Part shown: in pieces, positions 1 to 64,000 of the stretch | Layout of the letters: the number at the start of each line of letters is the position of its first letter | Numbering within the stretch: position 1 is the first letter of the stretch | Source of the DNA: Smithellaceae bacterium | GTDB taxonomy: Bacteria > Desulfobacterota > Syntrophia > Syntrophales > Smithellaceae | Length of the DNA: 64,000 nt | Direction: 5' to 3' | Assembly: GCA_963682015.1 (NCBI GenBank) | Contig: OY820932.1 | Location: 354,804 to 418,803, forward strand | The notes under the pieces: generated by a model | What the model saw: the letters and a program-made list of their open reading frames with translations, nothing else | Databases searched by the model: none | Told to the model about the DNA's origin: nothing | Made by a program: the position numbers and the translations under genes

Positions 1-65
1 ATGTGCAGGACTTTGTGTCAGCATGGAACAAGGTCATGAACCTGGACCGGTTTGATCTGGCGTGA
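1..65 (+). CDS. katG: Catalase-peroxidase, C-terminal end (partial, runs in from left edge)
   Basis: The frame from position 3 reads VQDFVSAWNKVMNLDRFDLA*, the characteristic KatG C-terminus; it lies directly upstream of other oxidative-stress genes. Confidence 0.9.
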   Translation, partial: VQDFVSAWNKVMNLDRFDLA

Positions 66-102
66 TCATTATAAAATAAAATTTAAATGAAGGAGACAAA
101 AA

Positions 103-600
103 ATGTCGAAAACAGAAGAAGCATTAAAAGAAGCTTTTGCCGGCGAATCGCAGGCGAACCGTAAGTATCTGGCGTTTGCGGCCAAAGCCGATCAGGAAGG
201 ATTTTCACAGGCCGCCAAACTGTTCCGTGCCGCCGCGGAAGCGGAAACCGTTCATGCCCATGCTCACATAAGGGCGATGAAGGGCATCCGTTCCACAAAG
301 GAAAACTTGCAGGAGGCCATTGCCGGAGAAACACACGAATTCAAAAGCATGTACCCAGCCATGATCGAAGCAGCCAGAGCCGAAAGTCACAAAGAAGCCG
401 AGCGGTCTTTCAACTTTGCCAACGAAGTAGAAAAAATTCATGCCGCTCTTTACCAGCAGGTTCTGGATAATCTCGATGCTGCGAAAGAAGCCTACAGCTA
501 TTATGTCTGCCCGGTGTGTGGATACACCGCGGAGAAGGAAGCGCCTGAAACCTGCCCGGTTTGCGGCGCCAAAGGCAAAATGTTTAAAAAAGTGGATTGA
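103..600 (+). CDS. rbr: Rubrerythrin
   Basis: AFAGESQANRKY, EAETVHA, GETHE and EKIH diiron motifs plus C-terminal rubredoxin CPVCGY...CPVCG; RBS GGAG. Confidence 0.95.
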   Translation: MSKTEEALKEAFAGESQANRKYLAFAAKADQEGFSQAAKLFRAAAEAETVHAHAHIRAMKGIRSTKENLQEAIAGETHEFKSMYPAMIEAARAESHKEAERSFNFANEVEKIHAALYQQVLDNLDAAKEAYSYYVCPVCGYTAEKEAPETCPVCGAKGKMFKKVD

Positions 601-625
601 TTATACTTAAACAAGGAGGTTCATC

Positions 626-1000
626 ATGGCACAAAGAAACGAAATTTTTAAATGCGAGGTCTGCGGTCACATCATCGCGGTGCTTCACGACGGCAAAGGC
701 GAACTGGTCTGCTGCAATCAGCCCATGAAAAAGCTGACGGAAAACACAACGGACGCCGCAAAGGAAAAACACGTTCCGGTCATTGAAAAAGTGCCGGGCG
801 GCATCAAGGTAAAAGTCGGCAGTGTGCCCCACCCGATGGAAGAAAAACACTACATCGAATGGATTGAAGTGATCGCTGACGGCAAATCCTGCCGCCAGTT
901 TTTAGCGCCCGGCCAGGCTCCGGAAGCCTTCTTCCCCGTTGAAGCCGCCACAATTACGGCGAGGGAATACTGTAACCTGCACGGTCTTTGGAAAGCATAA
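626..1000 (+). CDS. dfx: Desulfoferrodoxin (2Fe superoxide reductase)
   Basis: Desulforedoxin CEVC...CC domain; EKHVP, HPM, HYI and CNLHG motifs. Confidence 0.95.
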
Positions 1001-1023
1001 GAATATCGCAGAAAGGGAATTCC

Positions 1024-1542
1024 TTGGTTAAGTTATACCGATGCGAGATATGCGGCGATGCCTATATCAGCTTTCATCCTCCGCCCAACTGTCCGTTTTG
1101 CGGGGCGCATATCGAGCACATCAAGGAAGTAAAAGAAGCGCAGGTTAACTTTGACATGCAACCTAGCGGAAAAGATCTGGCCAATGCCGACCACGCCTTG
1201 CAGGTGGAAGTCAGTAATTCGGCGTTCTATATGTGCGCAGACAATCAAACCAATGATCCGGAGGGAAAGATTTTGTTCAAGGCACTGGGTAAGATCGAGG
1301 CGGAACACGCTTCCATCTGGAAAAAAAATCTCAAGCTGGGGTCCATCAAGCCGGGTACTGATGCCTGTTACGAGGAGAATGTGGAAAATCTGAAGGAATC
1401 CCATGCGCGGGAAACCCGGGCTATTGACTACTACCGGAAGGCGGCCGCTGAAACGGATCATCCGCGAATCCGACAGATCTTCATAGCGCCGGTAGACATC
1501 GAAGCAGATCATCTTCACCTCTCGGAAACGAGGCTGAAGTAA
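1024..1542 (+). CDS. Rubredoxin + ferritin-like diiron protein (reverse rubrerythrin architecture)
   Basis: N-terminal CEIC...CPFC followed by E...EAEH...E...EADH; TTG start at 1024 chosen from the GAAAGGGA RBS. Confidence 0.8.
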   Translation: MVKLYRCEICGDAYISFHPPPNCPFCGAHIEHIKEVKEAQVNFDMQPSGKDLANADHALQVEVSNSAFYMCADNQTNDPEGKILFKALGKIEAEHASIWKKNLKLGSIKPGTDACYEENVENLKESHARETRAIDYYRKAAAETDHPRIRQIFIAPVDIEADHLHLSETRLK

Positions 1543-1555
1543 GCAGAAACTGTAA

Positions 1556-1581
1556 AACCGGGGGAACGCTTTCCCCCGGTT
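1556..1581 (+). terminator. Hairpin after oxidative-stress cluster
   Basis: Perfect 11-bp stem AACCGGGGGAA-cgct-TTCCCCCGGTT; U-tract is weak. Confidence 0.55.
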
Positions 1582-1699
1582 CCCATCGTGAATCGCATCT
1601 GAGTTGATGCAGGCAATCTTCTGTGCTGGTTCTTCTAAAGGTACTCTAAACGATGCATACAGAAATGTTGCGTCCATCAAGATCTGCAAAATCTTCCAT

Positions 1700-1729
1700 C
1701 CTTGACATGACCGGCCTTGACATGACCGG
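1700..1729. repeat. 15-bp tandem direct repeat x2
   Basis: CCTTGACATGACCGG repeated exactly twice. Confidence 0.9.
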
Positions 1730-1893
1730 CAACTCATGATCAGCGCTCATGTGTTCATCACAAAGGGCGTGATCATGACATCTTCTCTTCTTTATTCTAA
1801 ATATTCCATTGATGGTGTTGAGTATTTACCCTGGTCATCTTCCATAACCATTTTCAATTCCTCAACCGGATACGCAAGCCCCGGGTATTCGTC

Positions 1894-1922
1894 TTGACAC
1901 CCCACAGGGTTATGCTTATAGT
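1894..1922 (+). promoter_or_regulatory. Sigma-70-type promoter of the ALDH operon
   Basis: TTGACA-N17-TATAGT about 60 bp upstream of the ATG at 1981. Confidence 0.7.
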
Positions 1923-1980
1923 AAATTTCATAAATTAACCGGTAATCACTGGTTGCAACATGGGTTTTGGAAGGGCTGGC

Positions 1981-3360
1981 ATGGATAGAGGAGCAATTGA
2001 AGCTTTGTTTCAAAAACAGAAAAGTTTCTTCCGATCGGGGAGTACCCGGGAGATTTCTTTCCGGCTCGCGACACTCAAAAAGCTCAAAGACGTGATTGCA
2101 ACGAATGAAAAACAGATTCTCTCCGCTGTTTATGAAGATCTGCACAAGAACGAAATCGACGCCTATGCTACAGAATTATCTGTCGTATACAGCGAGATTA
2201 AAGTCGCTATCGCCAATGTCCCGTCCTGGGCTGCGCGGAAGAAAGTAACCACCCCCGTATTCATGATGCCATCAAAAAGTTATCTGTACAGAGAACCTTA
2301 CGGTGTTACACTGATCATTGCCCCTTGGAATTATCCCTTTCAACTCCTGATGATGCCACTGGTGGGCGCGATTGCAGCGGGGAACACGGCGATTCTGAAA
2401 CCTTCCGAACTCTCTTCGCATACAGCTTCCGTCATGGAAAAGATCATCAACACGGCATTTCCTCCGGAACATATTCATGTCGTTCAGGGTGCTGTGGAAG
2501 AAACTCAGACGCTACTTGCCCTGCCGGTGGATTACATTTTTTTCACCGGATCCGTGCCAGTTGGAAAAACGATAATGACTGCAGCGGCAAAAAATCTGAC
2601 TCCACTGACACTCGAACTGGGCGGCAAAAGTCCGGTTCTTGTGCATGAAAGCGCCGATATCAAAACAGCTTCCTCCCGCATTGCCTGGGGAAAATTTCTT
2701 AACGCAGGTCAAACCTGCATTGCGCCGGATTACGTTCTGGCCCACGATTCGATCAAAGACATTTTTATTGATGAACTCATCAAGGCCATCCTGAGATTTT
2801 ACGGAGAGGATGCATCTCGACATGACCGTTACTGTCGGATTATCAACGACCGGCATTTTCAGCGACTGGTTGCATTGATTGATGAAAAGAAAATCATTTA
2901 CGGCGGACGGACTAACGCCTCCAACCGCTATCTGGAACCTACCCTGCTCTACCCCGCATCCTGGAACGATCCGGTCATGCAGGACGAAATCTTCGGCCCG
3001 ATCCTGCCGATCCTGCCTTATACCGATCTTGACGAAATCATTTTCCGGATCAACGAACGCCCCAAACCGCTGGCTTTATACATGTTTGTGAATGACAAGA
3101 CGATCCGGAGAAAAATCATCCGTGAGACCTCTTTCGGTGGCGGGGCAGTCAATAATACGATCATGCATATCGTCTCGCATTATCTTCCTTTCGGAGGTGT
3201 GGGATCAAGTGGTCTGGGACGCTACCACGGCAAATACAGTTTTGATACATTTTCTCACACCAAAAGTATTTTGCGGAGTTACAACGTTGCCGATATCGCC
3301 GATACTGCTACGCCTCATAAAGGAAAGTTGATGAAATGGATCTTAAAGATGATAAAATAG
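1981..3360 (+). CDS. Aldehyde dehydrogenase (ALDH3/YwdH-like)
   Basis: PWNYP, FTGS, TLELGGKSP, NAGQTC, EIFGP and PFGGVG motifs. Confidence 0.93.
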   Translation: MDRGAIEALFQKQKSFFRSGSTREISFRLATLKKLKDVIATNEKQILSAVYEDLHKNEIDAYATELSVVYSEIKVAIANVPSWAARKKVTTPVFMMPSKSYLYREPYGVTLIIAPWNYPFQLLMMPLVGAIAAGNTAILKPSELSSHTASVMEKIINTAFPPEHIHVVQGAVEETQTLLALPVDYIFFTGSVPVGKTIMTAAAKNLTPLTLELGGKSPVLVHESADIKTASSRIAWGKFLNAGQTCIAPDYVLAHDSIKDIFIDELIKAILRFYGEDASRHDRYCRIINDRHFQRLVALIDEKKIIYGGRTNASNRYLEPTLLYPASWNDPVMQDEIFGPILPILPYTDLDEIIFRINERPKPLALYMFVNDKTIRRKIIRETSFGGGAVNNTIMHIVSHYLPFGGVGSSGLGRYHGKYSFDTFSHTKSILRSYNVADIADTATPHKGKLMKWILKMIK

Positions 3361-3385
3361 CAAACGGATGAAGAAAGGAACTTCA

Positions 3386-4360
3386 ATGAAAAAGACATTC
3401 TTAGCGGTTTTATGCCTGGTCTTAATGCTTGGCGCCTGTTCGGCGCCGCGCCTGAATATTTTTGACACCATCCCCAACCCTCTTCAGGAATTCACACTGG
3501 AAGGAAAAGGAAAAGACAAAATTCTGGTTATTCCCGTAAACGGCATGATTTCCGATTCCCCGCAGCAAACCCTTTTTGGAACTTCACCCAGCGTGGTGGA
3601 ACAGGTGGTTGTCCAGCTCAATAAAGCACAAAGCGATTCCTCCATCAAAGCGGTTTTGTTCAAGGTCAATTCATCCGGAGGTACCATTACCGCCAGCGAT
3701 CTGCTGTACCATGAAATCCTTTCCTACAAGACGAAAACAGGCAACAAAATCGGTGTGATCATGATGGATGTCGCGGCTTCCGGCGCTTATTATCTATCCC
3801 TGCCCGCGGATTTCATTATGGCCCATCCCACAACGCTTACCGGTTCGGTCGGCGTGATCTTCATGCGCCCCAAAGCTCACGGTCTGATGGATAAAATCGG
3901 CCTGGGCGTGGAAGTCAGCAAATTCGGAAAAAACAAGGATATGGGTTCGCCATTCCGCGAATCCAACGAAGAGGAAAAAATGCTGATGCAAAAAACCGTG
4001 GATATTTACGGCAATCGATTCATCGGGCTCGTACAGAAACACCGCAAGCTTGACGATGTATCGCTCAAAGAAGTTTCCACGGCCCGCGTGTTTGTCGCTG
4101 ATGAGGCCCTCCGTCTGAAGCTGATCGACAAAATCGGTTACATTCGCGATGCGGTAAAAGAAACCCGGATGGCGGCGGGTCTTCCGGATGACGCCCGTGT
4201 CGTGGTTTACCGTCGCAAAGATATTCCTGAGGAAAACTACTACCGCGCTGCCGCGCCGGACGCGGCAAATTTTGCTTTGATTCATATTGATCTTCCGGAA
4301 ATTCTGAAAGCAAAGGCAGGATTTTATTATTTATGGCCTGGTGCAATCAATATTGAATGA
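3386..4360 (+). CDS. sppA: Signal peptide peptidase SppA (S49), lipoprotein
   Basis: Lipobox LGAC; NSSGG, AASGAYY, TGSVGV and K-D motifs. Confidence 0.88.
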   Translation: MKKTFLAVLCLVLMLGACSAPRLNIFDTIPNPLQEFTLEGKGKDKILVIPVNGMISDSPQQTLFGTSPSVVEQVVVQLNKAQSDSSIKAVLFKVNSSGGTITASDLLYHEILSYKTKTGNKIGVIMMDVAASGAYYLSLPADFIMAHPTTLTGSVGVIFMRPKAHGLMDKIGLGVEVSKFGKNKDMGSPFRESNEEEKMLMQKTVDIYGNRFIGLVQKHRKLDDVSLKEVSTARVFVADEALRLKLIDKIGYIRDAVKETRMAAGLPDDARVVVYRRKDIPEENYYRAAAPDAANFALIHIDLPEILKAKAGFYYLWPGAINIE

Positions 4361-4387
4361 AAAATTTAACCCGATCACTGGTAACTT

Positions 4388-5362
4388 ATGGCGATTATTG
4401 AAACCCGGTCCCTGACCAAAACATTTGGAAAAATTCAGGCTGTTCGCGGTGTTGACTTGGCTATTGAAGAAGGCGAAATTTTCGGTCTGCTGGGTCCCAA
4501 CGGCGCGGGAAAAACGACCACGATCGGGATGCTGTGCACGATTATCCGGCCCACATCAGGACAGGGAACCATCGCGGGATTCGATATCGTCAGACATCCG
4601 ACCCGGGTCAGACGTAAAGTCGGCATCGTCTTTCAGGACCCCACGCTGGACACCATTCTGACCGGACGGGAGAATCTGCAGCTTCACGCCCGTCTTTACG
4701 GAATTCCGGCCGGCATGCGCCATATCTGGATTGATGAAATGCTCACGCTGGTTGATCTGAAGGACAGGGCAGATGATCTTACCAGGACCTATTCGGGCGG
4801 TATGAGACGCCGCCTGGAACTGGCCCGCGGCCTTTTGCACCGCCCGGCGGTCCTGTTTCTGGATGAACCGACACTGGGGCTGGACCCGCAGACACGAGCG
4901 CGCACATGGGAATACATCCGCAAAATGGCCCGGAAGGAAAACACTACGGTTGTACTCACGACACATTACATGGAGGAAGCCCAGGCTATGTGCGACCGCA
5001 TCGGCATTATCGACGCGGGACGGATCATCGCGCTCGATACACCCGAAAACATGATTAACTCGCTGGGTGGCGACATTGTCGAGATCATCGCTCCCGATCC
5101 GCCGCTCGATAAAATCCGCGCTCTGGATTATGTATCCTCCGTAAAAACCTCGGGTTCAACAATGGAAATTACGATGAAGTCCGCACACCTGCATCTGGCA
5201 GTACTCCTGCAGATGATTCCGAACGTTGCCAGCGTTGAAATGCGCAAGCCGTCGCTAAATGACGTTTTCATCAAACTGACCGGCCGTGACATCCGCGAAG
5301 AAGCCGCCGAGAACGACGGATGGGTCGAAACCATTGCCCGTTACCGGCAAAGGGGAAAATGA
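4388..5362 (+). CDS. ABC exporter ATP-binding subunit (DrrA-like)
   Basis: Walker A GPNGAGKT, signature YSGGM, Walker B LFLDEP, TTH. Confidence 0.93.
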   Translation: MAIIETRSLTKTFGKIQAVRGVDLAIEEGEIFGLLGPNGAGKTTTIGMLCTIIRPTSGQGTIAGFDIVRHPTRVRRKVGIVFQDPTLDTILTGRENLQLHARLYGIPAGMRHIWIDEMLTLVDLKDRADDLTRTYSGGMRRRLELARGLLHRPAVLFLDEPTLGLDPQTRARTWEYIRKMARKENTTVVLTTHYMEEAQAMCDRIGIIDAGRIIALDTPENMINSLGGDIVEIIAPDPPLDKIRALDYVSSVKTSGSTMEITMKSAHLHLAVLLQMIPNVASVEMRKPSLNDVFIKLTGRDIREEAAENDGWVETIARYRQRGK

Positions 5363-5366
5363 AAAA

Positions 5367-6131
5367 ATGAGTTCCAACATCGTACAAAAAGAATTTCTGG
5401 GCATCTCCGCCGTCTGGTGGCGGGAGTTCAAAGTCTTCTGGCGGGAAAAAAGCAGGATTGTCTCCAGCATTGTGCAACCGCTCATGTGGCTTTTTCTATT
5501 CGGAAGCGGCATCGGCGCCAGCCTCTCGGTGGGCAATGTCAACTACCGCGACTATATTTATCCGGGCGTACTGACCATGGCCGTGATTTTCGGTTCCGTC
5601 TTTTTCGGACTTTATATCATCTGGGACCGCAAGCTCGACGTGCTGAAGGCCGTTCTGGTTGCGCCCGTGTCCCGCATCAGCATCTTCTTCGGCAAGGTGC
5701 TGGGCGGCTGCACGGACGTTCTGCTGCAGGTAGCAATTCTTTTTGTGTTTTCGTTTCTGTTTCCCTCCGTCAATCCCTGGGGAATTCCTCTGGCTTTATT
5801 AATCCTGCTGATTACATCAATCGCCCTGGTTGCGCTGGGACTGGCGCTTGGCTCGCTTCTGGAAAGTCTTGAAGGTTTTCAGGTTATATCGGCATTTCTG
5901 ATTTTCCCGCTGTTTTTCCTTTCGGGTGCGCTCTTCCCGGTGGACGAAAAGCTTCCTCCCTGGCTGGCCAGACTCGTCATTATCAATCCGCTGAGTTATA
6001 CTGTCGACGGTGTCCGCGGCGCCCTCCTGGGCATCCACAGCTATCCGTTTTACGTTGACCTCGGCATTATCACTCTTTTTGCCGCGGTCATGCTCATCAC
6101 GGGAAGCATCCTGTTCAGCCGGATGAAGTAG
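5367..6131 (+). CDS. ABC-2 type permease (DrrB-like)
   Basis: About six TM helices; FLSGALFP and NPLSY motifs; follows the ATPase. Confidence 0.9.
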   Translation: MSSNIVQKEFLGISAVWWREFKVFWREKSRIVSSIVQPLMWLFLFGSGIGASLSVGNVNYRDYIYPGVLTMAVIFGSVFFGLYIIWDRKLDVLKAVLVAPVSRISIFFGKVLGGCTDVLLQVAILFVFSFLFPSVNPWGIPLALLILLITSIALVALGLALGSLLESLEGFQVISAFLIFPLFFLSGALFPVDEKLPPWLARLVIINPLSYTVDGVRGALLGIHSYPFYVDLGIITLFAAVMLITGSILFSRMK

Positions 6132-6156
6132 TTACTGTTTGTTTTGGAAGACCCGT

Positions 6157-6909
6157 ATGAAACTTTTTAGATTACAACTCCTTATCGCCCTGGGATTACT
6201 GCTCGCCTTATCAAACGCCCATGCCTGGCACGACCGGACACACGTCACCGTAGCCAGAGTTTCGGGTCTGTTTTCCTGGTACAACGCCGCGGGGCCCGAT
6301 CTGGCCAAAATAAAAGCCGGCCATATCGAATCGTACAATCATTATTTCAACAACAGTGCTGAAGTGGAAATTACCGTTCCGATGGTTTTGGACCAGATTG
6401 ATCGCTATAATGAGAGAAATAAGTTACTCGATACCGAAGGCCATCTTTTAGGAGCAATCATCGCGTCACTTCGCGCTTATGAAAGGGACTTGCGCCGCGG
6501 CAAATACGCCGAATATCATCTCGATTACTGTGCCCATTACATTACCGATCTGTCGCAGCCGTTGCATCTGATCCCTTATGACGACTTCAATAAAACATTC
6601 CACGACCGGTGCGACGGTGTTGTGGAAAATACCGTCATGGATGAACCGCAAACAATCACCGCCTGCATGTATTCCATCAAGCTGAAGCCGGATCATTTTG
6701 AAGAAGACCTGGCGCGGGAAATCGCGCGCATTGCCAATATCACCCGGAAACTGGGCTATAAACTGCGAGCAGAGAAAAGGGCACTTACAAAAGATGAAGC
6801 CCGTGTTCAACTGGGTCACAGCGCTTCACTCTTGAAGGCTGTTTTGCTGGCCTACAAACAAAAGCAGCGGGAAGATAATAATCTCCCCGCCGTTCCTGAA
6901 GGCCGATAG
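6157..6909 (+). CDS. Secreted S1/P1 nuclease / Zn-phospholipase C fold protein
   Basis: Signal peptide AHA| then W-x4-H (WHDRTH), PD, HYITDLSQPLH and FHDRCD, matching the tri-zinc ligand set. Confidence 0.75.
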   Translation: MKLFRLQLLIALGLLLALSNAHAWHDRTHVTVARVSGLFSWYNAAGPDLAKIKAGHIESYNHYFNNSAEVEITVPMVLDQIDRYNERNKLLDTEGHLLGAIIASLRAYERDLRRGKYAEYHLDYCAHYITDLSQPLHLIPYDDFNKTFHDRCDGVVENTVMDEPQTITACMYSIKLKPDHFEEDLAREIARIANITRKLGYKLRAEKRALTKDEARVQLGHSASLLKAVLLAYKQKQREDNNLPAVPEGR

Positions 6910-6946
6910 ACCAATTTTATCTCACTCAGCTGTTGACCGGCAGGCA

Positions 6947-7774
6947 TCAGGCGATTACGGATGTGCTTGCGGTTGCGGCACTACCGCTGCTGTACTGCGT
7001 AATCAACGCAATTAATTGATTCAGCAGCTCCATCTGAAAAGAGGTTAAATCAACCGAACCGTTTTCGCCGGTGGAAGTTTGCAACACATTTGCCTTCATC
7101 TTGTCTTCAAAGGCAGCTGATTCCGCCTGGCTCACCAGTCCATCACCATCCGTGTCTATATCACTGAAGATTTTCTCGGCATCCGGAATTCCGCCTGTTT
7201 TCATTTCTTCAACCGTCAGATACCCGTCACCGTCCGTGTCCAGGGAACTGAACATCTCGCCCGAGTGCTGCGGAGGAGGCTGCGGGACCACCTCTTGCTC
7301 ACCTTTTGTTTTCATCGTTTCAGCATAAGCATCCAATTCGTTGGCACTGGCCAGGCCATCACCGTCCGTATCGATCTTGCTGAATATTGTTTCCACATCA
7401 GGAACACCGCCCGCCGTCATCTCGTCAACAGACAAAGCCCCGTCGCCATTCATGTCCATGGAACTGATCATCTGACTTGAATCCGGGGGAGGCGGCGGAA
7501 CCCCCATGGCCTGCGCATCATTCATGGAACTTTTCATTTCATGAAACAATTGAGACAAAGCCGCAGTGAACTCCTGTTCGGTTAAGGCACCATCGGTATT
7601 GGTATCCACTTTGCTGAAAAATTTATCAATCAATGAACTGCTTTCATCCGACAATTCCTGCAATTGAGTTTTTGTGGTTGATCCATCACCATCGGAATCA
7701 ATGGACTTGAACAATTGTTGGCTTAATTGCATGAGCGAAGTGCTGAAATAACTGCTGCTGATTGAACTGACCAT
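6947..7774 (-). CDS. Multi-EF-hand calcium-binding protein (XopAW-like)
   Basis: Six DxDxDG-type loops (DSDGDG, DTNTDG, DMNGDG, DTDGDG x3), an internal PPPP-led duplication and a Ser-rich N-terminus; strong RBS. Confidence 0.85.
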   Translation of the reverse strand: MVSSISSSYFSTSLMQLSQQLFKSIDSDGDGSTTKTQLQELSDESSSLIDKFFSKVDTNTDGALTEQEFTAALSQLFHEMKSSMNDAQAMGVPPPPPDSSQMISSMDMNGDGALSVDEMTAGGVPDVETIFSKIDTDGDGLASANELDAYAETMKTKGEQEVVPQPPPQHSGEMFSSLDTDGDGYLTVEEMKTGGIPDAEKIFSDIDTDGDGLVSQAESAAFEDKMKANVLQTSTGENGSVDLTSFQMELLNQLIALITQYSSGSAATASTSVIA

Positions 7775-7976
7775 AAATCATTCCTCCTTTCTTTTTATAC
7801 ACCTGTTTTGCCTATCGGCACATTCCAACTAAAAATCCCGTTAAAATTTGTTAATACTGGAACCGGTCCCTTATGAATGCATTCTTTCTGAACTCGGTAA
7901 GGGATTTCTCATTACCTGGTCAGGATTGAGCAACGAATGTACCTGAATGACGAGGATTCGGTTGAGGCTTAACATA

Positions 7977-7991
7977 TTTACAAATATTCAC
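7977..7991. promoter_or_regulatory. CpxR/OmpR-type direct-repeat box candidate 1
   Basis: TTTAC-N5-TTCAC, i.e. GTGAA-N5-GTAAA on the minus strand, in a divergent promoter region. Confidence 0.4.
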
Positions 7992-8082
7992 ATTACTATC
8001 ATGTACAAGCATATTATCCATCAGCCACTTTGAAGGATTATGAATGCACACCCGGCTTTCACTGACCTGCAAACGCTTCTGT

Positions 8083-8097
8083 TTAACATTTCTTTAC
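8083..8097. promoter_or_regulatory. CpxR/OmpR-type direct-repeat box candidate 2
   Basis: TTAAC-N5-TTTAC, i.e. GTAAA-N5-GTTAA; one mismatch to the CpxR consensus GTAAA-N5-GTAAA. Confidence 0.5.
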
Positions 8098-8199
8098 AAT
8101 TGACGAATGAAATTCATGGTACTATGGTTTACAGTGTAGATGGAAGAAGGCAAATTTTGCCGACAACATCGAGGCAAAATTTGCCAGTGGAGAAAACAC

Positions 8200-8955
8200 A
8201 TGGATGAACGGCCGAAGACTATACTGGTTATCGATGATGACCGTGAACTCTGTTCTCTGCTTTGTGAATATCTGAAACCGGAAGGTTTTCTCGTTGAAGC
8301 CGCCTATGAAGGTAAGAACGGCATTGATCTGGCCATGCAAAACCCTTACAACCTGATTATCCTGGATGTCATGCTTCCCGGTGCGCTCGATGGATTCCAT
8401 GTTTTGCAGGCTCTCCGCTCGAGAACCGCCCTGCCGGTTCTGATGCTCTCCGCACGAGGCGAAGACATTGACCGCATCATCGGTCTGGAAATGGGTGCGG
8501 ACGATTACCTGCCCAAACCCTTCAATCCCCGCGAACTGCTGGCTCGTATCCGCACAATTTTAAGAAGATCCTTAGCCGGTAAACCCGGCATCGAAGGAAG
8601 CGTAACCAGTTCCTGTCATCAGATAGGCGATCTCGAAATGGACACATCCTGCCGCCGGGTACTTTGCGCTAAAAAAGCGGTTGAACTGACCGGCGTCGAA
8701 TTCAGTCTTCTGGCTCTCCTGATTAAAAATGCCGGGCAGGTTCTGACACGCGACTATTTAACGAATGAAGTTCTTGGACGTCCTCTATCCCCCTATGACC
8801 GAAGCGTTGATGTTCACATCAGTAAGATCAGAAAAAAGCTTGGCCCGGATCATAACGGAAATGAACGGATAAAATCCGTTCGAAACTCTGGATATGTTTA
8901 TACGTCGATTGATTCGCCCGGCAAACGTAAAACCGATCATTCGGCTTTGCCCTGA
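8200..8955 (+). CDS. OmpR-family response regulator (CpxR-like)
   Basis: Receiver (IDDD, LDVMLP, GADDYLPKPF) plus winged helix (DRSVDVHISKIRKKL); RBS GGAG before the ATG at 8200. Confidence 0.93.
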   Translation: MDERPKTILVIDDDRELCSLLCEYLKPEGFLVEAAYEGKNGIDLAMQNPYNLIILDVMLPGALDGFHVLQALRSRTALPVLMLSARGEDIDRIIGLEMGADDYLPKPFNPRELLARIRTILRRSLAGKPGIEGSVTSSCHQIGDLEMDTSCRRVLCAKKAVELTGVEFSLLALLIKNAGQVLTRDYLTNEVLGRPLSPYDRSVDVHISKIRKKLGPDHNGNERIKSVRNSGYVYTSIDSPGKRKTDHSALP

Positions 8956-8968
8956 AAGAAAATCCTTC

Positions 8969-10492
8969 ATGAAAAAAGCCGGATTTTTCTTCAAAATATA
9001 TCTTGGTTTCTGGTTGACCATCGTGATGGTGGCCGGTGTATTTGTTTACACGGAACGCCTCCTCACAACCGAACCGATGATTAAACACTGGAAAAGAAAT
9101 ATTGAAAACATCGTTTCTTTTCACGCTGAAGAAGCCGTGGCTATTTTCGAACGGGATGGCGGCGTTTCCTTAAAAAAGTATTTTCTGCGGCTGGAAGCGG
9201 CTACACACATGAAGGCCTATCTTTTCAGCGACCGGAAGATTGAAGTCACCGGCCAAAGCGTCCGGAACGATATTCTTGAACAGGTTGACGAATCACTGTT
9301 AAATAATCATCAAACACGCCAGAGAGAGGAAGATGTCGAAATCATCACCCAGACGGTCAAAAGCCCGAAAGGGCATATTTATGTGTTCGCAGCGGCATAT
9401 GCTCATCCAAAGCCCCCAGGATTGATGCCGGGACCGCCACCGCCAATGCGCTCATCAAATCACCCTCCGAACCAACCGTCTGCTCCACCGCGAATGACTC
9501 CGCCGCCTGGTCTCCCGTCTTTTTTCGGACCCGCGCCACAAGGTCTGTATCAGAACTTTTTCCTCCGCTTGTGCATCGGATTACTGGTTTCCGCCTTCAT
9601 TTGCTATCTGCTTGCCCGGTACCTGACCGGACCGATTTTCAAACTTCGCAACGCGACGAGACAACTTGCGGACGGTAATCTTTCCGTAAGAGTGAAACCG
9701 GAATTAAAAGGACGCCAGGATGAGCTTTCATCACTGGCCAGTGATTTTGATATAATGGCCGAACGTCTGGAAACCCTTGTAACCTCTCAACGCAACCTCC
9801 TGAGAGATGTCTCACATGAATTACGGTCCCCTCTGGCCCGGCTGAATGTGGCCTTGGAGCTGTGCCGGCAACATTCCGGAGAACCGGCGCAAAAGCACCT
9901 CGACAGGATGGCGCTGGAAACCCAGAGGCTGAATGAATTGATCGGACAAATCCTGACGTACAACAAAATGAACGCTCAAACCATGGAGGTTACAAAAACA
10001 TTGCTGGATCTTTCAGGACTTGTAAAACAAATCGTATCCGACGCCGCTTATGAAACAGGCGGTCCGCGAATATTGATTCAGGCTAACGAATCCATTCTGA
10101 TTGACGGAAATGAAGAGTTATTACGTAGAGCCATTGAAAACATTATTCGCAACGCCCTCTATCACACACCTGCAAACAGTGCCGTTGAAATATCTTCCAA
10201 GACCATGGTCCTTGAAGACAGGACCGCCGCTCACGTTATCATCCGTGACCATGGCAAAGGCGTCCCTTCGGAAGCATTGCCGCTAATCTTCAAACCCTTT
10301 TATAAACTCACGGGAGGCCGGGAACCAAAAACCGGTGCAGGACTGGGCCTGGCCATCAGCGAAGCAGCAATTCGCCTTCACCACGGTGTGATCCGGGCGC
10401 AAAATGCTGATGACGGCGGGCTAATCATGGAAATTATCCTGCCGGCAAGACCGCCCGTAACAGAGTCTCAAATGAATTGTATCGATCAATGA
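8969..10492 (+). CDS. Sensor histidine kinase (CpxA-like) with Pro-rich periplasmic insert
   Basis: Two TMs, HAMP, DVSHELRSPLARL, ENIIRNA, DHGKG, GAGLGL. Confidence 0.93.
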   Translation: MKKAGFFFKIYLGFWLTIVMVAGVFVYTERLLTTEPMIKHWKRNIENIVSFHAEEAVAIFERDGGVSLKKYFLRLEAATHMKAYLFSDRKIEVTGQSVRNDILEQVDESLLNNHQTRQREEDVEIITQTVKSPKGHIYVFAAAYAHPKPPGLMPGPPPPMRSSNHPPNQPSAPPRMTPPPGLPSFFGPAPQGLYQNFFLRLCIGLLVSAFICYLLARYLTGPIFKLRNATRQLADGNLSVRVKPELKGRQDELSSLASDFDIMAERLETLVTSQRNLLRDVSHELRSPLARLNVALELCRQHSGEPAQKHLDRMALETQRLNELIGQILTYNKMNAQTMEVTKTLLDLSGLVKQIVSDAAYETGGPRILIQANESILIDGNEELLRRAIENIIRNALYHTPANSAVEISSKTMVLEDRTAAHVIIRDHGKGVPSEALPLIFKPFYKLTGGREPKTGAGLGLAISEAAIRLHHGVIRAQNADDGGLIMEIILPARPPVTESQMNCIDQ

Positions 10493-10798
10493 AAGGATTA
10501 ACGGCGTCTCGCGGAATGTGACAGAGGCTATATAATTAAAAGAAGCAAAGCAAATGGCATAACTGATTCCTTCCTTAACGAGACTTTCATCAGATATCCG
10601 ACAATAACGGATCTTAAAAAAGTTCTCAGCAGCATGCTGATTCTGGAATCCTTATTTTTATGAAAAGTATACCCGACGGTTTTCTCTTACGGGCGAAAAC
10701 CCAGTTTTCTTTGGAAAAAAAACACAAAATATATGGTTTTCACTGATAAACGGTTGATTCACCTGTGTTTTCCCCACAAAAATACAGAAATAATTTTA

Positions 10799-10827
10799 TT
10801 GACAATCACTTTCACTTACTTTATTGT
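10799..10827 (+). promoter_or_regulatory. Sigma-70-type promoter of the OM beta-barrel gene
   Basis: TTGACA-N17-TATTGT; implies a leader of about 130 nt. Confidence 0.6.
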
Positions 10828-10962
10828 GCTCTCAATACAACGGGCAAAGAAATTTCGTTCTCTTTACAGGATATTGAATAAGGTTTTCAGGGAGATTCAA
10901 GGCAATTTACCCATGGTGGGTAAATACCTTAGTCAATTTAAAAAAAATTTAGGAGGAAAATT

Positions 10963-11574
10963 ATGAAGAGAAGAATTTTGGGTTATGTGGCCGTAATGGT
11001 CACGGTTATTTGTCTGTGCGCTGCTCCGTCATTTGCAGCGGACAACTTTAAAATCGGCGTCGGTTATCAGGGTATGTTCAGTGGCAATATGATGAACGGT
11101 CTGTCCGTACGCAGCTGGTTCGGCCCCAGCACCGCCATCGGTGTGGAAGCCAATGTGTTTTACGGCAACCTGAAGGGCACCGGCACGATTCAGCCGATCA
11201 GCTATCTGTCCGCAGATCTGAATGCCAATGCATGGATGGTAGAACTCAAAGCCATGTACGCTTTCATCGTGAGACAGAACAGCCGCTTCTATGCTGGCGC
11301 AAAATTCGCTTATGGCCAGTATGACGCGAACGTCGCTTTCCAGAGCTATGAAATTGGCGATGTGAAGGGCAAACTCTACATTCCCGGCATCCTGGTGGGC
11401 GCTGAATGGAATTTCCCGGCACTGCCCGAAGTGGCCTTCAACTTTGAAGTTGGCTACAATTACGTGATCAACAACAATACCGCTTCTTCTCAGCTCATTC
11501 CCGCCTACTCGGTGGATGTTGACCTGAAAATGCACGGCATCAATGTTGGCGCGGGCATCAAATACATGTTCTAG
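10963..11574 (+). CDS. Outer-membrane beta-barrel protein
   Basis: Signal peptide (SFA|A), amphipathic strands, C-terminal GIKYMF BAM motif; RBS AGGAGG. Confidence 0.8.
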   Translation: MKRRILGYVAVMVTVICLCAAPSFAADNFKIGVGYQGMFSGNMMNGLSVRSWFGPSTAIGVEANVFYGNLKGTGTIQPISYLSADLNANAWMVELKAMYAFIVRQNSRFYAGAKFAYGQYDANVAFQSYEIGDVKGKLYIPGILVGAEWNFPALPEVAFNFEVGYNYVINNNTASSQLIPAYSVDVDLKMHGINVGAGIKYMF

Positions 11575-11597
11575 ACTTTAACGTCTGAACTGTAAAC

Positions 11598-11631
11598 AAA
11601 CCCTGTGACTTCGCAGTCACAGGGTTTTTTT
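11598..11631 (+). terminator. Rho-independent terminator
   Basis: AAACCCTGTGACT-tcgc-AGTCACAGGGTTT followed by a T-run. Confidence 0.9.
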
Positions 11632-11719
11632 ATTTTCTTACCCGCCCTTCATCATTTCATGATTGACGAACCAAACAAAACACGGCATGATTTTAAACCA
11701 GAAAAAATGAGGTTAAATC

Positions 11720-14700
11720 ATGCGGCATATCGTTGGGATAGATATTGGTTCGGTCGCGCTGTCCATCGTTGTCCTGAATGAAAAAGGTACCATTACCCAT
11801 TCATCCTACAACTTTCACCGCGGCGCCATCAACGAAACACTTCATTCAATGCTTGCGGCAATAGACATCCATATTGTGGCTGGCATCGCCATGACGTCGT
11901 CCGGTCCCGATATTTTCGAAAACGTGACACGGTACGACACACAGATCGCCATGATTGCCGCAGTAAAGAGATATCACCATGAAGCCGGCAGCATTCTGTT
12001 TGTCGGCGGAGAAAATTTCGGTCTGATTACGTTCAATAAAGAAGGAGATTATGAACGGTTCCGTTCCAACTCGTCCTGTGCGGCCGGAACTGGCAGCTTT
12101 CTGGATCAGCAGGCCAAACGGCTCAACCTGAAAAGCATTGAGACGCTCAGCACCGTTGCTTTCTGCAATCAGGGTATCACACCGAAAATAGCCACTCGCT
12201 GTGCGGTTTTCGCCAAAACGGATCTGATTCACGCCCAGCAGGAAGGATATTCCGTGGGCCAGATCAGCGATGGACTTTGCGAAGGACTGGCCAAAAACGT
12301 TCTGGACGCGCTGATTCCTGATTCGAATATCTACACACCTCTTGTTCTGGCGGGAGGTGTTTCAATGAATTCCGCCGTGGTCAAGCATTTCCGTAATCTC
12401 CTGCAGACGGAACCACTTATCGGAGAGTACAGTCATCTCTATGGAGCAATCGGCGCGGCCCTGCTTTATCTGGAAGAAACATCGCCCGTTCCACGTTCCA
12501 TAAAATCATGGAATGATCTTTTCATTAAAGAGACCCGAGAAAAAACATACGGTTATCCACCCCTCCAACTGGTTCTTTCGACGTATCCGGCATTCACCAC
12601 CGACGCCAGTTACTTGTATCAACCGGGTAACAATTCCTCCGCCGTTGAAGTGGATATTTATCAGCTCTTACCGGAACGACAAAACGTATACCTGGGTATT
12701 GATATCGGCTCCACCAGCACCAAGGCGGTTTTGATCGATCATCAGAATGTTGTCCTGGTCGGGCTGTATACACAAACCTCGGGCCAGCCTGTCAAAGCCA
12801 TTCAGGCCATCCTGGAGGCTATTGACGATATCGCCCGCAAAAAGAACTGTACCTTCATATTTAACGGTGTCGGCGCGACCGGCTCGGGCCGCAAATTTAT
12901 CGGCCGAATCATCAACGCCGATTTGATCATCGACGAAATCACCGCGCACGCGCGCGCCGCCTATGAACTCAATAATGAAGCGGATACCATCATTGAGATC
13001 GGCGGTCAGGACGCCAAATTCACCACCATGAAGAATGGCATGGTCACATCTTCCGTCATGAACAATGTCTGCGCCGCAGGCACCGGTAGTTTTATCGAAG
13101 AACAGGCCATTAAGCTGGGGGTTGCGTTGACCGACTACGCCACCCGGGCTCTGAATACTCCGTCGCCGATCTCCAGCGATCGCTGCACCGTTTTCATGGA
13201 ACGCGACATCAATAATTATCTGACGGAAGGATACACCGTTGACGAAGTGCTGGCCAGCGTTCTGCATTCCGTTTGTGAAAATTATCTGACCAAAGTCGCC
13301 GTGGAAGCCAATATCGGTCAGAGCATCTGTTTTCAAGGAGCTACGGCCCGCAACCAGGCGCTGGTGGCCGCTTTCGAACAGCGTCTGAGAAAACCCATCT
13401 TCGTTTCCATGTTCTGCCATTTGACCGGCGCTCTGGGCAGCGCGCTCATCCTGGCGGAAAATGCCGTTCGGCATTCAGCTTTCCGGGGCCTTGCTCTTCA
13501 TCATGAAAGCATCCCCGTGGAAAACGAAGTCTGTGAACTGTGCTACAACAATTGCAAAATCAACAAAGTTACCGTTCAGGGAGAAACAGTCGCCTTCGGC
13601 TTTCTGTGTGGACGCGACTATGACACCAAACGATACGTCGGCGCCGCCAAAAAGCAATACGATCTGATCAAAGAACGCGACAAGGTGTTTCCTCCCGCCA
13701 AACAACACTCCCGCTACAAAAAAGCGGTTAGGATCGGCATTCCCAATGCTCTGTATCTGACGGAAGAAATGCCGCTCTGGAAACATTTTTTCGCCACCCT
13801 GGGCGTGGAAATCATCACATCGGAAGGACTGAAGAACGCCATCAAGACCGGCAAGAAAGCGGCCGGCGCGGAATTCTGCGCGCCGATGAACGCCTTTTTT
13901 GGCCACGTGCAGCACCTGGCCGATAAATGCGATTGCATTTTTCTGCCGATCTATCTGGAAGCTCCCAAGCAGAAGGACGAAGATTATCGTTACTATTGTT
14001 ACTACACCCAGTTCGCGGCCACAATTGCCGCGGGCCTGAAAAGTCTGAAGCTGACCGGAAAGGCGGTCATGCCGGTGATTGACCATCACTCATTTCAATC
14101 GCGCATCGAACTCTTTTCCATTCTTAAAACCATTATCAACACCGGGTACTGGGAAATATACAACGCTTACGAGGCCGCTCTGGCCTATTACAACGAAGGC
14201 CGCAACAACCTCGTCAACATTTATCACCGGGAAAAACCGGCGGAAGATAACATCAGCGTGGCGCTTCTCGGAAGACCTTACGCCATCATGCAGAACTCAA
14301 TGAACAAGGGAATCCCGGACATTTTCAGCACGCTCGGCATCAAGACTTTTTATCAGGACATGCTGCCCGTGGAACGGGAGGATCTGTCTGAAATAGCCCC
14401 CCTGCTGAAACGAATGCACTGGAATCACGCCGCACGGATTTTAAAAGCCACACTTGTCGCGGCCCGCACGCGGGGTCTCTATCCGGTATACGTGACCTCG
14501 TTTAAATGCAGCCCGGATTCCTTTACCCTGGAATACTTCAAGCGCATTATGGATAAATACGGGAAACCGTATCTCATTCTGGAGCTGGATGAACACGACT
14601 CGAATGTCGGCTACGAAACTCGCATCGAGGCAGCCGTCCGCTCCTTCAACAATCACCATACAAGCAAAAACCTTAAGCTCGTTCCATCACGCGTGCTGCC

Positions 14701-15907
14701 TCTGAATTCGGAAAGCACGTCCAAAATCAAGGATAAGACTTTGCTCTTCCCCTGCCTAGATCCCATTAACTCCAAACTGCTGGAGGCCGTGTTCATCCGG
14801 GAAGGCATAGATGCAAGAATGGTCCCGCTCACGGAAAAAAACATTCAGCGGGGATTGCGCACCAACACCGGACAGTGCCTGCCCGTTAACCTGATCGCGC
14901 AGAGTTATATGGACTACATCGAAGAAAACCTGCTGGATCCGGCCGAAACCGTTGGCTGGATTTTCGACAGTCATGTGGCCTGCAACATCCGCCTGTATCC
15001 CGAACTGATCAAGGGGATTATGGAATCCACGGGACACGGCATGGAAAAAGTCGACATGTATATTGGAAGCATGGTGCTTTCCGACATCTCGATGCAGGCC
15101 TCCATTGAAGCCTACTTCGCCCATATGTTCGGTGGTATGCTTCGTAAAATCGGCTGCAAAATTCGTCCTTACGAAAAAGAACAAGGCGTGACGGATAAAG
15201 TCATCGCCCAATCCGTGACAATCCTTTATAATACGCTCCTGGGCAGCCGTAGTAAGGACGATGACCTGGCCCGTGTGATTCATCTGTTTAAGAAGATCGA
15301 CACAATCCCCGGCAAACGCCCCAAAGTCGCTATTTTCGGCGATCTCTATGCCCGCGACAACGACATCTTCAATCAGGATCTGATGCACTGCATTGAATCT
15401 TATGGAGGAGAAGTCATCACTACTCCGTTCAGCGAGTTCGCCAAACTCATTGCCGCACCTTACATGAAACGCTGGCTGATTGAAGGCGAGTATATGGATG
15501 TATTATTTACCAAAACGCTGATCACACTCATCAATCAACTGGATAAAAGCTACTATCGAATATTCAATGAGGTGCTCAATGAACCCGCGCTGGATCTGGA
15601 CATCGACTATAAGAAGATATACGAGTACTTTGGTCTTACCGTACAGCATTACGGAGAGTCCGCCGACAATCTGCTGAAAATCGCGGCGTTGATCCGGCAT
15701 TATCCTGACCTGTCACTCTTCGTGCAAACCAATCCCGCTTTCTGCTGCGCGGGCCTTGTCACGGAAGCCATGTCGGCGCGCATTGAAGAATATACGGGTG
15801 TGCCGGTTGTGACACTGAACTACGACGGCACCGGCAAAAATATCAACTCAAAAATTAGTCCCTATATTAAATTTCCGCGAAAAAAAACGGCGGCGCGGAA
15901 CATGTGA
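11720..15907 (+). CDS. Large acyl-CoA dehydratase activase fusion (two BadF/BcrAD-type ATPase domains + DUF2229-like domains)
   Basis: Two GIDIGS motifs, two CAAGTGSF..QA and C(A/T)VF Fe-S motifs, EFCAP, SFKCSPDSF, ELDEH and GQCLP. Confidence 0.85.
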   Translation: MRHIVGIDIGSVALSIVVLNEKGTITHSSYNFHRGAINETLHSMLAAIDIHIVAGIAMTSSGPDIFENVTRYDTQIAMIAAVKRYHHEAGSILFVGGENFGLITFNKEGDYERFRSNSSCAAGTGSFLDQQAKRLNLKSIETLSTVAFCNQGITPKIATRCAVFAKTDLIHAQQEGYSVGQISDGLCEGLAKNVLDALIPDSNIYTPLVLAGGVSMNSAVVKHFRNLLQTEPLIGEYSHLYGAIGAALLYLEETSPVPRSIKSWNDLFIKETREKTYGYPPLQLVLSTYPAFTTDASYLYQPGNNSSAVEVDIYQLLPERQNVYLGIDIGSTSTKAVLIDHQNVVLVGLYTQTSGQPVKAIQAILEAIDDIARKKNCTFIFNGVGATGSGRKFIGRIINADLIIDEITAHARAAYELNNEADTIIEIGGQDAKFTTMKNGMVTSSVMNNVCAAGTGSFIEEQAIKLGVALTDYATRALNTPSPISSDRCTVFMERDINNYLTEGYTVDEVLASVLHSVCENYLTKVAVEANIGQSICFQGATARNQALVAAFEQRLRKPIFVSMFCHLTGALGSALILAENAVRHSAFRGLALHHESIPVENEVCELCYNNCKINKVTVQGETVAFGFLCGRDYDTKRYVGAAKKQYDLIKERDKVFPPAKQHSRYKKAVRIGIPNALYLTEEMPLWKHFFATLGVEIITSEGLKNAIKTGKKAAGAEFCAPMNAFFGHVQHLADKCDCIFLPIYLEAPKQKDEDYRYYCYYTQFAATIAAGLKSLKLTGKAVMPVIDHHSFQSRIELFSILKTIINTGYWEIYNAYEAALAYYNEGRNNLVNIYHREKPAEDNISVALLGRPYAIMQNSMNKGIPDIFSTLGIKTFYQDMLPVEREDLSEIAPLLKRMHWNHAARILKATLVAARTRGLYPVYVTSFKCSPDSFTLEYFKRIMDKYGKPYLILELDEHDSNVGYETRIEAAVRSFNNHHTSKNLKLVPSRVLPLNSESTSKIKDKTLLFPCLDPINSKLLEAVFIREGIDARMVPLTEKNIQRGLRTNTGQCLPVNLIAQSYMDYIEENLLDPAETVGWIFDSHVACNIRLYPELIKGIMESTGHGMEKVDMYIGSMVLSDISMQASIEAYFAHMFGGMLRKIGCKIRPYEKEQGVTDKVIAQSVTILYNTLLGSRSKDDDLARVIHLFKKIDTIPGKRPKVAIFGDLYARDNDIFNQDLMHCIESYGGEVITTPFSEFAKLIAAPYMKRWLIEGEYMDVLFTKTLITLINQLDKSYYRIFNEVLNEPALDLDIDYKKIYEYFGLTVQHYGESADNLLKIAALIRHYPDLSLFVQTNPAFCCAGLVTEAMSARIEEYTGVPVVTLNYDGTGKNINSKISPYIKFPRKKTAARNM

Positions 15908-16021
15908 AAGGACTTTTTCCCATGCACTTTGGAGGATTTCAGGTTATAATTTCAGCGGCAAACAGTGTGGGTTAGAAAGTTTTCATGAACCGAATCATCA
16001 GAAAATGAAACGAATACCGTT

Positions 16022-17737
16022 ATGACTTTACGGACCAAGCCGGCAAACCTTTTGTACGATGTTGATGAGAACCCCGGAATCGGGGCTCTGTTGATGCTTG
16101 GTGTTCAGCATATTTTCATTATCACGATCGCGTTCGTTTTTCCGGTGCTCATCGTGGACGCCATTGGAGGCCCCGAGCACGACGCCCGCCATCTGATCTC
16201 CATGACCATGCTTATTTCAGGCATCGCCACCATTCTGCAGGGCCTGAACAGAGGCCCGGTGGGTTCCGGCTATCTGTGCCCGCTCCTGAATGGACCGGCC
16301 TTTTTATCCGCGTCCATTCTGGCCGGTAAAAGCGGCGGGCTGTCCCTGATCTTCGGCATGACATTTCTCGGAGGCATTTTCGAGGCTTTCTTTTCCCGGG
16401 TGGCAGTCAGAATGCGGGCATTGTTTCCCGCGGAAGTCACCGGCACTATCGTAACCATGGTGGGCATCGAGGTAATCCCTTTCGCCATGAAACGATTCGT
16501 CGGCATAGATGCCGTTCATGCGGCGCCGGACGCGATGGAATCGGCCATCGCACTCGCGACGCTTGCCACCATGGTTGGTCTTACCGTATGGGGAAAAGGT
16601 AAATTCCGGCTTTATTCCGTATTGATCGGCATGTTCATCGGATACACGCTCTCCTTTTTCCTCGGCATACTGGGACCGGAACAGTTTAAACACTTCGGTG
16701 ATTCGCCGTGGCTTTCCTGGCCCGCGCCCGGTTCATACGGCATGTCCTTCAGTATGGCGCTGCTGATTCCGTTTATAGTCGCCGCCCTCTCCTCTGCACT
16801 GAAAACCATGGGAGATCTGACCACCTGCCAGAAAATCAACGACGCCGATTGGAAGCGACCGGATATGAAATCCATCAGCAAAGGCATCTTGGCCTGCGGC
16901 TGCGGCAACATTATGTCCGGCATGGCCGGTGCGCTGGGCCAGTCTCCCTCTTCCAGCAATATCGGCCTTTCGATTGCCACAGGCGCAACCAGCCGGGTCA
17001 TCGCTTACGCAACCGGAGGCATCCTCATCGCACTGGCTTTCCTGCCAAAAATCGCCGCAATCTTTGTTATCATGCCGACGCCCGTCATGGGCGCAAGCCT
17101 CGTCTTCGCCGCCAGTTTCATGGTGATTGCCGGAATCCAGATCATGCTCTCACGCATGATTGACGCCAGAAAAACCTTCGTCATCGGGACATCCATCGTC
17201 TTCGGGCTGAGCGTGGATTTTATTCCGGGCCTGTATGCCAACCTGCCCGATTTTATCCGGCCCTTTTTCCAGTCTTCCCTTTCCCTGGCAACACTGTCCG
17301 CCATCATCCTGAACCTGTTCATGCGAATTGGCATCTCCAGGACCGCCCGCATGGAACTGGTTCCTGGTATTGATTCATCCGATAAAATCTTTACTTTCAT
17401 GGAAAAGCAGGGCAGTCTCTGGGGTGCCATGCCGGACGTGATTGACCGGGCAGCCGCCGCCATCAATGAAACGTTCGAAGCGGCGGAAGCCAAATCAGCC
17501 GCACAAGGCCCCCTGCAAATATCCGTCTCTTTCGATGAGTTCAACGTCGATGTCGAAATCCTCTACAGGGGGAAAATCATGGTCTTTACGGACGTAAAAC
17601 CATCAGAGGAAGAAATCATTCACTCTCCGGAAGGCATCGCGAAACTTTCCCTGTATCTGATCCATAAAAATGCGGACAGAGTGGAATCCTTCGCTGAAAA
17701 CGGGCATTGTCATATCAAACTTCACTATAATCATTGA
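16022..17737 (+). CDS. NCS2 (xanthine/uracil permease family) transporter with C-terminal cytoplasmic domain
   Basis: TM1 QH motif, NAT-like signature SSSNIGLSIATG, many TMs, and a soluble extension of about 130 aa. Confidence 0.85.
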   Translation: MTLRTKPANLLYDVDENPGIGALLMLGVQHIFIITIAFVFPVLIVDAIGGPEHDARHLISMTMLISGIATILQGLNRGPVGSGYLCPLLNGPAFLSASILAGKSGGLSLIFGMTFLGGIFEAFFSRVAVRMRALFPAEVTGTIVTMVGIEVIPFAMKRFVGIDAVHAAPDAMESAIALATLATMVGLTVWGKGKFRLYSVLIGMFIGYTLSFFLGILGPEQFKHFGDSPWLSWPAPGSYGMSFSMALLIPFIVAALSSALKTMGDLTTCQKINDADWKRPDMKSISKGILACGCGNIMSGMAGALGQSPSSSNIGLSIATGATSRVIAYATGGILIALAFLPKIAAIFVIMPTPVMGASLVFAASFMVIAGIQIMLSRMIDARKTFVIGTSIVFGLSVDFIPGLYANLPDFIRPFFQSSLSLATLSAIILNLFMRIGISRTARMELVPGIDSSDKIFTFMEKQGSLWGAMPDVIDRAAAAINETFEAAEAKSAAQGPLQISVSFDEFNVDVEILYRGKIMVFTDVKPSEEEIIHSPEGIAKLSLYLIHKNADRVESFAENGHCHIKLHYNH

Positions 17738-17756
17738 AAGGATCCTTGTACGGTTT

Positions 17757-18557
17757 ATGAAAATAAATTCCATATCCGCCCGATACACGGCGGTCTGGAC
17801 CATTTTCTTTCTTTTTATCCTGCTCTTTCCATCAGCAGGCGTGGCTGCCGGCTGGTATATCCGTGGAGGCATTGGTTATGAGAAATCGCTGATCGCGAAT
17901 TTCTCTGATACGGATTGCACATCAACCCGACCACCGGCGCTGTTCGGTTGCGCCAACGGTGATGATGGAAAGGCCATCGGCGCCTACGGGGATTTCGGCT
18001 ACTTTCCAATGGCCGAAGCAGCCGCAGGCCGCCAGTTTCTACCCTGGCTCCGGGCCGACCTCTCCATGTCCTATCGCTTCTCAATGAATTACGACGGAAG
18101 AACCAATTTTCTTTCCGTCCGCCCTAACCAGCCTGTATCGGCTAAAGCGGATTCAATCAGCGGCATGGTGAATGTATTTATCGACTTCAATGGCTTTCTG
18201 CCCGATAAAATCTTATGGCGTTTCCAACCTTATGCGGGCGGCGGTGTCGGTCTGTCCTATAATCGTGTCGGACAGATGACTTTTCTGTTCCCGGATAATC
18301 AGGGTAAACACAAGATCAGTATCACACCATCCGGAGATCGGAAGAACCTTGCCTACATGCTGGCCATCGGCACAGGTGTCATTCTGACCGAACATCTCAG
18401 CATGGACTTCGCCTACCGCTATTTCGATCTCGGCCGGGTGGAAACATCTCCGGGCAACATGTTTATGGATGTCAAACCTGCGGGAATTGCCATTAACGGC
18501 ATCGAATCTCCCATACGGTTACATGGCCTGTCGGTTGGACTGCGTTATATGTTTTAG
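17757..18557 (+). CDS. Outer-membrane beta-barrel (opacity/OmpA-like TM)
   Basis: Signal peptide, FQPYAGGGVG, YRYFDLG, C-terminal GLRYMF. Confidence 0.8.
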   Translation: MKINSISARYTAVWTIFFLFILLFPSAGVAAGWYIRGGIGYEKSLIANFSDTDCTSTRPPALFGCANGDDGKAIGAYGDFGYFPMAEAAAGRQFLPWLRADLSMSYRFSMNYDGRTNFLSVRPNQPVSAKADSISGMVNVFIDFNGFLPDKILWRFQPYAGGGVGLSYNRVGQMTFLFPDNQGKHKISITPSGDRKNLAYMLAIGTGVILTEHLSMDFAYRYFDLGRVETSPGNMFMDVKPAGIAINGIESPIRLHGLSVGLRYMF

Positions 18558-18617
18558 CCGTTATGCTGATGGTTCAAACAGATTGTTTTTTTTCACTTAC
18601 AGAAACGAGACCTGATC

Positions 18618-19304
18618 ATGAAATACAGACACATTCTTTTTGCCACTTGCACCGCAATATTCTTTTCAATGCTTACCGGCTGTGCCGGTCCGGCGCGTTA
18701 CGAACCCTCCGCAGGCCAGGGCCCCCTCGTGCTTATGATTTCAGGAATAAGTGGTCCGACCCTGTACAGTGAGTTTGCAAAACGCCTTGCTCATTCCGGT
18801 TACCGTGTCATTCTTTTTGACGGCAATGATTTCCCGATTGACCGGCCGGATGCCTGCCGGGCAAAAATTCTGAAAATCATAAAAGATCAGTCTCCGGATG
18901 CGACCGCCAAAGCGGCTGTTGTGGGCTATTCCCTGGGGGGAGCCGTGGCCCTTTCCTGCGCCGCATCCCTGCCGGATCATGTCGCCGCCGTTATTGCATA
19001 CTATCCCGCAACAAGATTCATCACTGATCAAAACGCCTGCATCGACGGTCTTCGCGTCCCCCTCCTCGTCCTGCAGGGGGAAGATGACAACTACTTTAAC
19101 TGCTGCAGGGTGGAAATCATTAGCGGAATGCTGGAGAAAGCCCGGGAAAAGGGACGGGATGTGGAACTGATCGTATATCCTCATGCGGGTCACGGCTTTA
19201 ACCTGGGCCCGATGAAAAACAAAGAACTGGATGCGGACTCCTGGCGCAGAACCATGGAATCTCTTAAAAAATACCTGTTCGGAATATCAGATGCAAAGTC
19301 ATAG
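18618..19304 (+). CDS. Dienelactone hydrolase-family alpha/beta hydrolase, lipoprotein
   Basis: Lipobox LTGC; GYSLGG nucleophile, GEDD, YPHAGHGF. Confidence 0.85.
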   Translation: MKYRHILFATCTAIFFSMLTGCAGPARYEPSAGQGPLVLMISGISGPTLYSEFAKRLAHSGYRVILFDGNDFPIDRPDACRAKILKIIKDQSPDATAKAAVVGYSLGGAVALSCAASLPDHVAAVIAYYPATRFITDQNACIDGLRVPLLVLQGEDDNYFNCCRVEIISGMLEKAREKGRDVELIVYPHAGHGFNLGPMKNKELDADSWRRTMESLKKYLFGISDAKS

Positions 19305-19369
19305 CCGCACGAACGATATCCGCTTGCTACATATTTTAATATTTTAGATGGGTAAGTTTACTGAACGAT

Positions 19370-19407
19370 AAAAAAGGAGCCCGAATTGCTTCCGGCTCCT
19401 TTTTTTT
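19370..19407. terminator. Bidirectional terminator between the hydrolase gene and tRNA-fMet
   Basis: AAAAAAGGAGCC...GGCTCCTTTTTTTT. Confidence 0.75.
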
Positions 19408-19409
19408 AT

Positions 19410-19486
<77 letters not shown>

Positions 19487-19569
19487 ACAAAACTTTTTTT
19501 AACGGGTGACTTTAGACCATTATCTCCAAGGTTTGTCAAGGAGTTATTTAGTAAATCCCCGTTATGGAT

Positions 19570-20118
19570 TTAGAAAACAAAAACAGCGGCCGCAACAACA
19601 GTTGTATACCAGTTATTTTTAACAATAGTCGATTGCGTAATGTTGCGCGTGCTGACGATCTTTCCGCTGATTTTGAATATTTCTTTCTTTTCGTCCCAGC
19701 TCTCATCAAGATCAAAATCAATGCCCAGCGTTGATGCCAGCATTGCCGCGGCCAGATCTTCCGCGTAATCTCCCGTCTCTTTTTCGTTTCTGCCGAAAGC
19801 GTGATGTTCGCTGATATATCCATATGCTTTCCTGTCCGCGGGAATAGCCAGCCCCACCGACGCGGAAAGCAGCCGTCGCGGTTCGTTGCTGCAGCAACGG
19901 CTCATCACACAGTAGGTAATCGCTCCCGGTTGCAGTTCTTTAATGCCCTGCGTTTTGGAAATCACTTTGCAGCCTGGCGGAAAAATGCTGGATACCTGCA
20001 CCAGATTGCACTTCTCAATACCGGCATCGCGCAGAGCCAGTTCAAATGAATGCAGCTCCTCTTTGTGGGAACCTACGCCTTTCGTGAAAAATATCTTTTT
20101 AGGTACGCTTGAATTCAA
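19570..20118 (-). CDS. pdaD: Pyruvoyl-dependent arginine decarboxylase
   Basis: SFELALRDAGIE, NLVQVSSI self-cleavage site, GYISEHH; TTG start inferred from RBS GGAG; downstream of agmatinase. Confidence 0.9.
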   Translation of the reverse strand: MNSSVPKKIFFTKGVGSHKEELHSFELALRDAGIEKCNLVQVSSIFPPGCKVISKTQGIKELQPGAITYCVMSRCCSNEPRRLLSASVGLAIPADRKAYGYISEHHAFGRNEKETGDYAEDLAAAMLASTLGIDFDLDESWDEKKEIFKISGKIVSTRNITQSTIVKNNWYTTVVAAAVFVF

Positions 20119-20159
20119 TTTTCTATCTCCCTGGTAAAGTAGTTGCAACAGACATTCGT

Positions 20160-21005
20160 CTATTTTGTCATATAACCCATTAAGCGGTAGATCAGTTTCG
20201 ACGCCATGAAATCCGGCGCGACAACACCGGGCAAAGGCGCCAGTTCAACAACATCAAAACCGCGGATACTGCATTTCTGCGCAACCAGTCGGAGCAACTG
20301 CAAAACGTCGCGCCAGTCAAGACCGCCCGGTTCCGGAGTGCCGGTCGCCGACATGATCGAAGGATCAAACACATCCAGATCAATTGTGATAAAAACATCG
20401 CCGCGCAGGTCTTTGCAAATCGTCTGAGCCCAGTTCTTATTGGCTGCAATATAATCAGCACTGTAGGATTTTACCTTGCTTTGCGGTAAATAATCTCCCT
20501 CTTCCTTGCTCATACTGCGAATGCCTGCCTGGACCAGGGGGCAAATTTCGGTAATTCGTCTGGCCACACAGGCATGATTGTAAGGCGTGCCCTGATAGCT
20601 GTCACGCAGATCGGCGTGGGCATCCAACTGCAAGACCGTCAATTTCGGATATTTCTCTGCAACGGCCTGAACGGCGCCCAGTGTTATGCTATGCTCGCCG
20701 CCCAGCATAACCGGTATCTTATTTAAGGCAACAATACGACTGATTTTCTTGCGAACCGCGCTGATCATGTTTTTGGGCCCGCGGGCATCGACGCTCAATG
20801 GCGGTAAAGTATGAATGCCGGCCAGGTATGTTTCTTTTTTCAACTCTTCATCATAAAGCTCCATGTTGGTTGAAGCTTCGATAATGGCCAGCGGACCCCG
20901 GCGGCTGCCGGGCTGGTAAGTTGATGTTAAATCATAAGGAACGGGAACTACGACGAAGTGAGCGTCACGCAGCGAACATTCGGGATATATTCCGCCAAAA
21001 TTCAT
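20160..21005 (-). CDS. speB: Agmatinase
   Basis: Ureohydrolase motifs GGEHS, DAHAD, DLDVFDP, TGTPEPGG and VEL. Confidence 0.93.
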   Translation of the reverse strand: MNFGGIYPECSLRDAHFVVVPVPYDLTSTYQPGSRRGPLAIIEASTNMELYDEELKKETYLAGIHTLPPLSVDARGPKNMISAVRKKISRIVALNKIPVMLGGEHSITLGAVQAVAEKYPKLTVLQLDAHADLRDSYQGTPYNHACVARRITEICPLVQAGIRSMSKEEGDYLPQSKVKSYSADYIAANKNWAQTICKDLRGDVFITIDLDVFDPSIMSATGTPEPGGLDWRDVLQLLRLVAQKCSIRGFDVVELAPLPGVVAPDFMASKLIYRLMGYMTK

Positions 21006-21207
21006 ATGTTTTTATCCTTTTTCTTCATTAAAAAGCTGTTTCCGACCAGCTTTTTCTGTGTTTTGGGAATACGCTTCAAAATGTTCCCGAAAGACACAAA
21101 ATTTCTCTTTTTTTGTAAAAAAGATCGGGTTTCCTAGCATAAAGAAAAAGATATGTCCAGTATTTCATCCGATCCTTTATGCTTGAAAGACCACAGAAAC
21201 GAGATCT

Positions 21208-21984
21208 TTAACGAGGTAAATAGTAGCTTAAGAAGAATTTTCTGCTTTCATAATACAAAAACGAATAGTGTGTAATCCAGTCTCCCAGTGTAACAAACGT
21301 TTTTTTCTTTCCCTCCACATCAAAATAACGCAGGACGGGCTTGTGACAATGCCCCAGGATCACGGCATCATAATTTTCGCGCAGTTTACCGGAAGCAAAG
21401 GAGAGCATCTTTTCCACAAGGTAGTCGCCGTTTTCATCATTGATTTGTTTGCTGGCACTGGAAGTCATCCCGGCAATCGCCCAGCGCATCGATGCGGGAA
21501 GCAGTCGCTGAATTTGATAAAACGGCCGGCTGCGCAGAATTCTTCGAAACATCATGTATATCCGATCAGATCGATCCGCTGTATCACCGTGAGAAATCAG
21601 CATCTGTAATCGATCCATCCGGATGGTGGCCCATTCTTCAAAAACTTCCATACCCAGCACATTCTGAAAATACTCTTTCATGAAGAAATCATGATTCCCT
21701 TCGCAAAAATGGATCCGGATGCCGATTTTCTGAAGTTCTATCAGTTTGCCGATCACCAGTTGAAATTCGGAATAAATGCGATGAGGTTCACAAAACCAGA
21801 AATCAAAGAAATCGCCCAGGATAAAGAGATCATCAATCTGCGTTCTTTCCCGACCAACCTCCGGAACATTAATAAGCGCGCGTATATTCCCCTCCTGGAG
21901 ATCGTTAAAAAAATGGATTAACTGGCCATACCGCTCGTCTGCTGCACGCTTCAAGTGAGCATCAGATAGAAAAACTGCTTTCAT
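21208..21984 (-). CDS. lpxH: UDP-2,3-diacylglucosamine diphosphatase (LpxH-like metallophosphoesterase)
   Basis: SDAH, GDFFDFW, GNHD, HGD, GHCH and LGDW motifs; divergent from kdsD. Confidence 0.8.
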   Translation of the reverse strand: MKAVFLSDAHLKRAADERYGQLIHFFNDLQEGNIRALINVPEVGRERTQIDDLFILGDFFDFWFCEPHRIYSEFQLVIGKLIELQKIGIRIHFCEGNHDFFMKEYFQNVLGMEVFEEWATIRMDRLQMLISHGDTADRSDRIYMMFRRILRSRPFYQIQRLLPASMRWAIAGMTSSASKQINDENGDYLVEKMLSFASGKLRENYDAVILGHCHKPVLRYFDVEGKKKTFVTLGDWITHYSFLYYESRKFFLSYYLPR

Positions 21985-22176
21985 GATAATCTTCTCGTCC
22001 TCTTACAAAGTTACTGATCTCAAAACAGAAACTCCGTGCGAAACCATGATTTATTTTATTGAATCTGTCAAATAGAAATAAGTATTTGATTCTTGTTTTG
22101 TATGATTTTTTTTGCTAGTTTTTCCATATCGTCTGTCATACAGATAAATAAAAGATTAACACTCAGGATAAAAAAC

Positions 22177-23172
22177 ATGAACAACAACCGAGCGGCAATT
22201 CATAGAGCCAAAGAGGTTTTGAAAATTGAAGCCCAAAGCATCATGAGCCTTATCGATAAAATAAACGCCAATTTTACCCGGGCGGTTGACCTCATTTTTA
22301 AGTGCAAAGGACTGGTCATTATTACAGGCATCGGCAAATCCGGCTTAATCGGACAGAAAATTGTCGCCACATTGACAAGCACGGGAACGCAGGCGCTCTT
22401 TCTGCACCCGGTGGAAGGCATTCACGGAGATCTCGGTATTGTGACAAAGAAAGACATCCTGCTGGCCATTTCCAACAGCGGAGAAACCCGGGAATTGATG
22501 CCTATCATCAGTTCGGTCAGACGTATCGGGGCACCGATCATTTGCTTTACAGGCGTTCTTACCTCCACACTGGCCCAAAACAGCGATATCGTCATTGACG
22601 TATCTGTAGAAAAAGAAGCCTGCCCGTTCGGGCTCGCACCGACCTCCAGTTCCACGGCCACACTGGCCATGGGAGACGCTCTGGCCATCGCGTTGATCGA
22701 CAAACGGAAATTCCGGGAAAAGGATTTTTACAAGTTTCATCCGGGCGGAAGCCTGGGTGCAAGACTTCGGGCAACGGTTAGCGACGCCATGATTGTTGGT
22801 GACAGGATTCCACGCGTGCTGACCGGAACTCCGGCGCGACAGGCCATTACAGTCATTGATCGGATGAACGTCGGATTCGTCCTGATAACTGACAAAAAAA
22901 ACAACCTGCTCGGTATTCTCACTGACGGTGATGTTCGGCGAATGGTTAGTAAAGGGATATCCATTGAAGGACTTACCATCGACGAAGTAATGACGGTTAA
23001 TCCTAAAACCATCAACGAAAGAGCGTCTCTAGCTGAATCCGTTGAGTTCATGCAGAAGAAGGAAATCACCTCGCTGGCCGTAGTCAATGAAAAGAAAAAA
23101 CTTAAAGGATATGTCCACCTGCACGATATCTTCGGGAGGGGCGGATCGGTCAATATTTCACTAACCTACTAA
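22177..23172 (+). CDS. kdsD: Arabinose-5-phosphate isomerase (KpsF/GutQ, SIS + 2 CBS)
   Basis: GIGKSG, HGDLG, SNSGET, EACPFGLAPTSS, HPGG and tandem CBS domains. Confidence 0.92.
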   Translation: MNNNRAAIHRAKEVLKIEAQSIMSLIDKINANFTRAVDLIFKCKGLVIITGIGKSGLIGQKIVATLTSTGTQALFLHPVEGIHGDLGIVTKKDILLAISNSGETRELMPIISSVRRIGAPIICFTGVLTSTLAQNSDIVIDVSVEKEACPFGLAPTSSSTATLAMGDALAIALIDKRKFREKDFYKFHPGGSLGARLRATVSDAMIVGDRIPRVLTGTPARQAITVIDRMNVGFVLITDKKNNLLGILTDGDVRRMVSKGISIEGLTIDEVMTVNPKTINERASLAESVEFMQKKEITSLAVVNEKKKLKGYVHLHDIFGRGGSVNISLTY

Positions 23173-23190
23173 CATAATTGGTGTATTATC

Positions 23191-23715
23191 ATGGCGTTGT
23201 ATGAATTCGATGGGAAAAGTCCGCAGGTTCCTTCCGACTCTTTTGTTCATCCCAGCGCGGTTTTGATCGGCGATGTGCGCCTCGGACATGAATGTCTGAT
23301 TGCACCCGGCGTTTCCATTCGTGCAGACTTCGGTCCGGTCATTGTTGGCAACCGTTCCAGCATCCAGGACAATGCGGTGATTCATGTCTATCCGGGCTCT
23401 CGTTCTATTATTGAAGATGACGTAACCGTCGCACATGGCGTGATCCTGCACGACGTACACATTCATGCCCGATGCATGATCGGCATCGGTTCCATCGTTC
23501 TTTTTAATGTTGTTTGCGAAGAAGATGTGTTCGTTTCCGTGGGATCGCTGGTTCCCAAAGGGATGCACATTCCCGCCGGGAAAATTATTGCAGGCAATCC
23601 GGCAAAAATCATCCGCGATGTTACTGACAAGGACAAAGCATCCGCTAAAGACGGCATTGAAGCTTACCGCTACCTTTGCCGGACCTATCTGGCAACCATG
23701 AAAAACTCTGCCTGA
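23191..23715 (+). CDS. Gamma-carbonic anhydrase family (PaaY/YrdA-like) hexapeptide protein
   Basis: IGDV, RAD, IQDN..IH, HG..LH and GNPAK motifs. Confidence 0.88.
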   Translation: MALYEFDGKSPQVPSDSFVHPSAVLIGDVRLGHECLIAPGVSIRADFGPVIVGNRSSIQDNAVIHVYPGSRSIIEDDVTVAHGVILHDVHIHARCMIGIGSIVLFNVVCEEDVFVSVGSLVPKGMHIPAGKIIAGNPAKIIRDVTDKDKASAKDGIEAYRYLCRTYLATMKNSA

Positions 23716-23750
23716 TCCGGTATCGTTTTTCTTATCAATAGACGCCGCCC

Positions 23751-24542
23751 TCAAACTGCGCCAGTTTCATTGTGCTTCTTTTTCCGGGCTTTTATCAGCA
23801 AAACCGTCGCTAGCGGTCGTGGCATGACCATGGCGTCAAGCCATGCGAGAAGTGCAAATAATCTGTTTCCCCACTTGAATAGAGTAATGACAACATCCGG
23901 CGGTGCTTCAGGTTTCTTGCCGCTGCCGGTTTTGCTTCTCGATTTTTCCAGCATAGATGCACAAACCGTTACAGTCCACATGGTAATTTTCTCCAGCGGT
24001 CCTAGCACTTTTGTGACTGATACAATATAAAACCCTGCTTCTTCCAGCAGGGCAGTCACATCGGAAATTTCATACCGGCGATAATGCTCAACGAAACGGT
24101 CATCATGAGCAAAATAAAACTGACGATGAGGAAACGTGATAATCAGTGTGCCATCGGGCATTGTCACTCTGGACATTTCCGCCAGGGCTCTTCTGTCGTC
24201 GCTAAGATGCTCCAGGACTTCCGAAGCAATCACATGTGAGAAGGAATGATCCGGAAAAGGCAGATGCATGGCGTCCGCGACAACATATTGCCCTTTCCCG
24301 TGGATCTTTTTCAGCATATCAAGAGCCGATGCGGATAGATCAGAATAAACCATGCGGTCCCACGAAGTTAAAACCGGCGAAATACCACTGCCGATTTCAA
24401 GGACGAGATCCTTTACTTCCTTCTGCATCGCCTTTTCTACCGCACGCTTTCTGAGCAGATAGTTGTAAAGGTGGTTTTTCAGGGTCACATATTTTTCATC
24501 TTCAAAGAAAGCCTGAAAACGATTTTCAGCAACAGTCGACAT
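23751..24542 (-). CDS. Class I SAM-dependent methyltransferase
   Basis: LEIGSG, DAMHLPFPD, SEVLEH and HDD...HYRRY, a type typical of glycosylation clusters. Confidence 0.88.
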   Translation of the reverse strand: MSTVAENRFQAFFEDEKYVTLKNHLYNYLLRKRAVEKAMQKEVKDLVLEIGSGISPVLTSWDRMVYSDLSASALDMLKKIHGKGQYVVADAMHLPFPDHSFSHVIASEVLEHLSDDRRALAEMSRVTMPDGTLIITFPHRQFYFAHDDRFVEHYRRYEISDVTALLEEAGFYIVSVTKVLGPLEKITMWTVTVCASMLEKSRSKTGSGKKPEAPPDVVITLFKWGNRLFALLAWLDAMVMPRPLATVLLIKARKKKHNETGAV

Positions 24543-24550
24543 GAAAGCCC

Positions 24551-25294
24551 CTAGGGGAAGAGCGGGGTATCTACTACCCCGGCCCTTGACAAGCGAAATT
24601 GTATCGCAGTCATGAGACAGCCGAAACCGTATTTCACACTGCGTTTGAAGTTAATGGATGACGCCTCGGCAAAATATTTTGTCGGGCAACTGACTTCAGC
24701 AATGGTATAACCCTTCCAGATGATCTGGGCCAGCATCTGATTGTCAAACACGAAATCATCGGAATTTGTTTCCAAGGGTATTTTTTCCAACAGCTCCCTG
24801 GAAAAGGCCCTGTAACCCGTATGGTACTCGGAGAGCTTGGCTCCCAGAATAATGTTTTCCGTAAACGTCAGGAAACGATTGGCGATATATTTCCACAACG
24901 GCATCCCGCTTCTCCATGCATATCCACCCAGGATTCTTGATCCCAGCACACAATGATAAAGTCCGTTTCCAATCATGGAGACCATGGCAGGAATCAGTTT
25001 CGGCGTATACTGATAATCGGGATGCACCATAATGACAATATCCGCTCCCTCTTCCATGGCCATCCGGTAACAGGTTTTCTGATTTGCACCATATCCTCTG
25101 TTTTTGTTATGAACATGAACCACCGTGCCGGGCAATTGGCTGGCAATATCCGCCGTTTCATCAGAGCTTGCATCGTCCACCAGAATCACCAGGTCAACAA
25201 TCTCCTGCGCCATGACCTCATCATAGGTCAGTTTCAGCGTCTGAGCCGCATTGTATGCGGGCATCACGACAATGACTTTTTTATTCTTGTACAT
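24551..25294 (-). CDS. GT2 glycosyltransferase (polyprenol-phosphate sugar synthase/DPM1-like)
   Basis: VMPAYN, VDDASSD, NRGYG, HPDYQY, GSR, EYHTGYRAF; no C-terminal TMs. Confidence 0.88.
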   Translation of the reverse strand: MYKNKKVIVVMPAYNAAQTLKLTYDEVMAQEIVDLVILVDDASSDETADIASQLPGTVVHVHNKNRGYGANQKTCYRMAMEEGADIVIMVHPDYQYTPKLIPAMVSMIGNGLYHCVLGSRILGGYAWRSGMPLWKYIANRFLTFTENIILGAKLSEYHTGYRAFSRELLEKIPLETNSDDFVFDNQMLAQIIWKGYTIAEVSCPTKYFAEASSINFKRSVKYGFGCLMTAIQFRLSRAGVVDTPLFP

Positions 25295-25542
25295 CTTCTA
25301 TATATCCCACTGTTTTCGTTCTCTGGTGAAACATTTTAAATAATGAATATAAGCGATTATCGGCACATCATTCTTTTAACCCACACTCTGGTCCTGATTG
25401 ATCCTGGCTAGCCCTCAAGATCTAAAAGCAAGCCTTCAAAAACCTTTCTTGCCAGTTTTGATTATTTATTCCATTGTATTCTTCATTATGATAGTAAAAT
25501 TACCGTTATTCAATATCATAAGCGGTATCAAAAAGGAATATC

Positions 25543-27027
25543 TTGATCAGAAATACTTTTACATATATTCGAATCATTCTGATTGCCGGCGCGTTATATT
25601 TATTGTTTATTACACTATTTTCCAGAACTGCAGCAGATGTTGATTTATGGGGATATCTGTCTTTTGGCCGTATTTTCTGGAAACAGGAAACCTTTCCTTT
25701 TCAAGACATCTTTTCCTATGTACCAACAAACCCTGTATGGGTGTATCATGAATGGCTGACAGGTGTCATTTTCTATTCCATTTTAGACTACGCAGGACCT
25801 GCTGGATTGCAGGTCCTGCGATACATTATTATCGTAATCACTCTTTACCTTATCTACCTGACTGCAATTAAAAAAAGTGGAAATTCCATATCGGCATGGA
25901 TGGCTCTTCTTCCGGCGGTTGTTTTGATTTCTTACGGTTATTCGACCATTGTCAGGGCGCAAATTTTTACTTATCTCTTTTTTATTTTGACGATTTTTAT
26001 TATTGAGAGCGCCAGAAGAGATCAAAAATGGCTTGTGCTTTTATGGCTGGTGCCTATTCAACTTCTCTGGTGCAACCTTCACGGCGGATATTTAACAGGC
26101 CTCGGTTTAATCGGCCTTTATGCTCTGGGAGACGCCGTGTCAGGAAAAAAAATTATTCCTTTAGTGATCATCCTGTTGCCAGCCACACTCATCACTCTGA
26201 TCAACCCTTACGGAATCGAATACTGGAAATTCATTTTCCATGCCGTATCGATGCCTCGCCCGGAAATCGATGAATGGATGTCGATCACAGCTGCCTTAAA
26301 AAATAGCTATATGATTGTTCCTGTTGTCTCCTTCATTCTTTTGAGCCTGGTTTGTTTCTTTTCTTTTATGACTCGTTCTAAAAAGTATTTTACGGAAATT
26401 CTGATTCTTATGGTCATCTGTTATCTGGGCTATAAACACGCCAGACATACGATATTTTTAGGAATTCTTTTTGGCGCCTTTTTCCCTGCGATTCTTTTCG
26501 ACATAAGGAAGACTTCTTTTCCAAAGCAGCGATTCGTAAACATGTCCTGGATCGCGCCAATTCTGCTTGTGATTTTTTTCTTATCCTCTCATTGGCTCAT
26601 TCATCGCTCTTCTCCGATCAATTACCTTCCTTCATACGCCCTTACGGTATCTTACTCTTACTACCCCATCGGGGCTCTGAACTGGATGAAAAATAACAAA
26701 ATTCGAGGATATATATTACCCTTTTTTGGTTGGGGAGAATTTCTGATGTGGTCGTGTTATCCGGATTGCAAGGTTGCCATGGATGGAAGATACGAAACGG
26801 TATATCCGGAAGCAGTCCATAAAGAATATTTTAACTTTTTTATGGCAAGGGAAGGATGGCAAATCTTCTTGAACAAATACCCTCACGACATGGTATTGAT
26901 CAAACCACACACAAAAATCCATGACTTGATGCTCCAGCAGTCCGCGTGGAAGCACGTGTATGCTGATTCTACCAGTTCCTTATTTATGAGGAAAACTTTT
27001 CAGGAAACATCGACAAACATCCATTAG
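25543..27027 (+). CDS. Polytopic GT-C-fold membrane protein (STT3/OST-like), paralog of 51372..52901
   Basis: DVDLWG after TM1, HEWL, WCNLHGG, INPYG, IDEW, and a C-terminal soluble domain with WGE...DGR. Confidence 0.65.
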   Translation: MIRNTFTYIRIILIAGALYLLFITLFSRTAADVDLWGYLSFGRIFWKQETFPFQDIFSYVPTNPVWVYHEWLTGVIFYSILDYAGPAGLQVLRYIIIVITLYLIYLTAIKKSGNSISAWMALLPAVVLISYGYSTIVRAQIFTYLFFILTIFIIESARRDQKWLVLLWLVPIQLLWCNLHGGYLTGLGLIGLYALGDAVSGKKIIPLVIILLPATLITLINPYGIEYWKFIFHAVSMPRPEIDEWMSITAALKNSYMIVPVVSFILLSLVCFFSFMTRSKKYFTEILILMVICYLGYKHARHTIFLGILFGAFFPAILFDIRKTSFPKQRFVNMSWIAPILLVIFFLSSHWLIHRSSPINYLPSYALTVSYSYYPIGALNWMKNNKIRGYILPFFGWGEFLMWSCYPDCKVAMDGRYETVYPEAVHKEYFNFFMAREGWQIFLNKYPHDMVLIKPHTKIHDLMLQQSAWKHVYADSTSSLFMRKTFQETSTNIH

Positions 27028-27076
27028 TCAACACTGCAAACCAGTTTTTTCAGTAAAACATACCCTAAATAAACTG

Positions 27077-27109
27077 AAAAAGGGATTGGTGATTCCTCAC
27101 CAATCCCTT
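27077..27109. terminator. Terminator hairpin downstream of tRNA-Val
   Basis: AAGGGATTGGTGA-ttcc-TCACCAATCCCTT with an A-run that reads as a U-tract on the minus strand. Confidence 0.8.
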
Positions 27110-27117
27110 GATTCTCA

Positions 27118-27192
27118 TGGTAGGCGGTACTGGGATTGAACCAGTGACTTCTACCGTGTGAAGGTAGCACTCTCCCGCTGAGTTAACCGCCC
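27118..27192 (-). tRNA. tRNA-Val (CAC)
   Basis: 75-nt cloverleaf GGGCGGT...; anticodon arm CTACC-TT-CAC-AC-GGTAG; TTCAAT T-loop; encoded CCA. Confidence 0.96.
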
Positions 27193-27356
27193 GAGTGTGG
27201 TCTGCTATAGCTTAAAGCATCCCGCATTTCAAGCAAAAAGACTTCCTCCGCGTCAAGATTCGACCAGTCGGGAAAAAGCCGCTGACCCTTCCGCCAAAAA
27301 AATGCATGACGGAAGGGTTCTAGCGACACTTTCAGCTTGGCGCTGGAGGGGTTTAA

Positions 27357-28550
27357 TTACAGCATTTCATAAATTGCGGCTGCACCCATACCGCCGCCGA
27401 TACACATGGAAACGATGCCACGCTTGCCGCCGCGACGCTTCAATTCATGCAGCAACTGAGCCGTCAGCTTTGCGCCGGTGCATCCCAGAGGATGGCCCAG
27501 GGCAATGGCGCCGCCGTTGGGGTTGATATCGCCCGCCCAGTAGCGGTCTTCGATACCGACCACGCGGCAGGAATAGATCGCCTGCGATGCGAAGGCTTCG
27601 TTAATTTCAAACACATCGATATCCTTCGGCGTAAGACCGGCCATTTTCAATACCTTGGGAATTGCATAGGCGGGACCGACACCCATTTCTTCGGATTTGC
27701 AACCGGCCACAGCGTAATATGCCAGGCGAGCCAGAGGCTTAAGCCCTAGTGCTTTGGCTTTTTCAGCCGTCATCAGCAGTGAGAATGCCGCGCCATCCGT
27801 CATCTGAGAAGAATTGGCGGCCGTTACGTTACCACCCGCTTTAAAGGGTGATTTCAATTTTGCCATGTTTTCCATCGTTACCGGCCAGCGAACACCGTCA
27901 TCCGTGTCAAAAATGAATGTTTCACGGACACGCTTGCCATTTTTAATTTTGTATTTGAATGCATCAATCGGAATGATTTCATCTTTGAATTTTCCGGCTT
28001 TGATCGCTTCATACGCGCGACGATTGCTTTCCACTCCGAATTTATCCATATCTTCGCGGGTAACATTGTAATTCATTGCTACATTTTCCGCCGTGTTGCC
28101 CATATTGATATAAACATCCGGCATACTGCCGTCAAATTTCCAGTCGGGGTTGGGACGCATGGCCGAACCGCCCATGGGAATATGCGACATGGTTTCGCAA
28201 CCACCGGCAATGATGATTTCCGACCACCCGGCACGGATTTTTGCCGTCGCGTCAGCAATCGCCTGAACACCGGATGAACAGAAACGGTTAACCGTCATGC
28301 CGGAGCAGGAAATGGGTAGACCGGCTCCCATGGCCAGAATTCTTCCCAGGTTCATCCCCTGTTCGCATTCCGGGAAAGAACAACCAACGATTAAATCATC
28401 TATTTCAGCAGGATTAACCTGCGGCACACGGGCCATCAGGCCTTTAAGAACCTGTATTCCATATACATCGGATCTCGTTGCGGCGAGACCTCCTCTTTTA
28501 TAACGACTGCCCGGACTTCTCACGGATTCTACAATTACAGCATCGCTCAT
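27357..28550 (-). CDS. fadA: Thiolase (acetyl-CoA C-acyltransferase)
   Basis: NRFCSSG, NEAF, GHPLG and SMCIGGGMG motifs. Confidence 0.93.
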   Translation of the reverse strand: MSDAVIVESVRSPGSRYKRGGLAATRSDVYGIQVLKGLMARVPQVNPAEIDDLIVGCSFPECEQGMNLGRILAMGAGLPISCSGMTVNRFCSSGVQAIADATAKIRAGWSEIIIAGGCETMSHIPMGGSAMRPNPDWKFDGSMPDVYINMGNTAENVAMNYNVTREDMDKFGVESNRRAYEAIKAGKFKDEIIPIDAFKYKIKNGKRVRETFIFDTDDGVRWPVTMENMAKLKSPFKAGGNVTAANSSQMTDGAAFSLLMTAEKAKALGLKPLARLAYYAVAGCKSEEMGVGPAYAIPKVLKMAGLTPKDIDVFEINEAFASQAIYSCRVVGIEDRYWAGDINPNGGAIALGHPLGCTGAKLTAQLLHELKRRGGKRGIVSMCIGGGMGAAAIYEML

Positions 28551-28620
28551 GATTTTCCTCCTTCATGTCATGAAGACGCGGGGAATATGCATACGATCAC
28601 CGCGTCTGTGATTATATATT

Positions 28621-31041
28621 TTAGTTACGCAGCGGTTTGCCGTTGCTCAGCATGTACATAATGCGTTCCTGAGTCTTCTTCTCGCCGCACAGGCTGACAA
28701 ACGCTTCTTTTTCCAGTTCCAGAATTTCCTGTTCCGAGACAAACGTTCCTTCAGCACAATCGCCACCGGAAAGGATATAGGCCACTTTCTTCGATACAAA
28801 TACATCGTAATCGGATACGAAATTACCGTATCTCATGTTCTGGATAATGGCATTAACCATACCGCGGAAATTCTCTCCCATGACGGGAATCAAAGCCGGT
28901 TTCGGCGGTTTGTAATCGGCCGATACCAGAGACAACACCAACCGTTTCGCTTCAAATATCTGCTGATCACGGCTCATATTGATGGTTTCCGACTTGCGGA
29001 CATAGCCCAGTTCCATAGCTTCCGCCGCACTGGTGGAGACTTTGGCCATGGCGATGTTTTCGAAAGCTTTGCCCATGTGATACTGCAGATTGAATCCCTG
29101 TTCGATCAGGCCGCTGGGAATGCCTTCGGTCAAGCGAACCAGCAGTTCCTTGCAGCCGCCGCCGGCCGGAATCACGCCAACACCAACTTCGACAAGCCCC
29201 ATATAGCTTTCGCCGTTGGGCAGACAACGGGCGCCATGCATCGCAATTTCACAGCCGCCGCCCAGAGCCATGCCGGCCGGAGCCGTTACAACAGGCTTGG
29301 AAAGATATTTCATCTTCATATTGGCTCCCTGCAGAGCTTCAACGCCTTTTTCAATCAGATCCCACTGCCCCATCTGAGCAGCCGCGAGAACCTGGAAGAC
29401 GTTGGCGCCGGCCGAGAAGGCACGCGGATCATGATTGGCAACCACCATACCCACGAAATCCTTTTCGACGATATCGCAGGCTTCCTGCTGCATTGCGGTC
29501 AAACCTTCATCGATCGAGTTCATTTTGGTATGGAATTCCAGACAAACCACGCCGTCACCGATATCAATCAGGCTGGCGCTGGCGTTTTCTTTAATGATCT
29601 TATTTTTGCTTTTGAGATCGGGCAGAATGATGATGCGGGGATTCTCCTCGATCTTTGCATACGCTTTTTTCTCAAAGTCATAGTAATATTTGCCGTCGGC
29701 TTTGGTCGTATAGAAGGATTCACAGCCTTTCTTCAGCATTTCTTCGATCTTCTTGGGAACCTTCAGTTTCAGTTTCTTCATGACTTCGATGGATTCCTTG
29801 ACGCCCACGGCATCCCAGGACTCAAACGGACCCAACTGATGATTGTAGCCCCACTTCATGGCGTTGTCGATCGCCATGATGTCATCACAGATTTCACCGA
29901 TACGATTGGCTGAATAAATGAAGTTTTTGCAGAGATATTCACGAACAAACTCTCCGGCCCGGTCGTCGGCATAGAAAACCATCTTCATGGATTCAGCAAC
30001 GTTTTCTTTCTTTTTTGCCGCTGAGACAGAGTCAAACTTCGGCTTGCCGGACGGAACGTATTCCATCGTCTCGATGTCCAGCATCAACTTCACGGACTTG
30101 CCCTTGGCATCTTTGGTTTTCTTGTAGAAACCCTGCTTGGTTTTGTTGCCAAGCCATTTGTTGGCGATCATCTTCTCGGCGAAAGGCAGAGGTACGTACA
30201 TATCGCGCATTTCGTCATTGGGAACGGCATCATACAGATTCTTGGATACATGCATGCCGATATCCAGACCCACCAGATCCAGGGTTCCAAAAAGAGCGGT
30301 GCCGGGACGGCCGATGGCTTTGCTGACAATTGCATCTGTTTCATCGATCTTATATTTTCTTTCGTACATGATGCGCTGCGCATTCGACAAATCGAATGAT
30401 CCGATGCGGTTGCCGACGAAATTGGGAACATCCTTGGCGATGACGACGCCTTTCCCCAGGGTCTGTTCGCTGAATTTGATCATGAAATCGAGAATCTCTT
30501 TATCCGTTTCCACGCCCGGAATGATCTCCATCAGTTTCATGTAACGGGGAGGATTGAAGAAATGGGTTCCGAGGAAACGCTTCTTTAAACCAGCGCTGAA
30601 TTTCGCGCTGATATCTTTAATGGGAATACCGGACGTGTTCGTCGAAACGATACAGGTCGGTTTGACAATCTGTTCAACCTTGGCAAAGAGTTCCTGTTTG
30701 ATTTTGAGATTTTCCACAACAACTTCACAAACCCAGTCAACATCGGCCAACATTTTTAAATTGTCTTCAAAGTTGCCGATTTTGATCATGGATGCGTTCT
30801 TCTTGGTAAAGAAACTGGCTGGTTTCGATTTCGTAACGCCGGCCAGACCGTTTGCCGCGAAGCGATTACGCCAGGCGGGGCTTTTCTCCGTCAAGCCTTG
30901 CTTCTTGTCAGCATCCGTCAGTTCGAATGGGATGATATCGAGCAAATAACACTCGATACCGGCATTGGTCAGATGAGCCGCGATGGTAGCCCCCATGACT
31001 CCCGCACCTAAAACAGCCGCTTTTTTGATCTGTAATGACAT
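28621..31041 (-). CDS. fadN: 3-hydroxyacyl-CoA dehydrogenase/enoyl-CoA hydratase fusion (FadN-type)
   Basis: GAGVMG Rossmann motif, STNTSG, HFFNP, and a C-terminal crotonase domain (FSAGAN, LGGGCE, GLVE). Confidence 0.9.
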   Translation of the reverse strand: MSLQIKKAAVLGAGVMGATIAAHLTNAGIECYLLDIIPFELTDADKKQGLTEKSPAWRNRFAANGLAGVTKSKPASFFTKKNASMIKIGNFEDNLKMLADVDWVCEVVVENLKIKQELFAKVEQIVKPTCIVSTNTSGIPIKDISAKFSAGLKKRFLGTHFFNPPRYMKLMEIIPGVETDKEILDFMIKFSEQTLGKGVVIAKDVPNFVGNRIGSFDLSNAQRIMYERKYKIDETDAIVSKAIGRPGTALFGTLDLVGLDIGMHVSKNLYDAVPNDEMRDMYVPLPFAEKMIANKWLGNKTKQGFYKKTKDAKGKSVKLMLDIETMEYVPSGKPKFDSVSAAKKKENVAESMKMVFYADDRAGEFVREYLCKNFIYSANRIGEICDDIMAIDNAMKWGYNHQLGPFESWDAVGVKESIEVMKKLKLKVPKKIEEMLKKGCESFYTTKADGKYYYDFEKKAYAKIEENPRIIILPDLKSKNKIIKENASASLIDIGDGVVCLEFHTKMNSIDEGLTAMQQEACDIVEKDFVGMVVANHDPRAFSAGANVFQVLAAAQMGQWDLIEKGVEALQGANMKMKYLSKPVVTAPAGMALGGGCEIAMHGARCLPNGESYMGLVEVGVGVIPAGGGCKELLVRLTEGIPSGLIEQGFNLQYHMGKAFENIAMAKVSTSAAEAMELGYVRKSETINMSRDQQIFEAKRLVLSLVSADYKPPKPALIPVMGENFRGMVNAIIQNMRYGNFVSDYDVFVSKKVAYILSGGDCAEGTFVSEQEILELEKEAFVSLCGEKKTQERIMYMLSNGKPLRN

Positions 31042-31194
31042 TATTCTCCTCCTTCTTTTTCTTATGAACCGTCTTTGTATTTTTTACGGCCCATAAATTG
31101 TTTGAGGCCGAACTGCGCCTCCATTAAACTTCATGCTTCTTTCAATATTTCATGAACCGCATCACATGCGACTCATTATCTTTACAAATTATGA

Positions 31195-31210
31195 TGTTAA
31201 ATTGATCACA
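31195..31210. promoter_or_regulatory. CRP/FNR-family-like palindrome upstream of fadN
   Basis: TGTTA-N6-TCACA, one mismatch to TGTGA-N6-TCACA. Confidence 0.4.
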
Positions 31211-31635
31211 TCCTTTCTTCACCGTTATTTCCGGTTACAAAAAACTTCACCAAGGAAAATTCGGTGAGGCTTTTATTATGATCATGTTCTTGCCTGCGGC
31301 AGGGTTGAAAGTGGAAACTATGTAAAGTGATCAGAAGATGAAAGATGACTGCTGAAAATCTTGATTCCGGTACTTCTTTTGGTTCATAAAGACGTGTTTG
31401 GAAATACATTGTATTACAGACTTCAGGCATTCCGTGGCTCCCTTTCCACTTTGAAGAGAAGTCAAAATAATTGAAATTGATTTTGCCCTGCTGTTACATC
31501 CGGGTATCAATTCCAGATCCTCAGGAAAGAAACAACAGTTGCTGAAACTATCCCTGCTTATACGGAAATTCGAAAAACCTGTTTTTTCACGAAAACAACG
31601 ACTCACATAATGATAATCAGCGTCTGTTTTCGGTT

Positions 31636-31695
31636 CAAATTCTTCGCCCTCTCCGTGCTCCCTGAGGGATTACTTTTAGCTGTACCTTGGGTTTG
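31636..31695 (-). ncRNA. Candidate structured RNA (possibly atoC-like motif)
   Basis: Minus strand CAAACCCAAGGTACAGCTAAAAGTAATCCCTCAGGGAGCACGGAGAGGGCGAAGAATTTG can form nested pairing. The resemblance to the deltaproteobacterial atoC motif is from recollection and is unverified. Confidence 0.3.
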
Positions 31696-31868
31696 AGTCA
31701 ATTACTGACTAAAAGTCAATTTGGTTATTAAACCAAACAAACACCAAAGTCAAGGCAAATAAAAAAATGGAAAATGATTTGATCGAAACCATAAAACTCG
31801 CTGACTGCATCAGGCAAATCATGAGAAAAAGATAGACAGATCAAATAGATTTAATATATTAGAAATGC

Positions 31869-33461
31869 ATGTTTGCTTTAAAAAAATATACCCCTTATCT
31901 TATAATTTCGATACTGGTTATGGTGATTTACTGGCCATCGCTGTCGGGTGATTTTATCTTCGATGACAATATGCTCATCAAAAACAATCCCTACATCAAA
32001 AGTTTGCACAATGTATCTTCCTACCTCACCCAGGAAGACGGTATTGTTGATGAAACAGATAAAGTCACTTTACATACCGGTTACTACAGACCTCTGCTCA
32101 ACTTTACATATTACATCGACTATCGAATTTGGGGTATGGACGCGTTCGGCTTTCGTTTAACCAATATTCTTTTGCATTTAATCTGTTGTCTGTTAATCTT
32201 TCAATTGCTTCTTCGTTTGAAAATTGATCAGATAGCGGCACTGCTCGGCACCACCTTCTTTGCGGTTAACCCGATTAATTCTGAGACCATATCCATGATC
32301 GTATGCAGAAATAATCTTCTTGCAACCATATTTTCCGTCCTGTCTCTCATTTCCTATATTGAAAGCCGCCGTGGCTGGCAGTTCAACATATTCTTCTCCA
32401 TGCTTTTCTTCCTGTTGGCCCTTTTATCTAAAGAAGTCGCCCTCATGATACTACCTGTTTTTTTCCTGTACAACAGATTGGTGGATGCGCAGGACAGAAA
32501 CATCTCAAGAGAATTATTGAGTTATTTACCTTTCTTACTGATTGTGATTATTTACCTGATGATTCGATCGCAGGTGATCGGAGGATTCATTTCACCATTT
32601 GGTACGAGCAATACCCTCACCAGGTTATTTTTTATTCCGTATCTCATCATCTATAATCTTTTCTTAATTTTCGTTCCTTACGGGCTTCACAGTTTCTATG
32701 TAAAATACCCGGCTTCTTACCTTGGTTATGAAGCAATCCTCTCCGATGCATTCCTTTTATTACTGATTGTGGCATTGTGGATGCTCCGTAAATATAAATT
32801 ATTAATCTTTTCGATATCCGCCTTTGTCATATCCATGTTTCCGGTTATGCATATTATACCTTTCGCATCGCCTTCACTTATTACCATGAGATGGATATAT
32901 TTCCCGTTAGCATTTTTATCTATTGCGGTAGCTTATGGATTCAAGTCGGCAACAGCCTTCAAGAAGAACGGGATTTTTGTCTGCATCCCATTGATATTTT
33001 TTATGTACCTGGGAACCTACACTTTCGTGCTGAATGATACACTATGGAAAAATAATCGCTCTTTTTTGAACATTGAGGTTTTGCAATTTAATAATATCCT
33101 GTTTGCCCATGATCTGGCTAAAGAAATGCAATCAGAGGGAAAATACCAGGAAGCGGAACGTCTCTATTTGGTTGCTCTACAAGCCTTTCCAAACAAAGCG
33201 CAAACATATATTGATTATGCTGCACTGCTCATTAATACGGGACGTTTTCAAAACGCCAAAGAATATTTAGACAAATCTCATGCGTTGGTCATGATGAGAG
33301 ATGATCGCTGTCTCTGGTACACTAACATGAGTGTAGCATTTCTTAATCTACATAACATACCCGGTGCACGCACAAATTTGGAAAAGGCGATTCAACTCTG
33401 CCCCGAAAATCCGAATTTCAGAAGGAGACTACAATACATCGATAAACTGGAATCTCCCTGA
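31869..33461 (+). CDS. TMTC-like GT-C glycosyltransferase with C-terminal TPRs (copy D)
   Basis: GDFIFDD..I..N, YYRPL, NILLH, P..SE....R, SKE, R.IY.P; about 11 TMs; TPR tail. Confidence 0.75.
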   Translation: MFALKKYTPYLIISILVMVIYWPSLSGDFIFDDNMLIKNNPYIKSLHNVSSYLTQEDGIVDETDKVTLHTGYYRPLLNFTYYIDYRIWGMDAFGFRLTNILLHLICCLLIFQLLLRLKIDQIAALLGTTFFAVNPINSETISMIVCRNNLLATIFSVLSLISYIESRRGWQFNIFFSMLFFLLALLSKEVALMILPVFFLYNRLVDAQDRNISRELLSYLPFLLIVIIYLMIRSQVIGGFISPFGTSNTLTRLFFIPYLIIYNLFLIFVPYGLHSFYVKYPASYLGYEAILSDAFLLLLIVALWMLRKYKLLIFSISAFVISMFPVMHIIPFASPSLITMRWIYFPLAFLSIAVAYGFKSATAFKKNGIFVCIPLIFFMYLGTYTFVLNDTLWKNNRSFLNIEVLQFNNILFAHDLAKEMQSEGKYQEAERLYLVALQAFPNKAQTYIDYAALLINTGRFQNAKEYLDKSHALVMMRDDRCLWYTNMSVAFLNLHNIPGARTNLEKAIQLCPENPNFRRRLQYIDKLESP

Positions 33462-33550
33462 AAATTATTCTCTTGTCCACTCGGGAAGATAATCCCATCT
33501 CACACCGGTATTATCATCGAACAACAAAAGGCGCTGGCGTTTCGCACCGG

Positions 33551-35200
33551 CTATTGGTTCATTATACTGAATACGACATAATTGCGATCTTCGAAAACCT
33601 TTTTTAAAGTACGGTTCATTTGCCTCGTTAACTGTTCCACTTTTGTTGAATCATAATTGTCCAATAAATATTGCCGAAACAAATCATAACGCACAAATAG
33701 ATGGGTGCAATCCAACGATTTTAAATATTTATAGAATGAATAAGAATCGGCAGCGTGATTGACCATGCCCTGGATCACCGCTATTCCCCGTGAAGGGTCG
33801 TCCCGGAAAATTCTATCGAGATAGTATCCTCGTCCTGACAACAAAACCAGCCTGATCCTGGAAGTTTCATCCGTATTTTTATTAATATACATGATTGCAG
33901 GGTAACTGGCGTCATGGCGCGAGATAAAGTCGTTTCGTGATTCTTTTTTGACAATGTATTCTACGGGAGCAATTTTGCGAAAATATTTCTGAAAATATAT
34001 AATGTTGAGAAAGATCAACCCTGCAAAAACGGCCGCTAATGCGACTGCACATATCTTCCGCCATAGATTTTTTCCAGCCGTGATCCATTCCAGCAGGTTG
34101 ATCAAGCCTGTTACCGACAGAATGACGAAAAAAGGAATTGCCGGCAGTATATATCGAATTCTGATCTGGTCCAGAAATAAGGTAAGCAGAATAAAAAACA
34201 CGGAGAAAAGCAGGAAAAGCATGTTCTCCCCTTTTTTTTCTCTCTTCAAGAAAGCAAAAGGAATAAACAGGATCAGCAGTGGATTCAAAACACCATCAAA
34301 ATAACGAGGAGAATCATCCTGGCCCTGAAAAAACATCCGGAAAGGGATTAACAGGACATCCCATAAATTTTCCCCATATAGAAGCTCCCGCATTTTAAAA
34401 ATACCAATATGCGTGTATCCGAATGCCACTGTATTCGTTCCGCCGCCCCCTTCGGTGCTTTTAAATATACCGGGAAACAGGGGATATAAGGGATTACCGG
34501 TCAGAAGCGTGTTTTTGATCATCCAGGGGGAAAATACAGCCAGCGAAATGACAAAAAAAATAAAACCATATTTTAGAGACTTTCCCGAATTCCCGGTGTC
34601 TCTGGAATAGATAAATACGGTGGCCATTGTCAGGAAAAACCAGGCAATCAGGGCATTATATTTTGTTCCTAAAGCCAACCCCATTGCTACGGAAGCAAGC
34701 ATCAGCCATGGAAAAGACTTATAATCCGATGCACGCCAATGCATCAGCGAGAGCATACAAGCCGTAATAAAGAATACAAGGCCGAGATCTACATACGCCA
34801 TCGTTGATAGTTTACTGACAATCGGGGTGCTGAAAAACATTAAGAAACCAAGCAAACCGGCAATATGATTCAAGCGACTTCTAAGATAAAGATAAATCAT
34901 TGCAGCAGTGCCCAAAGCAAAACACAGATGAATGAATGCAGGAATGATATCATTTCCGAAGTACAGTGATAGCCCGTAAAGCAAATCGACATTCATGGGA
35001 AAATATGAATGGGGGGCCCAGGGCATTTCATAAAAACCACCGTGATGAATCCAGAGTTTGGGAATCGCCAGATGATGGATCAGGGCATCACGAGCGACAG
35101 GTGGCGTCAGGCATAATAGAGCCGCCATTACTATAAAATAAATAATGGTCAGAATGACCAGAATGGATAAAAGATATTTATATTTGCCAGTCTTCATCAT
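33551..35200 (-). CDS. GT-C (ArnT/PMT-like) membrane glycosyltransferase
   Basis: DALIHHLAIP after TM1, YFP, YVDL, TKY, GNPLYP, RY; polytopic with a C-terminal periplasmic domain. Confidence 0.65.
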   Translation of the reverse strand: MMKTGKYKYLLSILVILTIIYFIVMAALLCLTPPVARDALIHHLAIPKLWIHHGGFYEMPWAPHSYFPMNVDLLYGLSLYFGNDIIPAFIHLCFALGTAAMIYLYLRSRLNHIAGLLGFLMFFSTPIVSKLSTMAYVDLGLVFFITACMLSLMHWRASDYKSFPWLMLASVAMGLALGTKYNALIAWFFLTMATVFIYSRDTGNSGKSLKYGFIFFVISLAVFSPWMIKNTLLTGNPLYPLFPGIFKSTEGGGGTNTVAFGYTHIGIFKMRELLYGENLWDVLLIPFRMFFQGQDDSPRYFDGVLNPLLILFIPFAFLKREKKGENMLFLLFSVFFILLTLFLDQIRIRYILPAIPFFVILSVTGLINLLEWITAGKNLWRKICAVALAAVFAGLIFLNIIYFQKYFRKIAPVEYIVKKESRNDFISRHDASYPAIMYINKNTDETSRIRLVLLSGRGYYLDRIFRDDPSRGIAVIQGMVNHAADSYSFYKYLKSLDCTHLFVRYDLFRQYLLDNYDSTKVEQLTRQMNRTLKKVFEDRNYVVFSIMNQ

Positions 35201-35209
35201 TAATCTTCA

Positions 35210-37138
35210 TCATCTCTTTGTTAGTTTTTCTAAGACTTTATATCGTGGATCAAGATCAACAGCTTTCTTAAAATGCTCCTGCGCTTCTTTGTCGCACCCC
35301 TTCACCGTCAAAATTTTATATAGATAATAATGAATATTTGCCTGTTGCGGATTTAAACGAACCGATCTCTGGAAATACTGAAGCGCCTGATCCATCTTTT
35401 CCTGCTGCGTTAAGACAATCCCCAGATTATTGTTTGCCTCAATATTGCCGGGCTGAATACGCAAAACTTCTCGATATTCTCTGATCGCTTCAGTCGTTTT
35501 TCCTTTCATGAGATAAGCATTACCCAGACTGCCATGATACCGGGGATCATCATTCTCCAGGGCAACCGCTTTTTGGTATACGATGATCGCTTCGTCCATA
35601 CGATTATTCTGATAATAGACGGCCCCGAGACGGTAATAGGCTTCGTGACCTTTCGGATTGATATTTATCGCCTTTTTGAAAACGGTAATGGCTTCATTCG
35701 TTTTACCCTGCAAACTCAACGCATTCGCCAGGCTGACCAGTGGCGTATAATCAGCCAGATTGTATGGATTTCCACTGATAGCTTCCCTGAAATGGCTGAC
35801 GGCTTCATCCATTCTCTTTTGTTTAACAAGTTCATTTCCTAAAGCGGTATGGGCAACAAAATTTCCTTTTGTCACCTGAAGGGCTCGTTCGAAGAGCACG
35901 TAAGAATTTTGCCAGCAGGAAGCCTGCCTGTGGGCAACGGCAGTTAATCCCGCAAGCAGCAGAATTAAAAAAACTGCAGCAACTCTTTTAAAATTACGAT
36001 TCCGAATCATATCCGCTGCCATCCAGATCAGGGCAATGAATAGTCCGATGAAAGGAACGTACGCATATCGGTCGGCCATGGACTGCGAACCTACCTGAAC
36101 AATGCCAATCACCGGAACCAGAGTACCCAGATACCAGAACCAGCCAATAGAAAGATAGGGATACTTTTTATAATATTTCCAGCAAATTGAAGTAATGACG
36201 ATAATCAATAAAGCAGCCGGCAATACCTGCACGATCGAAAGCTCCACCTGGGGATAAAAGACGGCGAGATCAACCGGCCAGAACATCTTTTTCAAATACA
36301 GCGCATACGACACAATCGCATTATTCATGCGATGCGTGAATAAAACGAACGCAAACCGCGCTATGGTATCTGCGTTTCTTGCGGCGTAAACCGTGAGCAA
36401 TATGGAGATTCCCGTAAGAATAAAGAGGGGAATCTTTTCCACGATCAGGAATTTCAGGCCTACCTTCTCTGCGTGAACAGACAGTGAAACCTCCTGCGGA
36501 ACCGTATCGATCAGCGTGCGGTTCAACGGCCAGTAATCCATCAGCAGCAACACAAACGGCAACGTCACCAGCATCGGCTTGGACATCAGCCCCAGTGCAA
36601 AACAGACTATCACCGGCAGGTACCGTTTCCATCCCGGCTTCTCTGCATACCAGACATAAAACAGCATGGTCAAAAACCAGAAAAAGGTGCTCAACACATT
36701 CTTCCGCTCCGCCACCCACGCTACCGATTCCACATTAATCGGATGGATCGCAAACAAGGACGCAACAATCGCGCTTCGCCATATCGCTCCTGTCATCCGG
36801 CTCAAGAGCAAAAAGAGTAACACCGTGTTGATAATATGAAGAATTAAACTGGTCCAGTGATGCCCCCCGGCCTTGTCTCCAAACATCTGCCAGTCCAGCA
36901 TGTGCGACAGCATGGTCAATGGATGCCAATGACCGGTATGAGTATCCGTAAATGCCGCTGAAATACTTCCCGGTGTTATTTCGTCCTGTATCCTGAAATT
37001 ATGTGTAACGTAAAGCTGATCATCATAATTGATAAAATCAAAACCCTGAACCTGCCAGTAAACGGCAAGAATGAATACCAGCAAAGCCAGAATTATGATT
37101 ATTTTCTGATGACGATCCGTAATGGAACCGATCAACAT
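35210..37138 (-). CDS. TMTC-like GT-C glycosyltransferase with TPRs (copy C)
   Basis: FINYDD, WHPL, HPINVESVAWVAERK, SKP, ADRYAY; several TPRs. Confidence 0.8.
   Translation of the reverse strand: MLIGSITDRHQKIIIILALLVFILAVYWQVQGFDFINYDDQLYVTHNFRIQDEITPGSISAAFTDTHTGHWHPLTMLSHMLDWQMFGDKAGGHHWTSLILHIINTVLLFLLLSRMTGAIWRSAIVASLFAIHPINVESVAWVAERKNVLSTFFWFLTMLFYVWYAEKPGWKRYLPVIVCFALGLMSKPMLVTLPFVLLLMDYWPLNRTLIDTVPQEVSLSVHAEKVGLKFLIVEKIPLFILTGISILLTVYAARNADTIARFAFVLFTHRMNNAIVSYALYLKKMFWPVDLAVFYPQVELSIVQVLPAALLIIVITSICWKYYKKYPYLSIGWFWYLGTLVPVIGIVQVGSQSMADRYAYVPFIGLFIALIWMAADMIRNRNFKRVAAVFLILLLAGLTAVAHRQASCWQNSYVLFERALQVTKGNFVAHTALGNELVKQKRMDEAVSHFREAISGNPYNLADYTPLVSLANALSLQGKTNEAITVFKKAININPKGHEAYYRLGAVYYQNNRMDEAIIVYQKAVALENDDPRYHGSLGNAYLMKGKTTEAIREYREVLRIQPGNIEANNNLGIVLTQQEKMDQALQYFQRSVRLNPQQANIHYYLYKILTVKGCDKEAQEHFKKAVDLDPRYKVLEKLTKR
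35849..36150. repeat. Near-identical block of about 300 bp shared with 37793..38094
   Basis: Direct comparison shows only a handful of substitutions; offset 1944 bp. Confidence 0.9.
36484..36928. repeat. 445-bp exact direct repeat, copy 1
   Basis: Identical by eye to 38428..38872; the identical 84-aa shadow ORFs in the ORF track confirm part of it. Confidence 0.92.
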
Positions 37139-37165
37139 TCTATAAACCTCTTACGTCGGTATATT

Positions 37166-39082
37166 TTAATTTTCTATTTTTCCATACCCGGGATTAATTC
37201 GGACCGCTTCATTATAGTGGTAATCAGCTTTTTCGTTCATACCCTTTTGTCTCAAAATAATCGACAATCGATAATGAGCATTCGCAAACAGTGGTTGCAG
37301 TCTTACTGCCTGCTGAAAATGCATTAAAGCTTTATCCGGTTGCCCCTGATTCATCAAGAGCATGCCCAAATTGTTGTGCGCGCCGGCATTCCCCGGCTGG
37401 ATGCGCAATACTTCGTTGTATTCGTTGATTGCTTCTTTGGTCTTTCCCTGTTTGATATAGGCATTTCCAAGGCTGCCGTGATAAAGTGGATAGTCGTTAT
37501 TTACGGCAATGGCTTTCTGATATTGTTCAATTGCTTCATCCACGCGCCCGGCTTCAAAGTAAACAAACCCGAGTCGATAATAGGCTTCATCAAGCATTGG
37601 ATGAAGCCTTAAGGCACTTTTGAATGCATGAATGGCTTCTTCCTTCTTCTCCTGCAAGCTGAAGGCATGCCCTAAACCAACAAAAGCCATATAGTTTGCG
37701 GGATTTTTCGGATTTAATCTGATAGATTCCTGAAAATGAGAAATCGCTTCCTCTATTTTATTTTGCTTGATCAACTCATTTCCCAGAATAACATGGGCAA
37801 CAAAATTTCCTTTGGTCACCTGAAGGGCTCGTTCGAAGAGCACGTAAGAATTTTGCCAGCAGGAAGCCTGCTTGTGGGCAACGGCAGTTAATCCCGCAAG
37901 CAGCAGAATTAGAAAAACTACGGCAAGTCTTTTAAAATTACGATTCCGAATCATATCCGCTGCCATCCAGATCAGGGCAATGAATAGTCCGATGAAAGGA
38001 ACGTACGCATATCGGTCGGCCATGGACTGCGAACCTACCTGAACAATGCCAATCACCGGAATCAGAGTACCCAGATACCAGAACCAGCCAATAGCAAGGT
38101 AGGGATGCTTTTTATAATACACGAGACATACTGCAGTAATAACGACTAACAGGAAGACCGCCATTAATAACTGTTCCACCGGAATTTCCAGTAAAGGGTA
38201 GAATACAGCCAGATCCACGGGCCAGATGAGTTTCTTTAAGTAAAGAAAGTAAGACCATATTGAATTGTAAATGCGTTGCGATAACGGCACAAAACCAAAA
38301 TGTGCTATGATACCTCCGTTTCTTGCGGCGTAAACCGTGAGCAATATGGATATTCCCGTAAGAACAAAGAGGGGAATCTTTTCCACGATCAGGAATTTCA
38401 GGCCTACCTTCTCTGCGTGAACAGGCGGTGAAACCTCCTGCGGAACCGTATCGATCAGCGTGCGGTTCAACGGCCAGTAATCCATCAGCAGCAACACAAA
38501 CGGCAACGTCACCAGCATCGGCTTGGACATCAGCCCCAGTGCAAAACAGACTATCACCGGCAGGTACCGTTTCCATCCCGGCTTCTCTGCATACCAGACA
38601 TAAAACAGCATGGTCAAAAACCAGAAAAAGGTGCTCAACACATTCTTCCGCTCCGCCACCCACGCTACCGATTCCACATTAATCGGATGGATCGCAAACA
38701 AGGACGCAACAATCGCGCTTCGCCATATCGCTCCTGTCATCCGGCTCAAGAGCAAAAAGAGTAACACCGTGTTGATAATATGAAGAATTAAACTGGTCCA
38801 GTGATGCCCCCCGGCCTTGTCTCCAAACATCTGCCAGTCCAGCATGTGCGACAGCATGGTCAATGGATGCCAGTTGGTTGTATGGGTATCCGTAAATGCA
38901 AATGCAATATTTCCAGGTGTTATTCCGCCCTGTGTCCTGTAATTCTGCGTAACGTAAAGCTGATCATCATAATTGATAAAATCAAAACCCTGAACCTGCC
39001 AGTAAACGCATAGGATCAGGGCAATCAATGCCAAGATAGCAAGACTTTTACATTTCGCCACTGAATCGGGTAAAATTGACAT
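37166..39082 (-). CDS. TMTC-like GT-C glycosyltransferase with TPRs (copy B)
   Basis: Same motifs as copy C; the TPR region is divergent. Confidence 0.8.
   Translation of the reverse strand: MSILPDSVAKCKSLAILALIALILCVYWQVQGFDFINYDDQLYVTQNYRTQGGITPGNIAFAFTDTHTTNWHPLTMLSHMLDWQMFGDKAGGHHWTSLILHIINTVLLFLLLSRMTGAIWRSAIVASLFAIHPINVESVAWVAERKNVLSTFFWFLTMLFYVWYAEKPGWKRYLPVIVCFALGLMSKPMLVTLPFVLLLMDYWPLNRTLIDTVPQEVSPPVHAEKVGLKFLIVEKIPLFVLTGISILLTVYAARNGGIIAHFGFVPLSQRIYNSIWSYFLYLKKLIWPVDLAVFYPLLEIPVEQLLMAVFLLVVITAVCLVYYKKHPYLAIGWFWYLGTLIPVIGIVQVGSQSMADRYAYVPFIGLFIALIWMAADMIRNRNFKRLAVVFLILLLAGLTAVAHKQASCWQNSYVLFERALQVTKGNFVAHVILGNELIKQNKIEEAISHFQESIRLNPKNPANYMAFVGLGHAFSLQEKKEEAIHAFKSALRLHPMLDEAYYRLGFVYFEAGRVDEAIEQYQKAIAVNNDYPLYHGSLGNAYIKQGKTKEAINEYNEVLRIQPGNAGAHNNLGMLLMNQGQPDKALMHFQQAVRLQPLFANAHYRLSIILRQKGMNEKADYHYNEAVRINPGYGKIEN
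38428..38872. repeat. 445-bp exact direct repeat, copy 2
   Basis: Identical to 36484..36928. Confidence 0.92.
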
Positions 39083-39245
39083 TACTCCAACCTCTATGGA
39101 GTGAATAAAATTTCTGAAGTTGTTTTAACTGCTTTTTGCTCACTTTCATTGTATCAAAATAAGATGATTTTCCAACGCCACTCTTTATATGATCTTGAAT
39201 TTGGAAGTTTCTGTTCATTACGGCGATTCAGCATAACACTGATGG

Positions 39246-41294
39246 TCATGATTTGCCTTTCTTAAGGATTTCGATCTCTCTCAAACTACGCAAAGCATCC
39301 TGATCGTCAGGCTTAATTTGTAACACCTTTCTGTATTGCTCAGAAGCCTCTTCATATCTCTTCATCTTTTTCAACAAATTACCCAAATTATTACGTCCCG
39401 GAACATGCCGAGTGTCTATACTTATCACTTGCTGAAAGTCTCCGATAGCGTCATTGTATCTGCCAAGAAAGGCAAACGATACCCCTCGATATAAGTATGC
39501 CTCGGCAAATTGCGGCTTAATATCCAGTGTTGTGGTAAAATCAGAAATCGCATTTATATACTGCCCTGAAGTGTTATAAATAATCCCCCGATTAAAATAT
39601 GCCTCGGCAAGCTGCGGATTGATTTTCAACGCCCGGTTTAGATCAGCAAATGCTTTTTTGTAATCCCCTTTTAAATGTAAAGCCAGCCCTCTATTATTAT
39701 ATGCATCCGCCATTTCAGGCTCAATTCTGATTGTTTCCGTAAAGTCCGCAATCGCCGCATCCAGTTGACCGGTTTTAAGATATAGGAGGCCCCGATTATA
39801 ATAGATATCGGCAAATCTTGGATTAATGCTTTGCGCGTGATTAAAATCGATCAAAGCACGAGAATACTCGCTCATGCCTGTATACAGAATGGCTCTGTTA
39901 ATGAAAGCCTCAACAAATTTTTTTTCCAATTCTATGGCAGTGTTATAATCAGCCAGTGCCAGATTATTCCGGCCTTCTTCAGCATAGGCCAGTCCTCTAA
40001 AATTATAAGCAAAAGCAACTTTATGATGCTTAAGGACATTGTTCCATAGAGCAAACTTATTCCCCCACAGTTGACAATACTGCCAGCAAATAACGGACAA
40101 AAACAATACGACACAAAATGAAAAAATAATAAAACCAGCTCTCAGGTATTTGTTTTGCGATACACAGTCATAAGAATACCAGACCACCATAACAAACAAC
40201 CCTATAAAAGGAACATAAGCGTAACGATCAGCCATTGCTTGGTCACCAACCTGAACAAAACCGATTACGGGCACCATGATTCCAAGAAACCAGAGCCAGC
40301 CGACTAACAGATAAGGTTTTTTTTGATAGTATCTTATGATCAGAAGGGAAAGAAAAACTAAAAAAAGTAGTATCATCAAAAGTTCCCATCCTGCAATATT
40401 GTATCTTGGGTAAAATACGGACAAATCCAAGGGCCAGAACATCTTTTGAATGTATATTCCGTAAGAAGCAATGGCATTTTGAACGCGCAGATGAAAGGGC
40501 AAAGAATCAATGCTTACCACAGCGCCTACCGATTGTTGCGCGTGCATCGTTATTGCACTGAATATTCCCGTTAAAACAAAAAGCGGAATTTTTTCTGCAA
40601 TCAAAAATTTCCATCCGGCTTTCCGGACTTGAACGGATTGTCGATCCTCATTATAGCTTGTATCAATCTCTGTCCGGTTAAACGGCCAGTAATCCATAAG
40701 CAGCAACGCAAACGGCAACGTTACCAGCATCGGCTTGGACATCAGACCCAGTGCAAAACAGAGTATCACCGGCAGGTATCGCTTCCATCCCGGTTTCTCT
40801 GCATACCAGACGTAAAACAGCATGGTCAAAAACCAGAAAAATGTGCTCAACACATTCTTCCGCTCCGCCACCCAAGCTACCGACTCCACATTGATCGGAT
40901 GAACTGCAAATAAAGCCGCCACCAAAGCACTTCGCCACAAGGCTCCGGTCAGACGGTTCAATAACAGAAACAGCAAAATCGTATTGAGAATATGAATGAT
41001 CACACTGGTCCAGTGATGCCCTCCGGCCTTATTCCCGAACAACTGCCAGTCCAGCATGTGCGACAGCATTGTCAAGGGATGCCAGTTAGCGGTTTTAATA
41101 TCCGTGAACGAACTGAACACGGATTGTAAATTGATTCCCGATTTTACATGGTTATTTTGCGTCACATACATATTGTCATCATAGTTTATAAAATTAAAAC
41201 GCTGTACCTGCCAGTAGATGGCAAGAGTCAACATGGACAATACTAGAATGATCATCATTATTTTCCAGCGAAGAGGCAGGAAAAAAACGTGCAT
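39246..41294 (-). CDS. TMTC-like GT-C glycosyltransferase with longer TPR array (copy A)
   Basis: FINYDD, NWHPL, HPINVESVAWVAERK, ADRYAY; about eight TPRs of the AY.NRG type. Confidence 0.8.
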   Translation of the reverse strand: MHVFFLPLRWKIMMIILVLSMLTLAIYWQVQRFNFINYDDNMYVTQNNHVKSGINLQSVFSSFTDIKTANWHPLTMLSHMLDWQLFGNKAGGHHWTSVIIHILNTILLFLLLNRLTGALWRSALVAALFAVHPINVESVAWVAERKNVLSTFFWFLTMLFYVWYAEKPGWKRYLPVILCFALGLMSKPMLVTLPFALLLMDYWPFNRTEIDTSYNEDRQSVQVRKAGWKFLIAEKIPLFVLTGIFSAITMHAQQSVGAVVSIDSLPFHLRVQNAIASYGIYIQKMFWPLDLSVFYPRYNIAGWELLMILLFLVFLSLLIIRYYQKKPYLLVGWLWFLGIMVPVIGFVQVGDQAMADRYAYVPFIGLFVMVVWYSYDCVSQNKYLRAGFIIFSFCVVLFLSVICWQYCQLWGNKFALWNNVLKHHKVAFAYNFRGLAYAEEGRNNLALADYNTAIELEKKFVEAFINRAILYTGMSEYSRALIDFNHAQSINPRFADIYYNRGLLYLKTGQLDAAIADFTETIRIEPEMADAYNNRGLALHLKGDYKKAFADLNRALKINPQLAEAYFNRGIIYNTSGQYINAISDFTTTLDIKPQFAEAYLYRGVSFAFLGRYNDAIGDFQQVISIDTRHVPGRNNLGNLLKKMKRYEEASEQYRKVLQIKPDDQDALRSLREIEILKKGKS

Positions 41295-41360
41295 AAATCA
41301 CTCCTCATGGAATCGGAGAATGGAATTATAACAACACGATAATTTCAGATATTGTGATGT

Positions 41361-41394
41361 AAAAAAAGGCTGTTATCGAAATAACAGCCTTTTT
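41361..41394 (-). terminator. Terminator after pilin 2
   Basis: AAAAAGGCTGTTAT-ttcg-ATAACAGCCTTTTTTT on the minus strand. Confidence 0.85.
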
Positions 41395-41416
41395 CAGAAT
41401 AATTAACTGATAATTA

Positions 41417-41779
41417 TTATTCAATATTTCCATCCGTATTAATACTGTACGTTGCAGTACCTGCCAAATGATAGGCGGACGCACCGGTCATTTTCTGTGT
41501 CCCCGCAGTTGTAATAATTACATCACCCGTTTGTGTAAACGTATCAGCAACGGTGCTAAGATTACAATCTTGAGTGCTATGCGTTGCAAAATACGCCTGA
41601 CAGGCTGTATAAAAACTTCTTAATTCGGCCTTAGCGCTGGTATTGTAACCTTTCTGCCTGTAGGAAACAAATTGCGGGATGGCAATGGCGGCCAGAATGC
41701 CAATGATTGCAATGACGATCATCAATTCGATCAGCGTAAAACCTCTCTGGTTAAATTTTCTGCGAATTGCTTTTATCAT
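41417..41779 (-). CDS. pilA: Type IVa pilin 2 (107-aa mature)
   Basis: Class III signal ...QRG|[22 protein letters not shown]; RBS GGAGG before the ATG at 41779. Confidence 0.92.
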
Positions 41780-41847
41780 AACCACCCTCCGTGCAACCAA
41801 AAACCATCTTACAAACCATTAACCTATACATTCCTGGGATCAGTTTG

Positions 41848-41882
41848 AAAAAAAAGGCTGGTATAAACATTAACCAGCCTTT
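41848..41882 (-). terminator. Terminator between the two pilins
   Basis: AAAGGCTGGT...ACCAGCCTTTTTTTT on the minus strand. Confidence 0.8.
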
Positions 41883-41912
41883 CTTGATTTTTACATTTTA
41901 CATCCTTACCGA

Positions 41913-42281
41913 CTAAGGTGTAATATTGCCGCTTGCGCCAACCGTATAAGTCTGCGTTCCAGCAGTATGAACCGCAGTAGCACCTACCAGCGTCTGACCT
42001 CCAATTGTTGTAATTGCAACATCTCCAGAGTTAATAAACGTTGCTGTTATCGTACCCAAAGTGCAATCGGTTCTTGTCGGACTATCAGCAAAATAAGCCT
42101 GGCAGGCTGTATAATAACTCTTTAACTCGCCCTTTGCCTTGGTGTTGTATCCCTTCTGCCTGTATGCAACAAACTGCGGGATGGCGATCGCCGCCAGAAT
42201 ACCGATAATTGCGATAACAATCATCAACTCAATCAATGTAAAACCTTTCTGACCTGATTTTCTACGAAATACTTTCAACAT
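41913..42281 (-). CDS. pilA: Type IVa pilin 1 (109-aa mature), probable major pilin
   Basis: ...QKG|[22 protein letters not shown]; RBS AGGAGG; sigma-54 promoter upstream. Confidence 0.94.
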
Positions 42282-42433
42282 AGCAGTCCTCCTTGTTTAA
42301 TTAAGTGTTTTATTTGGTTGCCTTTGTTCGTATATTCATTACATAAGAACTTTTTTTTTTCAATCTTTAATTTGTTAACTGTTTTACCTCCTGCATTTTT
42401 ATATAAATCATCATTTCTCTCAGTCTTTCGTAA

Positions 42434-42449
42434 AGCAATGGGTATGCCA
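42434..42449 (-). promoter_or_regulatory. Sigma-54 (-24/-12) promoter of the pilin locus
   Basis: Minus strand TGGCATACCCATTGCT, with GG-N10-GC spacing, about 150 bp upstream of pilin 1. Confidence 0.8.
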
Positions 42450-42700
42450 AATAAAACTGATTATTTATTCATTACAATTATCAAATGCTTAGAAATTTAT
42501 AGTGACGAATATCACCCTAAAAAAACAGAATGTTTGTATAAAAACAGGTCATTTTCACCAAACAATTGTCAATTTGCACTATCCCGTTTAATCTGTTTTC
42601 CCCTTGATGAAAATGTGATAATAAATTAGCAGGATTGATAAATATTAAAAAAATGCCTCGTCATTGCGCCACGCGCACTGACAGGCAATGATTGGGCATT

Positions 42701-43072
42701 ATGTTTGAAGTCTCCATTATCAAATCTTTTTCCGCCGCGCATTTACTGGCTGAAATCGGAGGCAAGTGCGAAGAATTGCACGGCCATAACTTCAAGGTGG
42801 AAGTCACTGTCGGCGCCCCTGAATTGAATTCCGAAGGAATTCTGATTGATTTCAGGATGGTAAAAAAATGGCTCAAAGACATTCTGGACCGTATGGATCA
42901 CCAGCACTTGAATAATCTTCCTTTTTTTGCCGGTCAAAATCCTTCTTCGGAAAACCTTGCGTATTACATCTATCAGGAAATGCAGGACAGCATTCAGAAA
43001 TCCGGCGTCAAGATGGTGCGGGTAAAAGTCTGGGAATCGGAAAACGCGTCAGTAACCTATAGAGGAGAATAG
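42701..43072 (+). CDS. queD: 6-carboxy-5,6,7,8-tetrahydropterin synthase
   Basis: FSAAH, C...HGHN, IDF, DH, PSSEN and WES motifs. Confidence 0.92.
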   Translation: MFEVSIIKSFSAAHLLAEIGGKCEELHGHNFKVEVTVGAPELNSEGILIDFRMVKKWLKDILDRMDHQHLNNLPFFAGQNPSSENLAYYIYQEMQDSIQKSGVKMVRVKVWESENASVTYRGE

Positions 43073-43146
43073 GCTGCAGGTTATTAGTAGTTAAAAAATT
43101 TATTTATTCCTAATAGTTAAGCAGTCTTCAGTCTAGCCGGTTAAAA

Positions 43147-43914
43147 ATGATAGATATTCAAAACCAAAAGGATTTTCGAAAAATCGACATCAAGAAGGTC
43201 GGCGTAAAAAACATCAAATACCCGATTATAGTGCTGGACCGTACACGGGGCACTCAGCCGGTAAACGCCACCATTAACATGTATGTCAATCTTCCCCATC
43301 ACTTCAAGGGCACGCACATGAGTCGGTTCGTGGAAGTGCTCAATGACTTTCGCGGTCAGGTCAATATTAAAACCTTTCAGACGATTCTGGGGAAAATGCG
43401 GCAGAAGCTTCGCGCACAGTCCGCGCACATGGAAATCGAATTCCCTTATTTTTTAAAAAAAACGGCACCCGTTTCCGGAGCCAAAAGCATGATGGAATAC
43501 CGCTGTCTGTTCACCGGAGAAAGTAACGGCGAGCAAACTGACTTTCTGGTGGGAGTCGTTGTGCCGGTTACTACCTTGTGCCCCTGCTCCAAGGAAATCA
43601 GCGCCTTCGGAGCGCACAATCAGCGAAGCATCGTTACCGTCAAAGTCCGCTTTCGAAAATTCTTCTGGATCGAAGATCTGATAAAAACAGTGGAAGATTC
43701 GGCCAGTGGTGAGGTATATTCCCTGCTTAAGCGCGTGGATGAAAAATTTGTCACGGAAAAGGCGTACAAAAACCCAAAATTTGTAGAAGATCTGGTTCGC
43801 AGCGTGGCCGTGAAACTCAATACTGATGATAATTTCACCTGGTACAGCATCGAAGCGGAAAACTTTGAAAGTATCCACAATCACAGTGCTTATGCCTATG
43901 TCGAGAAAGGATAG
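43147..43914 (+). CDS. folE2: GTP cyclohydrolase IB
   Basis: [29 protein letters not shown]. Confidence 0.95.
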
Positions 43915-43918
43915 ACCA

Positions 43919-45982
43919 ATGGCCGCCAATCCTTTTTTTAATCTCTACCATCATGGATTTATCCGAGCCGCCGTTTGCATTCCCGAAGTCAGAATTGCCG
44001 ACGTGCCATTTAATGTATCCCGGACCATTTCGCTGGCTAAAAAAGCGTCAAAAGAAAAAGCAATCCTGGCCATATTTCCTGAGCTGGGACTTTCCGCTTA
44101 TTCCAACGAAGATTTATTTCATCAGGATGCCCTGCTCACAAGCATTGAAGATGCCCTGGTCTCTATTCGAAAAGCATCCGCAAAATTAAATCTAATTTTT
44201 AGCTGCGGTGCGCCGTTACGGGTGGATTGCCGCCTGTTCAATTGCGCCGTAATCTTTTACCGGGGTAAAATTCTCGGCGTTGCGGTCAAATCCTATCTGC
44301 CAAATTACCGTGAATACTATGAAGGCAGGCAATTTGCGCCAGCTTCGGCAGCGCTAACCTCAACCATCAGCCTGGCCGGCCAGAAAGATATTCCCTTTGG
44401 GGCAAATCTGCTTTTCAAAGCCATCAATGTAAAAAATTTTAATTTATTCTTCGAGATCTGCGAGGACGTCTGGGCACCGATTCCTCCTTCGAGCTTTGCC
44501 GCAATGGCGGGTGCAACAATCATCGGCAATCTTTCGGCATCCAACATCACTATTGGTAAATCCGAATACCGCCATCAACTGGCCGCAAACCAGTCGGCTC
44601 GCTGCTTATCCGCTTATCTTTACGCCGCTGCAGGCTTTGGCGAATCTACAACCGATCTGGCCTGGGATGGTCATGCAATGATTTATGAAAACGGCAACCT
44701 GCTTTCGGAATCGAAACGTTTTTCAAAGTCAGAGCAGCTGATTTGCGGCGACATCGACCTCGACCGTCTGGCCCAGGACCGGATACGGCTGACCACCTTT
44801 GGGCAAAACGCGGCGGACCATAAAAATAAAATCTCCGGATTTCAAACTATCGAGTTTGATGTGGAATACCCGAAAGGACGGCTGCTGCCGGACCGCGAAA
44901 TCCCGCGCTTTCCATATATCCCGGCAGACCCGGGCAAACGCGACCAGCGCTGCTATGAGGCGTACAATATCCAGGTTCAGGGGCTGGCCCAGCGGCTCAA
45001 ATCTTCCGGCATCCCGAACCTGGTGATCGGCGTATCCGGGGGGCTTGATTCCACTCACGCCCTGATTGTGGCAGCCAAGACCATGGATTTGCTGAGCAGG
45101 TCACGAAAACAGGTCAAAGCCTACACCATGCCGGCTTTCGGAACAACCGATAAGACATATCGTAACGCCGTCAACCTGATGAAAGCTCTGGGTGTCGAAG
45201 ACAACGAAGTTGACATTAAGCCGGCCTGCCTTCAGATGCTCAGAGATATCGGTCATCCATTCATACACGGCAAGAAAGTTTATGACATCGCCTTTGAAAA
45301 CGTGCAGGCCGGACAGCGTTCGGCACACCTGTTCAGGCTGGCCAATATGAAAAACGCTCTGGTTGTCGGCACGGGCGATTTAAGTGAACTGGCACTGGGC
45401 TGGAGCACGTACGGCATCGGTGATCACATGTCGCATTACAATGTCAACGCCAGTGTCCCCAAAACGTTGATCCAGTATTTAATCCGCTGGGTCGCTCAAA
45501 CTCATCAGTTTTCAGCCGAGGTCTCGGGCATTCTTCTGGCGGTTCTGGCAACGGAAATTTCTCCGGAACTGATCCCCGGTGAAAAAGATCAGCAACCTGC
45601 ACAGAAAACGGAGGCAACTATCGGCCCTTACGAATTACAGGATTTTAATAATTTTTATATTACCCGTTTTGGTTATCTGCCGACAAAAGTGGCCTTCATG
45701 GCCTGGCTGGCCTGGAGGGATAAAACAAAAGGAGCCTGGCCGGATGTACCCGCTGATAAACAAAATAGTTACAGCCTTAAAGAAATCAAGAAATGGCTTT
45801 ATGTATATTTAACCCGGTTTTTCAAAACATCCCAGTACAAGCGATCCTGCGTCCCCAACAGCCCCAAGGTGGGATCGGGCGGATCATTGTCACCGCGAGG
45901 CGACTGGCGCGCACCCAGCGATAGTGAAGCAATCGTGTGGCTTGCCAACTGGAAGGAGATTCCGGACAGGGACCGTGCATAA
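43919..45982 (+). CDS. nadE: Glutamine-dependent NAD+ synthetase
   Basis: Nitrilase domain ([20 protein letters not shown]) plus synthetase domain (SGGLDS, ENVQA, GTGDLSE). Confidence 0.95.
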
Positions 45983-46179
45983 TGAAACCCTCTTACAAAG
46001 ATTTTGATGCCACGGAACTATTCTGCCCGCAATGCCGGCGCGCCGTGCCGGTGCGTAAAAGATTATTGCTGGTTCTTGCCGAAGGAGACAAATATGATTA
46101 CAGTTGTGTTTACTGTGGAACATCTGTAGGCGACAAACTCGTAAAAGAAAACGCAACCACAAAAATTCTGTTTCGATAA
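45982..46179 (+). CDS. Small zinc-ribbon protein
   Basis: 65 aa with CPQC and CVYC; the ATG overlaps the nadE stop (TAATG). Confidence 0.75.
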   Translation: MKPSYKDFDATELFCPQCRRAVPVRKRLLLVLAEGDKYDYSCVYCGTSVGDKLVKENATTKILFR

Positions 46180-46182
46180 AGC

Positions 46183-46644
46183 CTATTTTTTCTTTTGCAG
46201 TGCCTGCTTTAACTTCTGCGCCAGAAGTCCTTCACCTTCGACAGGCAATCTTTGGCTTTCTCCGTAAACCAGCCCCACATCCCGGCTTGACCTGGCTTCA
46301 CTCAGGCATTCCGATAACACTTCCCGGCTATGTACATCTTCATGGCAATATACACAAAGGTTTTCCCAGTTACTGCCGTCGGAAGGATTGTTATCGTGAT
46401 TTCCGTCTTTATGATGAACTGTTAACAGCTGGCGATTCTGTCCCGAAAAATCCCGGCCGCAACGGGCGCAAACAAGGCCATGGAGACGTAGAGATTTTTC
46501 ACGGTAATCCTCGCCGCCTTCTGCTATGGCGGCGTTTTTCATTTCCCGCACGGTATCTTCCACGGATTTCTGCGCATCGACCGTCAACGTTTTTTTTGAA
46601 ACAGCAACGCGTCCCCATTTATTGGAAAAGGTCATTTTGGCCAT
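46183..46644 (-). CDS. yajD: YajD-family HNH nuclease
   Basis: YREKSL...CARC...LTVHHKD.NHDNN..DGSNWENLCVYCH. Confidence 0.85.
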   Translation of the reverse strand: MAKMTFSNKWGRVAVSKKTLTVDAQKSVEDTVREMKNAAIAEGGEDYREKSLRLHGLVCARCGRDFSGQNRQLLTVHHKDGNHDNNPSDGSNWENLCVYCHEDVHSREVLSECLSEARSSRDVGLVYGESQRLPVEGEGLLAQKLKQALQKKK

Positions 46645-46653
46645 GAAGATTCC

Positions 46654-47043
46654 CTACAATCTGCCTGTCAACACTTTGAAAAATATTCTGGCGCCTTTGA
46701 TGAGGGCAATTGCTTCCGTTATTTTCCGGAATGCAGGAGTCTGGATCGCTAAAGGAGAAATCGTTTCCACTCCTGACACGACTTGATGCAAAGCGGACTG
46801 CAAACGTTGAGAGGTTTCGGCATACTTTTGAACCTGGTCGTTGATCGCTGTTGTCGACTGATTAATACTGGTGGAAATTTCCTCCATGTTTTTCAAAATC
46901 AGCGGCAATCGCTCATTCAATGCCTTCAGGGTTAAAGTGACATCGCTCGCTGCACGCCATAATTTCAACAGGATCGGGATACAAAATGCCACCAGCAGGA
47001 GCAAGGCAATGCCAAACAATAACAAACCGATTTCCAGATACAT
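46654..47043 (-). CDS. DUF948-like membrane protein
   Basis: N-terminal TM plus coiled coil, adjacent to a YtxH gene (a common pairing). Confidence 0.7.
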   Translation of the reverse strand: MYLEIGLLLFGIALLLLVAFCIPILLKLWRAASDVTLTLKALNERLPLILKNMEEISTSINQSTTAINDQVQKYAETSQRLQSALHQVVSGVETISPLAIQTPAFRKITEAIALIKGARIFFKVLTGRL

Positions 47044-47107
47044 TTTTCCCTCCCTTCAGAAATTTTTAACTCTTATGGTCAAAACAATTGTAACAATCTT
47101 GATGGAT

Positions 47108-47458
47108 TTAAACCGGATTCTTGTTTTTTTCTTCCCGGTATGCTTCCACACCGGCTTCAAACGCCTTCTTTAAGCGCTCTTTATTATCCGTCAGCGTTCC
47201 GGTCAGTTCATCCACTTTACCCTTTGCTACACCTTCGGCATCTTTTAATCGAAGCAGTGCGGCTTCGTACATTGATTTACTTTTCTCCGCCGCTTTCTCA
47301 TATTCTTCCTTGGCTTTAGCCAGAAATTCGTCAGCCTTGCAGGCAATATCCTGGCGGGTTTCTTTCCCGCTTTTAGGAGCAAATAAAATCCCGATGGCTA
47401 CGCCAACCAGGCCGCCGATGACCAGACCTTTTACCAAATCCCAATCTCTTTCCGCCAT
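47108..47458 (-). CDS. YtxH-domain protein
   Basis: GGLVG...GILFAPKSGKETR motif. Confidence 0.88.
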   Translation of the reverse strand: MAERDWDLVKGLVIGGLVGVAIGILFAPKSGKETRQDIACKADEFLAKAKEEYEKAAEKSKSMYEAALLRLKDAEGVAKGKVDELTGTLTDNKERLKKAFEAGVEAYREEKNKNPV

Positions 47459-47518
47459 AAGGCACCTCCTGATTTTTTGATTTTATAGCATATTTTTTCA
47501 TGGTTAACCATGAAAGAC

Positions 47519-47562
47519 AAAAAAAACCGGGTAACCGATGTTCAAACAAAGGTTACCCGGTT
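47519..47562 (-). terminator. Terminator after the Ala/Pro lipoprotein gene
   Basis: AACCGGGTAACC...GGTTACCCGGTT with an A-run on the + strand. Confidence 0.75.
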
Positions 47563-47588
47563 CTATAATCCTGCAACTGATTATAGCA

Positions 47589-47834
47589 TTATTTTGCCGG
47601 TGCAGGAGCCGGAGCTGCGGGTGCTGCGGGAGCTGCCTGATCAGCCGGAGCCGGAGCTGCGGGTGCTGCGGGAGCTGCCTGATCAGCCGGAGCCGGAGCT
47701 GCGGGAGCTGCGGGAGCCGCAGGAGCTTCCACTTTAGGAGCTTCCTCTTTGGGAGCCTGCTTGCAACCGATAGCGGCAACGGACAAAGAAGCCAACATAA
47801 GCACGCTAACAAAAATGGCTAATACCTTCTTCAT
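47589..47834 (-). CDS. Small Ala/Pro-repeat lipoprotein
   Basis: Signal II ...AIG|C; mature chain almost entirely APA/AAP repeats; RBS AGGAGG. Confidence 0.85.
   Translation of the reverse strand: MKKVLAIFVSVLMLASLSVAAIGCKQAPKEEAPKVEAPAAPAAPAAPAPADQAAPAAPAAPAPADQAAPAAPAAPAPAPAK
47605..47705. repeat. 42-bp coding tandem repeat (about 2.4 copies)
   Basis: GGAGCCGGAGCTGCGGGTGCTGCGGGAGCTGCCTGATCAGCC at 47605 and 47647, partial copy at 47689. Confidence 0.9.
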
Positions 47835-47893
47835 TAGAGCATTCCTCCTTTCAAGATTTTAGTGTTACTCACACTAGTGGTGTTCGTTGGGGA

Positions 47894-47921
47894 ACAATAC
47901 GCCTTTTTTTTGCCTTGTCAA
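47894..47921 (-). promoter_or_regulatory. Sigma-70-type promoter of the lipoprotein gene
   Basis: TTGACA-N16-TATTGT on the minus strand. Confidence 0.5.
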
Positions 47922-47973
47922 GAGATATTTAAACATATATAAGTAACAAAAATTGATCTCAAAGGACGCTACA

Positions 47974-49635
47974 ATGATACTTGGTATTGACGTCGGCGGA
48001 ACTCATACAGACGCCGTTCTGGTTCAAAATTTCCAACTGATCAAGAAGGCCAAAGTACTCACGAATCAGGCAAATATTATGGCTTCGCTTCTCGAAGCAG
48101 CCGAAAAACTTATTTCGTCAAGTAATATCAACAACATTGAAAGGATTGTCTTAAGCACGACAATCTCGACCAACGCGATCGTTCAAAACAAAACCAATCA
48201 GGTGGCAATGGTCTTGTTGAGTGGTCCAGGTCTGTCACCAGCCACACTGAATCTAGGCCGCGATACTTTTTTTGTTCAGGGCTATGTGAATCATCGCGGC
48301 ATCCCTGTTAAAAATGTCAACAGCCGGGAAATTGAACGTACGAGCAATATGATTTCAGATAAAAACATCCGTCAGATAGGGATTGTCGGTAAATTCTCCA
48401 GCCGGAATCCGCAGCAGGAACTCGATGTGGCCGAACTGCTCCGGAACGACTCCCGGAATATTTCACTGGGACATACTCTGTCCGGCCAGTTGAATTTTCC
48501 CCGCCGTATCGCAACAACCTATCTCAACGCGGCTATTCACGACATTTATGGCAATTTCGTAAAAGACGTACAAAAATTCGTGGTCAAAATCGGTTCGGAC
48601 ATTCCTGTCTATATCCTGAAAGCGGACGGCGGTACTATCCTGATCGATAAATCCGTGAACTGCCCGGTACAGACGATTCACTCCGGTCCTGCCGCAGGCA
48701 TCATGGGTGTTTTGGCGACGGCCTGCATCAAGGAAGATGCCGTGGCACTCGATATCGGAGGCACCACAACCGACATTTCGGTATTCGCCGATGGCGTTCC
48801 CCTGCTTGAACCATCCGGCGTTACCATAAACGGCCGCAAAACACTCATCCGTGGACTTTACACAAAATCGATCGGCATAGGCGGCGACAGCGTTGTGAAA
48901 ATTGAAAAAGGAGCAATCCAGATCGGACCTCAGCGGGAAGGACCGGCCGCCGCAGTAGGCGGGCCATTTCCAACTCCCACGGATGCGATGATTGTCGAGG
49001 GCATTGTTGATTTCGGCGATAAACAAAAGGCCGCTGAGGCAATGGCTGGAATCGCCAGGAAATTAAATATGGACGTCCAAGCTGCGGCAAAAGCTGTTGT
49101 GGAAAAGACCGCAGCGTTGATTTCTGAGAGCGTCCTTCAGACACTGACAGAAATCAATAACAAACCGGTTTATACCATTCACGAACTGCTGGAAGGAAAG
49201 ATCATTAAACCGAAAATGATTTATGTTGTCGGCGGCCCCGCCGTAATCGCGCCTTTCATCGCCCAAAACCTCAACCTCGCCTATTCCATTCCGGAACACT
49301 CGGAAGTTTCCAATGCTCTGGGGGTGGCCCTGGCCAGAACAACCGCTGAAATTACCATCCTCGCGGATACGGAAAAAAGAGAGCTGATCATCAGTGAAGA
49401 AGGATGCAAACAAGATATTCCCCGCAACTTCTCGCTTTCGGACGCCGTTGAAACCGGCAGGCAGGCCCTCCGCCAGAAGGCCGTCCTGATGGGCGCACAG
49501 CCTGAGGACATAATCATGGAAGTCACCGAATCTCAGGAGTTCAACATGATCCGGGATTTTTACACAACGGGAAAAAATATCCGCGTTAAGGTTCAGATAA
49601 AGCCAGGGCTGATTTCCGCGGGCGCTGAAAGGTAA
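47974..49635 (+). CDS. Hydantoinase/oxoprolinase A-family ATPase
   Basis: GIDVGGTHTD, SGPAAG, DIGGTTTD, GIGGDS, PTPTDA, NALG. Confidence 0.88.
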   Translation: MILGIDVGGTHTDAVLVQNFQLIKKAKVLTNQANIMASLLEAAEKLISSSNINNIERIVLSTTISTNAIVQNKTNQVAMVLLSGPGLSPATLNLGRDTFFVQGYVNHRGIPVKNVNSREIERTSNMISDKNIRQIGIVGKFSSRNPQQELDVAELLRNDSRNISLGHTLSGQLNFPRRIATTYLNAAIHDIYGNFVKDVQKFVVKIGSDIPVYILKADGGTILIDKSVNCPVQTIHSGPAAGIMGVLATACIKEDAVALDIGGTTTDISVFADGVPLLEPSGVTINGRKTLIRGLYTKSIGIGGDSVVKIEKGAIQIGPQREGPAAAVGGPFPTPTDAMIVEGIVDFGDKQKAAEAMAGIARKLNMDVQAAAKAVVEKTAALISESVLQTLTEINNKPVYTIHELLEGKIIKPKMIYVVGGPAVIAPFIAQNLNLAYSIPEHSEVSNALGVALARTTAEITILADTEKRELIISEEGCKQDIPRNFSLSDAVETGRQALRQKAVLMGAQPEDIIMEVTESQEFNMIRDFYTTGKNIRVKVQIKPGLISAGAER

Positions 49636-49640
49636 AGAAC

Positions 49641-50951
49641 ATGTCCATAAAAGAAAAGAAAACAGGTCTCGTTTTTTTTCCGGCTTTTGACTGGGCCATC
49701 TCTCTCAACCACCCGGAGCGCGAAGAACGGTTGCTCTATACCCAGGATCAGGTTTTTGAAGAAGGACTGCTGGATTTCCCCAACATTCTGGAATACAAAC
49801 CGGGGATTGCCACTTATGCAGATATCAACCGCTGTCACATCTGTGTGCCAAACCCGCAAAATCTGACAACCAATTCCCACCTGATTTCAGCCGGAGGCGC
49901 GATTACGGCCGCCCAAAAAGTTCTGACCGGTGAAGTGGATAACGCCTTTGCCCTGGTCCGGCCCCCCGGCCATCATTCCATGCTGGTTGCCCACGGAGCG
50001 CGCGGGTTTTGCAACATCAATATTGAAGCCGTCATGATTGAATACATTCGGCAAAAATTCGGCATTAAGAGAATCGCCGTCGTTGATACGGATTGTCATC
50101 ATGGCGACGGTACCCAGGATATTTACTGGAATGACCCGGATATTTTGTGCATCTCGATGCACCAGGACGGACGAACCCTTTATCCGGGAACAGGCTTCAT
50201 CGATGACTTTGGCGGCCCCAATGCGCTGGGCGCCACCATCAACATTCCGCTGCCTCCGCGTACATCGGATGAAGGGTTTCTGTTCGCTTTGGACAATGTC
50301 ATCCTTCCGATTCTGGACGAGTTCCAACCCGAAATTATCATCAACTCAGCGGGGCAGGATAACCATTACAGCGATCCGATCACTAACATGAATTTCAGCG
50401 CCCAGGGTTACGCGCTTTTAAATGAAAAGCTCGCGCCCCATATCGCGGTGCTGGAAGGCGGATACTCCATCGAAAAAGCCCTGCCCTACGTGAACGTCGG
50501 CATTATTCTCGCCATGGCCGGTCTCGACTACAGTCAGGTGCGTGAACCGGATTATGATGCTCAGCGCATTCGGCAATCATCGGAAGTCACCCGGCTTATT
50601 GAAAATGAAGTAAAAAACGTGATGACACTGTGGAAGAAAAAGAAAAATCTGAAAAAACAGATCGTCGGGTCGGCCGCATACATCCGCCGCGAGAAGAATA
50701 TTTACTATGACACGGATGATATTTCGGAAAAACAAATCGAAACCGTGCGCGTCTGCGACGACTGCGGCGGTCTGGTAATGATTGAATCGGCTGCCGATAC
50801 GGGCAAGAAGATCTTCGCGGTAATCCTGCCCAACGCCTGCTGCCCCGAATGCCGCAAGAATGGAGAAATATTTTTTGACCGGATCAACGGCGCGCAATAC
50901 AATCACATTTATTTTCAGGACAGGCAAAGAGACATCTTCATCATGAAGTAA
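49641..50951 (+). CDS. Histone deacetylase-family amidohydrolase with C-terminal Cys cluster
   Basis: HPE, RPPGHH, GFC, DCHHGDGT, SAGQD, LEGGY; tail CDDC...CCPEC. Confidence 0.9.
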   Translation: MSIKEKKTGLVFFPAFDWAISLNHPEREERLLYTQDQVFEEGLLDFPNILEYKPGIATYADINRCHICVPNPQNLTTNSHLISAGGAITAAQKVLTGEVDNAFALVRPPGHHSMLVAHGARGFCNINIEAVMIEYIRQKFGIKRIAVVDTDCHHGDGTQDIYWNDPDILCISMHQDGRTLYPGTGFIDDFGGPNALGATINIPLPPRTSDEGFLFALDNVILPILDEFQPEIIINSAGQDNHYSDPITNMNFSAQGYALLNEKLAPHIAVLEGGYSIEKALPYVNVGIILAMAGLDYSQVREPDYDAQRIRQSSEVTRLIENEVKNVMTLWKKKKNLKKQIVGSAAYIRREKNIYYDTDDISEKQIETVRVCDDCGGLVMIESAADTGKKIFAVILPNACCPECRKNGEIFFDRINGAQYNHIYFQDRQRDIFIMK

Positions 50952-50965
50952 CACCGAGAGGAAAA

Positions 50966-51361
50966 ATGAGCGACCCATCCATCACGGAAAAAACACAAAA
51001 AACAGCGGACAAACTTTTTGCCGGTGGCGCGAAACTGGAGCGCCCCTATTCTCTGTGGCGTGAGTTTGATGTTGAACTGGCCAATGATTTCTCAAGATTT
51101 ATTACCGGCAACCTGTATTCCAGAGAAGTTCTGACCATCCAGGAGCGTCAGATGGCGGCCTGCGCTATGCTGGCGGCCCTGAAATCCCGGGATGAGTTGA
51201 AAGTGCATGCCAACGCCGCTTTGAACGTGGGTTGCAATCCGAAAAAACTGGTGGAAATCTTTTTTCAGACGGCGACATACGCCGGCATGCCCGCCGTCAA
51301 CGAGGCGCTGGCCGCCTTCAAGGAAGTTTTACAGGCGCGCGGCGAATGGCCAATCCGTTAA
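50966..51361 (+). CDS. Carboxymuconolactone decarboxylase-family protein
   Basis: YSR..L...ER, ELKVH..AALNVG and YAGMP motifs. Confidence 0.88.
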   Translation: MSDPSITEKTQKTADKLFAGGAKLERPYSLWREFDVELANDFSRFITGNLYSREVLTIQERQMAACAMLAALKSRDELKVHANAALNVGCNPKKLVEIFFQTATYAGMPAVNEALAAFKEVLQARGEWPIR

Positions 51362-51371
51362 ACGTCAAAGG

Positions 51372-52901
51372 ATGTTTTCATTGCTTTTCAAGCCCCGATG
51401 GATCAAGGATGAACATCTGAAAACAGACTGGCGATATCTTATCATCGGGATGGGAGTAACGGCCCTGATCCTCGGACGGTTGACGGAATCCCTTGCAGAT
51501 CCTGATTTATGGGGGTACCTGTCCTTCGGGCGCTTATTCTGGAACCGCCTTGAAATCCCATATTCCGATACATTCTCATATACCTCCACAAAAACTTTCT
51601 GGGTATATCATGAGTGGCTTACAGGCGTCATCTTCTACCCGATTTATCAGGTTCTGGGGCCTGCCGGATTGCAGGGGCTGAAATACATTATCGGTCTTTT
51701 AACCGCTCTCCTGATTTACAGGACGGCCCGGGTACGGGGAGCATCACCGGAAACCTCCGTCATCTGCCTTCTCTTGATCAGTCCTTTCTTCAGTTTCGCC
51801 TACTCTCCCGTACGAGCACAGGTATTTACGAATTTCTTCCTTGTTCTGACTTTATATGTTCTTGAAAGAACCAAGCGGACCAACCGGCCAACCCATCTCT
51901 GGTGCCTGGTTCCAGTGTTTCTTTGCTGGGCAAATCTTCACGGAGGCTTTGTCGCCGGGCTTGGCGTTATCGGCCTTTTTGCGGCCGGCCAAACTCTGTC
52001 GAAACAAAGATCAGCGCCATACTGGGTCATCCTGGCTCCTGCTGCATCGATTACATTGGTTAATCCCTATGGCTGGCGATACTGGACGTATCTAAAAGAT
52101 GCCCTGTTCATGCCGCGACCGGATATCAGTGAGTGGCATTCCGTTTTCCTGGCCCTGCAAAACGGGGATTTCTCGTCAAACATTATGATCTTTCTCATTC
52201 TTTTTGTTCTGGCCTTGCTGATGCTGATCACTGTAAGAAAACGTCACTGGTCCGATATTTTTCTGGTCATGGCGACTTCTTTTCTGGCCTTCAAGCATGT
52301 CAGACATCAAAGTCTGTTCTTTCTGATTATCGGTTGTTGCGGCCCCCTCTATTTTACTCATGCATGGAACAGCATTCAGCTGCCCGTGACCCAAACAGAC
52401 CGGTGGAAAAAAGCAGTCAACCTTCTTGTACCGCTATTGTTTCTCTGCCTGCTTCTTTTTTTCGGCACCCGTTTTATTACCGGGCATCCTTTGAACCTTA
52501 CCGTGCGCAATACTCCGCCGGAAGAAAGCTCGGAAGATAATTATCCAGCAGGTGCAGTCGATTTTATCCGGAAGAGTAAACTCCGGGGCAACATCCTTAC
52601 GGAGTTTAACTGGGGAGAATATATCATCTGGAACCTGCCCGAAAGCCGGGTGGCCATGGATGGCCGATATGAAACGGTCTATACGGAAAAGTCATCTCGG
52701 GATTATTTTCATTTCACGAAGGGCGGTTCAGGTTGGCGGGACTATCTTAACGAGTATCCTCACGACATGATTCTTTTCCGGCGTGAAAGCCCCATCAGTA
52801 CAACATTGCGCAGAATACCAGACTGGCTGGAAGTCTATTCCGACGCGGACTGTGTTTTATTCATCCGCAAAAGCAATGCCTTGATAGAAAATCGTGATTG
52901 A
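51372..52901 (+). CDS. Polytopic GT-C-fold membrane protein (STT3/OST-like), paralog of 25543..27027
   Basis: DPDLWGYLSFGR, WVYHEWLTGVIFY, WANLHGG, ISEW, WGE...VAMDGRYETVY. Confidence 0.65.
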   Translation: MFSLLFKPRWIKDEHLKTDWRYLIIGMGVTALILGRLTESLADPDLWGYLSFGRLFWNRLEIPYSDTFSYTSTKTFWVYHEWLTGVIFYPIYQVLGPAGLQGLKYIIGLLTALLIYRTARVRGASPETSVICLLLISPFFSFAYSPVRAQVFTNFFLVLTLYVLERTKRTNRPTHLWCLVPVFLCWANLHGGFVAGLGVIGLFAAGQTLSKQRSAPYWVILAPAASITLVNPYGWRYWTYLKDALFMPRPDISEWHSVFLALQNGDFSSNIMIFLILFVLALLMLITVRKRHWSDIFLVMATSFLAFKHVRHQSLFFLIIGCCGPLYFTHAWNSIQLPVTQTDRWKKAVNLLVPLLFLCLLLFFGTRFITGHPLNLTVRNTPPEESSEDNYPAGAVDFIRKSKLRGNILTEFNWGEYIIWNLPESRVAMDGRYETVYTEKSSRDYFHFTKGGSGWRDYLNEYPHDMILFRRESPISTTLRRIPDWLEVYSDADCVLFIRKSNALIENRD

Positions 52902-52976
52902 CTTACTGTTCAGCGATGTATTAAAGAAAAAAACACTGAGCCATAAACAATCCCGTCATTGAGCAAAGCAGGTTGT

Positions 52977-54575
52977 ATGTCGATCATCGTGAACAAAATC
53001 ACGAATACCCTCTTTCAAAAACCCTGGTTTCTGTATGTCGGGTTTCTATTGCTGATCATTATCTTGAAGTGGTCTTTTATTGCCATGCCTCCAGTGTGGG
53101 ACGAGGCGTTCAGCATATTCCCAGCGGCGGACTTTCTTGTAACACACGGTTTTGATTACACCCTGCTGCTGGCCCAACCCGATTATTCCGAAGGAGGACC
53201 GACGGCGCATGCGTTATCCCTGCTGACTCTGGCTACAGCACTCATATTGAAAGGAACCGGCGGCGGTAAAACAGCCTGGATCATTCTGCATATCATGCAA
53301 TGGCTGATGATGGCGGCAATCGGTGCGATGCTGGCGCGGATTTACGTTGTATTGTTTGATAAGGTTCCGGCATTGCTGCTTTCCATCATCACGCTGTGTT
53401 ACCCGTTGATGCTGGTTCAGGCCGGCTACATGTACATAGAAGTCCCGTTGCTTTTTTTTACTGTGCTGGCATTCCATCACTATCGTAATGATCGAATATG
53501 GTTTTGCTCTCTGTTCCTTGTTGCCGCCTGCATGATCAAAGAAAGCGGTGTAATAGCCGTTGGGGCAATGGTCTTATTGGCGTTGTTCGAGAATTCAGGT
53601 ACGGTTGGACGTAAAGCCAAGAAAGCTTGTATTCTATTCTTCCCCGCCACAACCGTGGTTCTGGCACTGCTGGTTTTTTGCGGATATAAAAGTGATTTGT
53701 CCATTGCATTTGCCAAACCTGATACCCTTGGGTATGTGATTCAGACGTTCTTTGTCAGCAATCTTTCCGTCTACAAAGATTATATCTCTTACATTCCCGA
53801 ACTGATTGTTATTGCGGTTGAAAGCATCTTTCTATCCGCTTTCTTCGTCATCAGGCACGCTCTCCAACAGATAAAGGCAAAACCGGAAGAATCCGATATA
53901 ATCATATTCAGCAGTCTGCTCGTCCTTGCATTTTGTCTGTTTCACTTTATCGTCTATCCCCTGATGCAAACGAGCAATAGCCATTTCTTATCCAGATACT
54001 TTTTTTATTTGCTTCCTTCCATGTTCCTGATGATTTATTACCCCATCGATCGTGCTTTTAAAAAAAGCGCTGTAAAAGAAATTCTTCTCGTTGCACTCAT
54101 TCTTGTCTGTCTTTTCAACCGCACGGGATCCCTTTACCCATCAATTCCCTTCTCCAGCATTGCCATGGCGGAACGGTCGGAAGAATACATTAACGGTTAT
54201 CGAGTGCAAAAGGACTATATCGCCATGATTGAAAATAAAATATCAAAAAACGTGCCGGTCTATGTCAGCCTTCCGGATTATTTTTTGACCCACTATACCG
54301 TTTCCGGATATGTTACAAAACCGCTTCCGAATGTCCATTTTATAGGTAACGTTTTAAAGAACACCGGCAAGCTCTTCCGATATCCCGATCACTTTGTCCT
54401 GGTTTATAGTTACCCGCGGTCAGGTGGAGCAATCATCCAGATGATGGTTGAAGATTTGACCAGAAAGGATAATTTTTCCATTAAAATGTTGGGAAATTTC
54501 AAAAAAGGGGATTTCAGCGCTTATGTTGTTGAAATCAAAAAACGCAGGAGCATGGATGTCAAGGGGACAAATTGA
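52977..54575 (+). CDS. GT-C (ArnT/PMT-like) membrane glycosyltransferase
   Basis: WDE after TM1, EVP, KESG, RY; many TMs. Confidence 0.6.
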   Translation: MSIIVNKITNTLFQKPWFLYVGFLLLIIILKWSFIAMPPVWDEAFSIFPAADFLVTHGFDYTLLLAQPDYSEGGPTAHALSLLTLATALILKGTGGGKTAWIILHIMQWLMMAAIGAMLARIYVVLFDKVPALLLSIITLCYPLMLVQAGYMYIEVPLLFFTVLAFHHYRNDRIWFCSLFLVAACMIKESGVIAVGAMVLLALFENSGTVGRKAKKACILFFPATTVVLALLVFCGYKSDLSIAFAKPDTLGYVIQTFFVSNLSVYKDYISYIPELIVIAVESIFLSAFFVIRHALQQIKAKPEESDIIIFSSLLVLAFCLFHFIVYPLMQTSNSHFLSRYFFYLLPSMFLMIYYPIDRAFKKSAVKEILLVALILVCLFNRTGSLYPSIPFSSIAMAERSEEYINGYRVQKDYIAMIENKISKNVPVYVSLPDYFLTHYTVSGYVTKPLPNVHFIGNVLKNTGKLFRYPDHFVLVYSYPRSGGAIIQMMVEDLTRKDNFSIKMLGNFKKGDFSAYVVEIKKRRSMDVKGTN

Positions 54576-54714
54576 ATTATTAATGACTTGAGCTTTCCCA
54601 ATAGGAACGAGCGAGTCTGGCCGGATATTCCATGATCTTTGTCGGACGAAACGACGTAAAAGTGTACCATGAATCATACCGGATGCTGAAAAACGCAGAA
54701 ACCCGTTACAGAAC

Positions 54715-55587
54715 TCAACCGTCAATTTCCGGCTTGTGCAGCCAGGTCACAATGACAATGGAAGACAGGATCAATACTCCACCCGCGACAATACGCAGTG
54801 TCAGGTTTTCCTGAAAAATCAGCATTCCCAGTATGACGGCATAGAGAATGCGCGACGTTGAAACCAGCGACCCGGCCCGCGCCGTGATATATTTGTAGCC
54901 GTAGGTAATGCAGACCTGTCCGACAACGCCAACCGCTCCCGAAGCCAGCAGAAGCACCCACTGGCTGCCCCGGGGCCAGACAAACACCGGTAGCATCGTC
55001 AACCCGTTCAAAACCATCCCGATCGACATCAGATAAAAAAGGATCAAAACAGTCGAATCATTTTTTCTTGCCATGTTCAAAGTAATAATCGCGAAAGCGG
55101 AAATTATGCCGGACAGCAATCCAAACACATCTCCCTTGTTAATGGAACCCAGGCTGGGATTGATTACCAGCCAGATGCCGGCCAGAGCCATGATCAGCAC
55201 AAGATATAAAAAAGGCGATATCTTTTCTTCCCTGAAAAAAAGCGGCGCAAAGAGGAAAATAAAAAAGGGATACGTCATATTGAGCATGTGCGTGTTGGTA
55301 ATGGTCGTGTAATGCGATGCCAGAAAGAATAAAATCACCGCAATCGTGTTGAGAACGCCTCGCCAGATTAAAAGAGATAATTTATTAGGCACCAGGGAAA
55401 TAGAATTTTTATAAACAATCACTGAAGCAACAATCCAGCCCAGAAAAAAACGCGTAAAGGTTACTTCCAGAGCGGAAACACTGGATGAACTGGTCAAAAG
55501 CTTGGAAAAGACGGTCGATACGGTAAAACATAATTCCGATATCAGCAGAAAAATGATGCCTCTATAAATAAGATTGGTTTTCAACAT
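54715..55587 (-). CDS. DMT/EamA family transporter
   Basis: About ten TMs in two EamA repeats. Confidence 0.88.
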   Translation of the reverse strand: MLKTNLIYRGIIFLLISELCFTVSTVFSKLLTSSSSVSALEVTFTRFFLGWIVASVIVYKNSISLVPNKLSLLIWRGVLNTIAVILFFLASHYTTITNTHMLNMTYPFFIFLFAPLFFREEKISPFLYLVLIMALAGIWLVINPSLGSINKGDVFGLLSGIISAFAIITLNMARKNDSTVLILFYLMSIGMVLNGLTMLPVFVWPRGSQWVLLLASGAVGVVGQVCITYGYKYITARAGSLVSTSRILYAVILGMLIFQENLTLRIVAGGVLILSSIVIVTWLHKPEIDG

Positions 55588-55752
55588 ACTGGAACTATAA
55601 GAAAGTCCTCCTGCCCTGTCAACCCCGGTATTTGCAAGTTGCAGGCATCAATTATGATCATTGATTGCACCTTCATTGATGGACAAATGATTGTCAGCTT
55701 TCACATATTATGCTACTTACCTGCCCGGTTTTTTGGGGAAAGGCGATGCTGT

Positions 55753-56559
55753 ATGAATACCAACACTGAAAAAGATACCCTGGTACAATTACAGGCACTC
55801 ATCGAGTTGATCAGGAGACTGCGAGCACCGGACGGGTGCCCGTGGGACCAGAAACAAACCAAGCAGGACATCGGCAAATATCTTCTCGACGAATCATATG
55901 AAGTGCTTGACGCCCTGGCTGAAAACAATCCACAGCATATTCGTGAAGAACTGGGTGATCTCCTGTTCCAGATTCTGTTTATCGCCGAAATTGCATCCGA
56001 ATCGGAAGAGTTTACACTGGCGGACGTAATGGTCTCCGTTAAAGAAAAAATGATCCGGCGTCATCCGCACGTCTTTGGGGAAGTCAAGGTCCACTCGATT
56101 GCCGATGTAAAAGCTAACTGGCAGGAAATCAAACGACAGGAAAAAGGCGGCCGGATTTCAACGGATGAACTGTTCGGCAATATTCCCCGGTCAATGCCCT
56201 CTTTGAAAAGAGCGCAGAAAATCACCTCCTTCGCCGCCCGTTTCGGCTTTGACTGGTCCAATGCCGAAGATGTTCTGAAAAAAATTCAGGAAGAACTCGA
56301 AGAACTGGCCCAGGCAAGAAATAAAGGCAGTGCTGAGAAAATTGAAGAAGAACTGGGCGATATCTTTTTCACTCTGGTAAACCTCTGCCGTTTTCTTTCC
56401 GTTGATGCCGAAAAGGCAGCGTCTGTCACGATTGACAAATTCACCCGGCGCTTTTCCTATATTGCTCAAAAATTGTCCGAACGTAATCAATCGCTTTCTG
56501 AAGCAACGCTGGACGAAATGGACTTGCTCTGGAATGAAGCGAAGGCAAAGGGGATCTGA
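55753..56559 (+). CDS. mazG: Nucleoside triphosphate pyrophosphohydrolase
   Basis: GCPWD.KQT, EELGDLL, RRHPHVF, GFDW and a second EELGD. Confidence 0.95.
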   Translation: MNTNTEKDTLVQLQALIELIRRLRAPDGCPWDQKQTKQDIGKYLLDESYEVLDALAENNPQHIREELGDLLFQILFIAEIASESEEFTLADVMVSVKEKMIRRHPHVFGEVKVHSIADVKANWQEIKRQEKGGRISTDELFGNIPRSMPSLKRAQKITSFAARFGFDWSNAEDVLKKIQEELEELAQARNKGSAEKIEEELGDIFFTLVNLCRFLSVDAEKAASVTIDKFTRRFSYIAQKLSERNQSLSEATLDEMDLLWNEAKAKGI

Positions 56560-56563
56560 AACC

Positions 56564-56749
56564 ATGGACTATTTCCTGTGCGTCATCGGCATGGTATTTA
56601 TTATAGAAGGGCTGCCCTACTTCGTTTTCCCCGATAAACTGAAAATTTATCTGATCAAAATGACCTCCCTGCCGGACTCCACCCTGCGGGGCATCGGCAT
56701 ATTCGCAATAATTCTTGGTCTGATTCTGCTTTATTTCGGGCGACGCTGA
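56564..56749 (+). CDS. DUF2065 (YjeT-like) small membrane protein
   Basis: IGMVFIIEGLPYF.FP...LR.IG pattern. Confidence 0.8.
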   Translation: MDYFLCVIGMVFIIEGLPYFVFPDKLKIYLIKMTSLPDSTLRGIGIFAIILGLILLYFGRR

Positions 56750-56819
56750 TGGTTTTCATTGACAGCCGCCTTATATTCTGATTACTTGCGCAAAATTTTT
56801 CCATTCAGTCAGGAAAGAC

Positions 56820-58992
<2,173 letters not shown>

Positions 58993-59016
58993 TAAAGAGC
59001 AAACTCAAAGGAGGGA

Positions 59017-59382
59017 ATGAAATTGATATCTACAGCATACGCCATGGGGGGTAATCAGGGAGCACCGGCACAGCAGAGTGGTGGCTTTGGTGACTGGAGC
59101 TTCATCATCATGATGGTAGTGATTTTCGCCATCTTCTATTTTTTAATGATCCGACCTCAGCAAAAAAAGCAAAAAGAACTCAAATCCATGCTGGATAATC
59201 TCGCATATGGCGACACGGTCATGACCACTGGCGGCATTCATGGCAAGGTTACAGGGCTTGCCGACGCGGTCGTCACACTGGAAATCGCCGATAAAGTCCG
59301 CATTAAAATTGCGCGCAGCGCGATTGCCGCGGTACTGCAGAAAGCCGGCTCGCCGGCTCCGGCACCCGCAACGAAGTCATAA
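59017..59382 (+). CDS. yajC: Preprotein translocase subunit YajC
   Basis: FYFLMIRPQQK, GD.V.T.GGI.G. Confidence 0.95.
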   Translation: MKLISTAYAMGGNQGAPAQQSGGFGDWSFIIMMVVIFAIFYFLMIRPQQKKQKELKSMLDNLAYGDTVMTTGGIHGKVTGLADAVVTLEIADKVRIKIARSAIAAVLQKAGSPAPAPATKS

Positions 59383-59404
59383 TACTTGAGGAAAGGGGCG
59401 TTTC

Positions 59405-61006
59405 ATGTTCAAGTCTTTAAAGATCAGATTTGCTATCACCGTTATCGTGTGCCTTGCTGCCTTGTACTTTTTAATACCAACTTTCATTTCCAATCTTCCA
59501 CCCTCCTGGAATCAATTTCTCCCCACGGAAAAAATTCACCTGGGATTGGATTTACAGGGCGGTATGCACCTGGTACTGGAAATTGACACGGATAAGGCTC
59601 TGGAATCCATGGTAGAAAGGACATCCAACGATTTAAAGGAAGCCATGATGGAAAACAAAGTTCGCTTCCGCAACGTGCAAAAATCCAAAGGTGCTACAAT
59701 TTCCATGGAACTGACCGATTCCGCCGGTAAAGCAACTCTGGAAAAAGTGCTGCGTGATCAATTTCCCGACCTGGAAATAGCCTCAACCAGTACACGTGAA
59801 GGCAATCAGCTCGTCAATTTAAAAATCAAAGATAAAAGAGCCGTGGAGCTGAAAAAGCTGACCGTCGAACATTCGCTGGAAACCATCCGTAATCGAGTGG
59901 ATCAGTTCGGCGTAGCCGAACCGGAAATCGTTCAGGAAGGCGAAAACCGGATCCTGATCCAGTTACCGGGTATCAAAGACCCGGAAAGAGCCAAGAACCT
60001 GATCGGGAAAACAGCCCTTCTGGAATTTAAAATAGTCGACGAGGAAAATTCTCTGGATGAAGCCCTGCGCGGCAATGTGCCGGAGGGATCAATCATCGCA
60101 TATGGCGGACGCGAAGACAAAGCCACCGGACAAAGAGGCCAGGTGCCGTACCTGTTGAAAAACAAGACCCTGCTCACCGGAGCTTCACTGGAAACCGCCA
60201 AGGTGCAAATTTCCGATCGTTTCGGCGACCCGAATGTTTCCCTCAAATTCAACTCCCAGGGAGCGCAGGATTTCGATCGCATTACCAATGAAAACATCCG
60301 CAAGAAACTGGCCATTGTTCTCGACGGCGTAGTCCATTCGGCGCCGGTCATCGAAGAAAGAATCTCCGGCGGACAGGCGGTAATTCGCGGTAATTTCACA
60401 ATGGAGGAAGCCCGCGATCTGGCGATTGTTCTGCGCGCCGGCGCTCTGCCCGCTCCGGTCAATATCCTGGAAGAAAGAACCGTCGGCCCTTCTCTGGGAA
60501 GCGATTCCATCCAGCACGGCATTATTGCGACAATCATCGGATCGCTTCTGGTTATATTTTTTATGGTCATTTATTACCGTCTTTCCGGAGCGGTTGCCGA
60601 CCTGGCACTGATCATCAACATCTTCCTGATTTTGGGCACGCTGGCTGCATTGAGGGCAACCCTGACCCTGCCGGGCATCGCAGGTTTCGTTCTAACGATT
60701 GGCGTCGCGGTTGACGCCAACATCCTTATTTTTGAAAGAATCCGTGAAGAATTGCGAACGGGTAAAGCTATCCGTCTGGCCCTGGATACAGGATATAACC
60801 GGGCATTTCTGACAATCATTGATACACATATTACCGGAATTGTATCCGCCACTTTCCTGATCATTTTCGGTACCGGTCCCATCAAAGGATTTGCAGTCAC
60901 GACAATTATCGGACTTTTGGCCAGTCTTTTTACTGCCATCTTCGTCACGAGGGTAATTTTCGATTACTTTACCTGGAACTATAACATTAAAAAAATGAGC
61001 ATCTAA
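59405..61006 (+). CDS. secD: Protein translocase subunit SecD
   Basis: LGLDLQGG, GV.EP, VGPSLG, AVDANILIFERIREE. Confidence 0.97.
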   Translation: MFKSLKIRFAITVIVCLAALYFLIPTFISNLPPSWNQFLPTEKIHLGLDLQGGMHLVLEIDTDKALESMVERTSNDLKEAMMENKVRFRNVQKSKGATISMELTDSAGKATLEKVLRDQFPDLEIASTSTREGNQLVNLKIKDKRAVELKKLTVEHSLETIRNRVDQFGVAEPEIVQEGENRILIQLPGIKDPERAKNLIGKTALLEFKIVDEENSLDEALRGNVPEGSIIAYGGREDKATGQRGQVPYLLKNKTLLTGASLETAKVQISDRFGDPNVSLKFNSQGAQDFDRITNENIRKKLAIVLDGVVHSAPVIEERISGGQAVIRGNFTMEEARDLAIVLRAGALPAPVNILEERTVGPSLGSDSIQHGIIATIIGSLLVIFFMVIYYRLSGAVADLALIINIFLILGTLAALRATLTLPGIAGFVLTIGVAVDANILIFERIREELRTGKAIRLALDTGYNRAFLTIIDTHITGIVSATFLIIFGTGPIKGFAVTTIIGLLASLFTAIFVTRVIFDYFTWNYNIKKMSI

Positions 61007-61031
61007 TTTTAGTGCAGTCAGGAGATATACT

Positions 61032-61946
61032 ATGAGCATGGAGTTGATAAAACCTGGTATTCACATAGATTTTGTCGGAAAAATGAAGTACGCAATTATT
61101 TTTTCGACCATTTTAGCGATCATCAGTATTGCATCAGTTGTCGTTCATCGTGGTTTAAATCTTGGCATTGACTTCGCGGGCGGTTCTATCATCCAGATCA
61201 AATTTCAGAAGGATGTTTCCGCAGACCAAATCCGCACAGCCCTGAAATCAACAAAACTGGAAAGCAGCATCATTCAACAGTTCGGCGAGAAAGAATTCCT
61301 GATCCGCACGAACGAGTCTTTTTCCGATCAAAAGGCGATTGCCGCCAACGTCGAACAACCCTTGACGGCGACTTTCCACAAGGATTATGAAATCCGGCGG
61401 GTGGAAGTTGTGGGCGCCAAGGTAGGTGCGGATTTTCAGAAAAAAGCAGTCATTGCCGTTATCCTTTCCTGGCTCGCCATGCTGATTTACATCGGTTGGC
61501 GATTTGAATTTCGTTACGGACTGGGAGGTATCATCGCCCTGATTCACGATGTAATCATTATTATCGGCACCGTTTCAATTTTAAACATGGAATTCACGAT
61601 CACTATTCTTGCGGCCATATTCTTCATCATTGGTTTCTCCATTAATGATACCATCGTCGTGCTCGATCGTATCCGTGAAAATGTAAAGTTAAACCCCAAG
61701 CAAAAATTGAGTGATATCATCAACATGAGTGTAAACCAAACATTGAGTAGAACGATCTTGACCTCTTTGACCGTTTTTCTCACTGTGTTGGCGTTGTTCT
61801 TCTTCGGAGGCGCGGTTATTCACGATTTCGCGCTGGCGCTATTGGTCGGGGTTGTGTTCGGTACATATTCTTCCGTATTTATTTCCTGCCCAATCGTGCT
61901 GCTTTTTGAGAATTTGCAACCTTCAAAAATGAAGAGGAAAAAATAA
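61032..61946 (+). CDS. secF: Protein translocase subunit SecF
   Basis: GIDFAGG, HD, SINDTIVVLDRIRE, TLSRT, GTYSS. Confidence 0.97.
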   Translation: MSMELIKPGIHIDFVGKMKYAIIFSTILAIISIASVVVHRGLNLGIDFAGGSIIQIKFQKDVSADQIRTALKSTKLESSIIQQFGEKEFLIRTNESFSDQKAIAANVEQPLTATFHKDYEIRRVEVVGAKVGADFQKKAVIAVILSWLAMLIYIGWRFEFRYGLGGIIALIHDVIIIIGTVSILNMEFTITILAAIFFIIGFSINDTIVVLDRIRENVKLNPKQKLSDIINMSVNQTLSRTILTSLTVFLTVLALFFFGGAVIHDFALALLVGVVFGTYSSVFISCPIVLLFENLQPSKMKRKK

Positions 61947-61947
61947 T

Positions 61948-62460
61948 TTGTCATCCTTTGCCGCGGCGGGGTTTGTTGTTTTCATCCTGATATTGTTTGC
62001 CGGGGTTTATTTAAGCTTATTCGGATTACCCGGAACAATCATCATCTTTCTTGATGTATTGTTCTACGCTCTTTTTACGGGCTTTGCCGAGGTCGGCTGG
62101 AAGCTTATTCTTTTTTTACTGGTTACGGCCATCTTAACTGAGGCCATAGATTTCTGGGCAGGATCAACCCGTATTTACAAAATACCCATAACTAAAAAAA
62201 ACATATGGGGAACGTTATTCGGTGCTGTAGCAGGTATGATCATTTTCACACCGATCTTCCGGGGACCCGGCATCTGGGGAGGTTTTTTTATTGGAGGACT
62301 GGCCGGGTTACTGATGATGGAACGGATCCGGCAGTCTCATTTAAAAAGCCCCAACAGGGCCACCGGCGGGGCTTTCCTGGCCATGATCGGCCGTAAGACC
62401 CTGAAAGGTGCTTTGGCACTGATCATGATTTTTGTTTCTCTTTCCAATATTTATTCCTAG
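61948..62460 (+). CDS. DUF456-like membrane protein
   Basis: GLPG motif and Gly-rich TMs; TTG start directly after secF. Confidence 0.65.
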   Translation: MSSFAAAGFVVFILILFAGVYLSLFGLPGTIIIFLDVLFYALFTGFAEVGWKLILFLLVTAILTEAIDFWAGSTRIYKIPITKKNIWGTLFGAVAGMIIFTPIFRGPGIWGGFFIGGLAGLLMMERIRQSHLKSPNRATGGAFLAMIGRKTLKGALALIMIFVSLSNIYS

Positions 62461-62475
62461 GAGCAGGCCTTCGTT

Positions 62476-63138
62476 ATGAACGAAAACAAAACCGAGGAAG
62501 AAATCAACCGGAAAGAACCGTTGTCGTCAAAAACACATGAATATATCGAAGCAATTATCATTGCCATTTTAATCGCCGTAGTGGTACGAACCTTCGCCAT
62601 TCAGGCTTATAAAATTCCGTCTCAGTCAATGGTGCCTTCCCTGCTTGTTGGCGATCATCTGCTGGTAAACAAATTCATTTACGGCGTTAAGATTCCCCTG
62701 ATCAGAAAAATGCTGATTCCGGTCAGCGAGCCCGGGCGGGGAGACATCATTGTTTTTGAATATCCCGAAGACCGGTCTAAAGATTTTATCAAGCGTGTCA
62801 TCGGAATCGGCGGGGACAAGATCGAAATTAAGAATAAGGAAATTTTCATTAATGATAGACCCTACAAGGATGTTTTCGGCGTTTATACCGATCCGGTTAT
62901 TTACCCGGCGATTGTGCAGAAACGCGATAATTTCGGTCCCGTCACTGTTCCAAAAGGGTCCTTGTTTGTGATGGGCGACAACCGCGACTACAGCCTGGAC
63001 AGCCGTTTCTGGGGTTTTGTCGAGTTAAGGGATGTGGAAGGAAAAGCGCTCATTATTTACTGGTCATGGAACAGCGAACCGCAGGACAATCCTCTCAAGA
63101 AAATCCGCTGGGAGCGTATGGGCAAACTGCTGCGTTAA
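62476..63138 (+). CDS. lepB: Signal peptidase I
   Basis: IPSQSM (catalytic Ser), FIKRV (catalytic Lys), GDNR..S.DSR.WG. Confidence 0.95.
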   Translation: MNENKTEEEINRKEPLSSKTHEYIEAIIIAILIAVVVRTFAIQAYKIPSQSMVPSLLVGDHLLVNKFIYGVKIPLIRKMLIPVSEPGRGDIIVFEYPEDRSKDFIKRVIGIGGDKIEIKNKEIFINDRPYKDVFGVYTDPVIYPAIVQKRDNFGPVTVPKGSLFVMGDNRDYSLDSRFWGFVELRDVEGKALIIYWSWNSEPQDNPLKKIRWERMGKLLR

Positions 63139-63149
63139 GAGCGATTCTT

Positions 63150-64000
63150 TTACAGGATAGCGGATATGACCATCGCCGCGGAAAGTCCGATCAGAATGAT
63201 CACCGTGGCCCAGGAAACGATATTCATCAATTTGCCGTTGACGAACTCTCCCATAACACGTTTGTCGTTAATCAAAAGTAACATAAAGATAAGCACAAAC
63301 GGCAGCAGGATCCCGTTGATCACCTGCGAGTAATACATAATGGCGATCAGCGGAACGTTTGGCAGCAGAATAATGCCTGCCGCCAGAATAATCATTACTG
63401 AATAGAGACCATAAAACTGCGGCGCTTCGACAAATTTTGAATTCAGACTGGATTCCCAGCCAAAAGCCTCACAAATCGTGTAAGCGGTGGAAAGAGGCAG
63501 AATGGACGCGGCAAAAAGAGATGCGTTGAGAAGGCCAAAAGCAAACAACCAGGAACAGTATACACCGGCGAGAGGCGCCAGCGCCTGCGCCGCATCTTTT
63601 GCCGTTTCAATCTTGAGGCCATTCTGAAACAGGGTCACGGCGCAAAGCATGATGATAAAAAAAGCCACCACGTTGACTGTTATGGATCCGAAAATGACAT
63701 CCATCCGGGCATACTTGTAGCTCTCCGCCTTTAAGCCTTTATCCACAATGGAGGACTGCAGGTAAAACTGCATCCAGGGAGCAATCGTGGTGCCGATAAT
63801 ACCAATCGCCATCGTCAGCATTCCGGTATCAAACTTCAGTGTCGGGGTATATGTGGCGGTCCCGATTTGCGACCAATCAGGCTTTACCATGAATCCGGAA
63901 ATGATGTAGGAAAGATAAAAGACACAGGCCACAAGAAAGGCTTTCTCCACCGATTTATAACTCCCTTTTACCACCAGCCACCAGACAAAAAAGGCGCCTG
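63150..64000 (-). CDS. NRAMP-family divalent metal transporter (partial, 5' end beyond window)
   Basis: GTTIAPWMQFYLQS, SQVING.LLP; reading frame is open to the right edge. Confidence 0.85.
   Translation of the reverse strand, partial: GAFFVWWLVVKGSYKSVEKAFLVACVFYLSYIISGFMVKPDWSQIGTATYTPTLKFDTGMLTMAIGIIGTTIAPWMQFYLQSSIVDKGLKAESYKYARMDVIFGSITVNVVAFFIIMLCAVTLFQNGLKIETAKDAAQALAPLAGVYCSWLFAFGLLNASLFAASILPLSTAYTICEAFGWESSLNSKFVEAPQFYGLYSVMIILAAGIILLPNVPLIAIMYYSQVINGILLPFVLIFMLLLINDKRVMGEFVNGKLMNIVSWATVIILIGLSAAMVISAIL

Follow-up and report, generated by a model that had tools for sequence, protein, structure and literature searches.

The nearest precedent for the locus described here is TfpW of the Pseudomonas aeruginosa group IV strains Pa5196 and PA7, which the published work presents as an experimentally shown pilin D-arabinofuranosyl transferase. 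TfpW is described there as a protein of 646 aa that starts in the cytoplasm, is predicted to have 11 helices, carries a DDx motif in the first periplasmic loop and ends in a TPR domain in the periplasm; the gene lies directly downstream of pilA, and ArnT is the protein's best structural template. Pilin-accessory cassettes are said commonly to have a terminator behind the pilin gene, and pilin glycosylation has been described as a shield against pilus phages (bioRxiv 10.1101/150227). Another pilin-adjacent accessory gene, tfpO, specifies a product described as glycosylating the pilin in the periplasm. In contrast to the proteins considered here, TfpO/PilO and PglL are not GT-C proteins with TPR domains and move preassembled O-units linked to undecaprenyl diphosphate; according to the published work, they have no relationship to TfpW.

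Two further groups of enzymes invite comparison. The eukaryotic cadherin O-mannosyltransferases TMTC1-4 (CAZy family GT105) resemble the proteins here in having an 11-helix GT-C domain with a TPR domain behind it, lumenal in the one case and periplasmic in the other. PMT/POMT (GT39), bacterial Pmt and ArnT (GT83) share with them the GT-C fold, Pfam families PMT_2/PMT, a lipid-phosphate-linked donor and an acidic pair in loop 1; unlike PMT, the proteins here are without a MIR domain and carry a TPR domain in its place. We consider it reasonably probable that the window (the whole 64,000-nucleotide stretch of Smithellaceae bacterium DNA that was analysed) contains a pilin and accessory cassette of the Pseudomonas pilA-tfpW type that has been expanded into an array.

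Gene order and transcription signals

Two short pilin genes on the minus strand precede a row of three paralogous TPR GT-C genes (A, B and C) and the TPR-less GT-C gene E549, while a fourth TPR GT-C gene, D, converges on this row from the plus strand; the open reading frames and Pfam matches bear out the order given in a preliminary description of this DNA. Pilin 1 (41913-42281, minus strand) is a type IVa pilin of 122 aa with a 13-residue leader and a mature protein of 109 residues. Pilin 2 (41417-41800, minus strand), also of type IVa, is 68% identical to it; its reading frame opens at TTG 41800, and the real start is probably ATG 41779, which would give a 13-residue leader as in pilin 1. 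Both match the Pfam family N_methyl (E 9e-11 for pilin 1 and 1e-11 for pilin 2) and have the features of type IVa major pilins, namely a short leader, a G|FTLIE cleavage/methylation site and a hydrophobic alpha-1 helix. The C-terminal parts are rich in Ser/Thr, which make up 18 of the last 56 residues of pilin 1 and 16 of the last 54 of pilin 2. Pilin 1 also matched PilA_Myxo with 68 bits, under that model's cut-off, and the Syntrophus pilin SYN_00814 is described as being of the same type, with a 13-residue leader and a G|FTLIE site.

The row continues, still on the minus strand, with A (39246-41294, 682 aa), B (37166-39082, 638 aa) and C (35210-37138, 642 aa), and ends with E549 (33551-35200, 549 aa), a PMT/PMT_2-like GT-C (PMT E 1.1e-9, PMT_2 E 9.9e-7). 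A, B and C matched PMT_2 (PF13231; 42.6, 33.5 and 33.6 bits against a cut-off of 26.1) together with many TPR families. The divergent D (31869-33461, plus strand, 530 aa, approximately 3 TPRs) matched PMT at 23.5 bits against a cut-off of 22.7, plus TPR families, and aligned with A at 27% identity (E 3.8e-16).

A consensus scan placed a sigma-54-type promoter-like site, TGGCAT-N5-TTGC (42435-42449, minus strand), 154 bp upstream of the pilin 1 start, with 1 mismatch to TGGCAC-N5-TTGC, which we take to be the sigma-54 -24/-12 consensus. The same scan gave 53 matches in the window against a shuffle mean of 64, 2 of the sites having one mismatch; because this total is not above chance, it is position rather than the match that argues for the site at 42435-42449. 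The right edge of the region singled out in the preliminary description (42449) coincides with this site.

Intrinsic terminators were predicted by RNA folding after each pilin gene, a likeness to the TfpW cassette, in which a terminator lies between pilin and accessory gene. The hairpin after pilin 1 (41848-41879, minus strand, coordinates hand-counted from the fold) has a GGCUGGU...ACCAGCC stem followed by U8, and is absent from the list returned by a consensus terminator scan. The second hairpin (41361-41389, minus strand), GGCUGUUAU-UUCG-AUAACAGCC followed by U7, lies within the 122 bp between the pilin 2 stop and the start of A; its z-score was -3.86, and none of 200 shuffles gave an equally good fold. 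If the locus works as a cassette, the sigma-54-type promoter would drive both major-pilin genes, the terminators would allow only part of the transcription to continue into A, B, C and E549, and D would be transcribed separately from the minus-strand row. Terminators of this strength could equally signal independent transcription of the GT-C genes.

Fold and motifs of the GT-C proteins

An AF2 model of A (pLDDT 85.6) showed an 11-helix GT-C domain at residues 1-410 followed by a TPR superhelix at 413-681, in line, as are the Pfam TPR families, with the architecture of about 11 transmembrane helices plus TPRs proposed earlier; the fold, together with the placement of Lys and Arg residues, predicts a periplasmic TPR domain, with the N-terminus inside. 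The structural comparison of the membrane domain against known GT-C enzymes, which the preliminary description had proposed as a check, gave GT-C matches in both programs used, with a search model of pLDDT 68. In VIA-align, the top 20 of the 50 matches listed for A were GT-C-fold chains (Z 15.1 to 8.6, spanning 266-346 aligned residues), and the next was an unrelated chain at Z 7.5. The best was 6s7t_A (Z 15.1, rmsd 5.2 over 320 aligned residues); Pmt4 scored 14.9, Pmt1 14.7 and ArnT and PglB 12.8 each, and two of the 20 chains are a non-catalytic protein, GPI-transamidase subunit U (7w72_U, 7wld_U). All 28 Foldseek matches listed among the first 32 ranks were likewise GT-C-fold chains, at weak E values of 0.012-0.12. 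Sequence searches of PDB chains with the membrane domain gave no match.

The motif series reported earlier is real and conserved. Regular-expression searches located, in A, B and C, DD at 39-40, WHPL at 71-74, HPINVE at 132-137, ERKN at 144-147, SKP at 186-188 and DRYAY at 356-360, and in D, DD at 32-33, YRPL at 73-76, NPINSE at 134-139, SKE at 187-189 and MRWIY at 340-344; a spacing of six residues had been given between HPI..E and R, and the actual gap is seven. The DD pair lies seven residues past helix 1, as DDN or DDQ. Residues D39, D40, P73, H101, P133, R145, K187 and Y360 were invariant in a 12-sequence alignment of the membrane domain, and D39, D40, H132, P133, R145, K187 and Y360, which are of catalytic type, were invariant across 48 homologues.

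These residues only partly coincide with the TMTC motifs M1-M7 (PMC7801869, Table 4). M1 (DD), M2 (a SYRP-type motif, YRPL in D and WHPL in A-C) and M7 (ERxxY, here DRYAY) are present, and the stretch AVHPI, where helix 3 ends, is common to TMTCs and the proteins here. The M3 region reads ERKN, or ERKD in the paralogues of another array of this genome (L001, below). The K and T of M4 are present and its E occurs only in D and in the protein of a second pilin locus (L002, below). A, B and C read SKP in place of the TMTC KE, whose Glu is described as modelled as a metal ligand (PMC7801869), a difference that speaks against the cassette reading. M5 (DW in EL4) and M6 (PxxP) were not found in these proteins, and TMTC_DUF1736, the loop between helices 7 and 8, gave no hmmscan match at E <= 0.01 in them, nor did a search of the whole genome detect it at E <= 1. 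Because TMTC_DUF1736, M5 and M6 were not found, the proteins are, by these sequence tests, TMTC-like rather than members of TMTC/GT105; the TMTC likeness put forward earlier therefore stands for the architecture, for M1, M2 and M7 and partly for M3 and M4, and does not extend to TMTC_DUF1736, M5 and M6. The presumed acceptor also differs, being a pilin rather than cadherin, and the sugar here would come from a bacterial polyprenyl phosphate. A search of the ESM Atlas placed a TMTC_DUF1736 cluster from chordates at rank 22 with a score of 0.92, no more than a lead.

Compared by its description, TfpW is alike in its 11 helices, the DD in loop 1, the C-terminal TPR domain and the position of its gene after pilA. 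The preliminary description was right to name TfpW as a precedent and wrong to treat it as only a loose one: because architecture and gene position are the same, the system is classed as an expanded TfpW-like cassette and not as a new kind of system. Differences remain, in that the single tfpW is replaced by A, B and C in tandem, the TPR-less E549 and the convergent D, and that the organism, a Thermodesulfobacteriota syntroph, has a pilin of 109 residues. A gene like tfpX was likewise not seen here, and a regular-expression search for the proline-rich TfpW motif Y-x6-PF-x7-P found it in none of the five GT-C proteins (A-D and E549). The transferred sugar is probably not D-Araf, because the genome, 99.45% complete, gave no match to PF04030 (ALO), the domain of DprE1 and the one marker searched for a D-Araf donor pathway with a DprE1/DprE2-type epimerase; the Corynebacterium glutamicum control was positive.

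On the cassette reading, prepilins would be anchored in the inner membrane, their Ser/Thr-rich globular half projecting into the periplasm, and in each GT-C the DD loop, the DRxxY loop and the WHPL, HPI..E..R and SK motifs would face the periplasm as well. The enzyme would move a sugar from a polyprenyl-phosphate carrier onto pilin hydroxyls or onto an already attached sugar, the acceptor being held by the periplasmic TPR superhelix. We infer that the TPR modules may thereby select the substrate or site, as was suggested earlier. The paralogues have a nearly identical catalytic core and differ in the TPR domain and one periplasmic loop region; the DNA of B and C is 100% identical over aligned nt 271-720, yet in the TPR part their identity falls to approximately 60%. 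The paralogues probably diverge in the site, the sugar or the elongation step that they serve.

Pilin linkage and alternative functions

Linkage to pilins in related genomes, which the preliminary description had named as a test, was strongly positive. A pilin search of 121 genomes of the order found a match in 117, including the window's own genome, and the best pilin locus was taken from the 60 lowest-E genomes among the 116 others. At 32 of these 60 pilA loci, or 32 of the 55 with enough downstream contig, the A1 profile (E <= 1e-5) matched a GT-C that lies on the same strand and starts within 500 bp downstream of the pilin; the positive loci came from 14 of the 20 families having an informative locus. 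Because the window's own genome has only 10 such GT-C genes in 4.78 Mb, chance adjacency to pilA would be far below 1%. In the same genome, a second, different pilin pair (L002, 5519-5974 and 6180-6572) adjoins a convergent TPR GT-C, with T2SSE/T2SSF, GT1, epimerase and GT2 genes as neighbours. Homologues of E549 were present at 15 of the 60 loci. Given the TfpW-like build and a pairing that recurs across the order, the pili of Smithellaceae bacterium are probably sugar-coated. Against the cassette reading, 23 of the 55 informative loci were without an adjoining GT-C; very similar pilins were found both with and without such a neighbour, and their Ser/Thr share differed little (0.317 when linked, n=38; 0.283 when unlinked, n=32).

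The TPR GT-Cs might instead be general periplasmic protein O-glycosyltransferases, bacterial counterparts of PMT or TMTC that serve a wide range of envelope proteins, pilin being just one abundant substrate or a co-regulated neighbour. The family comprises at least 8000 proteins at E <= 0.001, with loci in many phyla including Acidobacteriota, Planctomycetota, Verrucomicrobiota and others, and it is mostly not pilin-linked: among 80 homologue-centred loci from many phyla, a prepilin-type ORF lay in the flanks of 6, within 177 bp in 3, and 74 had no prepilin nearby. Tandem arrays are common with or without a pilin (two or more hits at 31 of the 80 loci, fragments counted), and the five-paralogue array L001 of the same genome has no pilin and adjoins secreted Gly/Thr-rich proteins, which speaks against pilin specificity. 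JGI names some homologues 'protein O-mannosyl-transferase'. We nevertheless consider this account unlikely, as a same-strand GT-C directly after pilA at 32 of the order's 60 loci is difficult to account for unless the two are specifically tied in function; a general family and a pilin-dedicated subgroup may also be compatible.

ArnT, Gtr-type GT-Cs and arabinosyltransferases modify glycans or lipids, and the proteins here could in principle act likewise on exopolysaccharide, LPS O-chain or lipid A, lying near pilA through co-regulation of pili and surface polysaccharide. Pfam PMT_2 also spans ArnT-like enzymes, the fold of ArnT is among the matches above, the GT2 of L001 is ArnC-like (E 3.7e-54), and the genome's other clusters carry genes of the kinds usually met in polysaccharide loci (GT1, GT2, epimerase and methyltransferase); polysaccharide-decorating three-component systems with a GT-C are, moreover, described as common. 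This possibility appears quite improbable, since the genes sit beside the pilin exactly where the gene of TfpW, a proven pilin glycosylase, sits, enzymes that act on proteins are known to carry TPR domains (TfpW and the TMTCs are examples), and Pfam detected no polysaccharide polymerase or export genes in the window cluster. That the proteins are non-catalytic factors of pilus assembly or stability, TPR scaffolds like PilF/PilW or accessories like TfpY, which is described as not an enzyme, would fit the database name 'Tfp pilus assembly protein PilF' of some homologues and sub-threshold NCBIfam PilW matches through the TPR part, but is very hard to credit given the enzyme fold and the invariant DD and other active-site-type residues, those names deriving from TPR repeats alone.

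A pilin glycosylation cassette would draw on a lipid-linked donor. No polyprenyl-phosphate sugar synthase or flippase was found inside the cluster, and the nearest candidate, a soluble GT2 (24551-25294, minus strand; homologues at 7 of the 60 pilin-centred loci), lies 5 kb beyond D. Its best NCBIfam matches, all under their cut-offs, were AglJ, dolichyl-phosphate hexose transferase and PpgS. With a methyltransferase (23751-24542, minus strand; 4 of 60) and an uncharacterized multi-helix protein (25543-27027, plus strand; 3 of 60), it forms a tentative donor module (23751-27027), 5-8 kb off the cluster, that might conceivably belong to the glycosylation system.

A wider idea, which we hold only tentatively and think somewhat doubtful, is that these proteins represent a very large, almost unannotated bacterial family of TPR-guided GT-C protein O-glycosyltransferases, a prokaryotic counterpart of TMTC and a wider TfpW family, in which gene conversion within arrays would keep the catalytic core identical while the TPR and loop modules that bind the acceptor drift, and in which Syntrophales arrays would place several sugars, or sugars at several sites, on the approximately 110-residue PilA. 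If true, the native pilus surface, phage receptors and conductivity after heterologous expression would differ from what the bare sequence leads one to expect. The approximately 110-residue PilA of Syntrophales has been proposed as a conductive 'e-pilin'.

Linkage of TPR GT-C genes to type IV pilins

The window belongs to a complete 4.78 Mb chromosome with a GC content of 0.50, and Smithella or Smithellaceae records are the nearest relatives of its proteins. Two type IVa pilin genes on the minus strand, pilin 1 (41913-42281) and pilin 2 (41417-41800), both matching Pfam N_methyl, precede three tandem paralogues on the same strand, A, B and C (682, 638 and 642 residues), which match PMT_2 above the cut-off along with many TPR families (Pfam). 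E549, a minus-strand protein of 549 residues, matches PMT/PMT_2 without TPR, and the plus-strand gene D (530 residues, Pfam PMT and TPR) converges on it. The preliminary description of these genes, namely pilins, three TM+TPR paralogues, a GT-C and a convergent fourth, was correct according to both open reading frames and Pfam. Genes on the flanks, a fatty-acid oxidation pair (27357-31041) and folE2 (43147-43914), are housekeeping genes, while GC in the cluster is 0.39-0.45 (2-kb windows, 31000-43000) versus 0.50 for the genome, which would be in keeping with a surface-antigen island that varies or is exchanged horizontally.

Pilin 1 has matches in 117 of the 121 genomes of the order. In a pilin-centred survey, the 60 genomes with the best E-values each contributed their best-match locus, a choice that favours window-like pilins, and at 32 of these 60 pilA loci a GT-C gene matching the family profile lies on the same strand and starts less than 500 bp after the last pilin gene, bearing out the proposed association in related genomes. 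At five of the 28 negative loci the contig ends within 1.5 kb downstream; without these five, 32 of 55 informative loci are positive. The 32 positives represent 14 of the 20 families for which an informative locus was available, and two to five consecutive enzymes are common. Adjacency across 14 families is a conserved operon-like arrangement. Of the 121 genomes, 75 encode a protein close to A in its membrane domain (E <= 1e-10), and because the window genome carries 10 such genes in 4.78 Mb, adjacency by chance is expected at far below 1%. The linkage is thus far beyond chance, and is given as counts without a P-value, loci of related genomes not being independent.

A second locus of the same genome (L002, G000:C1:4553000-4567000) is an independent pilin-GT-C association: it encodes T2SSE (with an MshEN domain), T2SSF, a sigma-54 activator and two prepilins that differ from the window pair, which are faced by a convergent 697-residue TPR GT-C, with GT1, epimerase, GT2 and methyltransferase genes beyond. 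In several arrays at pilin-centred loci of further genomes, among them L092, L122 and L133, the first GT-C after the pilin is divergent (profile E ~1e-54 to 1e-61) and is followed by two to four A-like genes (E ~1e-135 to 1e-152), which hints that enzyme types may follow a fixed order in arrays. A FastTree of 217 membrane domains gave 21 changes of pilin-linked state, and was rejected as evidence on origins because its linked rows come from one order and its unlinked rows mostly from other phyla.

The cluster probably serves O-glycosylation of the pilins in the periplasm, carried out by TPR GT-C enzymes that form an enlarged set of the TfpW kind. Its main rival, that these are broader protein O-glycosyltransferases for which pilin is one substrate among others, is unlikely within a system so linked to pilins, and draws on an enzyme-centred survey of 80 loci across many phyla, including Thermodesulfobacteriota, Acidobacteriota, Planctomycetota, Verrucomicrobiota, Armatimonadota and Nitrospinota. 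A prepilin-type ORF was present in the flanks of only six of these loci, and directly upstream (<=177 bp) in three, all Syntrophaceae or 'delta' records; therefore, the GT-C family at large is not a pilin family. Tandem arrays, with at least two family-profile matches and up to six (fragments included), occurred at 31 of the 80.

The locus L001 of the same genome (G000:C1:2957000-2976900) also bears on this rival. There, five paralogous TPR GT-C genes lie on the minus strand, and a regex found no prepilin; genes for a methyltransferase, a methyltransferase-GT2 fusion and an opposite-strand beta-propeller protein are scattered among them. They adjoin an ArnC-like GT2 (E 3.7e-54) and two secreted proteins that might serve as alternative acceptors, a Gly/Thr/Ala-rich DUF6160 protein and a small Thr/Gly-rich one. 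A minus-strand ORF at L001:12686-14242 (518 aa, without a Pfam family) was set aside as probably spurious; the plus-strand ORF that overlaps it (503 aa) matches beta-propellers.

Fold and active-site motifs of the enzymes

The motif series listed in the preliminary description was found again in all four TPR proteins. Across 12 membrane domains, D39, D40, P73, H101, P133, R145, K187 and Y360 do not vary; in 48 full-length homologues, all of these but H101 are likewise invariant, as is H132. In the AlphaFold2 model of A (mean pLDDT 85.6) the part before residue 410 has helices consistent with eleven membrane spans, and a TPR superhelix (413-681) follows them. The topology was read from these model helices, with an accompanying hydropathy count that is crude; on this reading, the DD loop, WHPL, HPINVE...R, SKP and DRYAY would lie in loops on one side of the membrane and the Lys/Arg-rich stretches 203-227, 323-326 and 379-381 on the opposite side. 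This predicted topology matches that published for TMTCs, the eukaryotic TPR O-mannosyltransferases (GT105), and measured in part for TfpW.

Because Foldseek with the full-length model of A returned TPR proteins only, the membrane domain was modelled alone, from a 12-row alignment that gave a weaker model (pLDDT 68). When this domain was compared with 48,161 chains by VIA-align, the top 20 of the 50 best rows were all GT-C-fold chains, among them STT3B (6s7t_A; Z 15.1, rmsd 5.2, 320 aligned), AglB (Z 15.0), Pmt4 (14.9), Pmt1 (14.7), ALG12 (14.2), ArnT and PglB (12.8) and ALG9 (8.6, the lowest of the 20). Two of the 20 are chains of GPI-transamidase subunit U, which is non-catalytic, and the 21st row was unrelated (Z 7.5). 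Foldseek agreed in kind, the 28 rows listed among its first 32 ranks all being GT-C-fold chains with weak E-values (0.012-0.12), and the expected GT-C fold was thereby recovered. When PDB chains were searched with the sequence or a profile of the membrane domain, nothing useful came up (one chance match, E 2.9); one PDB-chain search gave TPR proteins only, and a search of PDB chains with E549 gave nothing.

Because the top VIA-align rows are tied within ~1 Z unit, the fold cannot name the closest GT-C family. Action on a glycan or lipid ranks after the broader protein O-glycosyltransferase reading and is quite improbable, the enzymes being encoded beside pilins. A non-catalytic role ranks last and is very improbable for proteins with these invariant residues.

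TfpW, TMTC and candidate sugar-donor genes

For pilin O-glycosylation the closer precedent is TfpW, the Pseudomonas pilin glycosyltransferase. According to the TfpW preprint, this protein of 646 residues is encoded immediately downstream of pilA; its N-terminus is cytoplasmic, 11 helices are predicted, the first periplasmic loop carries an essential DDx, and a large TPR domain at the C-terminus is periplasmic. ArnT was the best template for its membrane part and O-GlcNAc transferase for its TPR part, and homologues follow pilA in several gamma- and betaproteobacteria. A, B and C agree with this description in architecture and gene position. In the preliminary description TfpW had been cited only as a 'pilin-adjacent GT-C'. 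TfpW differs in having a proline-rich motif, without a match in the window proteins, and in being a single gene, whereas the window system is an array. A further difference is that a search of the genome for a DprE1-type ALO domain came up empty, and the sugar is thus probably not D-arabinofuranose.

The TMTC motifs in Table 4 of PMC7801869 are M1 (DD), M2 (SHKSYRP), M3 (RxD), M4 (KE(T/Q)xxT), M5 (DW in the DUF1736 loop), M6 (PxxP) and M7 (ERxxY). M1 is present in the window proteins, as are M2 (YRPL in D, WHPL in A-C) and M7 (as DRYAY); M3 reads ERKN, and ERKD in the L001 paralogues, and M4 retains its K and T, with the E only in D and the L002 protein. M5 was not found in EL4 of the window proteins, and M6 was not found either. 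The segment LFAVHPIN resembles the segment LLFAVHPIHT of TMTC3 given in PMC7801869. A chordate TMTC_DUF1736 cluster appeared at rank 22 in the ESM Atlas (score 0.92), as a lead only. Some homologues are named 'protein O-mannosyl-transferase' by JGI, presumably the KEGG name for TMTC. Pfam TMTC_DUF1736 had no match in the window proteins or anywhere in the genome at E <= 1. A fair statement is that the enzymes are TMTC-like in architecture and some active-site motifs, and fall in Pfam PMT_2, with GT105 membership not established. A literature search found no paper joining TMTC to bacterial pilins.

Neither a polyprenyl-phosphate sugar synthase nor a flippase was found within the cluster. Donor candidates lie 5-8 kb away, past the two fatty-acid oxidation genes: a soluble GT2 (24551-25294), whose best NCBIfam matches (AglJ, dolichyl-phosphate hexose transferase and PpgS) are all below cut-offs, a methyltransferase and, adjoining both, a multi-helix protein (25543-27027, plus strand, 494 residues) with D-V-D just after the first helix. 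The last falls in no family of Pfam or NCBIfam; in the ESM Atlas, the named clusters closest to it are GT-C families (PMT_2, Dpy19 and STT3; score 0.93), again a lead only. Homologues less than 10 kb from the pilin occur at seven (GT2), four (methyltransferase) and three (multi-helix protein) of the 60 pilin-centred loci, and the tie of this candidate donor module to the cluster is weak. E549 homologues are present at 15 of the 60.

Paralogue mosaic and the putative pilin substrates

In an alignment of the B and C genes (window 35210-39082), DNA identity reaches 100% at nt 271-720 and 95-99% at nt 991-1260, but is 57% in the first 90 nt, ~62% at nt 811-990 and ~60% in the stretch encoding the TPRs; between A and B it is 93-94% at nt 451-630. 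The pattern suggests that gene conversion among tandem paralogues may keep the catalytic core uniform, with divergence in the TPR domain and one loop region, and it would fit, but does not prove, a choice of acceptor by the variable parts. Complex prediction for A with mature pilin 1 scored 0.00 against a mark of 0.32, without controls, and speaks neither for nor against binding. The duplicated B/C stretch also yields twin spurious ORFs (36321-36719 and 38112-38663).

Three things are new here: the enzymes come in arrays that have evolved as mosaics, they occur in this host lineage with a pilin type that is under debate, and they tie TfpW to TMTC and to a huge family of unannotated bacterial proteins. 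If pilin O-glycosylation is the true function, TfpW would be no Pseudomonas curiosity but would join a pan-bacterial TPR GT-C family, which automated annotation calls only 'tetratricopeptide repeat protein', and the arrays would be a natural experiment on TPR modules steering GT-C enzymes to acceptors, the same question that human TMTCs pose. The major pilins of a whole syntrophic order would then be glycoproteins, including the Syntrophus and Smithella type discussed as conductive pili. These accessory enzymes would probably be missing from Geobacter. Conductivity claims are partly based on Syntrophus pilin expressed in that host (Syntrophus e-pili preprint). The word stem 'glycosyl' is absent from that preprint and from a 2026 Smithellaceae comparative-genomics paper, and a literature search found no paper on Syntrophus pilin glycosylation, as judged by titles and abstracts.

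The mature pilins have 109 and 107 residues, both starting FTLIELMIV, and Ser/Thr account for 18 of 56 (pilin 1) and 16 of 54 (pilin 2) residues in the C-terminal part. They are of the same type as SYN_00814 of Syntrophus aciditrophicus, for which a 13-residue leader, a G|FTLIE site, more than 100 residues and ~10.9% aromatic content are given (Syntrophus e-pili preprint). The Ser/Thr share of linked (0.317) versus unlinked pilins (0.283) was rejected as a test of linkage, being a slight difference among non-independent kin that neither helps nor hurts the glycosylation reading. The pilin family is well conserved across the order. An alignment of 50 of its pilins has few invariant columns beyond the N-terminal helix, one being the Thr of YTA(A/C)QA (T46 by the numbering of the first row, which starts one residue before the mature Phe).

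Across the window, the sigma-54 pattern shows no enrichment (53 matches versus a shuffle mean of 64). RNA folding placed a clean hairpin and U-tract at the end of both pilin genes, terminators that a consensus scan had missed; for the hairpin after pilin 2 the z-score is -3.86, and none of 200 shuffles folds as well. A search for sequencing runs turned up five of DNA type, four of them from a single study, and none of RNA. The window pilins share this feature with known pilin-accessory cassettes, in which, according to the literature, the pilin gene is commonly followed by a Rho-independent terminator that is believed to control how much pilin is made relative to the accessory protein.
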